Translations under genes and position numbers: made by a program
Origin: an uncultured Chloroflexia bacterium
GTDB lineage: Bacteria > Chloroflexota > Anaerolineae > Anaerolineales > RBG-16-64-43
Length of the DNA: 64,000 nt
Reading direction: 5' to 3'
Assembly: GCA_963780865.1 (NCBI GenBank)
Contig: CAWADT010000009.1
Span: forward strand, 42,134-106,133
In this document: positions 1 through 64,000 of the stretch, in pieces
How the letters are laid out: each line of letters begins with the position of its first letter
Position numbering within the stretch: the first letter of the stretch is position 1
The notes under the pieces: generated by a model
What the model saw: the letters and a program-made list of their open reading frames with translations, nothing else
What the model was told of the DNA's origin: nothing
Database searches by the model: none

Positions 1-978
1 CCCAACCATCCCCATCAGGCCGTCGGCCCCATGGCCGGCACCATTTCGCCCTCCGCGCCGGTGTGGGTGATGGAAAACCGCGCCTTTGGCAACCACGCCT
101 TCTGCCGCCAGGTGGAAGGCAACCAGCAGTTTGGAGATTATAGCGAGGAAGCTTTGAAGGGGCTGCGCCTGTGGCGGGATGTCTGGGGACCCACTTTGAA
201 AAAAGGCCTTCACACCATCGGCGGTCTCGAGCTAAAGCCGATCATCACCAAGGCGCTTCAAATGGGAGACGAGCTGCACAACCGCGCCGTTGCCGCCTCC
301 AGCCTGTTCGCCAATGAAATGGCCATGGCGCTGGCGAAAACCGAATTGTCGAAAGAAGACCTGCTCAGCACGCTCGGCTACGTTACCCACCACGATTTGA
401 TCTTCCTCGGATTGTCCATGGCGTCCGGCAAAGCCATCGCCGACCCTGCCCGGGATATTGAATACAGCACGGTGGTCACGGCGATGTCCCGGAATGGAAT
501 CGAGTTCGGCCTGAACGTCAGCGGGTTGGGAAACGAGTGGTTCACCTCTCCATCCCCCAAGGTGGTTGGCCTCTACTTGCCCGGGTACACGGCGGAGGCG
601 GCCGGTCTGGATATGGGCGATTCAGCCATTACCGAAACCGTGGGTTGGGGCGCTTTTACGATCGGCGGCGCGCCCGGGATTCTCGGCCTGGTGGGCGGCA
701 CTCCCGAGGAAGCGCTGGCGTATTCCAAGGAAATGAGAAAAATTACCGTGTCCACTCACCCGACCTATCGCTTGCCCGCCCTCGGCTTTGCCGGGACCGC
801 GATCGGAATCGACATCCGCAAAGTGGTCCAGACCGGGATTGTCCCGATCATCGATACGGCCATTGCCCATAAAGATCCGGGCTACCCGAAGATCGGCGCC
901 GGTCTGGTGCGCGCTCCGCTGGAAGGTTTCAAGCAAGCCCTGATCGCCTTCGGCCGGAAATACGATATCGGCAAATGA
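1..978 (+). CDS. DUF1116 family protein (YahG/YlbE, AllG-like), 5' truncated by window edge
   Basis: Frame is open from base 1 (PNHPHQAVGPMAG); motifs ALQMGDELHNR, STVVTAMSRNG, DMGDSAITE and IDTAIAHK are typical of DUF1116; adjacent to fdrA. Confidence 0.9.
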   Translation, partial: PNHPHQAVGPMAGTISPSAPVWVMENRAFGNHAFCRQVEGNQQFGDYSEEALKGLRLWRDVWGPTLKKGLHTIGGLELKPIITKALQMGDELHNRAVAASSLFANEMAMALAKTELSKEDLLSTLGYVTHHDLIFLGLSMASGKAIADPARDIEYSTVVTAMSRNGIEFGLNVSGLGNEWFTSPSPKVVGLYLPGYTAEAAGLDMGDSAITETVGWGAFTIGGAPGILGLVGGTPEEALAYSKEMRKITVSTHPTYRLPALGFAGTAIGIDIRKVVQTGIVPIIDTAIAHKDPGYPKIGAGLVRAPLEGFKQALIAFGRKYDIGK

Positions 979-1003
979 TTTCGGTAAGGAGGGAAGCCCT
1001 TCC

Positions 1004-2548
1004 ATGATATCCGGCTTCGTGATCCGCAAAAACCAATATTATGATTCGGTTTTTCTGATGAACGTCAGCCGGCGCATGTCGGAAGTAAAAGGCGTTCTGC
1101 AAACGGCCGTTCTGATGGGCAGCCCGGCCAATAAACAGCTGCTGCTGGATATCCACATCCGGAATGACCAGATCGAAAAAGCGCAGCCCAACGATTTGAT
1201 TGTGGTCGTCATCGCCGAATCCCCTTCCATCGTGGAAAATGTTTTGGGACGGCTGGATGAGTGGCTGGAGGCGATTCAGGAAAATGCTCCCGCGCTGAGC
1301 GTTAAATCGCTCGAGGAAGCGCTGTCGCAAAAATCCAATGCCAACCTGGCCGTCATCTCCGTTCCCGGCGAGTATGCCGCCCGGGAAGCAAAAAAAGCGC
1401 TCGCGGCCGGTTTGAACGTGTTTCTTTTCAGCGACAACGTGTCCAGCGACGATGAGCTCGAGCTCAAGCAGTTCGCCGCGGCGCACGGATTGCTGGTGAT
1501 GGGGCCGGATTGCGGCACCAGCCTGATCGGCGGCGCGGGGATCGGATTCGCCAACGCGGTGCGGCGAGGTCCGATCGGAGCGATTGGGGCGGCCGGGACT
1601 GGATTGCAGGAATTTACCAGCCAGGTCCATTTGGCGGGATCCGGAATTTCCCATGCCATCGGAACCGGCAGCCACGATCTTTCCGAGAAAATCAACGGGT
1701 TGACGACCCTGGCGGCGCTGGAGGCTTTGGATGCGGACCGACAGACGAGCATGATTGCGATCATCTCCAAACCGCCGGCCGCCAGCACCCTGGCTGTGCT
1801 ATTCGATCGAATTAAAACCTGCAAAAAAAAGGTGGTGGGTTGTTTCCTGGGAGTCGATCCGGCCTCGCTGAGCGGGAAGCCCAATTTTCAACCGGCGGAC
1901 ACCATCGATGATGCCGTCCGGATCGCCGTCGCATCCGTTAAAGGGCAGGCGGCCCTCCCATCCCTCGGCCTGACCCAGGAAGAGTTGGCCGCCCTCCGGA
2001 CGGAGAAGAAAGGCCGGTTGCCGGAACAAAAATATTTGCGCGGCATCCTGGCGGGGGGAACCTTCTGCTACCAGTCGCAGCAGATCCTGCGCAAAGCCGG
2101 GATAACCATTCACTCCAACAGCCCCTTCGACCGGAAATATCTTCTGGTCGATCCGGACCGCAGCGTGGAAAATACCATCGTGGATCTGGGGGACGAATTT
2201 TACACGACCGGCCGGCCGCACCCGATGATCGATAGCACGATGCGCAAGCGCCGGATCCTGGCGGAGAGCCGCGATCCCCAGGTGGCCGTGCTGTATCTGG
2301 ATTTTATCCTTGGATACAACGCTGCGATGGATCCGGTGGGGGAAATGGTGGAAGCGATCCGCGAAGCCAAACGCAACTCCCGGCAGCGCGGCGGCGCCCT
2401 GACCGTGGTGGCCTCGATCTGCGGGACCGAAACCGATCCCCAGGATTTGAACCTGCAAACGAAAATGCTCCGGGAAGCCGGCGCGCTGGTTTTCCGCAGC
2501 AATGCGCTTGCCTCCGCCGCTCTGTGCGAACTTTTGAAACAGGAGTGA
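1004..2548 (+). CDS. fdrA: FdrA/YahF acyl-CoA synthetase-like protein (AllF-like)
   Basis: YYDSVFLM N-terminus, AVISVPGEYA, VMGPDCGT, HAIGTGSHDL, GRPHPMID phospho-His-type motif; RBS AAGGAGG. Confidence 0.92.
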   Translation: MISGFVIRKNQYYDSVFLMNVSRRMSEVKGVLQTAVLMGSPANKQLLLDIHIRNDQIEKAQPNDLIVVVIAESPSIVENVLGRLDEWLEAIQENAPALSVKSLEEALSQKSNANLAVISVPGEYAAREAKKALAAGLNVFLFSDNVSSDDELELKQFAAAHGLLVMGPDCGTSLIGGAGIGFANAVRRGPIGAIGAAGTGLQEFTSQVHLAGSGISHAIGTGSHDLSEKINGLTTLAALEALDADRQTSMIAIISKPPAASTLAVLFDRIKTCKKKVVGCFLGVDPASLSGKPNFQPADTIDDAVRIAVASVKGQAALPSLGLTQEELAALRTEKKGRLPEQKYLRGILAGGTFCYQSQQILRKAGITIHSNSPFDRKYLLVDPDRSVENTIVDLGDEFYTTGRPHPMIDSTMRKRRILAESRDPQVAVLYLDFILGYNAAMDPVGEMVEAIREAKRNSRQRGGALTVVASICGTETDPQDLNLQTKMLREAGALVFRSNALASAALCELLKQE

Positions 2549-2555
2549 GGCTGGT

Positions 2556-2729
2556 ATGGACACATCGGTGGACACCCTTTTATCCGAACCGGTCGTGGCG
2601 ATCAACCTGGGCTTGAAATCCTTCGGCGCAAGCCTCGAACAGCAGGGAGTGGAGGTTGTCCAGGTGGAATGGGCTCCTCCCGCCGGGGGAGATCAGGAAA
2701 TGATGGATTTGTTGGACGATTTGCTGTAA
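2556..2729 (+). CDS. 57-aa stand-alone FdrA C-terminal / YahG N-terminal domain protein (missed by ORF track)
   Basis: Hand translation MDTSVDTLLSEPVVAINLGLKSFGASLEQQGVEVVQVEWAPPAGGDQEMMDLLDDLL; resembles the VINVG..F...L..Q.V.V.Q.DW.PP.GG module of YahF/YahG. Confidence 0.85.
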   Translation: MDTSVDTLLSEPVVAINLGLKSFGASLEQQGVEVVQVEWAPPAGGDQEMMDLLDDLL

Positions 2730-2741
2730 ACCGGTGAACCC

Positions 2742-3698
2742 ATGAATGTCGAATCGAAACGCAAACTGGCAGTCATCGCCGTCGGCGGGAACGCCTTGAT
2801 CCGCGAAAAAGGGAAAGAATCGCTTCCTGATCAATACGCGGCCGCCTGCGACGCGATGCGGCACGTCGCCTCGATCATCCAGGCCGGCTGGGACGTGATC
2901 ATCACGCACGGAAACGGCCCCCAGGTGGGATTCATCCTCCGGCGTTCGGAACTCACCGATCACGAAATGTTTACCATCTCGCTGGACTTCTGCGGTTCGG
3001 ACACGCAGGGTTCCATTGGCTATATGTTTCAGATGGCGCTGATCAACGAGTTCGGCCGCCGCGGAATGAAGAAACAGGCCGTGACGGTCGTCACGCAGAC
3101 GGTGGTGGACAAAGAGGATCCGGCCTTCACCCATCCCTCCAAGCCGATCGGCTCGTTCATGGACGAAACGGCCGCCGCCGTTCGCCGCAGCAAGGACGGC
3201 TGGACGATTGTGGAAGACGCCGGGCGCGGCTGGCGGCGGGTGGTACCTTCCCCAGCCCCGATTCGAATTGTCCAGCAGGATGCCATCCTGACGCTGATCC
3301 AGGGGGGTTTCACGGTCATCGGCGTCGGGGGAGGGGGAATTCCGGTCATTGAAAATGAAAAAGGCGAACTGGTCGGGGTGGAAGCGGTGATCGACAAGGA
3401 TCTGGCTTCCGCGCTGCTCGCGTACAGCGTCCGGGCGGATCTGTTCATGATCTCCACCGAGGTCGAGAAGGTGGCGATTAACTTCAACAAACCCAACGTC
3501 CGGTGGCTGGACAGCCTGACCATGGCGGAGGCGAAAAAGTACATGGCCGAGGGACAGTTTGGCAAGGGCAGCATGGAGCCGAAAATCACGGCGGTGCTGA
3601 ATTACCTCGAGCATGGAGGCAAGCGCGTCCTGATCACCAACCCGGAGAATCTGTTGCGCGCCCTGAACGGCAAAACGGGGACGTGGATTGTTTCCTGA
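2742..3698 (+). CDS. arcC: Carbamate kinase
   Basis: VIAVGGNAL, THGNGPQVG, PSKPIG, GWRRVVPSP, GGGGIPV, VIDKDLAS, GSMEPK. Confidence 0.95.
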   Translation: MNVESKRKLAVIAVGGNALIREKGKESLPDQYAAACDAMRHVASIIQAGWDVIITHGNGPQVGFILRRSELTDHEMFTISLDFCGSDTQGSIGYMFQMALINEFGRRGMKKQAVTVVTQTVVDKEDPAFTHPSKPIGSFMDETAAAVRRSKDGWTIVEDAGRGWRRVVPSPAPIRIVQQDAILTLIQGGFTVIGVGGGGIPVIENEKGELVGVEAVIDKDLASALLAYSVRADLFMISTEVEKVAINFNKPNVRWLDSLTMAEAKKYMAEGQFGKGSMEPKITAVLNYLEHGGKRVLITNPENLLRALNGKTGTWIVS

Positions 3699-3795
3699 TC
3701 CACTGAGTACCCCGTAGAAAGCAGTAAACTATAACTTGCTGCTCCCCAAGTATTGGCGTGGCAAACTATGAAATATTCCTCATCCGTAATTGCAC

Positions 3796-3947
3796 AGGTC
3801 GTGTAAAACGTACACCGAAACACAGAAAAAATCCGAAATCACCGAAAAATTTTCTTGGGTGAAAAAGCACAACCCAATGTTTTTCAGTGCATTCGGCTCT
3901 TTTCGATGCAATCCGTGTACAAAGGCGGAAGCCCCTCTGAGTGGATA
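3796..3947. repeat. ~150 bp imperfect-hairpin dispersed repeat, copy 1 of 3
   Basis: AAAACGTACACCGA...GTGCATTCGGCTCTTTTCG.TGCAATCCGTGTACAAA.GCGGAAGCCCC recurs at 38241-38392 and 39021-39174. Confidence 0.9.
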
Positions 3948-4175
3948 CCCTCATTTTCTCCGCAGCCTGTGCGTGATCCACAAAGCGCGCGCTTTCTCCC
4001 CGGACGAAGCGGGCGGCTGGTATGGAATACTCGCGGGGAGAACCCCGGCGGTCCTTAGGCAGATAAAAAGTTGGTAAATTCCATCACTGGAATGAAGAAT
4101 TAATGCAAGTTACCCGGCGTTCCGATTGCGGGTTGGTGGAGAATCTACTGAATATAAATTAAGGAGATAAGCTTT

Positions 4176-6224
4176 ATGGCCGTTCTCGATTCCAACCCCG
4201 GCGAACAGCGCGGCTCCCCTGCAGGAGAGGGCCGGAATGAGCAGGCGGAAATCCGGGTGGATTCCGGCGGATTGAACGTTAAAGTACGCGATGTGCCGCT
4301 GTACTCTGGTTCCATCCATTATTGGCGGCATCTCCCGGACGCGTGGCCGACCCTCCTGGAGCGGATTAAGGGGCTGGGGTTTGACATCATCCAAACCCCG
4401 GTCCCGTGGGGCGTTCACGAAACCGGCCCCGGAATTTTCGATTTCGGCGCGACGAATCCCCGAAAAGATTTATCGAAATTCCTGGATCTGTGCCGAAAGG
4501 CTGGGCTCTCGGCCATTCTCGGCGTCGGCCCCTGTGTGGACGAGGATCTTCCCTACGGGGGTTTTCCACAGCGCATCATCGGAAATTCCGCCCTCTGGGC
4601 GCTCACGTCCACCGGCGCGCCGGCGCTCGCCCGCCAAACCAATCCCCCGTGTCCGATCCCATCCTTCGCCAACGAAAAATTCTTCGCGGAGGCGGCAAAA
4701 TTTTTCGACGCCCTGGCGCCGGTGATCAAGCCCCGTCAAAATCCGAAGGGGGCGGTGGTCCTGTGCACGGTAAATATAGAAGCCGCTTTTAGCGGACGGC
4801 GAGGGGGAGAAACCCAGGACTACTCGGCGGACTCCATTTCGCTCTACCGCAAATTTCTTTCGGAAAAATATTCCTCGGTGGAGGCGCTGAACGGCGCGTA
4901 CGGAAAAAATTATTCCTCCTTCTCCGAGATTCAACCGCCGAGGAGCATCAACCCCGCGGACATGCGGGAGGCGCTTTACTATTTGGATTGGATGGAGTTT
5001 GGAGAGTATCTCATCCGGCGCGCCCTGCAGCGGTTTACGCAAATGCTCCGGGAACGGGAACTGGCCGTCCCGCTGGCGATCGACGGCCCGCTCGATATTC
5101 TCACCCCGACCGATTCGACCGCGTGGCAGGGCATTCCGGAAATCTCCCTGTGCGGGATCGAAGTGGATCCCGCCCGGCAGGAATACGCCGAACTGGCGAG
5201 GAACGTACGCTATCTGGCAGGCACGCGCAAGCTCGCCTGGGTGTCCACCTTCGGCTGCGGGGCGTCGTGGATTTCTCCGCGCATCCCGACCCCCGAGGAA
5301 GAGGAGTTCGCCATCCTCGCCGCCATCATGCACGGGATGTCGGGGGTGAATTTTCATCTGCTGGCCGAAGGCGATCGTTGGGTGGGCGCGCCGATAAAGC
5401 GCGAGGGCGCCTACCGCGATGAATACGCGGACCTTTTCCGCCGCTTGAATGATTTCATTTCCCAGTACCAGGTATGGAGCAGTAAAAAAGTTGCCCGCGC
5501 GTTGGTGCTTCTCCCCTATGGGTTGGAGAGATATCGCCGGTTGTTCTCCACCATGAATCAGGCCTATCTGGGGCTGCTTCACGTTCCGGCTATGTTCTCG
5601 GAGATGCCCTCCTCCCCGGTGTTGCTGACGGAGAGCGCGCGGCAGTCGGTGTTGGAGGAGAATAACTGGGTTTCCGAAATCTTCCAAGCTTTGGAACAGG
5701 CGCAGGTGGAATACAACCTCTCCGACACCCACGCTCCCCCGGATGCCTGGAATGAATATGGAATGATTTTCCTGCCCACGGCCGACTTTCTGGATTCCAC
5801 GGAGCAGGAAAAAATATTATCCTTCGTCGAGCGCGGCGGGCATCTGGTCGTCGGGCCGGCGCTGCTTACTCTCGAGCCCGCGTCGGCGCTGACGAAACTC
5901 TGCCAGGCGCCCGAGCCCCAGGTGTACGGAGCGGGAAAAATCATCCCGCTCCAGGCGGTGAATGCGGAATCCATAAACGGCATCCTCCGTCCGGGAATGA
6001 AGAGTTCCCTCGTTCTGGATAATCCAAAGGTTCGCCTGACGATCCGGGAAGGGACCCCGACCTTGTTCTTTTTGGCGAATCCAACCGACGAGGTGCAAAA
6101 AACCAGCCTGGCTTCCCCCTGGCCGGTGCGCTGTTTGTGGAACGCCCCGGAAAATACGCAGGGGGAAAACGTCACGACCGAATTGAAACCCTTCACGATT
6201 CAGGTTTGGGAGGCGGTTCCATGA
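4176..6224 (+). CDS. GH35-like (beta-galactosidase / exo-beta-glucosaminidase fold) protein with degenerate active site and C-terminal trimerisation-like domain
   Basis: SGSIHYWR, GFDIIQTPVPWGVHE, FDF, GP...GGFP motifs; the usual xEFxxG nucleophile motif reads STFGCG. Confidence 0.8.
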   Translation: MAVLDSNPGEQRGSPAGEGRNEQAEIRVDSGGLNVKVRDVPLYSGSIHYWRHLPDAWPTLLERIKGLGFDIIQTPVPWGVHETGPGIFDFGATNPRKDLSKFLDLCRKAGLSAILGVGPCVDEDLPYGGFPQRIIGNSALWALTSTGAPALARQTNPPCPIPSFANEKFFAEAAKFFDALAPVIKPRQNPKGAVVLCTVNIEAAFSGRRGGETQDYSADSISLYRKFLSEKYSSVEALNGAYGKNYSSFSEIQPPRSINPADMREALYYLDWMEFGEYLIRRALQRFTQMLRERELAVPLAIDGPLDILTPTDSTAWQGIPEISLCGIEVDPARQEYAELARNVRYLAGTRKLAWVSTFGCGASWISPRIPTPEEEEFAILAAIMHGMSGVNFHLLAEGDRWVGAPIKREGAYRDEYADLFRRLNDFISQYQVWSSKKVARALVLLPYGLERYRRLFSTMNQAYLGLLHVPAMFSEMPSSPVLLTESARQSVLEENNWVSEIFQALEQAQVEYNLSDTHAPPDAWNEYGMIFLPTADFLDSTEQEKILSFVERGGHLVVGPALLTLEPASALTKLCQAPEPQVYGAGKIIPLQAVNAESINGILRPGMKSSLVLDNPKVRLTIREGTPTLFFLANPTDEVQKTSLASPWPVRCLWNAPENTQGENVTTELKPFTIQVWEAVP

Positions 6225-7162
6225 TCCCTCGAGACGTGGAGATTATCGATCTTTACCCGCCCCACTGGAGAAACCTCCGCACGCTGATCGACTTCTCATG
6301 GATTTCCGATCGGCGGCCGGCGCGTTCCAATATGCTCTCCATCGTCCATCAAGGGGGAACGATCCTGCGCACCTACGCCCCCTCCGGCATTCGTCTTCCC
6401 GACCTGCAGCAAATCGACGATCCGCAGGAGTTGGCCAAGAAACTCTATTACCAATTGGAGGTGCTGGAACGGGTGCAGATCCTTGAAATCCAGAGTCTGG
6501 GCATGTTTTCCGACCGCGTGATGAAGATAGACGGCCGGCAATCCCTGGACGTGGAAGAATTCCTCTTCCGGGCTTTTCGCCAGGCGGATCTGGATCCCGC
6601 CGGGCTCTCCGTTTTCCCGCCGCTCTCCTGGTCCTGGAACGGGTTGCCGCTCGAAAAAATCCGCGAGTGGCTGACCCAGGGGCCGGGACCCAGGGCCTAT
6701 TTCTTCGGAGTGACTCGCGACGAAGCGCCGTGGACGAGCCTGATCCTGCGCGTGGAAGCGGGGAAGCTGCGCCTGATCACCACCCTGGAGCATTTGGCGA
6801 AATACGATTTGCCGCCGGACCGGTTTCCCTCCCGTCCGCAGGATCTCAAAGCCATCTGCGATGCGATCGAAGCGCATGTGGCCCCGGTGCGCGCAGCCAT
6901 GATTTGCAATCATTTTGTTTTATCGTCGCTGCTCGCGGCGGTGGACAAACGCAAGGCGCTCACCGATTTGATCAACGAGTTCGAACCCCAAGACGACCAC
7001 CTCGGTTTCGGCGATGGGGCTGCTGGATTAACCGGGCGCTTGTTTTCCCGCCTCCGCCGGGCGAACCGGGCAAAGGCCGGCCCGGTTGCCGCAAACCAAC
7101 TGCATGCCATCCGGCGTGCGGTTTTTCGTTGGCGGTGCGATTCAATTTTCAGAGATCGCTAG
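6221..7162 (+). CDS. Hypothetical protein (313 aa), translationally coupled to the GH35-like gene
   Basis: ATGA overlap at 6221-6224 after GGAGG; GC-rich coding-like sequence; the last ~60 codons look less protein-like. Confidence 0.7.
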   Translation: MIPRDVEIIDLYPPHWRNLRTLIDFSWISDRRPARSNMLSIVHQGGTILRTYAPSGIRLPDLQQIDDPQELAKKLYYQLEVLERVQILEIQSLGMFSDRVMKIDGRQSLDVEEFLFRAFRQADLDPAGLSVFPPLSWSWNGLPLEKIREWLTQGPGPRAYFFGVTRDEAPWTSLILRVEAGKLRLITTLEHLAKYDLPPDRFPSRPQDLKAICDAIEAHVAPVRAAMICNHFVLSSLLAAVDKRKALTDLINEFEPQDDHLGFGDGAAGLTGRLFSRLRRANRAKAGPVAANQLHAIRRAVFRWRCDSIFRDR

Positions 7163-7202
7163 TCTCATGATGGATTTCCATAAGGCCGTGTGTTCGATCA
7201 AA

Positions 7203-7232
7203 ATGACATCTTTCTTGTTTTTCAGCACACTG
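7203..7232. mobile_element. Truncated MITE end sharing a TTAG junction with the next MITE
   Basis: Reverse complement CAGTGTGCTGAAAAACAAGAAAGATGTCAT matches the left end of the 11683-11898 element. Confidence 0.6.
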
Positions 7233-7236
7233 TTAG

Positions 7237-7396
7237 CAGGATGTTGAAAAAGCCGGTCGAGCCCCGCACCGCGAAGCGGGGCGGGGCCGGGGTAGCCAGC
7301 GTTTTCTGCGGGCGTATCGAGACCCCGCTATTTTTCGGTGGTCTCGATACGCAAAAACCGCTACTCGACCACCTTTTTTCCTTTTTCAGCACCCTG
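7237..7396. mobile_element. 160 bp MITE with CAGGATGTTGAAAAA / TTTTTCAGCACCCTG ends
   Basis: Imperfect 15 bp TIRs, TTAG/TCAG flanks, internal palindrome; inverted relative at 11960-12157. Confidence 0.75.
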
Positions 7397-7466
7397 TCAG
7401 GAACTAGAACATTCATTTTCGGCTAAAATTGTCCCGGCTTCGAAAAGCAGCCAGGAAAGGTCCGCT

Positions 7467-8426
7467 ATGGAAAGAATCAATCTCCCCTACCAACCGATTC
7501 GGCAGCAGCTGTACACCAACTCCGAGTTATTGCAGGGGTATACGCCGGATGATCCGCTTTCCTGGGGACGGACGGTGGATTTTTCCATTTATCATCATTT
7601 CATCAAAGAGGGCGGAGCCACGCCGAACAACCCGTACATCAGGATGATGCAGGCGCTGCACGATAATTCCATCTCGCAATGCACCGCCGATTTTACGGTT
7701 CATCGCAAAGTGGCGGCCATCATGGGGGATCATAAAATGAGGCGCGATTCCGAAGACTATCGGAATCTGGCGATGCTCGCGCGCAGCCTTTCCCGCAAAG
7801 GGATTCTGGTGTGCACCGGCGGCGGACCCGGGGCGATGGAAGCCAGCCACCTGGGGGCATTTCTCTCGGAAAGCGAGGTCTCGGAACTGGATCGCGCATT
7901 GGCCGCGTTGAGGGTTCAGCCCGAGGTCCCGACGCTTGAAAATATCGTAAGCGACAAGGGCGCCATCAACCAGGACCTGCTGGCCAAGGCGCATGCCTGG
8001 CTTCAGCCGGCGTACGAGATCTTCACAGCGGCCCGATCCAAGCACGATAGTCTGGCCGTCCCGACCTGGCGTTACGGCAACGAACCAACCACCACCTTCG
8101 CCACACACGTCGCCAAGTATTTTCAGAACAGCATCCGGGAAGACGGGCTCCTGGCGATCGCCAAGCAGGGCATCGTCTTCTCCAAAGGCAAAGCCGGGAC
8201 CATTCAGGAAATCTTTCAAAACGGCGCGCAGAACTTTTACCGCATGCACGGATATTTCAGCCCGATGGTGTTGCTGGGCGTCGAGCATTGGACCAAGACG
8301 TATCCCGTCGAGGGCGTGCTGGAGAACTTGTTTCAGCAAGAGTTCAAGAAGTACATATTCGTGACGGACGACGTGGAAGAAGCCGCGCAGTTCATCGAGG
8401 CGTTTACCCCTCCGCGGACAAGCTAG
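7467..8426 (+). CDS. LOG-family / Rossmann-fold nucleotide-binding protein
   Basis: TGGGPGAMEA, VPTWRYGNEP, KYFQNSIREDGLL, AGTIQEIFQ; start taken at ATG 7467. Confidence 0.8.
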   Translation: MERINLPYQPIRQQLYTNSELLQGYTPDDPLSWGRTVDFSIYHHFIKEGGATPNNPYIRMMQALHDNSISQCTADFTVHRKVAAIMGDHKMRRDSEDYRNLAMLARSLSRKGILVCTGGGPGAMEASHLGAFLSESEVSELDRALAALRVQPEVPTLENIVSDKGAINQDLLAKAHAWLQPAYEIFTAARSKHDSLAVPTWRYGNEPTTTFATHVAKYFQNSIREDGLLAIAKQGIVFSKGKAGTIQEIFQNGAQNFYRMHGYFSPMVLLGVEHWTKTYPVEGVLENLFQQEFKKYIFVTDDVEEAAQFIEAFTPPRTS

Positions 8427-8524
8427 GCCGACGCAACGCTAGAGTGGGGGGGAATGCCGATTATTGGAACGATCGGCCGCAAGGCTGTTTTTTCCCTTAC
8501 AGGCTGCCCAATCAATTCACCGAA

Positions 8525-8668
8525 AATGAACGACCGCGCAGCAAGCCGCGCGGTATTAAGGTACGCAACCCCTAAGAACTGTGCTGCAAGCCCCGCATTC
8601 TTCGATTAATAAAGAGGAATGCGGGGCAAGCTGCTGGGTATTCATCATCCCGCGAAAGCGGGATAAAG
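8525..8668. repeat. Three-hairpin non-coding element (IS200/IS605-end or PATE-like), copy 1 of 2
   Basis: Hairpins ACCGCGCAGCAAGCCGCGCGGT, CCCCGCATTC..GAATGCGGGG and ATCCCGCGAAAGCGGGAT; inverted copy at 51217-51360. Confidence 0.75.
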
Positions 8669-8794
8669 CCAAAATAATGCGAATAAACCTCGGAGCATCC
8701 CTTGAAATATTGGAAAAAAGCGGATTGCGCGCGATCTTTCGATTTATTAATCTTTTCCGCGCTATAATTATTCAAGCAAGAGAGGCGGTGGATT

Positions 8795-9022
8795 ATGGCC
8801 GAAACAACCGAACGTCGTCACAAACCATTCGAAGGCGCGGTTTCCGAGGAAGCCCGGGCGCACGCGCGCGCCGCCCGGGAAGAGATGCGCAAGAGTTTCG
8901 AAGCTCTGTTTCCACCCGAATTTGCGGAGCATCGGCGCGAAGCCCACAGGGAGTTCCTGCTGGCCGCCCGGGCGATGATCGACGCTTCGCTCAAACGCAT
9001 GGAAGAGCGGAAGAAAGCCTGA
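8795..9022 (+). CDS. Small helical charged hypothetical protein (75 aa)
   Basis: Clean ORF with purine-rich RBS, followed by a terminator hairpin. Confidence 0.75.
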   Translation: MAETTERRHKPFEGAVSEEARAHARAAREEMRKSFEALFPPEFAEHRREAHREFLLAARAMIDASLKRMEERKKA

Positions 9023-9034
9023 CCCTTCCTCCGA

Positions 9035-9063
9035 CGCCCCGCAAACAGCGGGGCGGTTCTTTT
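9035..9063 (+). terminator. Rho-independent terminator
   Basis: CGCCCCGC-AAACA-GCGGGGCG stem followed by GTTCTTTT, just after the 8795-9022 stop. Confidence 0.7.
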
Positions 9064-9079
9064 ATAAATGGAATCAACG

Positions 9080-9666
9080 TCATTCATGTTTGTGCTTGGG
9101 CTGGCGTCGCAGGCGACTGGAATCCAGCACAGGGGGATGAGAAAACTATATGCGCAACTCATGGATGCCCGATAAAATCACCCCCGCTTCGTATTCATCC
9201 CGGCTCATGAACCGGAAGCGAGCCGGGATACTCCGCGAGGGCAGGCTCGGGCATGACGAACATTCGTAAATGAAAGTTGTCATTCCCGCGTGTACCTAGC
9301 GGGAATCCAGTTCTACCGATGCAAGGTAAGCTCTGATTTTTCGTGGATGTCCGCCACGACCCCGCTTCGTATTAATCCCGGCTTATGAACTAGAAGCGAT
9401 CCGGGATACTACGCGAGCGCAGGTGCGGGCACGACGAACATTCGTAAATGACTGTTGTCATTCCCGCGTGTACTTAGCGGGAATCCAGTTCTACCGACGC
9501 AAGGTAAGCTCTGATTTTTCGTGGATGTCCGCCACGACCCCGCTTCGTATTCATCCCGGCTTATGAACCAGAAGCGATCCGGGATACTACGCGAAGGCAG
9601 GTGCGGGCATGACGAACATTCGTAAATGACTATTGTCATTCCCGCGTGTACTTTGCGGGAATCCAT
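9080..9666. repeat. Tandem array of 178 bp palindromic REP-like units (about 3 units)
   Basis: GTCATTCCCGCG at 9279, 9457 and 9635 (period 178); each unit has ATTCCCGCG..GCGGGAAT and ATCCCGGC..CCGGGAT hairpins; degenerate unit from 9080. Confidence 0.9.
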
Positions 9667-9819
9667 TCAATATTACCTTGTGTCAATCCATAATCTGAAT
9701 CATTGGTAAATGCCTGCCACCAGGAAAACCCTCCAGGTGGACCGGGGGAATCTGGTTTTTCTATCCGCGAAAGAATCATTCATTCCATTGGTTGATGTTT
9801 ATTGAGCGATTGCTATTGG

Positions 9820-9855
9820 GAGATTGCTTCGCTCCCTCCGGTCGCTCGCAATGAC
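9820..9855. repeat. Half of a GTCATTGCGAG..GCAATCT / AGATTGCTTCG..CTCGCAATGAC palindromic repeat
   Basis: AGATTGCTTCGCTCCCTCCGGTCGCTCGCAATGAC; same family lies inside 11683-11898. Confidence 0.65.
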
Positions 9856-9896
9856 AGATTCGAATTATTGAAGCAGGCTGTCAATTTATTACTTGC

Positions 9897-11621
9897 TTAT
9901 TCCCCCGATCCATTCCGCCCGGAAAACAAAATCCAGAGGAAGGTGGCTGCGGAAACAGCCAGCATCGCTCCGCCCAGAAGCGCACGGCCGCTATCCACCA
10001 TCAGCACGCCGCCCAGCAAGAGCACGGAGAAAACCATGCTCGCGCCAAGCCGGTTGATGGCGTTTTCCAGGCGGCCGATCCGGCGGGCAAGCTCCGGCGA
10101 TTGCACGCTCAACTCCCCGCGTTCGATCGTACCCAGCACTCGCCCCGCCTGCGAGGGGAGCGCCGCGAGCGTCTTAACAATCTCCCCCAGAGTATCCAGC
10201 ACAACGCGCCAATTGGAACCGCCTTCTTCTTCCATGAGTTTACCTGCATAGGGAGCGAGTTGATTCCATAGGTTGAATTCCGGATCCAAACCCGTGCACA
10301 TCCCCGAGAGGATCGCCACCGTCCGCCCCAGCAGGAGCAGGTTGTGGGGCAACTGGAACGGCATGCTGTACATCACGTCCTGGAATCGGTCGGCGAACCG
10401 CTGCATGTCCGCGTGGCTGAGCCCGCGCAGCTCGGCCATCGACTTGCCCCAGAACATGTCGAACATCTGCGCGCTCATCCGCTCGATCGCGCCGGTATCG
10501 GCGGAGGGCAGAAGCATGCCGAGGGTCTGGAAGGAGCGCACCATGCGGGCCGCGTCGCGCGTCCCCACGCCCAGCACCATCTCCCGCAAACCGGCGCGCA
10601 AATTCTCCGGTACCCGGCCCGCCATTCCGAAATCCACGAAGGTTAGCCGCCAGGCGGGCGTTTCCTCAAGGGCCGGCCCGGCGCGCGGGGTGACGAACAA
10701 GTTGCCCGGGTGCGGGTCGGCGTGGAAGAATCCATGGTCGAAAATCTGTTTCAGGTAGGCGTCGAGCAGCACGCGCGCCACCTCGGCCCGGTCGATGCCC
10801 GCCGCTGTGATGGCGGCGTAATCGGTGATTTTAATCGCGTACACATCCTCAAGCGTTAAAACCCGGCGGGTCGTGTGGGACCAGACCACCCGCGGGACGT
10901 GCACCTTGGGATCATCCTTGAAATACTCTGCGAAGATCTCCGCATTGTGGCCCTCGGCCAGGTAATCCACTTCCTCGTGGACGGTATCCGCGAATTCCTC
11001 GATCAGCGCGCGCACGTCCGCCCGAGCGCGAATGGGAGGATAGCGCTCCAGCCAGCGGCCCACCTGCCGCAAGGCGGATAGATCCACCTCGATCAGCCGG
11101 TCGATGTCCGGACGTTGGATCTTGATCACCACGTCGCAGAAGGCGCGATTTCCATCCGGCTGCGCGCAAAGGCGCGCCCGGTGCACCTGTCCCAGGGAGG
11201 CCGCCGCGAGCGGCTGCTCCTCGAAGGCGTCGAATTTTCCACTCAGGGGGCCGTTCAGTTCGGCTTCCGCGATGCGGCGGATGTCCTCGAACTTTTCGGG
11301 GGGAACCTCGTCCTGCAGGCCGGCGAGTTCCTGGGTGATCTCGGGAGGGAGCACATCCAGTCGGCTGGAGAGAAATTGGCCGACCTTGATCATCAGGCCG
11401 CCCAGCCGAATGGCCAGGGCTCGGAAGTCCGCCGCAATGCGCCGGAACCGGCCGGAGCGGGTGCGCCGGGAAAGCGCGCGCAAGCCGATGCGGGGGAAAA
11501 TTATCTCCCAAACGATAAAGCCGGCGGCGGCGCCGGTGAAGAAATACATGATCCGCCAATAGCGGGTGCGAAATCGGGATGCAGCCAGATTGGCCTCCGG
11601 GATTTGACGGCATTGTATCAT
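9897..11621 (-). CDS. ABC1/AarF/UbiB family atypical protein kinase with C-terminal TM segments
   Basis: IKVGQFLSSRLD, LQDEVPP, AAASLGQVH, VIKIQRP, EEVDY..EG, FFHADPHPGN, FVDFGM. Confidence 0.93.
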   Translation of the reverse strand: MIQCRQIPEANLAASRFRTRYWRIMYFFTGAAAGFIVWEIIFPRIGLRALSRRTRSGRFRRIAADFRALAIRLGGLMIKVGQFLSSRLDVLPPEITQELAGLQDEVPPEKFEDIRRIAEAELNGPLSGKFDAFEEQPLAAASLGQVHRARLCAQPDGNRAFCDVVIKIQRPDIDRLIEVDLSALRQVGRWLERYPPIRARADVRALIEEFADTVHEEVDYLAEGHNAEIFAEYFKDDPKVHVPRVVWSHTTRRVLTLEDVYAIKITDYAAITAAGIDRAEVARVLLDAYLKQIFDHGFFHADPHPGNLFVTPRAGPALEETPAWRLTFVDFGMAGRVPENLRAGLREMVLGVGTRDAARMVRSFQTLGMLLPSADTGAIERMSAQMFDMFWGKSMAELRGLSHADMQRFADRFQDVMYSMPFQLPHNLLLLGRTVAILSGMCTGLDPEFNLWNQLAPYAGKLMEEEGGSNWRVVLDTLGEIVKTLAALPSQAGRVLGTIERGELSVQSPELARRIGRLENAINRLGASMVFSVLLLGGVLMVDSGRALLGGAMLAVSAATFLWILFSGRNGSGE

Positions 11622-11682
11622 CGCCCTTCTTTTTCCCGCCTGGGCCGACGGTGGGATCCATCCACTTCATTTTTTCGCTTAA

Positions 11683-11898
11683 TAGGGTGTGGAAAAACAA
11701 GAAAGATGTCATTGCGAGGAGCGAAGCGACGAAGCAATCTGGTTTTTCTGACGCGAAAACCAGAATGCCCCGCCCCGGCTCCAACTTTGAATAAATTGCA
11801 TTTGCCGGGGCGAGGCCGGGGCTTCGCTCCCTTCCCCCGAAGTACACGAGGGCAGGCGGTCGCTCGCAATGACCAAGTCCGACTTTTTCCATACGCTG
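11683..11898. mobile_element. 216 bp MITE carrying a GTCATTGCGAG...CTCGCAATGAC palindrome
   Basis: Ends TAGGGTGTGGAAAAA / TTTTTCCATACGCTG, flanks TTAA / TTAG. Confidence 0.65.
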
Positions 11899-11959
11899 TT
11901 AGTGCGTAGGTGCTACGAGGAAAATGACAATGTTGCAGTTCTGCGGTAAGTTCTTCTAA

Positions 11960-12157
11960 CAGGGTGTTGAAAAAACTATCGAAGGTGGTCGAGCCCGCCC
12001 CGGCTGGGTCGGGCCGGGGTAGCGGTGTTTGCGTATCGAGACCACCGGATATCAGCGAGGTCTCGATACGCCCGCGAACAATGCGAGCTACCCCCACCCG
12101 CCCGGTGGGCTTGCCGGGGCGGGCTCGACCGACTCTGGAGCCTTTTTCAACATCCTG
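11960..12157. mobile_element. 198 bp MITE, inverted relative of 7237-7396
   Basis: Ends CAGGGTGTTGAAAAA / TTTTTCAACATCCTG, flanks CTAA / CTAG; shared GCGTATCGAGACC..GGTCTCGATACGC core; right flank coincides with the xfp stop codon. Confidence 0.8.
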
Positions 12158-14524
12158 CTAGGTCGGGATCCACTTCCAGTTCCGAATCTCCGGCAGGTCT
12201 TCGCCGTTTTTGTCGATGAATTGCTTGTGCTCGACCAGCTTGTCCTTGAGTTGCTGCTTCAGGTAGATGCCCGGATCGCCGGTTTGCGGCAGCCGGTCGA
12301 TGGCGTCCATCACGAGGTGGAAGCGGTCCAGCCCATTCAGCACCGTCATGTCGAAGGGCGTGGTGATGGTGCCTTCCTCCTTGTAACCGTGGACGTGGAT
12401 GTTGTCGTGGTTGGTACGGCGGTAGGTGAGCCGGTGGATTAGCACGGGGTAGGCATGGTAGGCGAAGATGACCGGTTTATCCTTGGTGAAGAGCTCGTCG
12501 AAATCCATATCGCTTAGCCCGTGCGGGTGCTCGGTTTGCGGCATCAGCTTCGTAAGGTCGACGACGTTCACCACGCGGATTTTTAGATCCGGCAAATGCT
12601 CGCGCAGAATCGAAACGGCGGCGAGCGTCTCCAGCGTAGGCACATCGCCGCAGCAGGCCATCACCACGTCCGGCGCAGCGTTCTGGTCGTTGCTGGCCCA
12701 CTGCCAGATGCCGATGCCTTCGGTGCAGTGTTTGACGGCGGCGTCCATCGTCAGCCACTGCGGGGCGGGGTGCTTGCCCGCGACCACGACGTTGACGTAA
12801 TGGCGGCTGCGCAGGCAGTGGTCCATCACCGACAGCAGGCAGTTGGCATCCGGCGGAAGGTAAACCCGCACGATCTCGGCCTTCTTGTTCATCACATGGT
12901 CGATGAAACCGGGATCCTGGTGTGTGAAGCCGTTGTGATCCTGGCGCCAGACGTGCGAGGCCAGCAGGTAGTTTAAGGAGGAAATTTTCCGCCGCCACGG
13001 CAGTTGCGCGGTGACCTTCAGCCACTTGGCGTGTTGGTTGAACATCGAATCGACGATGTGGATGAACGCTTCGTAGCAGTTGAAAAGCCCGTGCCGGCCG
13101 GTGAGCAGGTAGCCCTCGAGCCAGCCCTCGCACTGGTGCTCGCTGAGCATTTCCATCACGCGTCCGGAGGGCGCGAGAAACTCGTCGTTGGGCACGGTCG
13201 CGGCTTCCCATTGACGATCGGTCGTTTCAAAGACGGCCTCCAGGCCGTTGGAGAGCGTCTCGTCGGGGCCGAAGACCCGGAAATTCCGCTGCTCGCTGTT
13301 TAACTTCGTCACATCGCGCAGGAAGCGCCCGAGCACATGCGTGTCTCCGATGCCGGGCACTCCCGGCGCGGGCACGTCGACCGCGTAGTCGCGGAAATCC
13401 GGCATGCGCAAGTCGCGCAGCAGTATGCCGCCGTTGGCGTGCGGGTTGGCGCCCATGCGCCGTTCGCCCCTGGGGGCAAGGTCCGCCAGTTCCGGTTTCA
13501 AGCGGCCCTGGTCGTCGAAGAGTTCCTCCGGCCGGTAGCTCCGGAGCCACTCTTCCAACTGTCTGAGGTGTTCGGGATTCGCGGCCGGATCGGAGAGCGG
13601 CACCTGGTGCGAACGGAAAGTGCCCTCCACCGCCAGGCCGTCGACCGTCTTCGGCCCCGTCCAGCCCTTGGGTGAATTGAGGACGATCATCGGCCAGCGC
13701 GGACGCGCGAGGTTGCCGCGGACGCGGGCGTCCTGCTGGATTTTTTTGATCTGCTCCACCGCCGTGTCGAGTGCGGCGGCCATGGCCTCATGCATCAGCT
13801 CCGGCTCGTGCCCTTCCACAAAGTAGGGCGTCCATCCGTAGCCGCGCAGCAGTTGTTCCAGTTCCTCATGGGTGATGCGGGCCAGAACCGTCGGGTTGGA
13901 AATCTTGTAGCCGTTGAGATGCAGGATCGGCAGCACCGCGCCGTCCGCGGCCGGATTAAGAAATTTGTTGGAATGCCAGGCGGTGGCGAGCGGCCCGGTT
14001 TCCGCTTCGCCGTCGCCGACGACGCACGCGACGACGAGATCGGGATTATCCAGCACCGCCCCGAACGAATGGCTGAGCGAATAGCCCAGCTCGCCGCCCT
14101 CGTGGATCGAGCCTGGACACTCCGGCGAGGCATGGCTGGGAATTCCGCCGGGAAACGAAAACTGAAGAAAGAGCTTCCGCAATCCAGCTTCGTCCTGGCT
14201 GATATCAGGATAGATTTCGCTGTACGTGCCCTCGAGATAAGTGTTGCCCACCACGGCCGGTCCGCCGTGCCCGGGGCCGGAGACGTAAATCATATTGAGG
14301 TCGTATTTTTTGATCACCCGGTTCAAATGCATATAAATGAAATTCTGGCCGGGGGTTGTGCCCCAGTGACCCAGCAGCATGTGCTTTACATCCGCGAGGG
14401 TGAGCGGCCGCTTCAAGAGCGGGTTGTCGTAGAGGTAGATCTGGCCGACCGAGAGGAAGTTAGCGGCGCGCCAGTAGGCATCCATCCTGCGGAGCAATTC
14501 CGGGGAAAGGGTTTTTGTCGGCAT
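12158..14524 (-). CDS. xfp: Xylulose-5-P/fructose-6-P phosphoketolase
   Basis: [24 protein letters not shown] motif [32 protein letters not shown]. Confidence 0.97.
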
Positions 14525-14527
14525 GGT

Positions 14528-15736
14528 TTACTTCTCTCGTTTCCCGCCAAGCCCGAGCAGGCTGCAAACGGCTTTGGCGATCATGAATTCTTCGTCCGTG
14601 TGCATGACGCGCACGGCCACCCGGCTGGACGCCGCGGAGATCACGCCCTCACCGGCGGCGTTACGTTTTTGGTCGAGTTCGATTCCCAAAAATCCCAGCT
14701 CATCGCAAATCCGGGCGCGGACAATGGGAGCATTCTCTCCGATGCCGCCGGCGAATACCATTGTATCCAGCCCGCCCAGCGCCGCCGCGAACGCGCCGAT
14801 CCATTTTTTCACCTGGTAGCAAAACAGGGCCACCGCCTCGGCCGCCCGCACGTCTTCGGTTTCGCGCCCGAGCAAATCCTGCATGTCGGAGCTGGTTTCG
14901 GATATCCCGAGCAGCCCGGAGTGGAAATTGACCATCTCGTTGAATTGCCTGGCGCTCATTTTTTCCGTGCGCGACAGATACCAGACCAGGCCCGGATCGA
15001 GATCGCCGGAACGGGTGCTCATGGGCACCCCGGCGGCCGGCGTGAGACTCATGCTGGTGTCGACGGATTTTCCGTTCCGTACCGCCGCCAGGCTCGCGCC
15101 ATTGCCGAGATGGGCCAGGATCACCCGGCCGCCCGCCGCTTCGGCTCCGGCCAGGCGGGCCAATTCTTCCATGAGAAACGCATACGACAATCCGTGAAAT
15201 CCGTAGCGCCGCACGCCCTGCGCCTCGTAGCGGCGCGGGATGGGCAGCAACCGCGCCACGCGCGGCAGGTCGTGGTGAAAAGCAGTATCGAAACACGCCA
15301 CCTGGGGCAGATCGGGAAAGCGGCGGGAAAACGCTTCGGTCAGCAAAATCTCTTCGGGCAGATGTTCGGGATCGAACGGTTGAAGCTGGTGCAGCTCCTC
15401 GACCATTTCCTTTGTGATGCGCTGCGGCTCGCTGTACTTCGGTCCGCCGTGCACCACACGGTGGCCCACCGCCGTCAATGCTTCCCGCGCGCCGCGTTGC
15501 TCGATCCAATCCATCAGAACGCCCACCGCCGCCGTGTGGTCCGGCGCCTTTACGGGATGCGAAAAGTTGTCCGCCGGGTTCACCCCTTTCACCCGCATCA
15601 CGGCTTCCGGCAATCCAATCCGTTCCATCCCGCCCTCCAGAATCCGCCGGAGCGGGCCGCCGGCCCTGTACATCGCGAACTTAATGCTCGAAGAGCCGCC
15701 ATTGATCGTCAGGATGAGCGGGTCAGCCGGTTTCAT
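14528..15736 (-). CDS. ackA: Acetate/propionate kinase
   Basis: LTINGGSSSIKF, GHRVVHGG, CFDTAFH, RRYGFHGLS, HLGNGAS, FAGGIGEN, HTDEE; start placed at ATG 15736. Confidence 0.95.
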   Translation of the reverse strand: MKPADPLILTINGGSSSIKFAMYRAGGPLRRILEGGMERIGLPEAVMRVKGVNPADNFSHPVKAPDHTAAVGVLMDWIEQRGAREALTAVGHRVVHGGPKYSEPQRITKEMVEELHQLQPFDPEHLPEEILLTEAFSRRFPDLPQVACFDTAFHHDLPRVARLLPIPRRYEAQGVRRYGFHGLSYAFLMEELARLAGAEAAGGRVILAHLGNGASLAAVRNGKSVDTSMSLTPAAGVPMSTRSGDLDPGLVWYLSRTEKMSARQFNEMVNFHSGLLGISETSSDMQDLLGRETEDVRAAEAVALFCYQVKKWIGAFAAALGGLDTMVFAGGIGENAPIVRARICDELGFLGIELDQKRNAAGEGVISAASSRVAVRVMHTDEEFMIAKAVCSLLGLGGKREK

Positions 15737-16370
15737 AGTCGGCTCCTTTGTCAATCGGCAATCCGATAGCAGCCAATTGCGCGACTGTGGATTTGTAATC
15801 CGTATGCAGAATGCTTCGAATCCCCAACCCTTTTGCGATCCGGACGTACATCGGGGTGTTGTCGATATAGACCACCCGGCCGGCCGGAGCGTGCGCGGTT
15901 TCGAGCGCCATCCGGTAGATATCCGGGTCGGGCTTTCGCAAATGAACGACGCAGGAGGAGATAAAAGAATCCACAAACCCGTCCAGATGGAACTTTCGAA
16001 TCCGGTATTCGTTCAGCCCGTGGCCTTCGTTGTTGACGACGAGGATTTTCAATCCATACCGCGCCTTGAGCCGGCGGGCCAACTCGATCATTTTGGGAAA
16101 AGGCTTCGACTGGGCGAACATGAAGTTGCGGAACTGCGCCGGTGTAAACGGCCTCTTCTCGTAGAACACCACCTGGTCGAGGCACTCCGAAATGGTGAAC
16201 TTACCCAGCTCATACGTTTCGAGCGCCTAGCTATGCCGGATTTTCAGCTCATCCAAATTCAAGCCGAAGGTCTTGGCCGCCAGTTTGCTCGCCCCGTGGC
16301 TCCACCCGTCGGTGAGCAGGACGCCGCCGACGTCCAGAAACAAGCACTGGATCGCATCCGCTTTCTTCAT
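15723..16370 (-). pseudogene. HAD-superfamily phosphatase with in-frame TAG at codon 48
   Basis: MKKADAIQCLFLDVGGVLLTDGW...IRHS-TAG-ALETYELGKFT continues in frame into the tracked 15723-16172 ORF (RKPDPDIY, VYIDN); stop at 16227-16229. Confidence 0.85.
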
Positions 16371-16393
16371 CGTCTATTTTTCCTTCGATCGGA

Positions 16394-18940
16394 TCATCGC
16401 TGCCACAAGATGCGGCCGTCTTCGAGCGGGACCGCCACGCCATCACGGTGCGGTATAACCCGCGCCGTATAGTCCGAGACCGGGCGGGTCGCGTCCACCT
16501 GCGCGCCATAAACGTAACCGCCCGGCGCCCCGGCGAGCGGACGCACGCGCTTCATCTCCCGCCGTTCCGGCTCGCCGCCGTTCACTCCGTTGGCATACAG
16601 CTCGACCCGCGCGCTATCGGGGTCGAGGCCGCCGAAATAGACCTCGACTTCGAATTCATGCTGCCCTTCGCCGTTGACGGCATTCCAACCGCCGAAGCGC
16701 AGCGTGGCCCACATCTGATCCAGCTTTTGCCGCCAGTCGACCAGCTGCGTGCCCGCCGCGCCTTTCTCCGCGGCGCGCGCGCGGTAGGCGGCGGCGGCCG
16801 GGAGGTAATGTTCCTCGGTGTATTCGCGCACCGTGCGGTTGGCGGAAAACTGCGGCGTCAACCGCGCCATGCTTTCCCGCATGCGTGCCACCCACGCTGC
16901 GGGGATGCCCTGCGGATTGCGGGAATAAAATTCGGGGATGACCTTGCTCTCAAGCAGGTTGTAGAGCGTATCGGCTTCGGCGGCGTCCCAGGCGGGATCG
17001 TCGCCGTGTTCGCGGCCGTCCCCCAGCGCCCAGCCCACTTCGGGCGCATAGGCTTCCGCCCACCAGCCGTCCAGCTCCGAAAGGTTGATGCCGCCGTTGA
17101 CGAGCGCTTTCATCCCGCTCGTGCCGCAGGCTTCCCAGGGCCGGCGGGGCGTATTGATCCAGACATCCACTCCCTGGACCAGGTGCTCGGTGAGCAGCAT
17201 GTCGTAATCGCTGAGGAAGATCACGTGAGGGCGCACTTCGGGACGGCGGATAAATTGGATCCATTCCTGGATCAATGTCTGCCCCGCCTCGTCCGCCGGA
17301 TGAGCCTTGCCGGCCAGGATGAGCTGCACGGGCCGCTGAGGATTGCTCAACAGGCGGAGCAGCCTCGCCGGATCGTGCAGCAGCAGGTTCGGTCTTTTAT
17401 ACGAGGCAAAGCGCCGCGCGAAGCCGAGCGTCAGCGCATCCGGATCAAACAGATGCCTAGCTTCCTCCACCGCCTCGGGGGGCGCGCCGGATGCGGCCAG
17501 CTCCAGGGACAGTCGCTCGCGGGCATATTCGACGAGCGCCTTGCCGGCCGCCGCGCGGAATTGCCAGATCCTTTCGTCGGAGACGCGGCCCATCTCCTTC
17601 TCCAGGGTTTCCATCGTCCCCAGCCAGCGGTCTTTTCCGCAAGCCTCCGTCCAAAGATCGTCGGCCGCCACCGAGTCCCAACTCGGCATGTGAACTCCGT
17701 TGGTCACGTGTCCGACCGGCACTTCGTCCTGCGGCCAGTGCGGGAAGAGCGGCTCGAACAGTTGCCGGCTCACCGTCCCGTGCAGGCGGCTCACACCGTT
17801 GACCGCCCCGCTGCCGCGGATCGCGAGGTAGGCCATGTTGAAACTTTCCGACGGATCGTCCGGGTTTTGCCGGCCCAGGGTGAGCAAATCGCGGAGCGGG
17901 ATGCCGAGCTTTTGCTCGGCGTAACCGCCCAGGTATTGCCCGATTAGCGCCGGATCGAAACGGTCGAACCCGGCGGCCACCGCCGTGTGGGTGGTGAAGA
18001 GATTTCCCGCACGCGTGGCGGTCAGGGCCGCGTCGAAGGGCCGGCCCGTCTCCGCCATAAAGCTCAGCGCGCGTTCGAGCACCGCGAAGGCCGCGTGGCC
18101 TTCATTTAAGTGGCAGACTTCCGGATGGATGCCGAGCGCGCCGAGCAGCCGCCATCCGCCGATCCCGAGCAGCAGTTCCTGCTTGAGGCGCAGTTCCGGC
18201 CCGCCGCCGTAGAGCTCGCTGGTGATGCCGCGGTGGATGGGAATATTCGCCGCGTCGTTGCTGTCGAGGAGGAAGAGTTTTACCCTGCCAACCTGGACCT
18301 GCCAGGCGCGCAGCCAGACCGAGTAACCGGGCAGGGCGATCTCCAGCCGCAGCCACTCGCCGTCCGGTTGGCGCAGCGGCGTGATCGGCAGCTGACCGGG
18401 GTCGTTGTACGGGAACAGCGCCTGCTGTTCGCCGTCCGCGCCGATCACCTGGCGGAAATATCCTTGCTGGTAGAGCAACCCCACCCCGATCACCGGCACG
18501 CCCAAGTCGCTCGCGGATTTCAACTGGTCGCCGGCGACGTTGCCCAGCCCACCCGAATAAATGGGGAGCGCTTCGCTGAGCATGAATTCCATGCTGAAAT
18601 AGGCGGCGCAGGTGAGCGGGGAACGCGTATGGTTGCGCTGAAACCAGGCGGGCGCCCGCGCCGCCTCGCGCTGGGCTTGCACAAGCTCTTCCACGCGCTT
18701 GCGGAACACGGGATCGGCGGATGCGCGCTTGAGCTTATCGCGCGAGACCGCTTGCAGCAAAACCCACGGGTTGTGGGTGAGTTCCCACAACGCCGGATCG
18801 AGCTGCCGCCAGACTTCATCGGCGGCGTGGTTCCACGACCAGCGCAAATCCAGGGCCAGCTCGGCCAGGGAATCGAATCCGTCGATTTCCAAAGCCAGGC
18901 GGCTGTAGAGCAGATGGCTGCTGCGGGCTTGTTTGTTCAT
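16394..18940 (-). CDS. glgP: Alpha-glucan (glycogen) phosphorylase
   Basis: AYFSMEF, YSGGLG.AGD, HLNEGH, FARRFASYKR, PLP-site EACGTSGMKA. Confidence 0.96.
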   Translation of the reverse strand: MNKQARSSHLLYSRLALEIDGFDSLAELALDLRWSWNHAADEVWRQLDPALWELTHNPWVLLQAVSRDKLKRASADPVFRKRVEELVQAQREAARAPAWFQRNHTRSPLTCAAYFSMEFMLSEALPIYSGGLGNVAGDQLKSASDLGVPVIGVGLLYQQGYFRQVIGADGEQQALFPYNDPGQLPITPLRQPDGEWLRLEIALPGYSVWLRAWQVQVGRVKLFLLDSNDAANIPIHRGITSELYGGGPELRLKQELLLGIGGWRLLGALGIHPEVCHLNEGHAAFAVLERALSFMAETGRPFDAALTATRAGNLFTTHTAVAAGFDRFDPALIGQYLGGYAEQKLGIPLRDLLTLGRQNPDDPSESFNMAYLAIRGSGAVNGVSRLHGTVSRQLFEPLFPHWPQDEVPVGHVTNGVHMPSWDSVAADDLWTEACGKDRWLGTMETLEKEMGRVSDERIWQFRAAAGKALVEYARERLSLELAASGAPPEAVEEARHLFDPDALTLGFARRFASYKRPNLLLHDPARLLRLLSNPQRPVQLILAGKAHPADEAGQTLIQEWIQFIRRPEVRPHVIFLSDYDMLLTEHLVQGVDVWINTPRRPWEACGTSGMKALVNGGINLSELDGWWAEAYAPEVGWALGDGREHGDDPAWDAAEADTLYNLLESKVIPEFYSRNPQGIPAAWVARMRESMARLTPQFSANRTVREYTEEHYLPAAAAYRARAAEKGAAGTQLVDWRQKLDQMWATLRFGGWNAVNGEGQHEFEVEVYFGGLDPDSARVELYANGVNGGEPERREMKRVRPLAGAPGGYVYGAQVDATRPVSDYTARVIPHRDGVAVPLEDGRILWQR

Positions 18941-18982
18941 AGAATCTCCTGTCCATTCCGTCCCAGACAGAATTTCCGGAGG

Positions 18983-20632
18983 TTACGCGGGCGCCGCCAG
19001 CGCGGCATTGACGATCGCCTGCGCCTCCTCCTGGATCCGATGCAGATGATCCGGTCCGCGGAAGCTCTCCGCATAAATCTTGTAAACATTCTCGGTCCCG
19101 GACGGACGCGCGGCGAACCATCCGCTTTCCGTTTCCACCTTCAGCCCGCCGATGGGAGCGCCGTTGCCGGGCGCGGCGGTGAGGACGGCCTGGATTTTTT
19201 CCCCCGCCATGTCCTGGTTTTTTACCTGGTCGGGCGAGAGCTTCGCCAGGGCAGCCTTTTGTTCGGGAGTGGCCGGCGCGTCGATCCGCTCGTACACCGG
19301 CTCGCCAAACTCGCGCGTGAGGTCGCGGTAGAGCTCGCCGGGGTCGCGCCCCATCCGGGCGGTAATCTCGGCCGCAAGCAGGGCGGGGATAATTCCATCC
19401 TTATCCGTGGTCCAAACGCCGCCGTCCCGGCGGAGGAAGGACGCGCCGGCGCTCTCCTCGCCGCCAAAGCCGAGCGAGCCGTCCAGCAAACCTTCCACAA
19501 ACCACTTGAACCCGACCGGCACCTCGTACAGCCTGCGGCCGAGCTTGGCGGCTACGCGGTCGATCATCCGGCTGCTGACCAGCGTCTTACCGACCGCGGC
19601 CGAGGCGCGCCATTCCGGCCGGTGCTGGAAAAGATAAAGGATGGCCACCGCCAGGTAGTGATTGGGCGGCAGCAATCCCGCGCTGCGGGTGACGATCCCG
19701 TGCCGGTCAGCGTCGGTATCGCACCCGAAGGCGATCTCGAATTGATCCTTCAAGCCGATCAGGCGCCGCATCGCGTAGGGCGAGGAAGGGTCCATGCGGA
19801 TCCGGCCGTCCCAATCCACCGTCATGAAACGGAAGGTGGGATCGACCACGTCGTTCACGACCGTGAGGTTCAACCCGTAACGCTGGGCTATCGGCGCCCA
19901 GTAGTGGACACTCGCCCCGCCAAGCGGATCGACCCCCAGGCTGATCCCGGCCGCGCGGACCACGTCCAGATCCAGAACATTAGCGAGCTGGCCGACGTAG
20001 GCGCCGAGATAATCGTAGCGGTGGGTTGTGGCAGCGCGAAGAGCCTTCTCCCGGGAAATCCGCTTCACGCCTTGAAGGTTGCCTTCAAGCAACTCATTGG
20101 CCTTAGCTTCGATCCAGCCGGTGACGGCGCCCTCGGCCGGACCGCCGCTCGGCGGGTTGTATTTGAAGCCGCCGTCGTGGGGCGGATTATGGGAAGGTGT
20201 GATCACGATGCCATCCGCGAGCCCGGTCTTGCGTCCGCGGTTGTAGGTGAGAATGGCGAGGGATATGGCCGGGGTGGGGGTGTATTCGTCCCCTTCCGCG
20301 ATCATCACTTCGACGTCGTTAGCGGCCAGCACCTCCAAGGCGCCGGCCAACGCCGGCACCGAAAGCGCGTGCGTATCAAGGCCGAGGAACAGCGGGCCGC
20401 CGATATTGTGCTGTTTCCGGTACAGGCAGATCGCCTGGCTGATGGCGAGGATGTGCCGCTCGTTGAATGATTTCTGGAAGGACGAACCACGGTGCCCGGA
20501 GGTGCCGAAGGCGACCCGCTGCTCCGGGACCGAAGGGTCGGGTGAGTCCGCGTAATACGCCGTGACGAGATCGGGCACATTGACGAGCGAACCCGGGTCG
20601 GCCGGCTTTCCCGCAAGTGGATTAACTTCCAT
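18983..20632 (-). CDS. pgm: Phosphoglucomutase
   Basis: [15 protein letters not shown] phosphoserine, DTDADR metal loop, GGEESAG, RPSGTE; start placed at ATG 20632. Confidence 0.95.
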
Positions 20633-20784
20633 CGATTCCTCCGTCTGTTCCTGCGGATTCCCTTCGCCGGTGAAATCCTCCGCGTCCGTAGAACGTGCCG
20701 CCGGCCGAAGACCGTCCAGAAGGCTAACGAGATTTATTCCCGGCGTGTCCGGGCGACAACTTCGGAATGGTTCCACATCCGCGC

Positions 20785-21374
20785 CGGGCGCGCCGGGAAT
20801 TTGGTTGATTCGCGCGGTAACCGCGGATTTGCATCCCGCGGTTAATGATACCAACGATTGGTTGAACAGGCCGCGCGGCGTTTCGCGGCGCCAGACGTGC
20901 CGCGCAATCGGCTGATCCGCGCGGCGGCGACGGATTTGTATCCGGCGATGAACGACGCCAATGATTTATTGGCGGGGCCGCGTGCCAATCCGGGGCGTAG
21001 GGGCGGGCCCCGCAATTGGTTGATCCGTGTGGTGACGGCGGATTTATAACCGGCGATTAATGATGCCAATGACTGCGGTGATCGGTGTAGGGGCGGACCC
21101 TCGCTACGCAAGGGCAGGCGGCTGTCCGCCCGCGTGGGCGCACCCCACGCTGCGTGAACGCGCAGGTTCAAAAAACAAACCGAACCTGCGCACTCCCCCC
21201 GCTTCGCGAGGGCAGGCGCGAGGGCGGGTGCCATGCGCCCCTACAAAACCACCATCGCGATCCACGATGGTGACGATGGCGTGGAAATGATTCGGCATAA
21301 CGATGAATTCATCCAACGCGATAACGCGTCGGATGGCCGCCGTACGCAACCATTCCGCACGGACGATTCCATTT
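20785..21374 (-). pseudogene. Decayed RAYT fragments: one HUH-containing piece and three extra copies of the SLxSxIAGYKSAVTxRINxLRG segment, interspersed with GTAGGG(G)CG REP remnants
   Basis: Visible in tracked ORFs 21104-21484, 20842-21234 and the N-terminal extension of 18983-20854; DNA repeats near 20790, 20900 and 21010 match 21520-21600. Confidence 0.8.
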
Positions 21375-21953
21375 TCAATGGCCGCGATTGGAATTTTCAT
21401 CGTCCGTTTCCCATTGCATCGGATTGTTCCGGATATATTTGCGGATCCGGGATAATTCATCCGGATTGCGGATGATGTGTTCATGAAAATTCCGTTGCCA
21501 TACCGGGGCGCCGGGGGTGCCCCGCAATTGGTTGATCCGCGTTGTTACGGCCGATTTATAACCGGCGATTAATGATGACAATGATTTATTGGCGGGGCCA
21601 CGTGGCGTTCCGGGGCGTAGGGGCGACCGGCCGGTCGCCCCTACCAACCCATTCCCGCAATCCACGATATTAACAATTGCGTGGAAATGATTGGGCATGA
21701 CAATGAATTCGTCCAACGCAATTTCGCGACGGATTTCTGCGGTTTTCAACCATTCCGCATTTGCGATTTTCCCCCACGCATTCAAATGCATTACCCCGTC
21801 GATAATTTTGCCGAATATCGATAATCGCCGGTATGAAACAATCGTCACGAAATATGAACCTGGTTGTGTGTAATCGAATCCCTTCAGGCGAATGGACCGG
21901 CGATGCCTGCCCTGAGGTTTCTCGAAGGGATGTTTGAATGGATCGTACGACAT
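21375..21953 (-). CDS. REP-associated tyrosine transposase (RAYT, HUH/Y1)
   Basis: RRSIRLKGFDY, YFVTI, VMPNHFH (HUH), WQRNFHEHIIR, YIRNNP (catalytic Tyr); perfect REP palindrome inside the gene. Confidence 0.92.
   Translation of the reverse strand: MSYDPFKHPFEKPQGRHRRSIRLKGFDYTQPGSYFVTIVSYRRLSIFGKIIDGVMHLNAWGKIANAEWLKTAEIRREIALDEFIVMPNHFHAIVNIVDCGNGLVGATGRSPLRPGTPRGPANKSLSSLIAGYKSAVTTRINQLRGTPGAPVWQRNFHEHIIRNPDELSRIRKYIRNNPMQWETDDENSNRGH
21617..21644. repeat. Perfect 28 bp REP palindrome GTAGGGGCGACCGGCCGGTCGCCCCTAC inside the RAYT gene
   Basis: Sequence equals its own reverse complement; translated as VGATGRSPL. Confidence 0.9.
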
Positions 21954-22017
21954 AATTATCCCCCTGGCGGATTTCATGGATCATTCGCAATTATAAATGG
22001 TTTTCACAATTTGTCAG

Positions 22018-22046
22018 TTGCGCAGGCTATTTGATACGGGTATACT
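22018..22046 (+). promoter_or_regulatory. Candidate sigma70 promoter for the R-M operon
   Basis: TTGCGC-17 nt-TATACT, 47 bp upstream of res. Confidence 0.35.
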
Positions 22047-22093
22047 AGAATTATCACCTTGAGAGTAATAAGGGAGAATCCTTGGGGTCATAA

Positions 22094-25000
22094 ATGCCGC
22101 AAACCGTCATTGAAAACCCGATCCTGAATTCCCCTTTCGATGAACCCCGGCGCCACTTTAAATTCACCGAGGATGGAATAACAGACACGATTGTGCCGGC
22201 CCGGCGCATCAGCTCCTATTTCATTCCCATCCCCAGCCCGAAAAAGAAAAATCCAAAGCAGATTGCCTTCGAAACTGAGTGGACCGCCGACCGGCTCGAA
22301 GATAATAAATTTATCAATCAGATTCGCGAAAAGGTTGCGCTCTGGCGGAAGGGCGGCTGTATAGGTATCACCCGGACAACGGCCCGACTTCTGGAATACT
22401 GGAAGAATCCCGAGCGCGACCATCGCCTGTTTTTCTGCCAGATCGAAGCCCTCGAGACGGTCATCTATATCACCGAGGTGGCGGGAAAATACGGCGAACA
22501 ATGGATCGAGAATACAATTCGCGCCGCGAATGATAGCAGCAACCCGTTATTGAATCGGATTGCCCTCAAGATGGCAACGGGAAGCGGGAAGACGGTCGTC
22601 ATGGCGATGATGATCGCCTGGCATACGCTCAATAAACTGGCCAACCCGCAGGATTCCCGATTTTCCGATGCTTTTCTGATCGTCACGCCCGGAATAACCA
22701 TCCGCGACCGGCTGCGCGTCCTTCTGCCGAACGATCCGAACAATTATTATCGCGAACACGATATTGTTCCTCCCGATCTTATGCCCGAACTTGGAAAGGC
22801 CAAGATCGTGATTACGAACTTCCAGGGATTGATGCTTCGGGAACGAATTCAGGCCGGCAAGGTTACCCGGGGAATTCTGGGCCAGGGAAAAGACAATCCA
22901 TTTCAGGAGACTCCCGGCCAGATGGTCAGGCGGGTGTGCCGCGAGTTAGGTAACAAGAAAAACGTCATCGTGATCAATGACGAAGCGCACCATTGCTACC
23001 GAAGAAAACCGGATCAGGAAGTGGAAGAGGTGTTGATCGGCGACGAGCGCCGCGAAGCGCAAAAACGTGATGAGGAAGCCCGGGTTTGGATATCGGGGCT
23101 TGAGGCGGTGAAGAAGAAGATAGGCGTTCGTGCGGTCTATGACCTCTCCGCCACGCCATTTTTCCTGAGCGGGTCCGGCTATTCGGAAGGCACGCTCTTT
23201 CCATGGGTGGTATCGGATTTCTCGCTGATCGATGCGATCGAATCTGGCATCGTCAAAGTGCCGCGCGTGCCGGTCGCGGACGACCGCATGGCGGGAGATC
23301 AACCGACCTATCGGAATATCTGGCCGCTGATCCGCGAAGGCCTTCCGAAAAAAGGCCGCTCCACCGAAAAGCAGGAAGGCGAGCCGAAAATTCCGGTAGA
23401 ACTGGAAGGCGCGCTGCTGAGCTTGTACGGTAACTACGAGAAATATTACCGGTTGTGGGAGGGGAATGCGAAGGCCCGCGAGCGCGATCTGACCCCGCCG
23501 GTGTTCATCGTCGTTTGCAATAACACCAACGTTTCCAACCTGGTCTATAAATTCGTATCGGGCTGGGAGAAGCAAGTATCCAAAGATAAAACCGTACTGG
23601 TTCCCGGAAAGCTGGCGCTTTTCAATAACGTGGACGGAGAACGCTGGCGATCCCGCCCGAATACGATTCTCATCGACAGCGAGCAATTGGAATCCGGCGA
23701 AGGAATGAGTGCCGAGTTTAAAGCGATTGCCGCGCAGGAGATCGACGAATTCAAGAACGAATACCGGCTGCGCTTCCCGGGCCGGAGCGTCGAGGAATTG
23801 GATGACGAAGACCTGCTGCGGGAAGTGATGAATACGGTGGGGAAAGCGGGCAAACTGGGCGAGAATATTCGCTGCGTGGTTTCCGTCTCGATGCTGACCG
23901 AAGGATGGGACGCAACCACCGTCACCCACATTTTAGGCGTGCGTGCGTTTGGAACGCAGCTTTTGTGCGAACAGGTCGTCGGCCGCGGATTACGGCGCAT
24001 GTCTTATGGCATGCAGAAACATTCTGTGCAGGTTGACGGCGCCACGGTGGAATTCGAAGGCTTCTCGCCGGAATACGCCGAAGTGTACGGGGTGCCATTC
24101 TCATTCATTCCATGCGCCGGTGCGGCCGCCAACCCGCGCCCCGGCCCGATGCCAACCCGCGTACGCGCGCTGGAGGACCGGATCGCCTGCGAGATCACTT
24201 TCCCGCGCGTGATCGGTTATCGTTGCGAGATTCCCTCCGAGCGATTGGATGCTCGCTTTACGCCCAATTCGCTGATGGCGCTAACCACCGCAGATATCCC
24301 TACCCGGACCGAAGTGCAATCGATCATCGGCGAGCACGAGATGCATTCGCTCTACGGCTTGAAGGAAAAGCGCGAGCAGGAGATCGATTTCTATCTGGCG
24401 AAGTTGCTACTCGAGGAACATTTGCGGGACGACGAAGGCGCCGTCAAGCCGTGGCTCTATCCCCAACTCATCCCTATCGTCCGCCGCTGGCGGACCGAAT
24501 GCCTGACGCTAAGAGACGATACCTTCCCCCAAATGTTGCTGATGTCACAATGGGGGCACGCCGCCGCCGATAGAATTTACCGCGCAATCGCTACGGCGCC
24601 CGGCGCGGCGGGAATCCTCAAGCCGATCCTGCGTCCGTACGATACCATCGGCTCCACGCGCTACGTGGATTTCGACACCATCCGCCCGGTTTACCCGACC
24701 GACCCGGCCAAATGCCACATCTCGCACGTCGTGGCCGATACCGGCTCGTGGGAACAGAAGATGGCGCAATCGCTCGAGGAAATGGAAGAAGTTAGGCGAT
24801 ACGTCAAGAATCAGGGATTGGGTTTCAACGTGCCTTATACGCTCGATGGGGAAGAGCACAATTACCAACCCGATTTTATCGCCCAAATCGACGACGGGCA
24901 TGGACCGGACGATCTGCTCAACCTGATCGTCGAAGTGAGCGGTGAAGCGCGCAAGGACAAAGCAGCCAAAACCGCCACGATGCGGTCGCTGTGGATCCCG

Positions 25001-25117
25001 GCCGTCAATAACCACGGCGGTTTCGGGCGCTGGGCGTTCATCGAGATCACCGATCCGTGGGACGCGAAGAATACGATAAGGGCGATTCTAAGAATGGAAA
25101 AAGAGGGGGAGAAATGA
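22094..25117 (+). CDS. res: Type III restriction enzyme Res subunit (SF2 helicase + PD-(D/E)xK nuclease)
   Basis: KMATGSGKT, INDEAHH, SMLTEGWD, EQVVGRGLRR, C-terminal YQPDFI..LIVEVSG; paired with a mod gene. Confidence 0.92.
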   Translation: MPQTVIENPILNSPFDEPRRHFKFTEDGITDTIVPARRISSYFIPIPSPKKKNPKQIAFETEWTADRLEDNKFINQIREKVALWRKGGCIGITRTTARLLEYWKNPERDHRLFFCQIEALETVIYITEVAGKYGEQWIENTIRAANDSSNPLLNRIALKMATGSGKTVVMAMMIAWHTLNKLANPQDSRFSDAFLIVTPGITIRDRLRVLLPNDPNNYYREHDIVPPDLMPELGKAKIVITNFQGLMLRERIQAGKVTRGILGQGKDNPFQETPGQMVRRVCRELGNKKNVIVINDEAHHCYRRKPDQEVEEVLIGDERREAQKRDEEARVWISGLEAVKKKIGVRAVYDLSATPFFLSGSGYSEGTLFPWVVSDFSLIDAIESGIVKVPRVPVADDRMAGDQPTYRNIWPLIREGLPKKGRSTEKQEGEPKIPVELEGALLSLYGNYEKYYRLWEGNAKARERDLTPPVFIVVCNNTNVSNLVYKFVSGWEKQVSKDKTVLVPGKLALFNNVDGERWRSRPNTILIDSEQLESGEGMSAEFKAIAAQEIDEFKNEYRLRFPGRSVEELDDEDLLREVMNTVGKAGKLGENIRCVVSVSMLTEGWDATTVTHILGVRAFGTQLLCEQVVGRGLRRMSYGMQKHSVQVDGATVEFEGFSPEYAEVYGVPFSFIPCAGAAANPRPGPMPTRVRALEDRIACEITFPRVIGYRCEIPSERLDARFTPNSLMALTTADIPTRTEVQSIIGEHEMHSLYGLKEKREQEIDFYLAKLLLEEHLRDDEGAVKPWLYPQLIPIVRRWRTECLTLRDDTFPQMLLMSQWGHAAADRIYRAIATAPGAAGILKPILRPYDTIGSTRYVDFDTIRPVYPTDPAKCHISHVVADTGSWEQKMAQSLEEMEEVRRYVKNQGLGFNVPYTLDGEEHNYQPDFIAQIDDGHGPDDLLNLIVEVSGEARKDKAAKTATMRSLWIPAVNNHGGFGRWAFIEITDPWDAKNTIRAILRMEKEGEK

Positions 25118-25938
25118 AAATGGATGAGATCGGAAACTGGACGGAAGTGAAACTGGAAATTATCCGGGAATACGCTTCAGCATACTCAACGATATTATCC
25201 GCGCAAACGCACCCCAAGCTTCAACACTTCTATATCGACGCCTTTTCCGGGTCGGGGCTTCATATATCCAAGAAGAGCGGCGAGTATGTGGCAGGGAGCA
25301 CCTCAAATGCCTTGGACATCACGCCGCCTTTCCAAGGATTCTTTTTCATAGATATTGATAAAGATAAGGCGCAAATGCTACGGAAAACAACAGAAGGATT
25401 GAAGAATGTTCATATATATGAAGAAGACTGCAACATAACTCTGCTTGCAGAGGTTTTTCCCAAAGTCAAATATGAGGATTATCGCAGGGCTTTGTGCCTT
25501 TTAGATCCATACGGACTGCATTTGGATTGGGAAGTAATCGCAAAGGCGGGAAGTATGCGATCAGTTGAAATATTCCTTAATTTTCCTGTAATGGACATGA
25601 ATCGCAATGTACTTTGGAAAAACCCAGAGAATGTTCCCGCGGATCAGATTTCCCGCATGAATGCGTTCTGGGGGGATAAATCTTGGCGGGATGTGGCATA
25701 TGATACAAGGCAAAGTCTCTTCGGTTATCCGGTAAAAACCGATAACGATACGATTGCATTGGCGTTTCAAGAACGCCTGAAAAAAGTGGCCGGTTTCAAG
25801 CACGTTCCGGTTCCAATTCCGATGAGAAATTCGAAGGAAGCAACTGTTTATTATTTATTTTTCGCTTCACCGAAACCTGTGGCCGCTGATATTGTTTCGC
25901 AGATATTCGATAAATATCGAAAACCAGGAGACCAGTAA
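25114..25938 (+). CDS. tcmP: Three-Cys-motif partner protein (TcmP-type SAM-dependent methyltransferase-like)
   Basis: [11 protein letters not shown]-terminus, [11 protein letters not shown]...AL, FFIDID, LLDPYG, EIFLNFP; ATGA overlap with res; AT-richer than neighbours. Confidence 0.85.
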
Positions 25939-26663
25939 TGGCTAACCATTCCTCTATTGAATGGACCTCATCCACCTGGAATCCACTGACCGGCTGCACC
26001 AAGATCAGCGCCGGGTGCAAGCACTGCTACGCCGAACGGATGGCGAAGCGGCTCCAGGCTATGGGTCAGCCGCATTATTCCGGTGGATTCCGGTTGGCGC
26101 TGCACGAAGATTCGCTCGAATTGCCGCTTTCGTGGAAGAAGCCGCAGATGATCTTTGTCAATTCGATGAGCGATCTTTTCCATAAAAACGTTCCCGTCGA
26201 TTTCATCCAACGCGTTTTCGATGTGATGCGGCGGGCGGACTGGCACCAGTTCCAGGTGCTGACCAAGCGCGCCGACCGGCTGATGGAATTGGACCCGGTT
26301 CTGGATTGGCCGGCCAACGTCTGGATGGGCGTGAGCGTGGAAAACGCGGAGGTTGCGGGCCGAATCGACTTCCTGCGAAATACCCGTGCGCGGATAAAGT
26401 TCCTCTCACTCGAACCGCTGCTCGGGCCGATCCCGGGCATGAACCTGCGCGGGATCGACTGGGTGATCGTCGGCGGAGAATCCGGTCCCGGCGCGCGGCC
26501 GATGGACCGCGAATGGGTGGTCGACATTCGCAGGCAGTGCCGGACTGCCCGCGTCCCGTTCTTCTTCAAGCAGTGGGGCGGAGTGCGCAAGACCAAAGCC
26601 GGCCGTGAACTCGACGGCCGGACGTGGGATGAAATGCCAAGGACCGCAGCTGCCACAACCTAA
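25938..26663 (+). CDS. DUF5131 (phage Gp37/Gp68) family protein with Cx6Cx2C radical-SAM-like motif
   Basis: [68 protein letters not shown]; TAATG overlap with tcmP. Confidence 0.92.
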
Positions 26664-26665
26664 CA

Positions 26666-26752
26666 CCCCTCATCCCCTTCCCTTCTCCCAGCATAAGCTG
26701 GGAGAAGGGTGGCGAGTGCCGGTGATGTTTCCGGCACGAGACGGGATGAGGG
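26666..26752. repeat. CCCTCATCC..TCTCCCAGCATAAGCTGGGAGA..GGATGAGGG REP-like palindrome
   Basis: Same family at 39691-39755, 47453-47531 and 50823-50887. Confidence 0.8.
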
Positions 26753-26769
26753 AGAGAAGGAGAATTTAC

Positions 26770-29574
26770 GTGCCTCGACCAAAGAAATCTGAATCCAAAA
26801 CCGTCCCCGTCACCGCCATTCGCCACCCGGAAAAGCGGACAAACATCCCCACCGATGAGCTGCAGGATTTCGTCTCGGAAGACGAAAAGCATCCCAAGAC
26901 CGTGCTCTATCCGCGCGATACTTCGCTCGACCCGCAATTGGTATGGAAGGGCAAGGACGAACAGGATAGCCACGATCTGACCGTACCGGCCGTCCCGGTT
27001 TACATCCAGGAAAAGATCCATCCACAGGCGATAATCGAGAACGTGCGCACTGAAGCGAAAAAGGGTGCGCCGCAACAAGCTTCGCTTTTTTCCGATTTCA
27101 ACGGCATTTCCTTCGAGGAATTGATCGAGTTTTACCGCCACGAGCAAAACTGGTCAAACCGGATGATCCTGGGCGATTCGCTCCTGGTGATGACCTCGCT
27201 TGCGGAAAAGGAGCGGCTCAAGGGGCAGGTCCAGATGATCTACATCGACCCGCCCTACGGTATCAAGTTCGGCTCCAACTGGCAGGTAAGCACGCGAAAG
27301 CGCGACATAAAGGACGGCAAGGCTGAGGATACGACCCGACAGCCGGAGCAGATCAAAGCGTTCCGGGATACGTGGGAGTTGGGAATACATTCATATCTAG
27401 CATACATGCGAGATAGGTTGGTGGCGGCGAGGGAATTATTATCAGAAAGTGGAAGTATATTTATTCAAATAGGTGATGAAAATGTTCATTTAGTCAGAAA
27501 CATCTTAGATGAGGTATTTGGAAGTGAGAATTTTATTGCGTTGATAACTGTACAAAAAATGGCTGGACTCGCCTCCCAATTCTTGAAAGGAGCTTGTGAT
27601 TACATTATTTGGTATGTAAAGAACAAGGAGCAAACGAAATATCGGCAACTCTATTATGAAAAAATCCTCGGGATTGGTCATGGTTCAGGAGCAAGGTACG
27701 ACCAAATCATCTCACCGTTTGGTGAAAGACGCCCCATAATAAAAGATAATAATGAACTTAAAAATTTTATTGAAGATGGCTGGAGCATTTTCCGACATAC
27801 AACTTTAACTACATTTGGATCAGGTGGATCTTCATTCTTCCAGTTTAAATTTTATGGTGGTAATTACTTGCCAAGCAATACAAAGGGATGGCTTACTACT
27901 GAGAGTGGTATGAATAGACTTGGTATGGCAGGACGCATATCAAAGACGGGAGATTCAATCGGATATATTCGGTTTCTTGAAGATTTTCCAGCTTATGAGA
28001 TTAATAATGTATGGTCTGATATTTCTAGTCCACCCGATGTTATATATGTAGTCCAGACACATTCAAAATTAATTGAACGCTGTATGCTCATGACCACCGA
28101 CCCAGGTGACCTTGTACTCGATCCGACATGCGGTTCTGGCACGACGGCGTATGTCGCCGAACAATGGGGCCGGCGCTGGATCACGATCGATACCTCGCGC
28201 GTCGCGATCGCGCTGGCGCGCACGCGTCTGATGGCCGCGCGCTACCCCTATTATCTGTTAGCCGATACACCCGAAGGCGCAAAGATGGACGCTGAAGCTG
28301 CAGGCCATCTTCCCCCCAACGGCCAGTTGGCAACTACAAGCGGGCTAGCCAATATCAATCGCGGTTTCGTCTACAAGCGCGTCCTGCACGTCACGCTCAA
28401 ATCCATCGCCAACAACGAGGAGATCGATTCGATCCACGCCAAGTGGCAGGAACAACTCGAACCGATCCGTGTCAAACTAAACAAATTGCTCAAGGAAAAC
28501 TGGGAAGAATGGGAAATCCCGCGAGAGCTCCCTTCCCCTAGCCATGGGGGAAGGGATGGGGAAGGGGGTAAGCTTCTCGCCGAATGGTGGAAGTTGCGCC
28601 GCGAGCGACAGCAGGAGATCGACGCCAGCATCGCCAAACGCGCCGATACCGAACTGCTTTACGACCAGCCGTACGAGGATAACAAGCGTATCCGCGTGGC
28701 CGGGCCGTTCACCGTCGAAAGTCTTTCCCCGCACCGGGTGCTCGCCGCCGAGGAAGAACGCCCCGCCACCGAAGCCGCCGGGCAGGCGGAAACGGCGCAG
28801 GGGTTCGTGCAAATGATCATTGACAACTTGAAAGCCGCGGGCGTGCAGAACACCATCAAAAAGGAACGCCTCAAATTCGACCGGTTGGAGCCGTTCGCCG
28901 GCGAGTGGATCCACGCCACCGGCGAATACTCCGAAGGCGGCAAGACCAAGCGCGTTGCGGTTAGCATCGGGCCGGAACATGGTACGGTCGGGAAGGATCA
29001 AATAAAGGAAGCGGCCAAGGAAGCCGTCAAAGGCGTCGGATTCGATCTCCTAATCGTTTGCGGGTTTGCCTTCGATCCACTCGTCAATGATGAATCTAAA
29101 CGGTACGGAAACCTGAATGTGCTGATCACCCACATGAATCCTGATCTTTCGATGGGCGACGAGTTACTCAAGAAAACCGGCGCGGCCAACCTCTTCATGG
29201 TTTTTGGGGAGCCGGATTTGAAAATCGATAAACAAAAAGATGGTCGCATTATTGTAACTATTAAAGGGGTCGACGTTTATGATCCGACGACCGGCGAAAT
29301 TCGCTCGCATTCCACCGACGATATCGCCTGCTGGTTCATCGACACCGACTATAACGGGGAATCCTTCTTCGTCCGGCACGCCTACTTCACCGGAGCCGAT
29401 CAGCCTTACGAAAAGCTCAAACGCGCGCTGCGCGCCGAGGTGGACGAGGCCGCCTGGTCGGCCTTGTATTCCACCAAGAGCCTGCCCTTCGACCCGCCCG
29501 CCAAGGGCAAGATCGCGGTGAAGGTGATCAATCACTACGGGGATGAGGTGATGAAGGTGTATGAGGTGAAATAA
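26770..29574 (+). CDS. mod: Type III R-M methyltransferase Mod subunit (beta-class amino-MTase)
   Basis: IYIDPPYG precedes DPTCGSGTT; AT-rich TRD about 27385-28080; GTG start at 26770 chosen because upstream frame is REP-derived. Confidence 0.92.
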   Translation: MPRPKKSESKTVPVTAIRHPEKRTNIPTDELQDFVSEDEKHPKTVLYPRDTSLDPQLVWKGKDEQDSHDLTVPAVPVYIQEKIHPQAIIENVRTEAKKGAPQQASLFSDFNGISFEELIEFYRHEQNWSNRMILGDSLLVMTSLAEKERLKGQVQMIYIDPPYGIKFGSNWQVSTRKRDIKDGKAEDTTRQPEQIKAFRDTWELGIHSYLAYMRDRLVAARELLSESGSIFIQIGDENVHLVRNILDEVFGSENFIALITVQKMAGLASQFLKGACDYIIWYVKNKEQTKYRQLYYEKILGIGHGSGARYDQIISPFGERRPIIKDNNELKNFIEDGWSIFRHTTLTTFGSGGSSFFQFKFYGGNYLPSNTKGWLTTESGMNRLGMAGRISKTGDSIGYIRFLEDFPAYEINNVWSDISSPPDVIYVVQTHSKLIERCMLMTTDPGDLVLDPTCGSGTTAYVAEQWGRRWITIDTSRVAIALARTRLMAARYPYYLLADTPEGAKMDAEAAGHLPPNGQLATTSGLANINRGFVYKRVLHVTLKSIANNEEIDSIHAKWQEQLEPIRVKLNKLLKENWEEWEIPRELPSPSHGGRDGEGGKLLAEWWKLRRERQQEIDASIAKRADTELLYDQPYEDNKRIRVAGPFTVESLSPHRVLAAEEERPATEAAGQAETAQGFVQMIIDNLKAAGVQNTIKKERLKFDRLEPFAGEWIHATGEYSEGGKTKRVAVSIGPEHGTVGKDQIKEAAKEAVKGVGFDLLIVCGFAFDPLVNDESKRYGNLNVLITHMNPDLSMGDELLKKTGAANLFMVFGEPDLKIDKQKDGRIIVTIKGVDVYDPTTGEIRSHSTDDIACWFIDTDYNGESFFVRHAYFTGADQPYEKLKRALRAEVDEAAWSALYSTKSLPFDPPAKGKIAVKVINHYGDEVMKVYEVK

Positions 29575-29746
29575 GTAAAATCCACGGTTATTTTCGAGAA
29601 AAGGCCATTTATTTATGTGTGTTAAGAAGAAGTGAATTTTATTTTGGCATGCGTACTATCCGGCATAAGATAGAAGGGCATAGAGCAATTATTGCTTTGG
29701 GAATACACGCGCGTCGGCATTATTTTATTCAAGGAGTAAAAATATT

Positions 29747-30049
29747 ATGGCTAGCAAAAAGAAAATAGAAAAGCGCAAAGCTGTGCAAGGCGAGCGAATG
29801 ATTGAAATGAGAATTTATTTTTGGACCAATGATCTAGTAAAAGGCGCCGGGGTAATCCGACCAAAACATGCTTGGTCGAGCGGAATGATCCGATTGGAAA
29901 AGAATGAATCTCATGGCATCGTTCCGGGGAGGACGCTTCCCTTTCATTCACTGATGGATTTGCCGTCCGTGATTGAAAAAGTACTTATCGCCCAAGGGAT
30001 TACCCTCCACGCAACTCGAAAAATGAGAAAATACTTAGATCCACAATAG
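29747..30049 (+). CDS. Hypothetical protein (100 aa)
   Basis: AAGGAG RBS; co-oriented with mod; no recognised motif. Confidence 0.7.
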   Translation: MASKKKIEKRKAVQGERMIEMRIYFWTNDLVKGAGVIRPKHAWSSGMIRLEKNESHGIVPGRTLPFHSLMDLPSVIEKVLIAQGITLHATRKMRKYLDPQ

Positions 30050-30277
30050 TAGGAATATTACTCAATATCTATTTACATACGGGATAGATCGATGGCCAAA
30101 GAAATTGAATAGGAGAGAATTATGACAATTGTAGATAATCGATACCGAGGGAAGAAAGAATATTTTCTTGTTTACGCAGAAATGATCAATGCTGCCAAAT
30201 ATCGGGGAACTGTCACTTATCAGGAAGTTGCACAAATTATGGGGCTTTGGGCTTCCCCCGATATTTCGGACACCTGG

Positions 30278-31183
30278 TTAAGCCTGAACGGATAGCTGTC
30301 GCTCGAATTCGTTGGGCGATTTAAAACCCAACGATGAGTGCTTGCGCCACGTATTATAGAACCCTTCGATGAATTCAAATATTGCCTGATGAGCCTCCTC
30401 TCTTATCCGGTAACCCTCCGGTGGAACCAGCTCCATCTTCAACGTGCTCATAAAGCTTTCCGCTGGCGCATTATCGTAGCAATTACCCGATCGGCTCATG
30501 CTGGGCAAAATCCCATGATCCGATAAATCACCCCGGTACTCACCGCTGGCATACGGGCTGCCCCGGTCCGTGTGATGGATCAGAACTTCTCGAACCACAC
30601 AACGTTGCCGGAGAGCTTCCTGCAACGCCCGACGCGCCAGGTCACGATCGTTATGCTCTCCGTCAGCCCAGCCGACAATCTTGCGAGAGCACAGGTCCAT
30701 GATGATTGCCAAGTACAGCCAGCCTTCCCGGGTGGGAATATACGTGACGTCTCCCACCCAGGCCCGGTTAATTTCCGTGAAGTGGAATTGCTGATCCAGC
30801 AGGTTCGGTGCCACCGGCAGCGACGGATCCGATTGGGTGGTTCGCACCCGACGATAGTGCCGCCGCGCCCGGATTCCATGGGTTTTCATAAGCTTTTCCA
30901 CCCGTTTACGGCCGATCCGCCAGCCTTGATCGTGCAGATCGCGATGCATACGCGGACTGCCATAACGGTGCCGAGTGGCCACTTCCAACTTCCGTAATGC
31001 CAGGAGCAGCCGTTGGTTTTCTGCTTCCCGAGGGCTGGGAGTATGTTTCCGCCAGGCATAATATCCGCTGGCCGAAACCTGCAACGCCCGACACATTCTG
31101 ACCACGGGAAACATGCTTCGGTGATCTCCGATGAATTGAAATTTCACCGCTGGTCTTGCGAAAAAACACGGACCGCTTTTTTT
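30278..31183 (-). CDS. IS3 OrfB DDE transposase/integrase core (expressed by -1 frameshift)
   Basis: RYGSPRM HTH, WVGDVTY, HHTDRGSPY, DNAPAESF..LKME. Confidence 0.92.
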   Translation of the reverse strand, partial: KKSGPCFFARPAVKFQFIGDHRSMFPVVRMCRALQVSASGYYAWRKHTPSPREAENQRLLLALRKLEVATRHRYGSPRMHRDLHDQGWRIGRKRVEKLMKTHGIRARRHYRRVRTTQSDPSLPVAPNLLDQQFHFTEINRAWVGDVTYIPTREGWLYLAIIMDLCSRKIVGWADGEHNDRDLARRALQEALRQRCVVREVLIHHTDRGSPYASGEYRGDLSDHGILPSMSRSGNCYDNAPAESFMSTLKMELVPPEGYRIREEAHQAIFEFIEGFYNTWRKHSSLGFKSPNEFERQLSVQA

Positions 31184-31440
31184 AGGATGTCCCGCTCCAA
31201 CCGGAGGTTGGCATTTTCCTTCTCTAGCTGCTCGATCCGAGTTTCTGCTTCTTTCAAATTGCCATGTCCGGGAAATGCCTGTTCCCCATTCTGGCGGAGC
31301 TGCCGTTGCCAACGGAAGATGGCGCCTGCCGGTAGTCCCATTTCCCGTTCGATTTGCGAGACCGACTTTTCGCTCGTCTCGGCCAGCCTGAGCGTTTCCA
31401 GCTTGAATTCCTTTGTGTAGCTCCTGCGTGGATTGACCAT
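31144..31440 (-). CDS. IS3 OrfA (HTH)
   Basis: RRSYTKEFK, HTH, leucine zipper LEKENANLRLERDILKKA. Confidence 0.92.
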   Translation of the reverse strand: MVNPRRSYTKEFKLETLRLAETSEKSVSQIEREMGLPAGAIFRWQRQLRQNGEQAFPGHGNLKEAETRIEQLEKENANLRLERDILKKAVRVFSQDQR

Positions 31441-31951
31441 GATTGACTCCCTGGAATAAGTGTACTATGGCTTATCCAGGTGTCCGTTTTATCGGGGGAG
31501 GTTCACTTCCGTTGCGGGGCAATAAAATGGGGAAGGAAGTGGGTTGGATTCTCGGTGAAATTTCCGATGACGAGGTTGCTAATGGAAGACCAATGCTAAG
31601 CGCTATTGCAGTGAATGTGAAAGGTCAGCCAGGTGAGGGCTTTTTCGCGCTGGCCAGACAACATGGAAAATTAATAGATGATAGCGAGCAGACATTCTGG
31701 GAAAGAGAGCGCCAACTTGTTTACGAGACATGGAAAATCCCATTGAAATAAGGATTCGAAAAAAGTTTGTTCGACAAAGAAAAAAGGACTGAATTAACAA
31801 TAAAACCAAGAATATTTTCAGGGTATGTTCAGGGTGGGAGAAAACGAACAAATAATAGGCAAGATGGATGAGCTTGATCAAGTCTCTCTAGGAAAATTTT
31901 GTTGATATTAGGAAAAAGGATAGCGGTGGGATAAGAAATTAGGAGCCAGCC

Positions 31952-34900
31952 ATGGGAAACATTAGCCAAGGGTCGCGACAATTACCTCTACGGCACATCT
32001 CCATCCGTGTTCCATGGAACGATACCAATTGGAGCGGTATTGTATGCCAAAAACCGGCCGATAATGCATCCTGCCTTATCCTTCGGCGAATTCGAGCGAC
32101 TCGCAAGGATGCAGAGGAAACATCAGTGGCCGGAAAAACCTGGAATGACTTGTCACAGGAAAATCTGCCTCCTTGTGTCAGTGAGCATGGCCAGTTCATG
32201 TCTCCATGTGAATTGGTACGGAATATTCAGCATCCTTATGCCGAACACAGTGAGGCACATAAGCATATCGTTCCCACACCTTACCGGTACGCGCCATACT
32301 CCGCAGCAGCAGTTCCTTTCAACTGGATGCTGCGTGAATCCGCTGAAGATATCGTTAAAAAGTTTGAATTGGGGTACCAACCCGCCTTGGAAACACAAGC
32401 CGATGAAATCATGGGGTATGAGACTTCCTGGGTCCAGGAAAAAGAAAATCAGCTGGTTATGTTGGACACCTTCTTCAGCGCCATCCAACCTCAAAAATCG
32501 CTGGTCTTCTTCTATGCCAAACGGACACCTCTAGTTGATGACGTTCGACGTGTTCTGATAGGGGTTGGGTGGGTGACTCATGTCGGCGATCCAGTCGAAT
32601 ACAAATACAAGGAAGCCGGCACGCTAAAAAGTGTTTTGTGGGAAAGAAATATCCAACATTCTATCCGCGATGGTTTTAAGGATGGTTTTCTACTGCCCTA
32701 CCACGAGGTGATCAAATACCTCGAGCAACACCCTGACGATGACCCTTCGAAATATGTGGCATTTATTCCGGATGATCAATTCTGGGCTTTCAGTTATGGG
32801 AGTCAACATATCACCAATGATGGAGCGATTGGTTCACTGCTTGCTTGTGGGAAGGCCATCCAGAATATCCAGAAAATCATCCCCGGAAAATGGGAACAAG
32901 TCCTTTCTTGGTTAGATGCTAGATTAAATGAATTGTGGGATATGCGCGGACCATGCCCGGGCCTTGGTTCAGCTCTAACGGCCTTTGGCCTGGAAAATGG
33001 ATCGCTTGTTGCATATGAATTGGAACGCATTCTGACCGAAAAACCGGAAACGGTTGGCACTGATCCCTGGCCATTGGTGGACCGCTTGTTCAAACAACCG
33101 GAAACTTTTCCGCCAGAGATTGGGAAAAAAGTTGGCAAGACTCTGCAAAAACTTTGGATGACTTTACCTGATGAACGCCGGGCATTGCTCAAACTGCTCA
33201 GCCGTTTTGAACTGACTGCGCCGCAAGCCACTCGTTATTATGTCCATGAGGAAAAACAACGAGCGGATTTCTGTATTAAAGCGGATGATTTGGAACTTAT
33301 CTCCAATCCTTACCGGCTTTATGAATTGGATCGTGTAACGCCCGATCCGGTCAACCTGGCTACAGTCGACCGAGGCATTTTTCCAGATGAAAGCATCCGT
33401 CAAAAATATCCGGTGCCTGCACAATCGCAGATCCCGGACGCGTTGGATCCCCGCCGAGTATGTGCATTTGTGATTCGCCAGTTGGATCTTGCAACGCAAA
33501 ATGGGCATACCTTGCAACCCCGTGACAAGATCATTCAAGAAATTCGCGAATTGGATGTTCAGCCTGATTGTCCCGTAACCGGCGACTTAATGTCCGTGGT
33601 GGAGCAGGCCTTTGAACCCCGTGTCCATGTTATAAAACTTCACGACGATAAACACGCATACCAGCTTGATGAACTCTATAAAGCTGGAGAAAAAATACGA
33701 TCGAATATTACGCGCCGCCCAAGCGGCACGCGCCATAGCGCGAAAATCGATTGGGAGAAGCTTCTGGCCGAGGCGATCAAATCTCCCGTCGATACCGCAG
33801 ACCAGGATGAAGCAAATGCGCGAAAGGAAAAAACGGCCGCACTTGAAGAATTATTTGCATCCCGCTTCTCCGTTCTGATTGGACCTGCCGGTACAGGTAA
33901 AACCACTTTGCTTAAAGTGCTAAGTCATGAACCTTCTGTAGCCGCAGGAGGGGTTTTACTACTTGCTCCCACCGGAAAAGCACGCGTTAGGATGGAAACG
34001 CAGGCAGAATTGAAAGGAGCTCAAACCATTGCGCAATTATTACTGCCGCTTGACCGATATGAACCGCAAACAGGCATATATCGTCCATCCAACCGAAATC
34101 CGGGGGTAGACAGTTATAAAACCGTCATTATCGATGAAGCGTCCATGCTAACTGAAGATCAGCTTGCGGCGGTAATGGATGGGATCAAGGGCGCAGAAAG
34201 GATTATTCTTGTAGGAGATCCTCGGCAACTTCCTCCGATTGGCGCCGGTCGTCCTTTCCTCGACATCGTACAGAAGCTGACTCCGGAGAATACTGATTTC
34301 ATATTTCCTCGAATTGGTCCAGGTTATGCCGAACTGACCATCCGACGGCGTCAAATTGGTGAAAAGAGGGATGATTTACTCCTAGCGGAATGGTTTAGCG
34401 GTCGCCCTCTGGATCCGGGAGCAGATGAAATCTGGCAAAAGATCCAAGAAGGAACACATTCGAATCATTTGGACTTTGTTGAATGGAACAACCCCGAGGA
34501 CCTTCAAAATATATTGTTGGACACTCTTGTGAAAGAGTTGAACTTAGATGGAAGAGACGATTCAAACAAATTTGAAGTATCTTTGGGCGGCTCAGAATTC
34601 AAAGAGTACGTATTTTTCTGGGAAACAAAAGCTGGAAAAACGGGTGCTTGCTCAAAAGTGGAGGACTGGGAAATCTTATCCCCGGTTCGCAATAATCCAT
34701 TCGGTGTGGAAGCCCTCAATCGCCTCATCCAGACTACATTCCGCACTAAAACAAAAGAATGGGCTTCGAAGAAATACGGGCGAAAAATACCGAAACCAAT
34801 GGGCCGTGAAGAAATATTGTATGGAGACAAGGTAATTCAAACCCAGAATCAGAGGCGTTTCAAGGTATATCCAAAGGAAAATGCGCTTAACTATGTCGCC

Positions 34901-35704
34901 AACGGTGAATTAGGGATTGCTGTTGGGCAGTATAAAACAAAGAATATGAATTTCACACCGTATGCCCTGGAAATCGAGTTTTCGTCGCAGCCCGGTTTTA
35001 AGTACTCCTATTCCGGCGGAGATTTTGTAGAAGAATCGTATCCGACACTGGAGTTGGCGTACGCATTGACAGTCCACAAAACACAAGGTTCGGAATTTGG
35101 CCTTACATTTGTGGTCATCCCTAACCCCTGTCGTCTGCTTTCTCGCGAACTCCTATACACGGCCTTAACACGGCAAAGAAATAGGGTCGTTGTATTCCAC
35201 CAAGGTCCTTTGCAGGATTTGAAAAATTACTCCAACGATTTCTACTCCGAGTTTGCAGCTCGATTGACAAATCTTCTGGATGCTCCAAAACCGGTAGAGG
35301 TAATTGAGAAATTCCTTGAAGACAAACTGATTCATAGAACCGGGAAAGGTATTTGCATGCGGTCCAAGTCGGAGGTAATCATTGCTTCTGAATTTGATCA
35401 TGCGGGGATAGAATACACCTATGAGAGCAAGTTGTTGGGGCAAGATGGAACCGCGCGTTACCCAGACTTTGTAATCAATGATGTTGAGAGCGGTCGCCAG
35501 TATTATTGGGAACATCTTGGCATGCTTTATAAGCCGGACTATAAGCAGCGCTGGGAAAAGAAGCTCGCCTGGTATAGGAAACAAGGCATACTTCCGATAG
35601 AAGAAGGCGGCGGATCACATGGAATTTTGATTACTACGGCCGACCATCCAAACGGCGCAATTGATGTAACAGAAATTCAAGGGATAATTAAGAAAATTTC
35701 CTAG
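31952..35704 (+). CDS. RecD2-like SF1B helicase with ~600-aa unassigned N-terminus and C-terminal PD-(D/E)xK (Vsr/DUF559-like) nuclease, 1250 aa
   Basis: GPAGTGKTT, APTGKA, IIDEASM, GDPRQLPPIG, YALTVHKTQGSEF, LYTALTR; C-terminal RSKSEVIIA..YPDFVI..YWEHLGM. Confidence 0.88.
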   Translation: MGNISQGSRQLPLRHISIRVPWNDTNWSGIVCQKPADNASCLILRRIRATRKDAEETSVAGKTWNDLSQENLPPCVSEHGQFMSPCELVRNIQHPYAEHSEAHKHIVPTPYRYAPYSAAAVPFNWMLRESAEDIVKKFELGYQPALETQADEIMGYETSWVQEKENQLVMLDTFFSAIQPQKSLVFFYAKRTPLVDDVRRVLIGVGWVTHVGDPVEYKYKEAGTLKSVLWERNIQHSIRDGFKDGFLLPYHEVIKYLEQHPDDDPSKYVAFIPDDQFWAFSYGSQHITNDGAIGSLLACGKAIQNIQKIIPGKWEQVLSWLDARLNELWDMRGPCPGLGSALTAFGLENGSLVAYELERILTEKPETVGTDPWPLVDRLFKQPETFPPEIGKKVGKTLQKLWMTLPDERRALLKLLSRFELTAPQATRYYVHEEKQRADFCIKADDLELISNPYRLYELDRVTPDPVNLATVDRGIFPDESIRQKYPVPAQSQIPDALDPRRVCAFVIRQLDLATQNGHTLQPRDKIIQEIRELDVQPDCPVTGDLMSVVEQAFEPRVHVIKLHDDKHAYQLDELYKAGEKIRSNITRRPSGTRHSAKIDWEKLLAEAIKSPVDTADQDEANARKEKTAALEELFASRFSVLIGPAGTGKTTLLKVLSHEPSVAAGGVLLLAPTGKARVRMETQAELKGAQTIAQLLLPLDRYEPQTGIYRPSNRNPGVDSYKTVIIDEASMLTEDQLAAVMDGIKGAERIILVGDPRQLPPIGAGRPFLDIVQKLTPENTDFIFPRIGPGYAELTIRRRQIGEKRDDLLLAEWFSGRPLDPGADEIWQKIQEGTHSNHLDFVEWNNPEDLQNILLDTLVKELNLDGRDDSNKFEVSLGGSEFKEYVFFWETKAGKTGACSKVEDWEILSPVRNNPFGVEALNRLIQTTFRTKTKEWASKKYGRKIPKPMGREEILYGDKVIQTQNQRRFKVYPKENALNYVANGELGIAVGQYKTKNMNFTPYALEIEFSSQPGFKYSYSGGDFVEESYPTLELAYALTVHKTQGSEFGLTFVVIPNPCRLLSRELLYTALTRQRNRVVVFHQGPLQDLKNYSNDFYSEFAARLTNLLDAPKPVEVIEKFLEDKLIHRTGKGICMRSKSEVIIASEFDHAGIEYTYESKLLGQDGTARYPDFVINDVESGRQYYWEHLGMLYKPDYKQRWEKKLAWYRKQGILPIEEGGGSHGILITTADHPNGAIDVTEIQGIIKKIS

Positions 35705-35745
35705 AAAATAACCCATCAAAAAGGCAACCCCTAAGGAGGTGATTT

Positions 35746-36210
35746 ATGATTTTTTGGAGAATGCAACTTCACCCGGGAGATTCGGGCCAAGCTGCGCAGC
35801 ACTCAATTCGATGCATATCGTCGGGGTTTATCGGACTAGATTTCGAGACCGACGTGGGGGATCTACGGAAGCTCACCAAAGAAAACCTACCTAAGGGGCA
35901 CCGGACATATTTGGCTTTTGCAAAAGAAATGAAACCACTCGATATTGTCCTAATTTATGTTCATAATTACCCATTTGCCTTGTTGAAAGTGAAAAGCAAA
36001 TATTATTACACAACTTCTTCTATTCCAGAGATTGGAATATGGCCGAGGCATTTCCGGCGAGTGGAATTACTACAGTATTATTCCGACTATATTAAGAACC
36101 CTCGAAAATGGAAGAAATCCACCATGACTGAAACACTAACACCTCTACGCGATAAAAATAAATCAACCTACATTCTTATTTCGGGCTGGCTAAAGAATCT
36201 CAGAAAGTGA
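35746..36210 (+). CDS. Stand-alone PUA/EVE-like domain protein resembling McrB/Mrr N-terminal DNA-reader domains
   Basis: AAGGAGGTG RBS; pattern FW....FIGL...GDL..F..EMK..DIVLI..AL.KV...Y.Y..RHFRRVE recalled from such domains, not verified by HMM. Confidence 0.55.
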   Translation: MIFWRMQLHPGDSGQAAQHSIRCISSGFIGLDFETDVGDLRKLTKENLPKGHRTYLAFAKEMKPLDIVLIYVHNYPFALLKVKSKYYYTTSSIPEIGIWPRHFRRVELLQYYSDYIKNPRKWKKSTMTETLTPLRDKNKSTYILISGWLKNLRK

Positions 36211-36265
36211 AAGGAATCAGTCGCGAAAACAAATATCATAGATTGAATCAATATTGGAGGAGCAA

Positions 36266-37534
36266 ATGGATCTTAACGAAGCTCGTAAAGTTATTTGGAT
36301 GAAGCCGAATCGCCGCCCGATGGGAGAATTATTCGACGAAGGATTTTTGGATCGGGGAAGATTGGAGTGGGCCGCAAAGGAAGCGTATACACCCAAGGTG
36401 CGAGAAGCCGCTGATGTATTTCTCGCCCTACTTGGTCAACCTCCTTCAGCAACTACAAACACTAAACCGGCTCCCCAACCGTCTGTAAAGCCAAATTTGC
36501 CGGATATCAATATAAAAATGTCGATCGATCAAGCAAGATCGATCTTTTGGCCAATTCCCCCCTTCAAAGGGCAACCAATGGGTTCATTGGTCGAAACGAG
36601 ACAACTAACACTCAAAGATCTGGGTTGGGCAATTGATAATGCCTGGGACCAGAAGGTTAGGGAAGCGGCGGTTGTATTATCGGCTATCCGACTTAAACAG
36701 ACTGTCAATGAACCCGAGCCCCCAAAGGGATATTTGCGAATTGTGTCAAAAGGAATAAGTTTTTCCGAGAGTAATCAGTTCCGGCTTGTCTACCTTGAGG
36801 GGTTGATTATCGGAATCATGCTTGGGGCGGCTTTATTTGCCATAATATATCCAATACTATTTCCAAATAATTCTCAATCAACGACAACCCTTGGAGAGAT
36901 TGTTTCCACGCCGACTGGTGTCGTTGTACTGATTTTGGCCCTTTGTTTAGTCATTGGAATACCGTTGACGATGTGGTTGGTGGCTGAAGGATCAACAAAA
37001 ATAATCAATAAGCAGATTGAAAATTATCGAAAGGGACAAGAAGGTGAAGATAGAGTAAGCGATACAATAAATGCCGCCTTGAATGGAGAATGGACGCTAT
37101 TTAGAAATGTACTACTCCCAGGAAGGAAAGGCGGCGATTTGGATTCTATCCTGGTAGGGCCGGGGGGAGTTTGGGTGTTGGAAGTAAAGACATTTACCGG
37201 AGAATTCCGAAACATTGGTGAACAGTGGGAGTGCCTCGCAGGTAAACAATGGCAGATCGTCAAATCAAATCCAAGTCGGCAAGGTAAACGAAATGCTGCT
37301 CTCCTGGCCTCTTTCCTACAAGCAGATCATATAAAGATTTGGGTTAAACCAGCAATCGTCTGGGCGAATCCGGAGAGTTCCCTTAAGGTTGAAAACCCAT
37401 CGGTGCCTATATGGAAATTGGATCGCTTGCCGGACGAATTGGGAAACATTTCCAATGGCCGGAATATTTCTGAGGATGATCAACAAAAGATTAACAAGAA
37501 GCTGACGAGGTTAATTGAAAGGCAGAAACAATAG
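36266..37534 (+). CDS. NERD nuclease with duplicated N-terminal domain and two TM helices
   Basis: GGAGG RBS then ATG 36266; GQEGEDRV..RNVLLP..DLDSILVGPGGVWVLEVKTFTG; two hydrophobic segments before it. Confidence 0.85.
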   Translation: MDLNEARKVIWMKPNRRPMGELFDEGFLDRGRLEWAAKEAYTPKVREAADVFLALLGQPPSATTNTKPAPQPSVKPNLPDINIKMSIDQARSIFWPIPPFKGQPMGSLVETRQLTLKDLGWAIDNAWDQKVREAAVVLSAIRLKQTVNEPEPPKGYLRIVSKGISFSESNQFRLVYLEGLIIGIMLGAALFAIIYPILFPNNSQSTTTLGEIVSTPTGVVVLILALCLVIGIPLTMWLVAEGSTKIINKQIENYRKGQEGEDRVSDTINAALNGEWTLFRNVLLPGRKGGDLDSILVGPGGVWVLEVKTFTGEFRNIGEQWECLAGKQWQIVKSNPSRQGKRNAALLASFLQADHIKIWVKPAIVWANPESSLKVENPSVPIWKLDRLPDELGNISNGRNISEDDQQKINKKLTRLIERQKQ

Positions 37535-37615
37535 AAAAATATTGTGGGCGAAAAAATGGATTTGTTGAAGTTTCATCCGTGAATGAATTTATTGAAATGT
37601 TCGCGGACGATTTAG

Positions 37616-37689
37616 AATAGACAAGATTTGCAGGATTTAAAGGATTAATTTTTCAAAATATCTTGTCAATCCTGTAAATCCTGTCAATT
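37616..37689. repeat. 74 bp mini-element with AATAGACAAGATTTGCAGGATT / AATCCTGTAAATCCTGTCAATT inverted ends
   Basis: Same ends as 38408-38676. Confidence 0.7.
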
Positions 37690-37705
37690 AATTTTAGTGG
37701 TTCGA

Positions 37706-37738
37706 AGACCTGTCAGGTTTTATATACCTGACAGGTCT
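37706..37738. repeat. AGACCTGTCAGGT-7 nt-ACCTGACAGGTCT perfect 13 bp hairpin (REP-like)
   Basis: Direct inspection. Confidence 0.75.
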
Positions 37739-37749
37739 ATAATATCCCC

Positions 37750-38184
37750 ATGCCCGACCCTTACGAAACCCTGCAAGTCTCCCGCCACGCCGAAATCGAG
37801 GTCATCGCGGCCGCCTACCGGACGCTGGCGCGCAAATACCACCCCGATAAAAATGACGCGCATGCCGGCACCAATCGGATGCAGGAGATCAACGCCGCCT
37901 ACGAAATCCTCAAAGATTCGGTAAAACGGAAGGAATACGACCGCGGCCACCCGTTTGCCTTGGGCAATGTCGTGTGGCGAAGCGAGGAAGCGATCGACTG
38001 GTCGGGCGAGTTTGACTCGGAAGATTTGGATGACTGGGCCAGCTCCTACGCGCGGCGCCGCGATCATCCGGTGCCCATCCATCGGCCGGGTTTCTTAAAA
38101 AGGAATTGGGCCGGCATCCTGTATTTGCTTTTCGTCCTTTTCATGGGCTATGAATTATTGGGAGCGGTTATCAGAAAATATTAA
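37750..38184 (+). CDS. J-domain (DnaJ-type) protein with C-terminal TM anchor
   Basis: DPYETLQV..AYRTLARKYHPDKN..INAAYEILKD..RKEYD; hydrophobic C-terminus. Confidence 0.9.
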   Translation: MPDPYETLQVSRHAEIEVIAAAYRTLARKYHPDKNDAHAGTNRMQEINAAYEILKDSVKRKEYDRGHPFALGNVVWRSEEAIDWSGEFDSEDLDDWASSYARRRDHPVPIHRPGFLKRNWAGILYLLFVLFMGYELLGAVIRKY

Positions 38185-38240
38185 CCGCCATCTCCTGCTG
38201 CGCTGGCATTATTGTTCTTTTTGGTAAATGGTAACAGCTC

Positions 38241-38392
38241 AGGTCGGGGAAAACGTACACCGACATCCGGAATAAATCCGAAATCACCGAAAAATATTCT
38301 TTGGAAAAGAAGCACAACCCAATGTTTTTCAGTGCATTCGGCTCTTTTCGGTGCAATCCGTGTACAAAGGCGGAAGCCCCGCTGAGTAGATA
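38241..38392. repeat. ~150 bp dispersed repeat, copy 2
   Basis: Aligns with 3796-3947 and 39021-39174. Confidence 0.9.
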
Positions 38393-38407
38393 AGGTAAAT
38401 GAAGAAT

Positions 38408-38676
38408 AATAGACAAGATTTATAGGATTAGGTAAAAGACCATTGACCATAGACCATGGACCATAGACCATCGACAAACCGACCAAAGCCCGTGAACCGT
38501 GGACCATGGGCAATGGATCATAGCTGATGGTCTGATGGATTCTTTTCGATCCAATCACTCAATATTAATTGGTGTCTGTGCGTTTATTGGTTGGATTCAT
38601 CCCCTAATTTATTCTCGGCTATGGTCTGTGGTCCAAGTTCGATGGTCGGTTTTCAATCCTGTAAATCCTGTCTATT
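38408..38676. mobile_element. 269 bp element with 22 bp TIRs and internal heptamer (GACCATN) repeats
   Basis: AATAGACAAGATTTATAGGATT vs reverse complement AATAGACAGGATTTACAGGATT (2 mismatches); GACCATTGACCATAGACCATGGACCATAGACCAT mirrored by CTATGGTCTGTGGTCC. Confidence 0.65.
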
Positions 38677-38688
38677 GACTCATCATCG

Positions 38689-38985
38689 CTAGTAATTCTC
38701 TACCACGTCGATCACCTTTTCCGTCATGTACGTTTGATATTTGTGTTCCCAAAATTGGAGTTGAGGAAGCAAGGTCCGGGAGAGATCCTCGACCGAACTC
38801 GTCATTTCCCCCTCGAAGACCGTTTTTTGGTTGCCTTCCCAATCCTGGTCGAGGCGAGCGAACATTTTCCTTAGCAGGGCAAGAATTGCCTCCGTGTCGG
38901 CCCGCGCCTCGCGGAAGGCGTTGAAAACGGCGTCGGCTTCGGGTGGATGAACTTGGATTATTTTATGCACGATTCGCTGAGGCAT
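38689..38985 (-). CDS. WXG100/ESAT-6-like protein (98 aa)
   Basis: Two predicted helices either side of a central W-E-G (LDQDWEGNQK); about 100 aa. Confidence 0.75.
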   Translation of the reverse strand: MPQRIVHKIIQVHPPEADAVFNAFREARADTEAILALLRKMFARLDQDWEGNQKTVFEGEMTSSVEDLSRTLLPQLQFWEHKYQTYMTEKVIDVVENY

Positions 38986-39020
38986 ATTCCCCCTTTTGAA
39001 TTTATTCCTTTTCCGTGGCT

Positions 39021-39174
39021 GCTCAGGTCAGTGAAAACGTACACCGAAACACGGAGAAAATCCGAAATCACCGAAAAAAATCTTTGGGAAAGAAGCACAA
39101 CATAATGTTTTTCAGTGCATTCGGCTCTTTTCGATGCAATCCGTGTACAAAAGCGGAAGCCCCGTTGAGTAGAT
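39021..39174. repeat. ~150 bp dispersed repeat, copy 3
   Basis: Aligns with copies 1 and 2. Confidence 0.9.
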
Positions 39175-39250
39175 CCCCTTTTCCAGAATAATTTTAGCAC
39201 GATATTTTGATAAGGCTGTCCCCCTCTGAAATCAGCTAATGGAATGGAAG

Positions 39251-39466
39251 TCAATTTCCGCTGGAGGTGCGCAGCCGGGTTTTGATGAAATCGGTTATTT
39301 CGGTCAATCGGTTGACGGGTAGTTTGTCGCCGCTGAAGACGTCGGTGATATTCCCATACCAAGTCGATCCGTAGACCTGGGCGCCCGGTTCTTCCATCCA
39401 AATCCGCACAATAAACGAGCGGGTTTCAACGTTGTCTTTATCGTCTTGCGGGAGTGCTTTGTTCAT
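39251..39466 (-). CDS. Small hypothetical protein (71 aa, SFIVRIWxE...WxGxI type)
   Basis: AAGGAG RBS; motif recalled from small Chloroflexota proteins. Confidence 0.65.
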   Translation of the reverse strand: MNKALPQDDKDNVETRSFIVRIWMEEPGAQVYGSTWYGNITDVFSGDKLPVNRLTEITDFIKTRLRTSSGN

Positions 39467-39690
39467 TGCAATGCTCCTTGAAGCAACCCTCTTCCATGGG
39501 GATTTGGTTATCAGCAGGAAAACCTCTTGCTGTGTACCCTACACGTATCTCGCCAGCGCCAATCTCCAAAAAGGCTTAATCCGGATTCCCGGCGATGCGA
39601 TTTCAGTGCGAAACGCGCGGCGCGGATTTCAATTTCCGGATGATCCGGAAAAATTGCATTTTTTTGGATTTGGAGCAACTACCCAGCCTT

Positions 39691-39755
39691 CCCCCTCATC
39701 CCGTCCTTCTCCCAGCATATGCTGGGAGAAGGTGGCCGAAGGCCGGATGAGGGAG
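39691..39755. repeat. TCTCCCAGCAT.TGCTGGGAGA REP-like palindrome
   Basis: Near-exact inverted copy at 50823-50887. Confidence 0.8.
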
Positions 39756-40012
39756 AGTGATATCAGATTATCCATCCTGTGGAATTCCTTCCAGCTTTTC
39801 TTGGGCCGAGTAGTTACGATTTGGAAAAATCGCGGAATTACATGTCTCCAGACTTCGATGATGGGCTATTCCGCTGAATGCTATCTTATCGATATTTTTC
39901 AGTGAAATCATTCGATCCCTTCGGCAAATATTGGGAATTCCACAATAAATCCCAGGCGGCGGGCGAGCCCCCTTAAAAAAAAGTGGAGCAGGAGATTGGA
40001 TTCTTTTAACCC

Positions 40013-41197
40013 CTACCCCAGATACACAGCTTTGCGGATTCGATCCGCATTCGCCTTGCCGCCCAGCGCGCCGGCCGCGAAGGCAACCGCTTCTGTGGCC
40101 AGAAAAACCGGAACCGTGGCGAAGGTTTGGAGGATTAAATTGCCGTAGCCGATCCGGTCCGCAAGTAGATCCATGAACGCGTGCGTGGTGATCGGGTTGC
40201 ACACGCCGAACACAAAGCAAAAATCGGGCAGGAGGTGGAACAACGCGGCGAGGAACAGCGCCGGATAGCGGTCGCGGCCGATTCGTTTTTCGACCGCGGC
40301 GGCGTAATCCCCGGGGCGCCCGGCAAGAATCGCTTCGGCCGCCATCCTGCCGCTCTTGATGGCCGGCCGGATCCCTTCCCCGCTGAGCGGATCCAGAAGG
40401 TTCGCCGCGTCGCCCACCAACAGCGTGCGGGCGGTGGCGACGCGCGCGCGGCGGAGGTTGATCGGCAGCGGATGGCCGCGCAGCTCCGCGCCGTCCAATG
40501 GAATTCCCCAATCCTCCATCACCGAGCGCAGTTTTTCCTGCAGCATGCCCGGCCGGGGACGGAGCGCGCCGATCCCCACCGAAAGGTGGTCGCCCTTGGG
40601 GAAGATCCACAGATAGCCGAAGGGAACCTCGCCGAAGAGGAACATCGGCGCGGCGGCGAACTTGGCGAGCGTCTGGGGCGGGGCGTAGACCTCGGCCTCG
40701 AGCGCGGCGGCCGGCGCCTTCCCTCGCCGCAAGCCCAGGCTGCGCGCCACAACGGAATGGGCGCCGTCGGCGCCGATGAGGAAGGGGGCTTCGAAGGCGG
40801 CTCCGTCCGCGGTCTCAACCGTCACGCGCTCCGGCCCCTCGCGCACCGCCCGGACGGTTTGGCCCTCGAGGACGTCGGCTTTGGCGTGCCGGAGCAGGAA
40901 CGTGTCAAACCGATCGCGCGTGACCAGCCGCATCGAATTGTCCGCGAGCGGAACGGTGACGGTGAGCCCGCGCAGGGAATAGCGGATCGCCGCCGCTTTC
41001 GATTCGAATACCGGCTCGAAAGAGAAAGGGAATTGCGCCAGGAAGCTGGCCGAGAGGCCGCCGCCGCAGGGTTTGGGGCGCGGCAACCGCTCCTTTTCCA
41101 GAACGAGCACGCGCCGGCCGGCTTCGCCGAGGAAGTAGGCCGCCGTCGCGCCGCCCGGTCCCGCGCCAACAACGATGACATCATAGGCTTGTGCCAA
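40013..41197 (-). CDS. Geranylgeranyl-reductase family FAD-dependent oxidoreductase
   Basis: YDVIVVGAGPGGA, KPCGGGL, RDRFD, IGADGAHS, GYLWIFPK, LVGDAA..DPLSGEGI; TTG start at 41197 after GGAGG. Confidence 0.9.
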   Translation of the reverse strand: MAQAYDVIVVGAGPGGATAAYFLGEAGRRVLVLEKERLPRPKPCGGGLSASFLAQFPFSFEPVFESKAAAIRYSLRGLTVTVPLADNSMRLVTRDRFDTFLLRHAKADVLEGQTVRAVREGPERVTVETADGAAFEAPFLIGADGAHSVVARSLGLRRGKAPAAALEAEVYAPPQTLAKFAAAPMFLFGEVPFGYLWIFPKGDHLSVGIGALRPRPGMLQEKLRSVMEDWGIPLDGAELRGHPLPINLRRARVATARTLLVGDAANLLDPLSGEGIRPAIKSGRMAAEAILAGRPGDYAAAVEKRIGRDRYPALFLAALFHLLPDFCFVFGVCNPITTHAFMDLLADRIGYGNLILQTFATVPVFLATEAVAFAAGALGGKANADRIRKAVYLG

Positions 41198-41565
41198 AGC
41201 AAACCTCCGCCCGCACGATCGCGGCATGAAATTATAAACAGCATCAGGGAAAAAGAGAATCCGACGAATTTTCCGTTCCTTGATGCTAATCTCCCAATGC
41301 CTTCCCATCCCCAGGCTGGAAATACCGTCTCGAATGGAAACCCAAGGACGAAGATCGTCGACTGCGGCCCGGGATCGCGAGCAAGAGCGAGCGGATATTG
41401 CCGGCTTCCGCCATGGCGCGCCTCCCCTCAAAGGGGTGAAAATGCGCGGTTTTCACCGCCATAGTCTTTTTTCGTGGGAAACGGGAAATTGACATCGGGG
41501 GTAAGATAAGGGCAGAAAAGAAATTTCAAAGGAATCGTTTTTGGGATTTCTTTCAAGGCCTTCGC

Positions 41566-42411
41566 ATGAAAAAAACAGATCGCAAATCGATCGCCGCAAT
41601 GGTTCTGGCATTGATGGCGCCCGTGGCTTTGGCCGCGTGCAGCATTTCATCGCCGGCCGCCAAGCCGGCGGGGAGCGTGAATCCGATCCCGCCGATCGGC
41701 CGGCCGGCGGCGCTTCCCATCGCCGCGCAGTGGCAGGCCGTAAAGCTGGTTTCCGACGCGCCCAATGCGCTTCCCGCAATGAGCGCGGCCATGGCCGCCG
41801 ATCCCGCCCGGATCGCCTTCGCGCCGGGAACCACTTCCGGATCCGTAGCGGGGACGCTCGCGGCGCAGGGCGTGCAATCCTACATCTTGAACGCGTCTTG
41901 GAACCAACTGATGATCGTATCGGCGGCTTCGTCCAGCGGGGCCGTATTCCTGGAAATCCACGGCGTCTCTGACGGCGTATATCTCACCACGTTTGCCAAC
42001 GCGCAGACGTCCTGGCAGGGTTGGCTGCCCCGCACGCAGGCTTACATCATCCGGGTGTACAACGCATCCACCGCGGGCGCCAGCTACACCCTCGCGGTGG
42101 AAATCCCGGCGCGCATCCAGTTCGCCCCGGGCGCGTATTCGGCCACGATCTATGGGGCCGGCTATAACGCGCAGACCATCTCCTATATTCTATACGCATA
42201 CGGCGGCCAGACCTTCACCGCCACGCTGTCTTCGGCGACCAGTGCCGTCGTCGTCGCGCTCCGAGGAGTAAACGATGGCCAATACCTCGTTCAATCCTCC
42301 GCGGGAGATACCACCTGGACCGGCACGCTGCCGAGCACGCAGAACTATATCCTCGACGCCGTCCAAACCGGGGCTTGGACAAGTTTCACGCTTACCGTAA
42401 CCATCGTCTAG
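41566..42411 (+). CDS. Lipoprotein with two tandem PPC-like beta-sandwich repeats
   Basis: Signal peptide with LAAC lipobox; repeats RIAFAPG..SYIL..WQGWLPRTQAYII and RIQFAPG..SYIL..WTGTLPSTQNYIL. Confidence 0.8.
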   Translation: MKKTDRKSIAAMVLALMAPVALAACSISSPAAKPAGSVNPIPPIGRPAALPIAAQWQAVKLVSDAPNALPAMSAAMAADPARIAFAPGTTSGSVAGTLAAQGVQSYILNASWNQLMIVSAASSSGAVFLEIHGVSDGVYLTTFANAQTSWQGWLPRTQAYIIRVYNASTAGASYTLAVEIPARIQFAPGAYSATIYGAGYNAQTISYILYAYGGQTFTATLSSATSAVVVALRGVNDGQYLVQSSAGDTTWTGTLPSTQNYILDAVQTGAWTSFTLTVTIV

Positions 42412-42483
42412 CGGCGGATCTCATCCGATTTTCAGCAAAGGATGGAATTCGCAAGACCAGTGTTTCGCGCAACATAACGACCG

Positions 42484-42832
42484 CCGGCTGAGAGGCCGGC
42501 GGTGTTTATTAGGTTTCAAAACCACTGCCTCTGGCAGTGAGTAGAGTGAAAAGGTTCTACCGATGGAGTAATTTTTCCTTTGCATAATTACAGCAAAGGT
42601 ACCGAGTGGGCGGGTATCTTGCCATCCCATCCTACCTCTCCCATCAAATTATCGTCCTTCCACAATGTATCTTTTTCCCCCTCCTCCCCTCCCGTATTAC
42701 GGGAGGGGAGGAGGGGTGACAGGGAAGATAATCAGCGTTTGGAATTCATAGGGGAGGAAGGGTGGGATGGAACCGTAAAATCGCACCTTCCAGGTGCAGC
42801 ATTACAAAGCCACCGCCTCTGGCGGTGGTAAT
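42484..42832. repeat. Cluster of IS200/IS605-end-like and REP-like hairpins
   Basis: ACCGCCGGCTGAGAGGCCGGCGGT, CACTGCCTCTGGCAGTG, CCTCCCGTATTACGGGAGG, CCACCGCCTCTGGCGGTGG. Confidence 0.55.
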
Positions 42833-42920
42833 TTACTTATAAATTCGACGCCCTCGCATCTGGACGCCATAGAGCGAGGCAGCGGCGTTTCGCGGAAAAA
42901 TATTTCTTCTGCCCGGAATA

Positions 42921-43754
42921 CTACACGCGCGCCGCGAGCCACTCTTCCACATCCTTAAGCACGAGTTCGCGCTCCGGCTCGTTGAATACTTCGTGGTACA
43001 GCCCCGGGTAAACTTTAATTGTTTTGTCTGTTGAACTCGCCTTGTCGTAAAGCATCCGCGCGCTGCCGGGGTCGACAATTTTATCGCCGCCGCCCTGCAG
43101 GGCGATTAAGGGCAGGGTAATCTTTTCCGCTTCGGCGGAGACCCGCAACATGGCCTTCAGCAATTCCGCCGCCAACCGCGCGGGAGTCCTGGCGTGGAAA
43201 ACCAGCGGATCGCTCACGTACGCCTTCACCACTTCCGGGTCGCGTGAAACGCCCCGGGCGTCCACCGGCAGAATACCCATCTTTGGAATCAGCGCCGATA
43301 GCAGTTTGCCCAGGGCGAGGGCGACCGGCGCAAGACCTGGGCTGATTTTAATCGCCGGCGCCGAGATGACGGCGGCTTGGAAATCGGCCTGGTGGTCGAG
43401 CAGGTAATAGGATGCAATCAACCCGCCCATGCTGTGGCCGAGCAGGACGATCGGCCTGCCCGCCTGCCATGCCATAACCATGTTGTAGTAAATCGTAAGC
43501 GTGTCGGTGTAATCTTCGAACCGCTCGACGTACTCTCGCACGCCGCCGGATTTCCCGTGGCCGATAAGATCGAACCCGTAGACGGCGTAGCCGAGGGGGA
43601 CGAAGCCGTTGACCACATTCAGGTAGCGCCCGGAATGCTCGCCCAGCCCGTGAACGACGAGCAGCGCGGCTTTTACCTTCCCTACGGGCAGCCAGGCTTG
43701 ATAAAAGATATCGATATTCCGAACGGTCTTGAAATAGCCTTCGATGTGTTCCAT
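42921..43754 (-). CDS. Alpha/beta hydrolase, lysophospholipase / monoacylglycerol lipase type (copy 1)
   Basis: VHGLGEHSGRY, DLIGHGKS, GHSMGG nucleophile, GGGDKIV, YHEVFNEPE. Confidence 0.92.
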   Translation of the reverse strand: MEHIEGYFKTVRNIDIFYQAWLPVGKVKAALLVVHGLGEHSGRYLNVVNGFVPLGYAVYGFDLIGHGKSGGVREYVERFEDYTDTLTIYYNMVMAWQAGRPIVLLGHSMGGLIASYYLLDHQADFQAAVISAPAIKISPGLAPVALALGKLLSALIPKMGILPVDARGVSRDPEVVKAYVSDPLVFHARTPARLAAELLKAMLRVSAEAEKITLPLIALQGGGDKIVDPGSARMLYDKASSTDKTIKVYPGLYHEVFNEPERELVLKDVEEWLAARV

Positions 43755-43856
43755 GGGAAATCCGATTCAACTTCAGGCGGCTCGTAAGGCCACCACGCGG
43801 ATCGATTACACCATAAAGATGCTGGTGAAAAACGTCGACTTTTTTAACCAGACACA

Positions 43857-43968
43857 CCATCCCCCCTTTCATCCCCCCATTTTCCAAGAGAAAATGAGGG
43901 GATGAAAGGGGGGATGGTTTACAACCGTGAAGATGACATCAGCATGAATTGAGTTTTTCAACATCCTG
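43857..43968. repeat. CCCCTTTCATCCCCC..GGGGATGAAAGGGG palindrome next to a TTTTTCAACATCCTG MITE end
   Basis: Related palindrome at 45768-45812; MITE end identical to 12143-12157, CTAA flank. Confidence 0.6.
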
Positions 43969-44058
43969 CTAATATTATGGCACCAAACTTGGCAAACCAC
44001 GCCGTTTTTCGCAAAGCAGGGAATTTATCTTCGAAGGACGCTGGTCCGGCGTTTTCGG

Positions 44059-44892
44059 TCAAACGCGCTTGGCCAGCCAGGCTTCCACATCCCCAAGAAC
44101 GCGCTCGTGTTCCGGCTCGTTGAATATCTCGTGATACAACCCGGGGTAAATCTTCAGCGTCTTGTCTTTGGAGCCGGCTTTCTCGTAGAGAATCTGCGCG
44201 CCGTCCGGATCGACCAGGTGGTCGTCGCCGCCTTGCATGGCAAGAAACGGTAGGGTGATTTTCTTCGTCTCGGCCGAGACGCGATTGAGCGCCCGGAGCA
44301 TTTCCGCAGCCAGCCGGGCGGTGGTTTTCCCGTGGAAGACCAACGGGTCGTTGGCGTACGCCTTCACCACCTCCGGGTCGCGGGAGATGGTGCTTGGATC
44401 CACGGGCAGTACACCCGCCATCGGGGAAAGAATCGAAAGAACCCTGCCCGCAATGACGGTTCCTTGCGAAATATGCGCAGCGACTTTGACAACCGGCGCC
44501 GAGAAGATGGCGCCCTGGAATTCGGCCTGATGGTCGAGCAGGTAATAGGCTGCGATCAGCCCGCCGATGCTGTGGCTGAGCAGGAAAATGGGCTTGCCCG
44601 GCTGCCATTGCTTTACCATGGCCATGTACGCCTCGAAAACAATGGAGAAATCGTCGAACCGCTCGACATATTCCCGCGGCCCGTCGGATTTCCCGTGGCC
44701 GATATGATCCACCCCGTACACGACGTATCCGAGCGGGACGAAGTGATTGACCACATTCATATACCGGCCCGAATGCTCGCCCAGTCCGTGAACGAATGGC
44801 AGCACGGCTTTCGGCTCCCCGTCGGGCAGCCAGGCTTGATAGAAAATGTGATTATTCCGAATGCCCTTGAACTTGCCTTCGATGTGATTCAT
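44059..44892 (-). CDS. Alpha/beta hydrolase, lysophospholipase / monoacylglycerol lipase type (copy 2, tandem paralog)
   Basis: Same length (277 aa) and motifs as 42921-43754; SHSIGG nucleophile. Confidence 0.92.
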   Translation of the reverse strand: MNHIEGKFKGIRNNHIFYQAWLPDGEPKAVLPFVHGLGEHSGRYMNVVNHFVPLGYVVYGVDHIGHGKSDGPREYVERFDDFSIVFEAYMAMVKQWQPGKPIFLLSHSIGGLIAAYYLLDHQAEFQGAIFSAPVVKVAAHISQGTVIAGRVLSILSPMAGVLPVDPSTISRDPEVVKAYANDPLVFHGKTTARLAAEMLRALNRVSAETKKITLPFLAMQGGDDHLVDPDGAQILYEKAGSKDKTLKIYPGLYHEIFNEPEHERVLGDVEAWLAKRV

Positions 44893-45004
44893 AAGATCTC
44901 CTTATCCGGTTGATCTTATTGATTTTACAACCTATCTCGCGCGGCGGAATGTAAATTTTTTGTATAGAGATATAGTACCCGTATAAATCGGCAAGTTAAC
45001 AGAC

Positions 45005-45676
45005 TTAACCCAAAACCACCAACCCGATGGATAGGGCGATCAACAACTGGCCGGAATAGTAGGTTGCGAGGATGATTGCCTGCCCCAGGCGGAACGGCCG
45101 GCGAAAGCGGTTGATCGCCAGCGTCGCGTCGGAAGCAAAAAACAGCAGGGCGCCGATTGCGGCGGAAAGCGTGCCCGCCGAAAAGCGGGCTAGGCCGCGG
45201 CTGACGGCCAGGGCGACCATTACCACGATGACGGAAACATACAAACTCACGGCTCCCCTTAGGGTTTGAGATAATTTCGGCCAAAGATACGATAGTATCG
45301 CCGCACCGACGAGCGCGAGCGGAAGGACGGGCCATAGAAAACCAATGGCCGGCGCGCCGGCGAGAAAGGCGAAGATGTAGCAGATGTGCGCGAACAGGAA
45401 ACTGACAAGGCCGAAGAGAAAACGGTTGCCGGGCAACATGAGCCAGACATCGCCAAACAGGGAGAAGAGCAGGCCGAGGCATATGGCGCGAGCGTACGGG
45501 TCGGATCGAACGGTGCCGGGCAGCAGCGCCGCGAGAATAATCAGTATGGTTGTGAGCGGTTTAAAAATAAGGAAGAGCGTGCGGTATGGCGGACGGAGGT
45601 AGTACACAACAATGGCCAGGCTGGCCGATAGAATGACGGCTAGGCTGAGGAGGGGCAGGAGCAAGTTCAACGCCAT
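45005..45676 (-). CDS. Lysoplasmalogenase / YhhN (TMEM86) family membrane protein
   Basis: FKPL, LLFSLFGDVWL, FLFGLVSFLFAHICY, LFFASDATLAINRF, TYYSGQLLI. Confidence 0.88.
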   Translation of the reverse strand: MALNLLLPLLSLAVILSASLAIVVYYLRPPYRTLFLIFKPLTTILIILAALLPGTVRSDPYARAICLGLLFSLFGDVWLMLPGNRFLFGLVSFLFAHICYIFAFLAGAPAIGFLWPVLPLALVGAAILSYLWPKLSQTLRGAVSLYVSVIVVMVALAVSRGLARFSAGTLSAAIGALLFFASDATLAINRFRRPFRLGQAIILATYYSGQLLIALSIGLVVLG

Positions 45677-45901
45677 GCTACACCTCGTTTGGACATGATG
45701 GAGGCTCCGTAAAAACACCGAATCTGTTACGAGCAAACCTCGCGCAACTCTTTGCGTCGCTTACTCTCCCCCCTTTCATCCCCCCATTTTCTTTTAGAAA
45801 ATGGGGGGAAAGGGTTTTTTTTTGGGGGGCGGGGAGATAGGAAATCGGAATCGGAGAAGCAGCCATAATCTAAAGGAGTACCCCACCGCGTCCGCCGCCT
45901 T

Positions 45902-47429
<1,528 letters not shown>

Positions 47430-47534
47430 CGAGCGCCTCTTTTTCCCTCACCCTTAATCCCTCTCCCAGCTTACCCCCGCTTCGCGAGGGCAGGTGCTGG
47501 GGGAAGGATGGGATGAGGGTCGGATGAGGGGAGA

Positions 47535-47909
47535 TTATTCGCGGGAAATTCCTGCCGGCGGCAGGCTGCGGGTGGTGACGATATTCACGCCGCTTCCGCG
47601 GTAATCTTTGATCAGTACCGTTCCGCAAACGGCGGGAAGACGGACCGATTGCTCCGCAAGATCTCCGATCAGCCCGGTGATGAGCTCGCGGGGAAGCGCC
47701 TTGTCGGTTCGCACGGGGATATAGGGGAACGCCCGTGAATCGGTTCGAACGACGGCGGTGACCACCCGCTTGGGGGCGAGCATCTCCTCCCGGCCGTACA
47801 CCTCTCCCTTCGGGCAGCGGTTCCCCGTGACGGAGATTTCTCCCTCGGCCTTCATTTCAATGGTGAGCTTGCACCCGATCGGGCAGACGATGCAAACCAT
47901 CTCGCGCAT
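47535..47909 (-). CDS. DUF1667 family small Cys protein
   Basis: CIVCPIGC..VTGNRCPKG..P.RVVT..VPVRT-like pattern; start ATG 47909; typical partner of the next two genes. Confidence 0.85.
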   Translation of the reverse strand: MREMVCIVCPIGCKLTIEMKAEGEISVTGNRCPKGEVYGREEMLAPKRVVTAVVRTDSRAFPYIPVRTDKALPRELITGLIGDLAEQSVRLPAVCGTVLIKDYRGSGVNIVTTRSLPPAGISRE

Positions 47910-47976
47910 CACACCCTCCGTGCGGATGAATGGACGCGTCGATTCCGCTTCCCGGTTAAAGACCGGTTCATCGTCT

Positions 47977-49231
47977 TCATCGGATCGCCACCTCCAGGCA
48001 ATTTTCCTCGTCAAGGCTAAGCGCGGGAAAGTCGTCGGGCCGCAGGTTGAGACGGATCATTTCCGACGGCTGCACGTGCGGGAGTTTCCGCTTTTTGAAT
48101 TCCACCCCGTTGAGCTGCAGGGAAAGGACCGCGTCGTTTTTCACGATAAGGGACCGCAGGTAGAGCACGTTCTCCTGCTGCGGAGCATAGAAGTTGGGCG
48201 TCACCGAGCGGACGTTCGCTCCCGCGGTCAATCGGAATTGTCTGGCGCTCTCTCCGGCGAGATACCGGTTCACCGCTTCGTCCGCAGCGCCGCGCCTCCT
48301 CGGCCACGTAATCCACGAGGTCGTGCACGTGGAGCACGTTGCCGCAGGCGAAAATTCCCGGAGAGGCGCTCATGAGGTTGGAGTCGATGCAGGGTCCGCC
48401 GGTATCGTCGTTGAGCGGAACCCCGGCCTTGCGGGAGAGTTCGTTTTCCGGAATGAGCCCGACGGAGAGCAGCACGGTATCGCAATCCAGGCGGAAAGTC
48501 TTGGCGTAATCCGGCGCGCCGTCGGTAAGCGGGGTCACCTCCACGCCGTCCACCCGGTCGCGTCCCGTGATCCGGGAGACTATGTGGGAGAGATAGAGCG
48601 GGATGGAAAAATCATTCAGGCACTGTGAAATATTTCGCGCGAGCCCCGAGGGGTAGGGCATGATTTCCACCACGGCCAGCACCTGCGCGCCCGCAAGCTT
48701 CAGGCGGCGCGCCATGATCAGGCCGATATCCCCGGAGCCGATCACAACCGCCCGGCGGCCGGGAAGATAGCCGTCGATGTTCATGAGCCGCTGCGCCAGG
48801 CCCGCGGTGAAGATTCCCGCGGGCCGTGTTCCGGCGATGGCCACGTTGCCCCGGTTCCTTTCGCGGCAGCCCATCGCCAGCACCACCGCGCGGCAGTCGA
48901 GCCGCAGTATGCCGTACGCTTTCCCGCAGGCGGTGACGACATGCGCTTGCTTCTCCCCGGAGATATCCAACACCGTGGTGTCGAGATAAACGTCGATTCC
49001 TTCCGCCAGCACTCTGGAGATCAACCGCTCGGCGAACTCGGGCCCGGTGAGATCGGCGCCGAATTCGTGAATTCCAAACCCGTTGTGGATGCACTGCATC
49101 AGGATTCCGCCGAGGAAATTTTCCCGGTCGACAATGGCGACCGACCGGCCGCCTTCGCGCACGGCGAGCGCGGCCGCCATCCCGGCGGCTCCGCACCCGA
49201 TCACCACGGCGTCGTAGGATTTCTCAAGCAT
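47977..49231 (-). pseudogene. NAD(P)/FAD-dependent oxidoreductase (G3P dehydrogenase partner) with frameshift near 48280
   Basis: GCGAAG, GGILMQCIHNGFG, LAMGCRE, FACGNVLHVHDLVD; natural C-terminus (..AVNRYL..HVQPSEMI..LEVAIR) lies in the 47977-48273 frame. Confidence 0.85.
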
Positions 49232-50736
49232 CAGCCGCCGCTCCCTTCGGATGCCTTTTCGCTCTGCACATCCCGCGGCGCCTCGCCGATCCGGCCGACG
49301 ACGAGTTCGCTGCCCTTCCCGCGCTTGGTGATGGCCTCGACGGGCAGCCCCGTCTCGCGCGCGATGATCGCCAGCACGCGGTAGGTGCAGAAACCACCCT
49401 GGCAGCGGCCCATCCCCGCGCGCGTGTAGAACTTAATCCCGTCCAGGGTGGTATGCCCCTTGCGGATGGCCTCGATCACTTCCGCTTCCGATATGCTCTC
49501 GCACCGGCAGACAATTTGGGCATAGGCCGGTTCGCGGCCGGCGAGGCCGTCCAGTTCCGGAAAGGGCATCTCGTAGACTTTGGGGCAATGTTGGATGGAA
49601 GGCACGAAGTCCGGTTTTTCCTCGAGCGCCAGGCCGTCTTTTTGCAAAAGATTCCTGACGTATTCCGCGATCGCCGGCGCGGCGGTGAGGCCGGGGGATT
49701 GAATTCCCGCCGCCTGCACCAGGCCCGGCGCTTTTTGGGAAATGTCGATATAAAAATCGTCACCCGGCAGGGTGGGGCGCAGGCCTGCGAAAGACGTGAT
49801 GATATCCCGCTTCGAAATCGCGGGCACCATGCGGGCCGCAAGCGCAAACACCCGGTGGAGATTATCGGGCGTAGTGCTCAGGTCGTCCTTTTCCTCGATC
49901 TCCACCGCGGTGGGGCCGACCATCATCGTGCCTTCCACGGTCGGGATCACGAGCACGCCTTTGGAATTTTTCGCGGGAACAGGGAAGATCACATGGTTGG
50001 GGAATCCCGGCGCGTTGTGGTCCATCAGGAACTCTTCCCCCTTGCGGGGGATGATGTGGAATTCCTCCGCGCCGAACATCGCCGAGACCTCGTCCGCGTA
50101 CAGGCCCGCGGCGTTTACGACCCGGCGGGCTTCGAGGATTTCGCCTTGCTCGGAAATAAGCTGCCAATGGCCGCCCGCGCGCTGCGCGGCGGTGAGCTTC
50201 CAGTCGGTGAATAGTTTTACCCCGTTCTTTCGGGCATTTTCCACCAATGCAAAGACGAACCGGTAAGGCTCGATGATCCCTCCGGTGGGAGCCCACAGCC
50301 CTCCGACGGTATCGCCGTTGAGTTTGGGCTCCAGTTCGAGAATGCGTTCCCTGCCCACGATTTCAAGCTGGGGAACGCCATTGGCGATTCCCCGATCGTA
50401 GAGAGATTCCACAATTTTCAATTCTTCGGGAGAAAAGGCGACGACGAGGATTCCGACCCGGCGGAAGGGAAACCCGAGTTCCGACTGCAGCCGGTCGAAC
50501 ATGAAGTTCCCTTGAACCTCGAGACGCGCCTTGAGGGTGGAGGGGTTGTGGTGGAACCCGGCGTGGATGATGCCCGAATTGGCCTTGGAGACGCCGAAGG
50601 AGACGTCTTGCCAGCGCTCCACCAGGGCGACGGAAAGATTGTAGGCCGATAGCAGCCGGGCGATGGACGCGCCGGTGGTACCCGCCCCGATGATCGCCAC
50701 GTCGAACATAGGATTATTTAATTCACGATCGCTCAT
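49231..50736 (-). CDS. FAD-dependent oxidoreductase with C-terminal BFD-like [2Fe-2S] domain (glycerol-3-phosphate dehydrogenase-like)
   Basis: DVAIIGAG, SKANSGIIHAG, NAAGLYAD, FAGLRP, IQSPGLTAAP, VCRCE..RAGMGRCQGGFC. Confidence 0.9.
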   Translation of the reverse strand: MSDRELNNPMFDVAIIGAGTTGASIARLLSAYNLSVALVERWQDVSFGVSKANSGIIHAGFHHNPSTLKARLEVQGNFMFDRLQSELGFPFRRVGILVVAFSPEELKIVESLYDRGIANGVPQLEIVGRERILELEPKLNGDTVGGLWAPTGGIIEPYRFVFALVENARKNGVKLFTDWKLTAAQRAGGHWQLISEQGEILEARRVVNAAGLYADEVSAMFGAEEFHIIPRKGEEFLMDHNAPGFPNHVIFPVPAKNSKGVLVIPTVEGTMMVGPTAVEIEEKDDLSTTPDNLHRVFALAARMVPAISKRDIITSFAGLRPTLPGDDFYIDISQKAPGLVQAAGIQSPGLTAAPAIAEYVRNLLQKDGLALEEKPDFVPSIQHCPKVYEMPFPELDGLAGREPAYAQIVCRCESISEAEVIEAIRKGHTTLDGIKFYTRAGMGRCQGGFCTYRVLAIIARETGLPVEAITKRGKGSELVVGRIGEAPRDVQSEKASEGSGG

Positions 50737-50822
50737 TGGAATCTTTGGCCGAGATACTTTCCAGTATCTACTCAGCCCCACTCAAGCTGGAAGGAATTTC
50801 ACGGGATTGATGTCCGGTTTTT

Positions 50823-50887
50823 CTCTCCCTCATCCGGCCTTCGGCCACCTTCTCCCAGCTTATGCTGGGAGAAGGGCGGGATGAGGG
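50823..50887. repeat. REP-like palindrome, inverted copy of 39691-39755
   Basis: Direct comparison. Confidence 0.8.
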
Positions 50888-51216
50888 CGGAAGGCTGAAT
50901 AGTAAACTTTCCCAAAGTAATTTCTCTTCCACGCAGCGCTTCCCGCGGGAAAATCGCCGAGCGTGGCAAATCTTTTTCGGCGGTCGAACCCTTGCGATAG
51001 CCTACGGGGTTGGCCTCCTCGGAATTATACTCGCAGACCAGTCGCAAGCGGGCAGCGGTGACATCGAAGCGGGGAGCAAACGCCTGGAAATGAAGCGACA
51101 AAAGGACGTGGGATCTGCTGCGCAGGATATCCGTTACTGGGATTTGGCAATCAAAGGAGCGGATCAGAATCGGTCCGCCCGCATAGTGGAAGGACGAAAA
51201 GTTGCCGGCCGGATAC

Positions 51217-51360
51217 CTTTATCCCGCTCTCGCGGGATGATGAGTACCCCGCAGCTTGCCCCGCATTCCTCTTTATTACTTGAAGAATGCGGGGCTTGCT
51301 GCGCAGTTCTTGGGGGTTGTGCCCTTTGATATCGCGTGGCTTACCGCGCGGTCATTCATT
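51217..51360. repeat. Three-hairpin element, inverted copy 2 of 8525-8668
   Basis: Reverse complement aligns over about 140 bp. Confidence 0.75.
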
Positions 51361-51646
51361 CTACAGGAATGGCAGTCCGGATTCGATACTCAAACTCTAG
51401 ATCCTGGGAAAAGGCGGGAAAATGCATATTCCGATAATCGCGACCAAATCCGGAGTGACAAAAAAATTCGGAAGGGGATTGCGGCCGGAATGGAAATCCG
51501 AGGAAGGAGAATAATTGTTCCCCTCGGCTGAAGCCTGTGACGAGCAGGTTTGTGGATTCCATCGACTGGATGTAATATCGTCCAAGAGAATCGCCGGCAG
51601 CAAAGCGTGATCCAATTTCAGATCATCTCTTATTAAGGAGAACCCC

Positions 51647-52102
51647 GTGACACGTTTGCAAGGACCGCTGGCCACACCCGGTCAATCCATTCTTTTCGGC
51701 ATTCCCGTTCTGCTGATCGGTCTGGCGGTATGCGCCGCCGGCGGGGTTTCCGGAATGAAATCAGCGTCCGATCTTTCCCGAATGCAGCATGCCTCCGGAT
51801 CAGTCATTCGGGTGGATAAAATTGACACCACCTTCAAACCAGTGGTGGAGTTCACCACCTCGGCGGGGAAGCAGGTGGCTTTTACCGACTCGGTTGGAGA
51901 GAGCCCGGCGGCCTACAAACCGGGTGATACGGTGGATGTAGTTTACGCGCCGGACAATCCCGAGGGCGCTAAAATCTATTCCCTCCTCACCATCGCAATG
52001 CAAATCGGATTGCCGCTACTCTGCGCGGGCTTCTTCCTAGCCACCGGTGTAATTATGATCTCCAACGGCGTCACCCGCCGCCGACAAGCCGCCCACGCAT
52101 AG
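51647..52102 (+). CDS. DUF3592 domain membrane protein
   Basis: TM - PVVEFTT..G..V..VYAPDNP..AKI - TM layout; AAGGAG RBS, GTG start. Confidence 0.8.
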   Translation: MTRLQGPLATPGQSILFGIPVLLIGLAVCAAGGVSGMKSASDLSRMQHASGSVIRVDKIDTTFKPVVEFTTSAGKQVAFTDSVGESPAAYKPGDTVDVVYAPDNPEGAKIYSLLTIAMQIGLPLLCAGFFLATGVIMISNGVTRRRQAAHA

Positions 52103-52201
52103 CGGGATTGTCGTCGCAGATATTTTCCGTGCTTCGTTATGAGCCATCGTTTCAGGCGGTGATGGATCGGAATTTCATAAAAGAGTAAATCGCTCCACCT
52201 G

Positions 52202-52236
52202 AAAAAAACCGGGAAGGTCATCGACCTTCCCGGTTT
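52202..52236 (-). terminator. Rho-independent terminator of the phosphoesterase gene
   Basis: Perfect 14 bp stem AAACCGGGAAGGTC-ATC-GACCTTCCCGGTTT with T-run on minus strand, between convergent genes. Confidence 0.8.
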
Positions 52237-52275
52237 GATAAAACGATAGTTGATCACCGGCGGGTAATCGGCCGC

Positions 52276-53787
52276 CTACAACACCGACGCGGGACCCGGG
52301 GCGGGGTTTAGCGGAAGAACCAGAGGCGCGCGGGGGTTTTGGGTGAAATCGAAATCCAAAAGGAGATTGCCCAATTGCGGCGCGTTTTCGCGGACGTCCG
52401 GTCTGGGATCCGGCCGGCCGTCGGTTTTCGGATCGATCCGCTGGCCGCCCAGAAAAAGATCCTCCATGAGCTTGACGTACGCGTCGTGGCTGAGAATTTG
52501 ATGGTCGATGAATCCCTTTTTGGCGTAGGCGCTGATCACCAATCCCGGCACGCGCAATCCATAGCCGTTCAAATCCACGCGCGGCGGAACCACATTGTCG
52601 TAGAAACCTCCCCAGTCGTCCCAGGTGAGGAATACGGCCGTGCTTTCCCAATCCGGGCCCTGCATCACGGCGTTGATCAGGCTCGTCGTCCAGGTCTGCC
52701 CATCCTTCACCAGCGCCGGCGGATGCTCGCTGTTGGGCCCGCTGGGCGTGATCCAGCTGATCGCGGGCAGCTGTCCGTCTTTCGCATCCTGATAAAAGTT
52801 GGTGACGTCCGTGATGTTCTCAAGCTGGCCGTCTTCTTTCACCGTGTCGAAGTAGGGCAGCGGATTCCAAATGCCCGGCGTTTTGGCGTCCTGATGGACC
52901 GGCGGGCAGTCGGCGGCGTCGTTGGCGCAATCCGGCTGCGTTCCCGTTTGAACATAATATTTCCAGGTGACGTTGTTCCTAAAGAGCAGATAGGTCAGGT
53001 CGGTCCAGGCATAATCGGGGGTGACTGCCGGAGATCCGCCGAGAAGACCGGCGAGGAAATCCGGGGGATTCTGAGGGTGCTCGAGCGCATTCACGCAGCT
53101 CAGGGGATCACCGGCTTTACTGCACCGGGCCGACCACTCGGAAACCATGAACAAGTGCTGGGGCAGACTCCAGGAGGCATTCGGCTCAAATAAGTGGTCC
53201 TGCAAAACGAAAGTTTCGGCATACGTCCAATAATTAGGAATTTCCCGGGCATCATGGTATCCCATGACATCGGTCGCGGAGGTGCCGCCGCAATCCGGGC
53301 TGTTGGTGTTCTCGCAGCCGGCTTTCCCGCTCTCAGCCTGCGCGATGAACCCGTCCATTTTGCCGCCGTCGATGTCCGCGGTGGCGTTCGCTTGGCCGTG
53401 CGGTCCGCCGTAATTCTTTTCGGCCGTATTCAAAAACGGATAAACGCACTGCCCCGTCTTGGGATCGTTTATGCAGACTGTGAACTTGCCGTTCTGGCGC
53501 GGAAAGCCTTCCGCGCCAGGAAAAGTTCCAAAATACGTGTCGAAGGAACGATTTTCCTGCATGATGACGACGATGTGTTTAATCTTGGCGCGGGCCAGGG
53601 CGAGGGTTTCCCCGGTCACCGTTTGGGATGCGGTCGGGAAGCCGGTCGGCGCAGGAGTTTTCCCGGCGGACGGACTGCCGCCTGACGAGCCGGCGGCCGC
53701 CGCGGGGGTAGGCTTCAACATCGCGGGGGACAAACAGGCCGCTAAAAGAAGGAAGCCCAGCAAATTAATCAGCAGTCTTTTTTTCAT
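52276..53787 (-). CDS. Phosphoesterase family (phospholipase C / acid phosphatase-like) lipoprotein
   Basis: LAAC lipobox; KHIVVIMQENRSFDTYFG, SEHPP, TWDDWGGFYD, GLRVPGLVISAY. Confidence 0.9.
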   Translation of the reverse strand: MKKRLLINLLGFLLLAACLSPAMLKPTPAAAAGSSGGSPSAGKTPAPTGFPTASQTVTGETLALARAKIKHIVVIMQENRSFDTYFGTFPGAEGFPRQNGKFTVCINDPKTGQCVYPFLNTAEKNYGGPHGQANATADIDGGKMDGFIAQAESGKAGCENTNSPDCGGTSATDVMGYHDAREIPNYWTYAETFVLQDHLFEPNASWSLPQHLFMVSEWSARCSKAGDPLSCVNALEHPQNPPDFLAGLLGGSPAVTPDYAWTDLTYLLFRNNVTWKYYVQTGTQPDCANDAADCPPVHQDAKTPGIWNPLPYFDTVKEDGQLENITDVTNFYQDAKDGQLPAISWITPSGPNSEHPPALVKDGQTWTTSLINAVMQGPDWESTAVFLTWDDWGGFYDNVVPPRVDLNGYGLRVPGLVISAYAKKGFIDHQILSHDAYVKLMEDLFLGGQRIDPKTDGRPDPRPDVRENAPQLGNLLLDFDFTQNPRAPLVLPLNPAPGPASVL

Positions 53788-53852
53788 CCCGTTTTTCCTT
53801 TCCCCGAATATCTCCCATTATGGCGGCGAGCGAGTTGATTTTGGCCGGCCTT

Positions 53853-55463
53853 CTATGAGTTGATCCAGATTATACGAGCGATGCTAAATGGCGGAATCTG
53901 GACCGGCACGCTCGGATCCAGGGTTTGGACCTGAGCCGCGGTGTGCGTCCTGTCGCTGAAATTACCGGCCACGAGCAAATCCACACTCGCAGGACGGCTC
54001 TTTGAATTCTGTTGGGCCGGATCGAACCAACGGGGTTCGGCCGAGGCGTTCTGCACGATCAAGGTTGTCGATGCGGCGGATTGGAATAATCCGCCTTCGA
54101 CCGGAAGATAGCTCTCTGAAAAATTGCCCAGACCGGTGACGGGCAGGGTGTCCCGGTCGATCATGCGCTGGAAGGTGCCGCCCTGATCGGCCGCCTCGTC
54201 GAACCACTGCAGAACGACCGTGGCCGGCATCGGCCGATATTCTCCATTCGAATCCGCAACGTACATTTGAAACACGCTCTTGCTGTCCGCGTTCAGCGTG
54301 AAGTACAGCGCCCGGGTGACGGCTGGATGGCGCAGGAACGCGAGCGTTTCGCGCGCTACGAGTTGGGCGGTCATTTGCGGCGGGATGAGATCCGGTTGGC
54401 CGAAGGTGCTGGTGAAATTTCCCCCGGTCGGACTCCATTCCGTGATCCAGATTTCCTTTCCCGGCAGCCTGGCGGCCAGGTCGGCGAGCGCGCGATCCAC
54501 GCCCGCATCCGCGCGGCCCATGAAGAGCTGGAACTGCTCGTCGACGCCGGGATGGGCCTCCCGCGCGATCATCCCGGCCGGGTCGGGGTAAAGGTGGACC
54601 GTCACCGCCTGGAACCAATCCTCCGGAGCCAGCGCCGAATCCCAATTCAGCAACCGCTGCTGAAAATTGGATGGATCCGATGGAGGGATGGTAAAGGCCG
54701 ATCCGGAACTTTGCACCGCAAACTTTGCGCCATTCCCGACGATCGGCCGCAGCGCCTCCTCGTACCGCTTCATGACCGCCATCGCGGTTGGTTCGTCCGG
54801 CCATTGGCGCATCACGTTCGGATCGCCGGCCATGGCGATCCAGAATTCATTCCCCAGCTCGATCGTCTCCGGCAAGGCGTGCTCCGAGGCCAATTGCGTG
54901 AACCAGGCGGTCTGCTCGCCGAGCGAGGAAGTTTCCAGGTTGGGAACCAGGATCACGTCCGCGCCGATCCGGGAGGCGAAGGCCTGGTACTCCTCCATGT
55001 GAACGCCGCCCGGGAAAGCCTGCGCGATTTTCGGGGCGACCCCCGCCCAGAATTTATAGTAGGCGCTGCTGTTGGACTGCGGGTTGAATTCCAACAGCCC
55101 GGTGCGCCAGTTATAGTAGTTGCTTTGCGAGCCGCCGGGGAAACGGACCACTCCCGGCGCCGTCGTTTGAATGGCGGCGATCTTTTGCGGATTATCCAGC
55201 AGATGTTCGATCAGGGATTCGACCGAGGCGCCGAGGATATTCTCAGGAAGCTGGCGGGGATCACCCTGCGGAGTGAGGCTGAGTGGAAGCGCTCCGGCGG
55301 GCGGCGTTTGGGCGGCCGGCGGGATCGTGGACGCGATCGTTGCCCCGACGGTTGCTCTCGGCAGCGTGAGGGACAACGTGGCGGCGGGTGTGCTGCAGGC
55401 AAAAGCGAGAGCAGCGCTTGCCGCAAAAAATAGGAAAATCCGAACCCTTGCCAGGCGATAAAT
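53853..55463 (-). CDS. Clan GH-A glycoside hydrolase lipoprotein (GH51/GH79/GH44-like) with apparent ATT start
   Basis: VRFPGGS.SNYYNW, ELGNE acid/base, IWITEW nucleophile; upstream in-frame signal peptide ending LAFAC begins at ATT 7 nt after AGGAGG. Confidence 0.75.
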   Translation of the reverse strand: MYRLARVRIFLFFAASAALAFACSTPAATLSLTLPRATVGATIASTIPPAAQTPPAGALPLSLTPQGDPRQLPENILGASVESLIEHLLDNPQKIAAIQTTAPGVVRFPGGSQSNYYNWRTGLLEFNPQSNSSAYYKFWAGVAPKIAQAFPGGVHMEEYQAFASRIGADVILVPNLETSSLGEQTAWFTQLASEHALPETIELGNEFWIAMAGDPNVMRQWPDEPTAMAVMKRYEEALRPIVGNGAKFAVQSSGSAFTIPPSDPSNFQQRLLNWDSALAPEDWFQAVTVHLYPDPAGMIAREAHPGVDEQFQLFMGRADAGVDRALADLAARLPGKEIWITEWSPTGGNFTSTFGQPDLIPPQMTAQLVARETLAFLRHPAVTRALYFTLNADSKSVFQMYVADSNGEYRPMPATVVLQWFDEAADQGGTFQRMIDRDTLPVTGLGNFSESYLPVEGGLFQSAASTTLIVQNASAEPRWFDPAQQNSKSRPASVDLLVAGNFSDRTHTAAQVQTLDPSVPVQIPPFSIARIIWINS

Positions 55464-55565
55464 GGCCGGTCCTCCTGGTTAGAACTTATATCACGGCTAT
55501 TTGAACGCCGTAAGAATTGAATGTGAATTTATTGTGATGAATTGGGGTATGGGAAACATAGATTT

Positions 55566-55782
55566 GAAACCTCTGAAAAAGACCGCCGTCGGGGGGCCTG
55601 CCCCCGACTATCAACCGCGCCGGTCCCCGCTTCGCAGGGATAAAATAAATCCGGCTTAAGGCCCGGCATTTAGCCGGGCGGCTCCCTTCGCGGGTTGTGC
55701 GAGGTCTGTTGAGAGGTCGGAGCGGCCGTCCAGCGCACCTCGCGGGATTACCTCCGGACGAACGACGATTTTCAGAGGTTTC
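55566..55782. mobile_element. 217 bp MITE with perfect 14 bp TIRs and 5 bp target duplication
   Basis: GAAACCTCTGAAAA (55566-55579) / TTTTCAGAGGTTTC (55769-55782); GATTT on both sides. Confidence 0.88.
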
Positions 55783-55848
55783 GATTTATTAAAATGATCG
55801 GAGGAGCGACTATCGAAAGTCCTTTGTTGACCGATTGCCAAGCATAAA

Positions 55849-55893
55849 CCCCGGCGGCACTCCAAAAAAGCAAACGGAGTGCCGCCGGTTTTT
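55849..55893. terminator. Probable bidirectional terminator hairpin downstream of the ABC permease
   Basis: CCGGCGGCACTCC..GGAGTGCCGCCGG 13 bp stem with A/T-rich flanks. Confidence 0.6.
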
Positions 55894-55937
55894 CGGCCGG
55901 CTTAAGCCGCTTCACCTGCGTCCTCCCGCGGGTTGTT

Positions 55938-58376
55938 TTATTCCATCACCCGCAGGGTGGAGGGGATGTCCATCCGCGCCATTTTACGGATGTTGAGGAG
56001 CGGCGTCAACGCGACGACGATCACCCCCATCACAAACGCCGCGACCAGGGTCGTTGGCGAGAGGACGATTCGAAATTGGATCGTCCGCATCTGGGTGGCC
56101 ATCCGCTCGGTCATCATCCACACCAGCACAACATACCCCGTACCGATGCCGAGCAGCGTCCCCAGCACGCCGGTGATCAGGTTCTCCAGCATCGCCATCC
56201 GCGTGGCGGTCCCGACCGGCAGGCCGAAGGCGAACATGGTGGCGATCTCCCGGGCGCGTTCATCGACGTTGATGCTGGTCGAATTGAAGGTGATCAGGAA
56301 AGCCAGCAGCGAGACGGCCAGCGCGACGATATACATCACTCCGAGAAAACTGTCGAGGATGCTCTCGAACGAATCCACCATGCTCGCAACGGGCTGGACG
56401 GAGGCCACGCCGGCCTGGTCGAACAACGCGCGTTCCACCTCGCCCCGGCTGACGCCTGCCGCGGGGTTGATCCAGACGATGTTGGTCAGCCCGCCGAGCC
56501 CCATCAGGCCGGTCTGGCGGATGTCCAGGTAGGAAATCGCGCGCACCGGGAGCGCGTGGGTGCCGATGACTTTTACTTCTTTCTCGGCCAGGCGGAAGGA
56601 ATACAACCCTTCGCGGAGCGGGAAGGTGAGGGTGATCGTATCGCCCGGCTTCACGCCCAGATCGTGGGCGGCTTTTTCCGAAAGGATGATCCCCGGTTCG
56701 TCGGAGTGGCGGCTTCCGGCCGTGATGGTGGGCTTCCACAGCGCGCTGTCCAGATCGACGGCGTCGATGATCGTTTCCAGTTTGACGCCGCCCCGGGATA
56801 CGTATCCCCCCACCTGAATGCCGCCTTCCGCATCCGCGACGGCCGGCAGCGAGCGGAGGGTTTGAATCCATTCGCTGGGGTAGAAGCGGTTCAGATCAAC
56901 CTCCATGCGATTGGGACTATTCTGCAGCAGTTCGCTTTTTGCCTGATGGATGGTGGTCAGGAACGAATCCAGCATTCCCAGGATCGCGATCAGCAGCGTC
57001 ACCGCTATCGTGATTCCCGCCAGGGTTAGCACGGTGCGATACGGCGACCGCAGGACGTTGCGGACCGGCATTTCGACGAAGCTCCCGCCGGGAAGCGGCA
57101 GGCGGGAGAGGGCGGGGGCAAATCCGCCGCCCTTGGCGACGAGGTGCCCGGTTTGAATCGCGTCCACCGGCGAGACGCGCACGGCCCGCCACACCGGATA
57201 CAGCGTGGCGACAAAGGGGATCGCGATTCCGAGCGCCGCCGCCTGGGCAAACAGCGGGAGTTGAAACGGCGTCCGGAAAACCGGCATGGGCATCATCTCC
57301 TGGAGCATCCGGCCAAACGCGTTGTTCAGGAGCAACCCCGTTCCAATCCCCAGCAGCGCTCCCAGGAGGGCGATCTGAATTGCCACCAGCAGCGGGCGGA
57401 TGGCGAGGACGCCGTCCGGCATGCCGAGCGCCATGCCGATCCCGATCTCGCGGCGCTGGGCCTCGACCATCCGGCTGGCGAGGTTGAAGCCGCCGAAAGC
57501 CGCCCCGGCCAGGAACAGGTAAGCGACCACCATGTACATGGCTTGATCGCCGCTCACATCGTTGTACAGTTCATTGTAGGCGGCGTCGTCCTTGGGCGTC
57601 AGAAAAGAGACGGCGGCGTTGGGGAACGCCGCGGCCATCGCGCCGCCGATTTCCTTTTGGATCGTAGAGGGGTCTGCTCCGCTCTTCAGGGTGAGGAGCA
57701 GATCATTGACCATCCCCGGATGGTTGGTTAGCGCCTGCGCCGTTTCCAGCGGAACAAACACCGCGGCGAAGTTGGATTCAGCCATCATGCCGCCGTTGTC
57801 GGTCATCACCATAAAGTACTCGGGCGACATCCCCTGTCCCACATAATCCAGCGCGGCTCCGCCGCTCAGACGGAGCGTGCCGGACGCGGGCAGCCCGTAG
57901 TATTTCGCGAAATGATATTCCAGGATCGCGGTGTTTTGCCCGGCGTCGGCCGGCTGCAAAGCCCTTCCGCTGTTGATAAACAATCCGTTCACGGCCGGGC
58001 CGCCGCGGGAAACGTCCACGCCGATCAGGCGTCCCGGCACTAGGATGGTCTTTCCGGCGGTCGAGGCGTCGACCAGCGTCGAAGCGATCAGCCGCACCTC
58101 GGTGTTTTTGATCCAATCCTTGTGCGGGATGGTTTGGATCGCGCGCTGCAGCTCCCCGCCGTCGACAAAACTTTCCCCCAGCGTCACGCGGAGATCGTAC
58201 ATATTCAGCAGCGCATAGCTCGCGTCGTAGGATTGCTGCCGCCAGGGTTTGTTCGCTCCGAGCCCGGCGTACACTCCCGTTCCCAGCGCGATGATCAGCG
58301 CAATCGCGGCCACCTGCAGCCAATGAGCCCGCAGATCCCTCCAGGACCAGCGCAACCACAGTGTCAAGGTTTCCAT
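55938..58376 (-). CDS. ABC exporter permease, duplicated MacB/FtsX (LolE-like), 812 aa
   Basis: Two MacB_PCD + FtsX halves; QRREIGIGMALG and RAREIATMFAFG; start ATG 58376. Confidence 0.9.
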   Translation of the reverse strand: METLTLWLRWSWRDLRAHWLQVAAIALIIALGTGVYAGLGANKPWRQQSYDASYALLNMYDLRVTLGESFVDGGELQRAIQTIPHKDWIKNTEVRLIASTLVDASTAGKTILVPGRLIGVDVSRGGPAVNGLFINSGRALQPADAGQNTAILEYHFAKYYGLPASGTLRLSGGAALDYVGQGMSPEYFMVMTDNGGMMAESNFAAVFVPLETAQALTNHPGMVNDLLLTLKSGADPSTIQKEIGGAMAAAFPNAAVSFLTPKDDAAYNELYNDVSGDQAMYMVVAYLFLAGAAFGGFNLASRMVEAQRREIGIGMALGMPDGVLAIRPLLVAIQIALLGALLGIGTGLLLNNAFGRMLQEMMPMPVFRTPFQLPLFAQAAALGIAIPFVATLYPVWRAVRVSPVDAIQTGHLVAKGGGFAPALSRLPLPGGSFVEMPVRNVLRSPYRTVLTLAGITIAVTLLIAILGMLDSFLTTIHQAKSELLQNSPNRMEVDLNRFYPSEWIQTLRSLPAVADAEGGIQVGGYVSRGGVKLETIIDAVDLDSALWKPTITAGSRHSDEPGIILSEKAAHDLGVKPGDTITLTFPLREGLYSFRLAEKEVKVIGTHALPVRAISYLDIRQTGLMGLGGLTNIVWINPAAGVSRGEVERALFDQAGVASVQPVASMVDSFESILDSFLGVMYIVALAVSLLAFLITFNSTSINVDERAREIATMFAFGLPVGTATRMAMLENLITGVLGTLLGIGTGYVVLVWMMTERMATQMRTIQFRIVLSPTTLVAAFVMGVIVVALTPLLNIRKMARMDIPSTLRVME

Positions 58377-58386
58377 CGCTCGCCTC

Positions 58387-59091
58387 CTACCAGCTGAGTT
58401 CCGCCAGAGCGGCTTTGTGATTCGGCGGCGCGCCGTCGAACGCGATTTTTCCGCTGCCAAGCTCGATCACCCGGTCGGCGGCGCGGGAAATCTCGCGGTT
58501 GTGCGTAACGACCAGCACGGTCTTGCCGGCTCGGGCCTGCGCGCGCAACAGCTCCAGAATCTGCACGCCGGTCCGGAAGTCCAATTCTCCGGTGGGTTCG
58601 TCGGCCAGCAGCACGGGGTTGCCCGTCGCCAGGGCGCGCGCAATGGCCACCCGCTGCTGCTCGCCGCCGGAAAGCTGGTGCGGAAAGTGGTGCAGCCGCT
58701 CCCCAAGCCCAACCTGCTCCAACACCTGCTTGGCAAGATGGGAGGCATTTTTACGGCCGCGCACGTCCAGGGTGAATTGCACGTTCTCGAGCGCCGTCAA
58801 GCCGGGGAACAGGTTAAACGTCTGGAAAATAAACGCCACAGTCTCCCGGCGCAGCTTGCGCAGATCCAAGTGATCGGTGGGAAATGTCACCTGGTCATGG
58901 ATGGAGATCCTGCCGCTGGTGGGCGAATCCAGCGCGCCGATCATGTTCAGCAGAGTCGTTTTCCCGCTTCCGGACGGGCCCAGGACCACGATGAATTCGC
59001 CGCTCTCAATTTCGAGCGAAACCCGGTCGAGGGCCGTCACGCTCAGCGGGCCCAGAACATATTTCTTGGAGACGGATTCCAGTTTGATCAT
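58387..59091 (-). CDS. ABC transporter ATP-binding protein (LolD/MacB-like)
   Basis: GPSGSGKTT, QTFNL, LSGGEQQRV, LADEPTGELD, VVTHN; start ATG 59091. Confidence 0.95.
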   Translation of the reverse strand: MIKLESVSKKYVLGPLSVTALDRVSLEIESGEFIVVLGPSGSGKTTLLNMIGALDSPTSGRISIHDQVTFPTDHLDLRKLRRETVAFIFQTFNLFPGLTALENVQFTLDVRGRKNASHLAKQVLEQVGLGERLHHFPHQLSGGEQQRVAIARALATGNPVLLADEPTGELDFRTGVQILELLRAQARAGKTVLVVTHNREISRAADRVIELGSGKIAFDGAPPNHKAALAELSW

Positions 59092-59476
59092 GGCAAAATC
59101 CTTCCTTGGCATAAAAAATGAGAGGTCTTTTCTTTTGGGGGCGCGATGGACAAACGCGGCGGTCCGAATCGCCGTACCCATGCCCGAGCTTTCGATCCAC
59201 GATGCGGTTACCCGTGAAACGAATGCAATTTGGCTCTCGGCCTGGGATCGGGTTACGGGGAGGGTTTGCGGAGCGGGGTCAGCCCGGAAGTGAACGGAAG
59301 CGGAAGGCCCGCAACGAATAACTCGAACCCTGCAAAAGCAGCCCGATCGGAACGAAGATCCATCCCGGCCTGGACAAGCAGCCTTGATTCAATAGCGGAA
59401 CATCATCTGCGTTGATGGGCCATCACCTCCTTTGTCGGTTCCTTCCTCATCCCTTGGCGGGGTTCTCCGGGCCGGC

Positions 59477-59504
59477 TTGACACCGCGCCGGAGCATGCTA
59501 TACT
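59477..59504 (+). promoter_or_regulatory. Sigma70 promoter of the metalloregulator gene
   Basis: TTGACA-16 nt-TATACT with TG extended -10. Confidence 0.65.
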
Positions 59505-59510
59505 TTATAA

Positions 59511-59545
59511 GTTAGCATATGCTAACAATCTTGGTTAGTATAACC
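59511..59545. promoter_or_regulatory. Palindromic operator, probably bound by the adjacent DtxR/MntR regulator
   Basis: Perfect GTTAGCATATGCTAAC (59511-59526) plus GGTTAGTATAACC, just downstream of the -10. Confidence 0.65.
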
Positions 59546-59572
59546 ACCAAATGCAAATTGTCAAGAGGCAAA

Positions 59573-60259
59573 ATGACGCCTGCCCATCCTGTTTCCGCCG
59601 AAAACCGCCCCACGCCAACCATCGAGGATTATCTGGCCGTGATGTACGTCATGGAACGCGACGGGGAAGAGCTGGTCCCGGCGCGCCTGGCCGAATCCCT
59701 GGAGGTGGCGCCGCCCACCGTGACGGTCACCCTCAAACGCATGGAGCGGGACGGCTGGATCGCCACGGGGGGAGCGAAAGGCATCCGCCTCACCAAGACC
59801 GGTTGCGAGGCGGCCCGTTCCGTCATCCGCCGGCACATGCTCACCGAATGGATGCTGGCGCGGATGCTGAAAGTGCCCTGGTCCCGCGTCCACGCCGAAG
59901 CGGACCAGATCGAGCACACCATCTCGGAAGAGACCGCCGCGCGGATGCGCGCCAATCTCGACGATCCGCAGACCTGTCCCCACGGCAATCCACTCCCCGG
60001 ATACGAACGGATCGCTGTCGATTGGCACCCGTTGACGGAGATAGCTTCCGGCGAAAAAGTTACCATCCGGCGAATTCACGAGACGGCGGAAGACGATCCG
60101 CAACTGCTCCAATTTTTAGAGGAGCATGGCGTGGTTCCAGGGGCGAAGGCCGAGATCTTGGAAATCCTGCCGTTTAACCGGACGATGAGCCTAAAAGTTG
60201 GGAAAAACAAGGTGGCTTTGGGATTTTCGGCGGCCAAGTATATTTATGCGGAAAAATAA
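59573..60259 (+). CDS. DtxR/MntR/IdeR family metal-dependent repressor with FeoA domain
   Basis: EDYL, HTH LAESLEVAPPTVT..LKRM, RRHMLTE, EADQIEH, CPHGNP, C-terminal FeoA-like. Confidence 0.93.
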   Translation: MTPAHPVSAENRPTPTIEDYLAVMYVMERDGEELVPARLAESLEVAPPTVTVTLKRMERDGWIATGGAKGIRLTKTGCEAARSVIRRHMLTEWMLARMLKVPWSRVHAEADQIEHTISEETAARMRANLDDPQTCPHGNPLPGYERIAVDWHPLTEIASGEKVTIRRIHETAEDDPQLLQFLEEHGVVPGAKAEILEILPFNRTMSLKVGKNKVALGFSAAKYIYAEK

Positions 60260-60359
60260 TGGAATCCGATGGAGCGGGTTGTTTTGATATTCCGCCCAGT
60301 GGAGCGTAAACAACCAAATCAAGAACTCATCTGCCTATCGGCAATCGATCAGAGGAATT

Positions 60360-60986
60360 ATGTGGATCATCCGCTGCATTCTGCTATTGACGCTCATCGC
60401 CCAAGTTTGCGGTTTTGGCTACCTGATTGGCCGCCGCAGGAACTATGTACCGATCCTTGAAAACGGCCCGCTCAACCTTCTGATGGTGGTTCTCTATAAC
60501 CTGCTTTGCTATCTGCTCGCAGGTTTGCCGTCCGATCCGCGCGTTTTTCCCCGTCCGGCTTTCTTGACGAATCCGATTGTGGGGATCGGCTATCCCGCGG
60601 TTGGAATTCTCCTGATCGCCGCGTCGGTATCCGTATGGTGGATCGCGGTGCGCCAAAGAAAAACACTCGGCGGTCAGAAGGTGAAGGCGGGCCTGCTGAC
60701 GTCCGGGATTTATCGATACGTTCGGCACCCCATTTACGCGAGCATTGTCGGGGCTTCGCTGGGCTTGGCGCTCACCCTTAAAACCTGGGATGGGTTGCTG
60801 ATGATGCCGGCTGTACTTCTGGTAAATCTTTTAGAAGCAACCTTCGAGGAACGATCCGATATTGGCGCGCGATATCCGGACGAGTATGCGGCATATCGAA
60901 AGCGGACGAGGATATTCGGTCCGGCATGGTTCTGGGCTGCTCCGGCGGGAATCCTGCTGGCGATCACGGCGATTGCCTGGTTATAG
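60360..60986 (+). CDS. ICMT/PEMT-family membrane methyltransferase
   Basis: Multiple TM; LLTSGIYRYVRHPIY; EE...Y..EYAAYRKRT. Confidence 0.85.
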   Translation: MWIIRCILLLTLIAQVCGFGYLIGRRRNYVPILENGPLNLLMVVLYNLLCYLLAGLPSDPRVFPRPAFLTNPIVGIGYPAVGILLIAASVSVWWIAVRQRKTLGGQKVKAGLLTSGIYRYVRHPIYASIVGASLGLALTLKTWDGLLMMPAVLLVNLLEATFEERSDIGARYPDEYAAYRKRTRIFGPAWFWAAPAGILLAITAIAWL

Positions 60987-61023
60987 AGCAAAAAATTCTC
61001 GATCAGAATTAATTTTAAAAAAA

Positions 61024-61668
61024 ATGAAACTCTCGAATCCATGGAATCGATTTATCTACCGGCTGTGGGCGCCGGTCTACGACGCCCTGGACCGTATTTT
61101 CTTTTCCGCCGGACGGCGCCGCGCGCTGCAGCTGCTGAACCTAAAGCCCGGCGAAAGCGTGCTTCTGGCCGGCGTGGGGACCGGCGCCGATCTGCCGCTC
61201 CTGCCGCCGGGTGTGCTCGCGCTCGGCATCGACTTGAGTTCGGCGATGCTGCAGCGCGCCCGCGCGCGGCTGCCGCTGCCCGGACGGATGATCGAACTGC
61301 GTGAGGGCGACGCTCAGGCGATGCAGGTCGAATCCAAATCGTTCGATGCGGCCGTCCTGCATTTGATCCTGAGCGTTGCGCCGGAGGGCGCCGCCTGTTT
61401 CCGCGAAACACTGCGGGCGCTCAAGCCCGGGGGGCGCGCGGTGATCTTCGATAAGTTCGCTCCCGATTCCGGCCGGGTTTCCATCCAGCGGCGGTTAATC
61501 AACATCTTCACCACGCTTGCCGGAACGGATGTCACCCGGAGTTTCGGTCAAATAGCTTCCGGCGGGGGCTTCGAAATACTGCAGGAGGAGAAAAGCCTGC
61601 TGGGGGGCGCGTATCGGATTATCCTTCTTCGCAAGAACCAGATCCGGGAGCCAGCCAAGAACATCTGA
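61024..61668 (+). CDS. Class I SAM methyltransferase, PmtA-like (phosphatidylethanolamine N-methyltransferase type)
   Basis: Y..WAPVYD, GVGTGADL, GIDLS..ML, GDAQ, LSVAP, VIFDKF; start ATG 61024. Confidence 0.75.
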   Translation: MKLSNPWNRFIYRLWAPVYDALDRIFFSAGRRRALQLLNLKPGESVLLAGVGTGADLPLLPPGVLALGIDLSSAMLQRARARLPLPGRMIELREGDAQAMQVESKSFDAAVLHLILSVAPEGAACFRETLRALKPGGRAVIFDKFAPDSGRVSIQRRLINIFTTLAGTDVTRSFGQIASGGGFEILQEEKSLLGGAYRIILLRKNQIREPAKNI

Positions 61669-61972
61669 TGAAATAGGGGAGACCGAAAAAACCGTTTTTA
61701 TTCCTCCGTCGCGGGCAGCGAACCGAAAACGACCTTTTTTTATTCCCGCATTAGCCGCCATCTAACTATCTGCATATACCCCGCGGGAATATTCAGAATA
61801 TCTTTGAGTGGAACTGCATCGAGCAAAAAATCTGCAGCGGCGCGCTGAACGCCGGCGGTTGCGCCAAAACTCAGATTTATGGATAATCCTTCCCATCACG
61901 ATTTGAAGATCCCTTTCGGAAAGAATCTGCAAGTGCGCTGTTCCTTTGCCGGGGCACAACGGAGGTGTTTAT

Positions 61973-62902
61973 ATGTCCCAATCGAAATTCATCACTCGGC
62001 GGCAATTCATGCGCGCCGCCGGCGTAACGGCGGCCGGCGCGGTGCTGGCCTCCTGCAATCTTTCCCTCCGGGCGCCCGGCGTAGAACCGACCGCAGAGCC
62101 GACCGTAACGCCGACCGGGATTTCCCATCCGGCGGTCTCCACTTCGGTGTTCGCCAAACCCACGGTCCTCGCGCCCGTCGCCACGAAGAGCGTGCCGGTC
62201 GTGGACATGCGGCCGATCATTAAAAACATCGGGCTGCAGGTGCGGACGCAAACGGGCTCCGCGCCGTGCGCTTCCCACGCGTTTACCTTTCTCCTGGAAT
62301 ACCAGTATATCCGCCGCGTATTTTCGGATCTTTCCGAAACCTTTCTGCAATACGCTACCTTTCAAATCGAGAAGCCCGTTATGAAAGGGGGAGAGAATTT
62401 CTGGGCGCTGAACATCGGCTATCAAAAATGGGGCGTCGTGCCGCAGAACCTCGTCCCCAATCAGGATCAGGCGCCCGCCACGATTCCCATGAACGTCCTG
62501 AACGCAGGCAAGAACGGATTACGCCTGTCGCAATCCTTCCTCAAGACCTGGGATTCCTCGTCCGGGGCGACGCCGGCGCAGCTCGACCAGGCGACCGCAT
62601 TTTTGGATCAGGATGTGCCCGTCGCCATCGGCGTCCTCTGGCCGAAAAATTATCAGACACAAAAGATTGATGGGATTGACGCGATGATCGTGCCCACCGC
62701 GGCCAATAAATGGGACGTTGTCTCCGACGGGCATGCGGTCGCGCTCGTGGGCTATGGGACCGGTTCCCATTTCCCAGGCAACGGCTACTTTATCTTCCGC
62801 AACAGCTGGGGGATAAGTTTCGGGGATCAGGGATATGGGTATATGCCGTTCGATTACGTTCTGAAGTACGCCAATGATCTATGCGTATTCACCTATCCGT
62901 GA
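61973..62902 (+). CDS. Tat-exported lipoprotein, papain-like (C1) cysteine peptidase
   Basis: TRRQFM Tat motif, LASC lipobox; Q..C (VRTQTGSAPCA), GHAVALVGY, FRNSWG. Confidence 0.82.
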   Translation: MSQSKFITRRQFMRAAGVTAAGAVLASCNLSLRAPGVEPTAEPTVTPTGISHPAVSTSVFAKPTVLAPVATKSVPVVDMRPIIKNIGLQVRTQTGSAPCASHAFTFLLEYQYIRRVFSDLSETFLQYATFQIEKPVMKGGENFWALNIGYQKWGVVPQNLVPNQDQAPATIPMNVLNAGKNGLRLSQSFLKTWDSSSGATPAQLDQATAFLDQDVPVAIGVLWPKNYQTQKIDGIDAMIVPTAANKWDVVSDGHAVALVGYGTGSHFPGNGYFIFRNSWGISFGDQGYGYMPFDYVLKYANDLCVFTYP

Positions 62903-62951
62903 TCGAAGAGTGTTTCCCCTGTCTCCGGCGAGGCTTCAGTTTCGAAAAATG

Positions 62952-62983
62952 TCCAACCGCGGACCATACGGTCTGCGGTTGGA
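62952..62983. terminator. Hairpin between convergent genes
   Basis: TCCAACCGCGGACC-ATAC-GGTCTGCGGTTGGA. Confidence 0.55.
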
Positions 62984-63037
62984 TGTTCCTTGCCGGACGG
63001 AGCTTTCCGTAAAAATAACTTGAGGAGCTGCGGCGGG

Positions 63038-64000
63038 TCAGCCGCGCCGAAACGCCGCCAGGCTTTCCAAATAGGAATCCGGCATTCCGATATCGAACCG
63101 GGTGCCGTCCATGATCAACCCGTAAAAACCGGCTTCCCGGCGCAGTTTTTCCAACGCCGAGGTTAATTGAAATTCGCCCCGTTCCCGGACGTTGTTTTGG
63201 ATATGCTCCTCGAGGTGTTCGAAAACCTTCGGTTGGATGATGTACAACCCGAAGACGGTGAGGTATTCGCCCTCCGCCAGCCCCGGGGCCCGCAAATTGT
63301 TGCGCGCATAATCGGCGGTGGGTTTCTCAGCAAACTCGCTGATGTTCAGGATCCGGCCTTCCTCGATCCATACGCCGCCGACGGTTCCGAAGTTGGCGAT
63401 CTGCCCCTCCGGTGTGCTGCGCAGGCCGACGATGTTGGTCCCGTACCGGTTGTACGCTTCGACGAGTTGCGCCGCGCAGGATTTTTCTCCCTTGGCCCGG
63501 TACAAATGGTCTCCCAGCATGAGCAGGAAGGGCTCGTCCCCCACGGCATCCCTGGCGCAATAAACAGCGTGGCCGAAGCCCTCCTGCGCCTTCTGGGTGA
63601 CAAAGGAAACCCGCTGGCCGATCTCCAGGATGCGGCCGGCGAAGTCCTGGAAGTGCCGCGGCAGTTTGTTGAAGTTCTCAACGGAAACCGGATCGTTGAA
63701 AAAGGATTGAAACTCGTTCCGATCCTACGGTTGCACGACGATGACGATTTCTTCGATCCCGGCGGAGAGCGCGTCTTCGACGATGTACAGAATGGCGGGT
63801 TTGGCGATCCCGTCCCGGTCCACCACCGGGAAGAGTTCCTTCTTGGTGGCCTTCGACGCGGGGAACAGCCGGGTCCCAAATCCGGCGGCGGGAATGACGG
63901 CCTTTCGGACCCGCTGCGTGGGGTGAAGCGTCAGCGCGAGACACGAAAGCTGCAAATCCCTTTCCAGGATCCCGATCGCGGCCCGCTGATCTTCCGCGCT
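63038..64000 (-). pseudogene. UTP-glucose-1-phosphate uridylyltransferase-like domain (5' part beyond window, probably a fusion) with in-frame TAG at 63725-63727
   Basis: [42 protein letters not shown]; VVQP-TAG-DRNEFQSFF continues in frame; frame open to base 64000. Confidence 0.85.

Follow-up and report, generated by a model that had tools for sequence, protein, structure and literature searches.

The window, a stretch of 64,000 nucleotides from an uncultured Chloroflexia bacterium, contains a restriction-modification (R-M) operon in which tcmP and a gene of the DUF5131 family are located between res and mod (Table 1). The order res-tcmP-DUF5131-mod, the ATGA and TAATG overlaps and the protein motifs had been described before in a sequence-only reading, and all were confirmed in the sequence. 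Reading of the junctions showed that res and tcmP overlap by ATGA (25114-25117) and that TAATG (25936-25940) contains both the stop codon of tcmP and the start codon of DUF5131. The pair is real, intact and packed into the R-M operon. The same reading had proposed translational coupling inside the operon, which the res/tcmP and tcmP/DUF5131 overlaps would allow. In this genome mod is not coupled to DUF5131: it probably starts with the ATG at 26725 (or at 26746), at least 61 nt past the DUF5131 stop.

Table 1. Genes and repeat element of the R-M operon (positions in the window).
Feature	Position	Strand	Length and matches
res	22094-25117	+	1007 aa; NCBIfam NF046055 'BPTD_3080 family restriction endonuclease' 1188.7 bits (cut-off 800); Pfam ResIII
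tcmP	25114-25938	+	274 aa; NCBIfam TIGR04474 193 bits (cut-off 53); PADLOC PDC-M41A 244.7 bits
DUF5131 (Gp37/Gp68 family)	25938-26663	+	241 aa; PF07505 346 bits (cut-off 28.9); PDC-M41B 408.9; PDC-M30B 394
REP-like nested palindrome, DUF5131-mod spacer	26664-26752		arms 26680-26692/26697-26709 and 26667-26676/26743-26752
mod	about 26725-29574	+	PADLOC MTase_III model PDLC03632 1005 bits; Pfam N6_N4_Mtase

The REP-like palindrome in the spacer lies outside the cassette proper and belongs to a dispersed repeat that only the window's genome carries, with 84 matches over its 3.1 Mb in some 40 places or more. Counts of internal promoters and terminators were no higher than the shuffle expectation. 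A search for RNA runs that contain this stretch gave none.

The host R-M system is a res-first, type III-like system

Res carries the SF2 helicase motifs KMATGSGKT, NDEAHH, TEGWD and QVVGRGLR and a C-terminal block, YQPDF...IVEVSGEARK, which is nuclease-like and has no textbook ExK. A search of the PDB by sequence gave no relative of Res. By its score the protein falls in the NF046055 BPTD_3080 family, which is very large (more than 8000 homologues) and has a Mod of roughly 900-950 aa. Against PRK15483, the model of classical type III endonucleases, Res scored only 18 bits (cut-off 564). The gene order also differs from that of classical type III systems of the EcoP15I type, in which mod precedes res: res precedes mod in the window and in 69 of 69 related loci. 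On account of the res-first order and the low PRK15483 score, the system is called 'type III-like', BPTD_3080 family.

Mod contains IYIDPPYG, followed by a variable, AT-rich region and by DPTCGSGTT, and is by this arrangement and its MTase_III match a beta-class N6-adenine DNA methyltransferase with an internal target-recognition domain (TRD) and the long C-terminal module of the family. The AT-rich target-recognition region (about 27530-28060) is only 31-33% identical to those of the related loci L001 and L081, while its flanks are 90-100% identical, a pattern that identifies it at the sequence level as horizontally swapped.

TcmP has a predicted RlmJ-like methyltransferase fold

The tcmP gene adjoins a DUF5131/Gp37-Gp68 gene here and in most related loci, and with a GC content of 0.43-0.46 it is AT-richer than its neighbouring genes. 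Its product carries the motif YIDAFSGSG and a motif IV-like LLDPYG, and D42, G46, G48, D131 and P132 are invariant among 24 homologues. TcmP passes the family cut-off of TIGR04474 (three-Cys-motif partner protein) and covers positions 1-262 of the 263 of this model. No Pfam model was matched, and so none for the RlmJ family (DUF519) either.

The AF2 model of TcmP (pLDDT 93) was compared with solved structures. RlmJ, the E. coli 23S rRNA m6A2030 methyltransferase (PDB 4blu, 6qdx, 7p8q), was the best match both by sequence profile (E 8.3e-05) and by fold (Foldseek E 5.7e-07, TM 0.52), which bears out the kinship with amino-methyltransferases proposed earlier from the motifs. The YxDxxAGxG, GSP and motif IV regions of RlmJ align with TcmP. 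However, the two proteins share about 12% identity, and TcmP has D-P-Y/F-G in motif IV where RlmJ has D-P-P-Y. TcmP is also always partnered by a radical-SAM-type gene, and long TcmP paralogues bear a wHTH domain. From profile and model, TcmP is predicted to have an RlmJ-like class I methyltransferase fold (an m6A-methyltransferase fold), and it would be a distant relative that shares this fold and no member of the RlmJ family.

DUF5131 looks like a radical-SAM enzyme

In the DUF5131 protein, the three cysteines of the motif C20-x6-C27-x2-C30 are invariant among 29 homologues, as is GGESG; FFFKQWGG is a further motif. The spacing Cx6Cx2C differs from the canonical radical-SAM Cx3Cx2C. Still, both SFLD and RadicalSAM.org count the family among the radical-SAM subgroups, and the protein scores 82 bits, under the model's cut-off, with TIGR04471 (radical SAM mobile pair protein A). 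A PDB search by sequence gave no relative. In the structure model (pLDDT 76) strands alternate with helices, and the best matches were spore photoproduct lyase (SPL) and TIM barrels, all weak (E 7e-03). Like the top Foldseek match, SPL, a radical-SAM DNA repair enzyme (PDB 4fhf; E 6.9e-03, TM 0.38/0.29, 12% identity), DUF5131 has three cysteines in an N-terminal motif and a GGE sequence, and its model suggests a partial TIM barrel, as in SPL; it is 100 aa shorter than SPL and has the Cx6Cx2C spacing. Judged from sequence and model, DUF5131 looks like a radical-SAM enzyme, in line with its earlier description as radical-SAM-like.

The weak match to SPL, together with the position of DUF5131 at RadicalSAM.org (megacluster 5-2, adjoining SPL in 5-3), would suit a DNA-damage or repair module, in which oxygen-independent radical-SAM chemistry directly reverses a lesion as in SPL, TcmP presents the damaged base, and co-expression with the R-M genes is an accident of landing. 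The loci described below make this reading unlikely.

The res-mod junction is a slot for exchangeable cargo

The region between res and mod was surveyed in 69 related loci that show both the end of res and the start of mod. The res-mod gap was multimodal: in 18 loci the two genes are adjacent or overlapping, and the remaining 51 contain cargo. In the cargo-free loci res and mod overlap by ATGGCTAA. Cargo was typed by clustering and by Pfam and PADLOC scans, and at least 8 types other than the TcmP-DUF5131 pair could be identified. These include Bro-N/PDC-S13, AAA_15/AAA_21 OLD-like ATPases, GmrSD-like HEC-05/HEC-06, AIPR/AbiU, and Schlafen, NACHT and HNH proteins. RAYT (Y1) transposases and toxin-antitoxin-like small genes were found as well, and the cargo is therefore not all defence. 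In about 19 loci the cargo is unannotated. The embedded ORFs of at least 100 aa are mostly co-oriented with res and mod (86 of 97). That the alternatives to the pair in this slot are known defence genes and not repair genes speaks against a repair module.

The left edge of the slot lies just past the conserved Res motif DPWDAxNxIR(A) (DPWDAKNTIRA in the window) and the right edge within roughly the first 20 codons of mod. The Res tail beyond DPWDAKNTIRA varies with the cargo and is thus itself part of the variable slot. Truncated copies of the res tail were present in five loci (L015, L034, L050, L068 and L100), in each of which the stop of the copy overlaps the start of the next cargo gene, and in L107 a lone truncated copy precedes a pair. 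These copies are marks of cassette movement. A recombinant Res C-terminus common to pair-bearing loci was also considered and rejected, as no such tract was seen in the sliding identity; the last 60 aa of Res are 63-79% identical in pair-bearing and other loci alike.

The TcmP-DUF5131 pair occupies the slot in 15 of 83 loci fetched by similarity to the window Res. This frequency differs between samples: in a sample of the phylum the pair was found in the slot in 1 of about 48, and the figure from the fetch by Res similarity may be biased upward. The pair does recur between res and mod elsewhere, as the sequence-only reading had suggested counting, but the majority of pairs are found outside operons of this kind.

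The pair is gained, lost and exchanged independently of the R-M genes

On the Res tree at least 8 gains or losses of the pair are needed. Even close sisters have unlike cargo: L021 contains GmrSD, L023 the pair and L031 none. The slot has taken up pairs of the PDC-M41 type and also, in L075, of the PDC-M30 type. A dedicated clade of 'embedded' DUF5131 was rejected, because embedded copies are interspersed with non-embedded ones in the (poorly resolved) tree; the tree has 11-12 changes of embedding, only 2 of which are forced by well-supported branches.

The components have also been exchanged separately. The Mod specificity domain was replaced while TcmP stayed 89-90% identical, and in L002 TcmP was replaced while Res stayed 88% identical. 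Of the two proteins of the pair, TcmP is the one that changes fast and is swapped. Within the window clade, res, tcmP and DUF5131 co-diverged under purifying selection (dN/dS 0.05-0.09, with 0.07-0.09 for the pair against L081; dS is similar for the three genes in the comparison with L081). The res/tcmP overlap is -4 in this clade and in L080, L023, L028 and L110, and in L110 the pair overlaps mod too by start and stop codons.

The earlier reading had proposed a four-component R-M variant. In such a system the pair might introduce a base modification at Mod sites or develop it further, or it might sense the state of adenine methylation and attack unmethylated DNA, with one Mod giving protection against two effectors. 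The overlaps with res, found in several independent lineages, and the one with mod in L110, the at least 8 independent captures in the same slot and the co-divergence of res, tcmP and DUF5131 would fit an integrated system, as would the finding that the closest solved relative of TcmP is an N6-adenine methyltransferase, as is Mod. Against it stand the 18 of 69 loci without an insert and the many others with unrelated cargo, the exchange of the Mod TRD without change of TcmP and of TcmP without change of Res, and the great majority of pairs that are located away from this R-M family and have no constant DNA methyltransferase as neighbour. An integrated four-component variant is, on this balance, quite unlikely, and an obligate one is not supported, given the cargo-free loci, the other cargo types, the gains and losses, the separate exchanges and the co-localisation in a single genome of the phylum sample (see below).

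Most pairs are located outside the R-M operon

Among 401 genomes of the phylum, DUF5131 was found in 101 (25%) and the Res family of the window in 48-63, and the two are co-localised in just one, the window's own. Of the well-flanked metagenomic relatives, about 4 of about 31 are embedded. The neighbours of the non-embedded pairs are heterogeneous, and among 140 neighbouring ORFs no constant DNA methyltransferase was found.

Several of these neighbourhoods bear on a repair role. In L101 and L113 a gene for a family-B DNA polymerase is located upstream of the pair, and the gene for gp37 of phiE125 is near a gene for an SOS-response-associated peptidase, both of which would be in line with repair. 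LexA-type boxes (CTGT-N8-ACAG and GAAC-N4-GTTC), however, were found near a pair in only one of 80 related metagenomic loci (L105), and SOS control of the pair in this subfamily was rejected on this count. In addition, the patchy spread over a quarter of the phylum genomes and the rapid swapping of TcmP suit an arms-race module better than housekeeping repair.

DUF5131 was present in 181 phage records, mostly of temperate phages. In Gordonia phage Angelique the integrase and immunity repressor genes flank a PDC-M30-type pair, the phiE125 gp37 gene is located in the lysogeny region beside the integrase gene, and in Che9c a C5-cytosine methyltransferase gene lies two genes upstream. In the phages from which the Pfam family takes its name, no PADLOC-recognisable TcmP was found beside gp37/gp68. 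The lysogeny region of actinophages is the usual place of prophage-expressed defence genes.

The abundance in temperate phages, the methyltransferase near the Che9c gene and the prediction that TcmP and DUF5131 are both SAM enzymes might indicate an epigenetic or anti-restriction module of mobile elements, which would put a protective mark on the DNA of its carrier and hitch-hike passively in the R-M operon. Yet the Angelique and phiE125 genes are located in the lysogeny region and not among replication or early genes, and TcmP of the window's type hardly occurs in phages, with 2 weak hits. An epigenetic or anti-restriction role is thus considered highly unlikely.

Discussion

The two proteins of the window match PDC-M41A and PDC-M41B of PADLOC strongly and their genes are adjacent, as in the PDC-M41 and PDC-M30 systems described by Payne, Hughes, Fineran and Jackson (bioRxiv 10.1101/2024.01.29.577857). 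These were defined as candidates because such genes are embedded in multi-gene defence systems ('guilt-by-embedding'), and the systems mined were Hma, BREX, DISARM and type I R-M (bioRxiv 10.1101/2024.01.29.577857). The host here, in contrast, is a res-first, type III-like family. The sequence-only reading had stated that no example is characterised. This remains correct for function, as a literature search on DUF5131, TcmP, PF07505, PDC-M41 and BPTD_3080 returned nothing on function and the searched literature held no report of anti-phage activity of PDC-M41 or PDC-M30, but the pair itself was already catalogued as PDC-M41/M30. The closest parallel in arrangement is PrrC inside type I R-M, likewise a case of 'guilt-by-embedding', where a self-contained, co-oriented module is nested in an R-M operon and alternative cargo is found at the same position. 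The BPTD_3080 slot differs in lying between res and mod, in cargo that is often start/stop-overlapped with res, and in the duplications of the res tail.

We favour, with moderate confidence, the interpretation that 25114-26663 is an autonomous mobile two-gene cassette (PDC-M41), captured in the res-mod slot as a candidate second defence module that is co-expressed with the R-M system. The cassette in the slot is a fresh instance of a known habit of defence loci and not a four-part enzyme. Of the possibilities raised by the earlier reading, a backup defence arm fits the evidence. The defence role of the pair, which is derived from a slot shared with defence genes, is guilt by association.

In the favoured interpretation, cassettes would enter and leave by recombination in the conserved flanks and could bring a short res tail along. 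Once captured, the cassette would be under the control of the R-M promoter, with its translation in step with that of Res, and it would act alone as a second line of defence, outside the restriction enzyme. TcmP may be an RlmJ-like SAM-binding protein with a pocket of the base-flipping type (D-P-Y/F); it has longer paralogues with a winged-helix domain and, as the variable subunit, would recognise the nucleic-acid target. DUF5131 would be the conserved partner, in which a [4Fe-4S] cluster and SAM could drive radical chemistry on a base or sugar presented by TcmP.

The pair may nonetheless cooperate functionally with the R-M system, given its repeated capture, its conserved overlap of 4 nt with res and the likeness of both TcmP and Mod to adenine-N6-methyltransferases. 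It is conceivable, if decidedly unlikely, that the pair is a new kind of restriction-like effector, in which TcmP, as a variable base-flipping subunit, picks the site or base state and DUF5131 damages or rewrites the nucleic acid without oxygen; its repeated, translationally coupled capture beside Res would then reflect synergy with self-marking by adenine methylation.

The survey removes the claim of a four-subunit restriction enzyme and extends 'guilt-by-embedding' to a very large R-M family of the res-first, type III-like kind. It also defines where the slot begins and ends and describes the scars that cassette exchange leaves as res tails. The unannotated cargo could be screened for new defence candidates, and the slot could serve as a resource for discovery. 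The pair itself is widespread, being found in a quarter of the sampled phylum genomes, in many phyla and in temperate phages, and the window's natural operon, which joins it to an R-M system with predicted co-expression, offers a handy construct with which to begin functional tests.

The TcmP-DUF5131 pair lies in a res-first, type III-like operon

The window holds a real and intact TcmP-DUF5131 pair, embedded in the res-mod junction of an R-M operon that is type III-like and in which res comes first. Coordinates and profile scores bear out the consecutive order res, tcmP, DUF5131, mod and both gene overlaps that the sequence-only reading had described, and the motifs named there are present and conserved (YIDAFSGSG and LLDPYG in TcmP, C20-x6-C27-x2-C30 in DUF5131). 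No match for the tcmP product was found among Pfam models. Mod probably starts at least 61 nt past the end of DUF5131.

Table. Features of the window and of loci fetched for comparison (L numbers)
Feature	Position	Strand	Details
res	22094-25117	+	1007 aa; NCBIfam NF046055 'BPTD_3080 family restriction endonuclease', 1188.7 bits (cut-off 800); Pfam ResIII
res/tcmP overlap	25114-25117		ATGA
tcmP	25114-25938	+	274 aa; TIGR04474, 193 bits (cut-off 53); PDC-M41A, 245 bits
tcmP/DUF5131 overlap	25936-25940		TAATG
DUF5131	25938-26663	+	241 aa; PF07505, 346 bits; PDC-M41B, 409 bits
DUF5131-mod spacer	26664-26752		nested palindrome
mod	start probably 26725 or 26746	+	PADLOC MTase_III PDLC03632, 1005 bits; Pfam N6_N4_Mtase
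Mod TRD	27530-28060		residues about 270-445; AT-rich, GC about 0.38
RAYT-like gene	21375-21977		directly upstream of res
IS3 element	30278-31312
Helicase-nuclease	31952-35704		1250 aa; PADLOC candidate PDC-S68, 1610 bits
Y1 transposase in slot (example)	L071:10999-11664
Unannotated slot genes	L037:4106-5035, L042:11056-12177, L050:11018-12184, L060:3582-4685, L049:4099-5673, L069:8268-9077, L046:5461-6165
Slot DUF5131, no recognisable TcmP	L041:10994-13469, L065:6111-7088, L077:11166-11918
res-tail copies	L015:11660-11830, L034:11830-11976, L050:12477-12605, L068:7767-7886, L100:3321-3416, L107:4761-4880
Family-B DNA polymerase	L101:2402-6729, L113:2426-6729		directly upstream of long TcmP paralogue and DUF5131
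Phage Angelique pair	L172, MH651167.1 32816-34668		PDC-M30 type; convergent

Res combines SF2 helicase motifs with a nuclease-like block at its C-terminus, and Mod is of the beta class, with DPPY preceding the SAM motif. Res homologues (>8000 candidates, 66-75% identical) occur in many phyla, and res preceded mod in 69/69 loci showing both genes; the R-M system is a member of an already known res-first family. Against the model for classical type III endonucleases Res reached no more than 18 bits, so the operon is accurately labelled 'type III-like'.

The DUF5131-mod spacer is a nested palindrome (CCCTTCTCCCAGC/GCTGGGAGAAGGG within CCCTCATCCC/GGGATGAGGG). A DNA search of the 3.1-Mb genome returned 84 matches, spread over roughly 40 or more sites; the palindrome is therefore a REP-like element that settled there, outside the R-M/cassette system.

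The res-mod junction as a cargo slot

Eighty genomic loci were fetched via Res, plus the contigs that encode the two nearest Res relatives, and Res, TcmP, DUF5131 and Mod were placed in them by tblastn. The distance from res end to mod start was multimodal in 69 loci: in 18 both genes were adjacent or overlapping, and in 51 they were separated by 0.5-4 kb of inserted genes. Inserted ORFs were clustered and then scanned with Pfam and PADLOC, which identified Bro-N/PDC-S13 (about 11 loci), TcmP+DUF5131 (15/83, window included), OLD/Gabija-like AAA_15/AAA_21 ATPases (7), GmrSD-like HEC-05 and HEC-06 (5), AIPR/AbiU (3), and Schlafen/AlbA_2, NACHT and HNH proteins (one locus apiece). The cargo is partly non-defence, as IS200-like Y1 (RAYT-type) transposases were found in L009, L036, L055 and L071. 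Orientation was shared with res and mod by 86 of the 97 embedded ORFs of at least 100 aa.

This is the same 'embedding' phenomenon that is known from Hma, BREX, DISARM and type I R-M systems and that forms the basis for defining PADLOC PDC (phage-defence) candidates (Payne et al., bioRxiv 10.1101/2024.01.29.577857). By this logic the unannotated slot genes of the Table, taken from about 19 loci with such cargo, are putative defence candidates. Slot copies of DUF5131 lacking a recognisable TcmP represent either degraded pairs or pairs in which another protein has taken the place of TcmP; the L041 copy directly follows an OLD-like ATPase, and the L077 copy is followed by three small ORFs.

Because the Res tail varies with cargo beyond the conserved DPWDAxNxIR motif, the left edge of the slot is placed there. 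Truncated extra copies of the res tail (last 25-53 codons), each with its own stop, were found in six loci. In L015 and L100 this stop overlaps the ATG of the following cargo gene, and in L107 a lone tail precedes a long-TcmP/DUF5131 pair, the res gene being absent. These copies may be read as scars of cassette exchange, which would proceed through recombination within the 3' end of res.

The pair is no obligate part of the R-M system

In its present place the pair is closely knit into the operon and maintained. In the window clade, and likewise in L080, L023, L028 and L110, res and tcmP overlap by 4 nt; in L110 there is a 4-nt overlap of DUF5131 and mod as well. Empty loci couple res and mod via ATGGCTAA. 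Synonymous divergence within the window clade is similar for res (0.65), tcmP (0.64) and DUF5131 (0.56), so the operon was inherited as a unit in this clade, and dN/dS values of 0.05-0.09 for the three genes show both cassette genes to be under purifying selection.

In the Res tree, pair-bearing loci are scattered, and well-supported branches force at least eight gains or losses. Near-identical Res sisters carry GmrSD (L021), the pair (L023) or no cargo (L031), and both the standard PDC-M41 and the long-TcmP PDC-M30 type (L075) have been captured. Among 401 genomes of the phylum, DUF5131 was present in 101 and BPTD_3080-type Res in 48-63, the two genes lying together (coordinates compared by eye) only in the genome of the window. 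For the best DUF5131 relatives in 80 metagenomic loci, about 4 of the ~31 with sufficient flank lay between res and mod and the remainder elsewhere. Embedded and non-embedded copies are intermixed in the poorly resolved DUF5131 tree. Neighbours of non-embedded pairs were heterogeneous, with neither a constant partner nor a constant DNA methyltransferase found.

Identity to L001 and L081, loci 95%-related to that of the window, drops to 31-33% in the Mod TRD, against 90-100% for its flanks and 89-90% for TcmP. The TRD looks recently swapped, so the recognition sequence of Mod has probably changed. In L002, Res is 88% identical, yet the same slot holds a TcmP type of 29% identity. The specificity parts, Mod TRD and TcmP, move independently. 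Given the empty loci, the other cargo, the repeated gains or losses and this independent exchange, the pair is no obligate part of the R-M system; the proposed four-component system is not borne out as an obligate one, and a single enzyme of all four products is unlikely.

Predicted functions of TcmP and DUF5131

RlmJ, the 23S rRNA m6A2030 methyltransferase, is the nearest PDB likeness of TcmP both by profile and by fold. It was the only meaningful PDB relative of a 24-sequence profile (E 8e-05; alignment spanning YxDxxAGxG, GSP and the motif IV region) and the best match of the AF2 model (pLDDT 93; E 5.7e-07, TM about 0.5). Long TcmP paralogues carry an extra GMT-like winged-helix domain, suggesting that the target is DNA. 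DUF5131 has an invariant GGESG, and no PDB relative was found by sequence. Its model (pLDDT 76) is a partial barrel with spore photoproduct lyase (SPL) as top but weak match (E 6.9e-03, TM 0.38); it also matches 'radical SAM mobile pair protein A' under the cut-off, and RadicalSAM.org lists it as a radical-SAM cluster neighbouring SPL. Because DUF5131 is conserved among relatives (65-77% identity) and TcmP divergent (23% to 90%), TcmP would be the variable target-recognition subunit and DUF5131 the catalytic subunit.

Phage copies, neighbourhood and role of the pair

Of 50,697 phage records, 181 contain DUF5131; most of these are from temperate actinophages and from phages of Burkholderia. In the temperate Gordonia phage Angelique, a pair of DUF5131 (gp42) and 'methyltransferase' (gp43) lies between tyrosine integrase and immunity repressor. 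The Pfam namesakes gp68 of Mycobacterium phage Che9c (L173; 386 aa) and gp37 of Burkholderia phage phiE125 (L174; 330 aa, close to the integrase) are longer, and no PADLOC-recognisable TcmP was found alongside either. A C5-cytosine methyltransferase lies two genes upstream of gp68, and gp38 (350 aa) overlaps gp37.

No SOS link emerged: LexA-type boxes were present in 1 of 80 related loci scanned. The polymerase genes of L101 and L113 may reflect, for some lineages, a connection with tolerance of DNA damage. The PDC-S68 helicase-nuclease lies downstream of the IS3 element, in what is a small defence island.

Among the papers that could be searched, none describes a function for the pair. The suggestion of a backup defence arm agrees with these results: the pair is most likely an independent, co-expressed second module, for which a putative role in defence is the best-supported reading.

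Follow-up and report, generated by a model that had tools for sequence, protein, structure and literature searches.

Three closely spaced genes in the genome of an uncultured Chloroflexia bacterium are probably separate units that stand side by side in a variable slot of a defence island. This slot would lie between a conserved type III-like restriction-modification (R-M) operon and the gene of a membrane NERD protein. An earlier note on this DNA had taken the three genes for one new anti-phage system. Instead, because they are almost never together elsewhere, we read them as independent, and the earlier proposal of a three-gene system does not amount to a discovery. Three leads remain. PDC-S68, the family of gene 1, is a very widespread single-gene defence candidate whose N-terminal domain of ~500 residues has a confident model and matches no solved structure. 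DUF8426, the family of gene 2, can now be described as a predicted PUA-like (EVE/YTH-type) domain and as a putative specificity module in type IV enzymes of the McrB and HNH kinds, and is nonetheless mainly a solo protein. Finally, the stretch from the methyltransferase gene (Mod) to the NERD gene shows clearly how the cargo of a defence slot can differ among close relatives; in one case, a distant paralogue has taken the place of a PDC-S68 gene, with the swap falling precisely on the gene borders. Among these results, family assignments, folds, domain fusions, distributions and synteny are established directly, and from the sequences we infer biochemical activities and an anti-phage effect for genes 1-3.

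The window, that is, the whole stretch of 64,000 nucleotides that was analysed, carries gene 1 at 31952-35704 (an ORF of 1250 aa), gene 2 at 35746-36210 (154 aa) and gene 3 at 36266-37534 (422 aa from its ATG). An alternative TTG start at 36254 would give gene 3 426 aa; its homologues on record begin at ATG. All three are real genes, because each of the proteins has many full-length homologues. As had been described earlier, they are co-oriented and closely spaced in an AT-richer block: all lie on the + strand with intergenic gaps of 41 nt (genes 1 and 2) and 55 nt (genes 2 and 3), and their GC contents are 0.47, 0.42 and 0.45, respectively, as against 0.60 in both window flanks. A Shine-Dalgarno sequence precedes each of them (AGGAG for gene 1, AAGGAGGTGA for gene 2 and GGAGGA for gene 3), and a search for terminator-like sites on the + strand of their spacers found none. 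Thus, the same orientation, tight spacing, strong ribosome-binding sites and terminator-free spacers make co-transcription of genes 1-3 likely. A search for RNA runs covering the locus returned none, only three metagenome DNA runs that contained at most 8% of the sampled words. Island borders linked to tRNA genes were also considered and discarded, as tRNA genes are absent from the window.

Co-occurrence of the genes was tested from three sides: home-made HMMs of genes 1, 2 and 3 were run on six-frame ORFs from every locus fetched. The trio, and likewise the pair of genes 1 and 2, appeared only in the window and in one syntenic metagenome contig, L031. The PDC-S68 sample comprised 58 full-length loci, including these two, and no DUF8426 or gene-3-family ORF was found within up to 8 kb in the 56 others. 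Similarly, neither PDC-S68 nor a gene 3 homologue was detected in any of 82 further distinct loci of DUF8426 (L033, L035 and 80 metagenome contigs). Many metagenome contigs behind these co-occurrence counts are short, and only 34 of the 83 DUF8426 loci extend at least 3 kb upstream. NERD homologues, in turn, stand without genes 1 and 2 in all eight other distinct contexts examined.

These distributions weigh heavily on the system that had been proposed, in which the reader would recruit the helicase-nuclease and a second nuclease, the membrane-tethered NERD protein, would act where DNA enters the cell. Such a system would be in keeping with the operon-like layout, with the presence of defence-type domains in all three proteins and with the order 1-2-3 being repeated in L031. 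Nevertheless, it is very improbable, since genes 1 and 2 each occur without a NERD gene in every other locus, and since in L031 itself a further gene, of 273 aa, stands between genes 2 and 3, and identity to the window is just 51% for the NERD protein, compared with 77% for DUF8426.

Judged by its profile match, gene 1 is a full-length member of PDC-S68, an already catalogued single-gene candidate: the PADLOC profile PDLC05065 matches it with E = 0 and 1610 bits, residues 12-1249 corresponding to positions 4-1218 of the 1221 in the profile. By the earlier note's own standards, the three-gene system thus fails twice, as gene 1 was already catalogued and the genes do not co-occur outside the window and L031. 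None of the PADLOC models covers gene 3. The 145 PDC systems are phage defence candidates, and PDC-S68 was first found embedded in R-M, BREX or DISARM systems (Payne et al. 2024, bioRxiv 10.1101/2024.01.29.577857). A literature search returned no paper on PDC-S68 and no validated RecD-like single-gene system that matches gene 1. Gene 1 shares the architecture of the family, in which a RecD-type helicase follows an orphan N-terminal domain and precedes a nuclease-like tail. Nothing sets gene 1 apart from the family, and the DUF8426 and NERD genes fall outside the catalogued candidate.

The helicase core of gene 1 (aa ~620-1085) is RecD-like and matches the Pfam models AAA_30 (E = 2.5e-28), AAA_19 (E = 3.7e-21) and UvrD_C_2 (E = 4.5e-12). 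It contains the Walker A sequence GPAGTGKT at 644-651 and DEAS at 728-731, and G644-T652 and D728/E729 are invariant. The protein accordingly has the Walker A and B motifs and the RecD-type 1A/2A domains of an SF1B helicase. It is not a RecD2 equivalog, because its score against TIGR01448 (206 bits) is below the cut-off of 500. The C-terminal domain (aa ~1105-1250) is probably a PD-(D/E)xK-like domain, to which weak PADLOC matches (HEAT_CxxC_PDDEXK, E = 2.8e-3; PDC-S69, E = 0.029) and the invariant residues E1141, E1158, P1171-D-F, E1187-H and K1204 point, with the third motif reading E-H-L and not E-x-K. It has no Pfam match, and a profile search against PDB sequences was empty. The helicase first noticed in this sequence is thus recovered, with a probable nuclease-like tail. 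The N-terminal domain (aa 1-~500) bears a conserved Cys/His cluster, and its model has a pLDDT of 91 and no match to a known fold: Foldseek against the PDB gave E = 0.9 at best, and searching the PDB sequences with a profile was negative. The three top Foldseek matches are EVE proteins with a probability of 0.09, a likeness that was not counted.

In the mechanism that we propose for this self-contained cassette, the large N-terminal domain would sense or license, the RecD-type SF1B motor would use ATP to move 5'-3' on invading DNA and the PD-(D/E)xK-like domain would then cut. This logic of an SF1-type motor plus a nuclease is common to Gabija (GajA/GajB), Nhi and Hhe. Membership of gene 1 in any of these was rejected, however, as the architectures differ and the matches are weak and at the level of the P-loop (in PADLOC, E = 1.7e-5 for Nhi and 6e-3 for GajB; in NCBIfam, E = 4e-3 for Hhe, well short of the cut-off of that model).

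Homologues of gene 2 are filed under PF28530 (DUF8426), a family on which the literature search found no paper. Gene 2 itself has no match in the local Pfam-A copy, Pfam EVE (PF01878) included. Its AF2 model (pLDDT 90) has an EVE/YTH-like fold, a PUA-like beta-barrel, as had been suspected from the sequence: the best Foldseek matches in the PDB are the EVE proteins 2p5d and 2hd9/1wmm, the EVE-HNH protein VcaM4I (6yex), YTH m6A readers and THYN1 (E from 2.5e-5 to 1e-3, probability 1.0, TM about 0.5). Fusions with DUF8426 as the N-terminal part were found with AAA_5 in six proteins, with HNH in one and with KAP NTPase in one. Since the domain serves elsewhere as an N-terminal specificity module in McrB-type AAA+ proteins and an HNH nuclease, gene 2 most likely binds a modified base, and we regard it as a probable modified-base reader. 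It would act as a solo PUA-like protein on a modified base in nucleic acid. Seven residues that are invariant in the alignment (Y86, Y88, W99, H102, F103, R104 and W122) are candidates for its pocket.

The predicted fold of gene 2 is also that of the type IV PUA-reader enzymes (EVE-McrB and EVE/PUA-HNH, e.g., VcaM4I/TagI). Nevertheless, DUF8426 is fused to AAA_5 or HNH elsewhere, whereas gene 2 stands alone. A scan of 13 ORFs between 21375 and 41464 gave no match to AAA_5 or McrC, and the locus would therefore lack the AAA_5 GTPase and McrC nuclease by which a McrBC-type system is recognized. Of 401 genomes of the phylum, one contains the gene 2 family. DUF8426 neighbourhoods are a mixture of housekeeping and defence genes, the largest cluster with shared neighbours holds 6 of the 83 DUF8426 loci, and the family has no fixed partner in most genomes. 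A phage origin of gene 2 was rejected, as the single match in 2.9 million viral contigs is a contig already among the metagenome matches.

It is in contig L031 that a link between genes 1 and 2 finds support. Genes 1 and 2 could form a lineage-specific two-gene module, possibly with two small upstream genes, gene 3 being independent. DUF8426 would then attach to modified phage DNA and either recruit PDC-S68 or license it in trans; together, the two would make up a type IV-like restriction enzyme in split form, with an exchangeable motor-nuclease cassette. Cooperation of this kind, if true, would be a new construction principle for a type IV restriction enzyme. The window and L031 have in common a frame of 77-93% identity, in which a 112-aa and a 134-aa gene precede the slot and DUF8426 follows it. 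The first small gene (29747-30049, + strand, 100 aa in the window) is part of the same cargo block; its product is 93% identical to the 112-aa protein of L031, and a Pfam scan of it gave no match. The second (30092-31751, + strand) is split in the window by an IS3-family element at about 30248-31508, with a transposase at 30278-31312 on the - strand that carries rve/HTH_21 domains. By tblastn, the intact 134-aa protein of L031 matches both pieces (30092-30247 and 31506-31748) with 85-88% identity.

Within this frame, the slot holds PDLC05065 in the window and PDLC05066, another PDC-S68 subfamily and 27% identical to gene 1, in L031, where it stops 10 nt 5' of DUF8426 (41 nt in the window). Two differing PDC-S68 cassettes directly 5' of the same reader gene are suggestive of a link, and a split reader with interchangeable cassettes, if true, would account for 27%-identical subfamilies at the same position in two related genomes. 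The EVE/YTH-like fold of gene 2 and the occurrence of DUF8426 as an N-terminal module in AAA_5 proteins of the McrB type and in an HNH nuclease also favour such a pairing. A precedent is provided by a predicted archaeal system composed of a COG1743 methyltransferase, DUF499, an SWI2/SNF2-nuclease and a stand-alone EVE gene (Bell, Wolf and Koonin 2020, PMC7641849). In both cases, a stand-alone PUA-like reader adjoins a helicase-nuclease fusion with a methyltransferase near. By contrast, the helicase is SNF2 there and SF1B RecD-like here, DUF499 is missing here, the reader here is DUF8426 rather than a canonical EVE, and the pairing is confined to one lineage.

In spite of this support, we consider a module of genes 1 and 2 unlikely. 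Because the window and L031 are syntenic, the pair is a single evolutionary instance, and it recurs in 0 of the 56 other PDC-S68 loci and 0 of the 82 other DUF8426 loci. Even the closest relatives of gene 1 (84, 76 and 70% identical) lack both the reader gene and gene 3, and nucleotide homology to the 84% relative spans only 31918-35695, that is, gene 1 and its ribosome-binding site. Nor was a small reader-like gene found 3' of PDC-S68 elsewhere. Among the 54 loci with at least 600 nt downstream, 21 lack a co-oriented ORF that starts in the first 200 nt 3' of PDC-S68, and the remainder have unrelated downstream ORFs, none of a PUA/EVE family. Hidden readers at this position were also sought with the gene 2 HMM, its filters switched off, and by scanning ten small ORFs against Pfam; neither search returned anything. 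Moreover, a profile comparison (hhalign) found no relation between the N-terminal domain of gene 1 and DUF8426. The commonest neighbour of PDC-S68 is an SNF2/ResIII helicase (14 of 58 loci), and no small adjacent gene recurs in the 56 others. Like the rest of PDC-S68, whose members stand as lone cassettes in defence islands and often beside SNF2/ResIII helicases and methyltransferases, gene 1 thus appears to behave as a single-gene unit without an obligatory partner, as the reading of genes 1-3 as separate units would have it.

The left flank of the slot is a type III-like R-M operon on the + strand (22094-29574), so that the defence-island setting assigned to the genes at first sight was correct. 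It consists of a ResIII helicase gene (22094-25117), which encodes a ResIII domain and matches REase_III weakly (E = 6e-11), a TcmP-like gene (PDC-M41A, 25057-25938), a DUF5131 gene (PDC-M41B, 25938-26663) and the type III methyltransferase gene Mod (26605-29574), which matches PADLOC MTase_III PDLC03632 with E = 7e-303. With Mod and a candidate Res, the operon has the predicted components of a type III R-M system. This Res-TcmP-DUF5131-Mod operon is the conserved flank. For instance, in a genome of the same genus (G001) the four proteins are 94.5, 87, 91 and 80% identical, respectively, and the slot contains a GmrSD_N gene and a DUF4365-like gene, followed by a NERD gene whose product is 69% identical. 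In L124, the cargo is a DUF4365-like gene and RmuC. The ~150-aa slot genes of L122 and L124, which are 62% identical to each other and weakly DUF4365/PD-(D/E)xK-like, were tried as DUF8426 and rejected (hhalign probability <1%). The gene 3 family, in turn, recurs in relatives on the right-hand border of the slot, which may hold GmrSD, RmuC or PDC-S68.

Gene 3 encodes, as had been recognized, a membrane NERD protein. Pfam NERD (PF08378) matches residues 260-370 with E = 4.4e-19 and 69.5 bits (gathering cut-off 22.1), and hydropathy reveals two hydrophobic helices at about aa 178-200 and 217-240. In the NERD alignment, E261, D291, D293 and K308 do not vary, and E306 hardly does. By these features, gene 3 is a NERD nuclease-fold protein with two predicted membrane helices and a C-terminal NERD domain, which would act as a membrane-anchored accessory. 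The N-terminus contains a duplicated motif of ~55 aa (repeat score 88, compared with 24 +/- 4 in shuffles). Together with the membrane helices, this motif distinguishes gene 3 from other NERD defence components. Gene 3 matches the N-terminal NERD of PglW and MADS6 weakly, and unlike PglW, MADS6 and HEC-02 (ABC ATPase + NERD) it has neither a kinase domain nor an ABC ATPase partner.

Among 201 genomes of the order, 8 carry full-length copies of gene 3, an accessory gene that stands beside many differing R-M and defence genes. A narrower version of this role would make gene 3 the distal accessory of the R-M operon, with genes 1 and 2 as cargo embedded between the operon parts. The succession Res-(TcmP)-DUF5131-Mod, variable cargo and NERD in the window, L031, L122/L224 and L124 argues for it, and other NERD homologues lie directly 3' of type I or type III R-M genes. 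The weak likeness of the NERD domain to MADS6 and PglW and the discovery of PDC-S68 inside R-M, BREX or DISARM systems (Payne et al. 2024) point the same way. However, the four supporting loci are related by descent, and the type of R-M beside NERD varies (type III-like, type I or none). In L126, L225, L226, L227 and L229, the neighbours are type I R-M with DarTG, HsdM with DUF5655, type III Res, Roc-COR and a BrxA-like gene. No R-M family is known to require a membrane protein of the NERD type. On balance, a dedicated R-M accessory is quite unlikely, though compatible with our preferred reading of genes 1 and 2 as separate units. Beyond the NERD gene, at 37750-38184 on the + strand, lies a gene for a 144-aa J-domain protein (Pfam DnaJ, E = 1e-20), which recurs near NERD homologues in L124, L126 and L226 with 61, 73 and 52% identity, respectively.

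Three co-oriented genes on the + strand lie close together in an AT-richer block of the window, and an earlier note had read them as a candidate for a single new anti-phage system. Their placement is as described there. Gene 1 (31952-35704; an ORF of 1250 aa) is followed after 41 nt by gene 2 (35746-36210; 154 aa), and gene 3 (+ strand, ending at 37534) encodes 426 aa from a TTG at 36254 or 422 aa from an ATG at 36266. The ATG is the start used by the recorded homologues, and it leaves a gap of 55 nt to gene 2. All three starts are preceded by a Shine-Dalgarno sequence (AGGAG, AAGGAGGTGA and GGAGGA, respectively), and no + strand terminators were found between the genes in a consensus scan. 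Their GC contents are 0.47, 0.42 and 0.45, compared with 0.60 on both sides of the 21-40 kb block. The defence-gene context, with a type III-like R-M operon upstream, is likewise real, and so are the domain assignments. Nevertheless, when co-occurrence was tested from the side of each gene, the claim that the three genes form one system was not supported.

Nor is the largest component new, since gene 1 is already catalogued as the PADLOC candidate PDC-S68. PDLC05065, the model of one PDC-S68 subfamily, matches the full length of the protein (E = 0, 1610 bits; positions 4-1218 of the 1221 in the profile align with residues 12-1249). PDC-S68 is one of 145 candidates taken from genes embedded in known systems (Payne et al., bioRxiv 10.1101/2024.01.29.577857), and a literature search found no papers that name it. 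The family is large: its full-length homologues, about 1250 aa long, number in the thousands and come from many phyla. Pfam recognizes in gene 1 only a RecD-like SF1B core (AAA_30, AAA_19 and UvrD_C_2, residues about 626-1081), and the RecD2 equivalog model scores 206 bits, far below its cut-off of 500. In the alignment, Walker A and B are invariant, and a conserved H/C/C/C cluster (H15, C32, C41 and C75) is located near the N-terminus. A C-terminal motif set (S1138, E1141, E1158, P1171-D-F, E1187-H and K1204), together with weak PADLOC matches, suggests that the tail (aa 1105-1250) may be a nuclease. By contrast with their confident predicted fold (pLDDT 91, pTM 0.91), residues 1-500 resemble no solved structure in a Foldseek search, where the best match had E = 0.9. 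The first 290 residues are rich in beta structure, and the three top hits for residues 1-500 are EVE proteins, though at a probability of 0.09, too faint to count as evidence.

Gene 2 has no match in the local Pfam copy, while its 174 homologues in a clustered protein collection are assigned to PF28530 (DUF8426). The family is tightly conserved, with the motifs WRMQLHP, GLDF, HHFPFA, YNY and WFRHFR. The predicted structure is confident (pLDDT 90, pTM 0.87), and its top fold matches in the PDB are the EVE proteins 2p5d, 2hd9/1wmm and 1zce, the EVE-HNH modification-dependent enzyme VcaM4I (6yex), YTH m6A readers and THYN1 bound to 5mC-DNA (probability 1.0, E from 2.5e-5 to 1e-3, TM about 0.5). 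When 1.84 billion representative proteins were searched with a profile, 202 members were recovered, most of them about 150 aa long and made up of this domain alone. In ten longer proteins that were scanned, the domain lies N-terminal to a McrB-type AAA_5 domain in six, and is accompanied by an HNH nuclease in one and a KAP NTPase in another. Thus, fold and fusion partners both support the proposal that gene 2 is a PUA/EVE-type reader akin to those at the N-termini of type IV enzymes, and the protein would be expected to bind modified bases. Among 139 ORFs neighbouring the members in the DUF8426 alignment (A6), the commonest family is QueC, of the 7-deazaguanine/queuosine pathway, yet with only three occurrences; EVE-domain genes occur twice. 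These neighbours may hint at the modification that DUF8426 would read.

The NERD domain of gene 3 scores 69.5 bits against a Pfam cut-off of 22.1, and the acidic and lysine residues expected for a NERD of the PD-(D/E)xK type are conserved. In the N-terminal part, a motif about 55 aa long is significantly duplicated (score 88, against 24 +/- 4 in shuffles). The protein has two hydrophobic helices, which should leave both termini on one face of the membrane, presumably the cytoplasmic one. Elsewhere, a genome of the same family carries a decayed membrane NERD copy with seven in-frame stops (G020:C3:2793216-2794411; loci L217 and L223).

To assess conservation of the trio, a scan of one genome per species was supplemented by look-ups for the nearest relatives; together they yielded 58 PDC-S68 loci with a full-length gene and flanks of up to 8 kb, the window and the syntenic metagenome contig L031 included. 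Within these flanks, neither a DUF8426 nor a gene-3-type ORF was found beside PDC-S68 in any of the 56 other loci. Even relatives of gene 1 at 84, 76 and 70% identity are without genes 2 and 3; one lies beside a SNF2-PLD gene and an Eco57I-type methylase gene, another beside a type I R-M, and the third among Roc-COR genes. On the 3′ side, sequence is available for 54 loci; in 21 of them no co-oriented ORF begins within 200 nt, and the ORFs of the others are unrelated and match no PUA-like family. PDC-S68 is most often accompanied by a co-oriented helicase of the SNF2/ResIII type, about 1000-1200 aa long (14/58 loci, among them L117, L119, L066, L047, L082 and L095; often directly adjacent), and next most often by methyltransferases (5 loci). 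In G034 (L231), PDC-S68 is immediately followed by a Res-Mod pair whose members share 47% and 51% identity with those of the window.

Similar results were obtained from the other two genes. No homologue of PDC-S68 or gene 3 was found beside DUF8426 in 80 metagenome loci and 2 further contigs. The largest family of shared neighbours reaches 6 of 83 loci. Housekeeping genes (enolase, EPSP synthase, dxr/cdsA) are found in the surroundings as well as genes linked to defence (Zorya, Druantia, DISARM, REase-ARP, Fic, QueC). The DUF8426 gene occurs in one of 401 genomes of the phylum. The NERD family is also patchy (of 201 genomes from the order, 8 have a full-length copy; one further copy is decayed), and its gene partners vary from locus to locus.

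A narrower association, in which the reader and the PDC-S68 helicase-nuclease cooperate in this lineage, draws on L031. This contig matches the window in DUF5131 (91% identity), Mod (75%), a 112-aa gene corresponding to the 100-aa gene of the window at 29747-30049 (93%), an intact 134-aa gene (85-88%), DUF8426 (77%) and NERD (51%). Flanked by the 134-aa gene and DUF8426 is a gene with only 27% identity and no nucleotide similarity: at 4460-7990, the position of window 31952-35704, L031 carries a PDC-S68 of another subfamily (PDLC05066, E = 0), which ends 10 nt before DUF8426. The flanks of the swapped genes are 77-93% identical, and the limits of the replacement coincide with those of the gene. 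Conversely, the nucleotide similarity that gene 1 shares with its 84% relative is confined to a stretch that starts 34 nt ahead of the start codon and stops 9 nt short of the end of the stop codon. The same slot ahead of the same reader gene thus holds two different single-gene PDC-S68 cassettes, which speaks for the pairing. A precedent comes from archaea, where stand-alone EVE genes have been predicted to be associated with fusions of SNF2 and a nuclease (PMC7641849). Nevertheless, because of their shared ancestry, the two loci count as a single evolutionary instance, against about 140 loci without the pairing, and the swap may just as well reflect the replacement of one allele by another within a hotspot. 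Cooperation of the two proteins is therefore unlikely. That the full trio acts as one system is far more improbable still; in L031, a 273-aa gene also parts DUF8426 from NERD.

The stretch from Mod to NERD is a slot with changing defence cargo, as its content differs among G001, L124 and the window (29575-36265, compared with 4668-7000 in L122/L224 and 5265-7000 in L124). Its left-hand frame consists of a ResIII helicase, a TcmP-like methyltransferase-fold gene (PDC-M41A) and DUF5131 (PDC-M41B) embedded between Res and Mod, and the type III methyltransferase itself (E = 7e-303; window 22094-29574), after which comes an IS3-family transposase. The embedded pair is M30A/B in L124. This four-gene order is kept in relatives (L122, L124 and L224) at 80-95% identity. 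In G001, of the same genus (L224, matched by metagenome contig L122), Res, TcmP, DUF5131, Mod and NERD are 94.5, 87, 91, 80 and 69% identical to those of the window, and the cargo is a GmrSD_N (DUF262) gene and a 155-aa DUF4365-like gene. At the same position, L124 carries RmuC and a DUF4365-like gene of 152 aa, which shares 62% identity with that of G001, while in L126 NERD and a J-domain gene lie behind type I R-M and DarTG. The cargo of the window comprises the 100-aa gene, a 134-aa-type gene, PDC-S68 and DUF8426. The second of these (30092-31751) is split by an IS3-family element that spans about 30248-31508 and encodes its transposase on the - strand at 30278-31312, and the intact L031 homologue matches both pieces; neither small protein has a Pfam match. 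The named homologues are mostly from Anaerolineae/Chloroflexota metagenome bins, and the host therefore probably belongs to this group. Three points retain their value: DUF8426 can be described as a solo reader domain in the style of type IV enzymes, PDC-S68 has an orphan fold at its N-terminus, and a cassette has been swapped within a conserved frame.

Other features are found at the edges of the block. On the left, an IS200-like Y1 transposase (RAYT-type) gene occupies 21375-21977 (-), with homologues 60-72% identical near the matching loci in L224 and L126. Just 3′ of NERD, the window encodes a 144-aa J-domain-only protein (37750-38184); in L124, L126 and L226, homologues with 52-73% identity are found at distances of 1-8.5 kb from a NERD homologue. 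A small gene of about 106-181 aa is directly 3′ of NERD in L225 (4251-4793), L226 (8989-9528, -) and L126 (8280-8600); its products share 40-43% identity, have no Pfam match and have no counterpart in the window. Finally, window 37562-37840, just past NERD, shows short, non-collinear nucleotide similarities (77-83%) to L031 14507-14690 and 9538-9631, which suggests that the right edge of the slot was rearranged or carries a small repeat.
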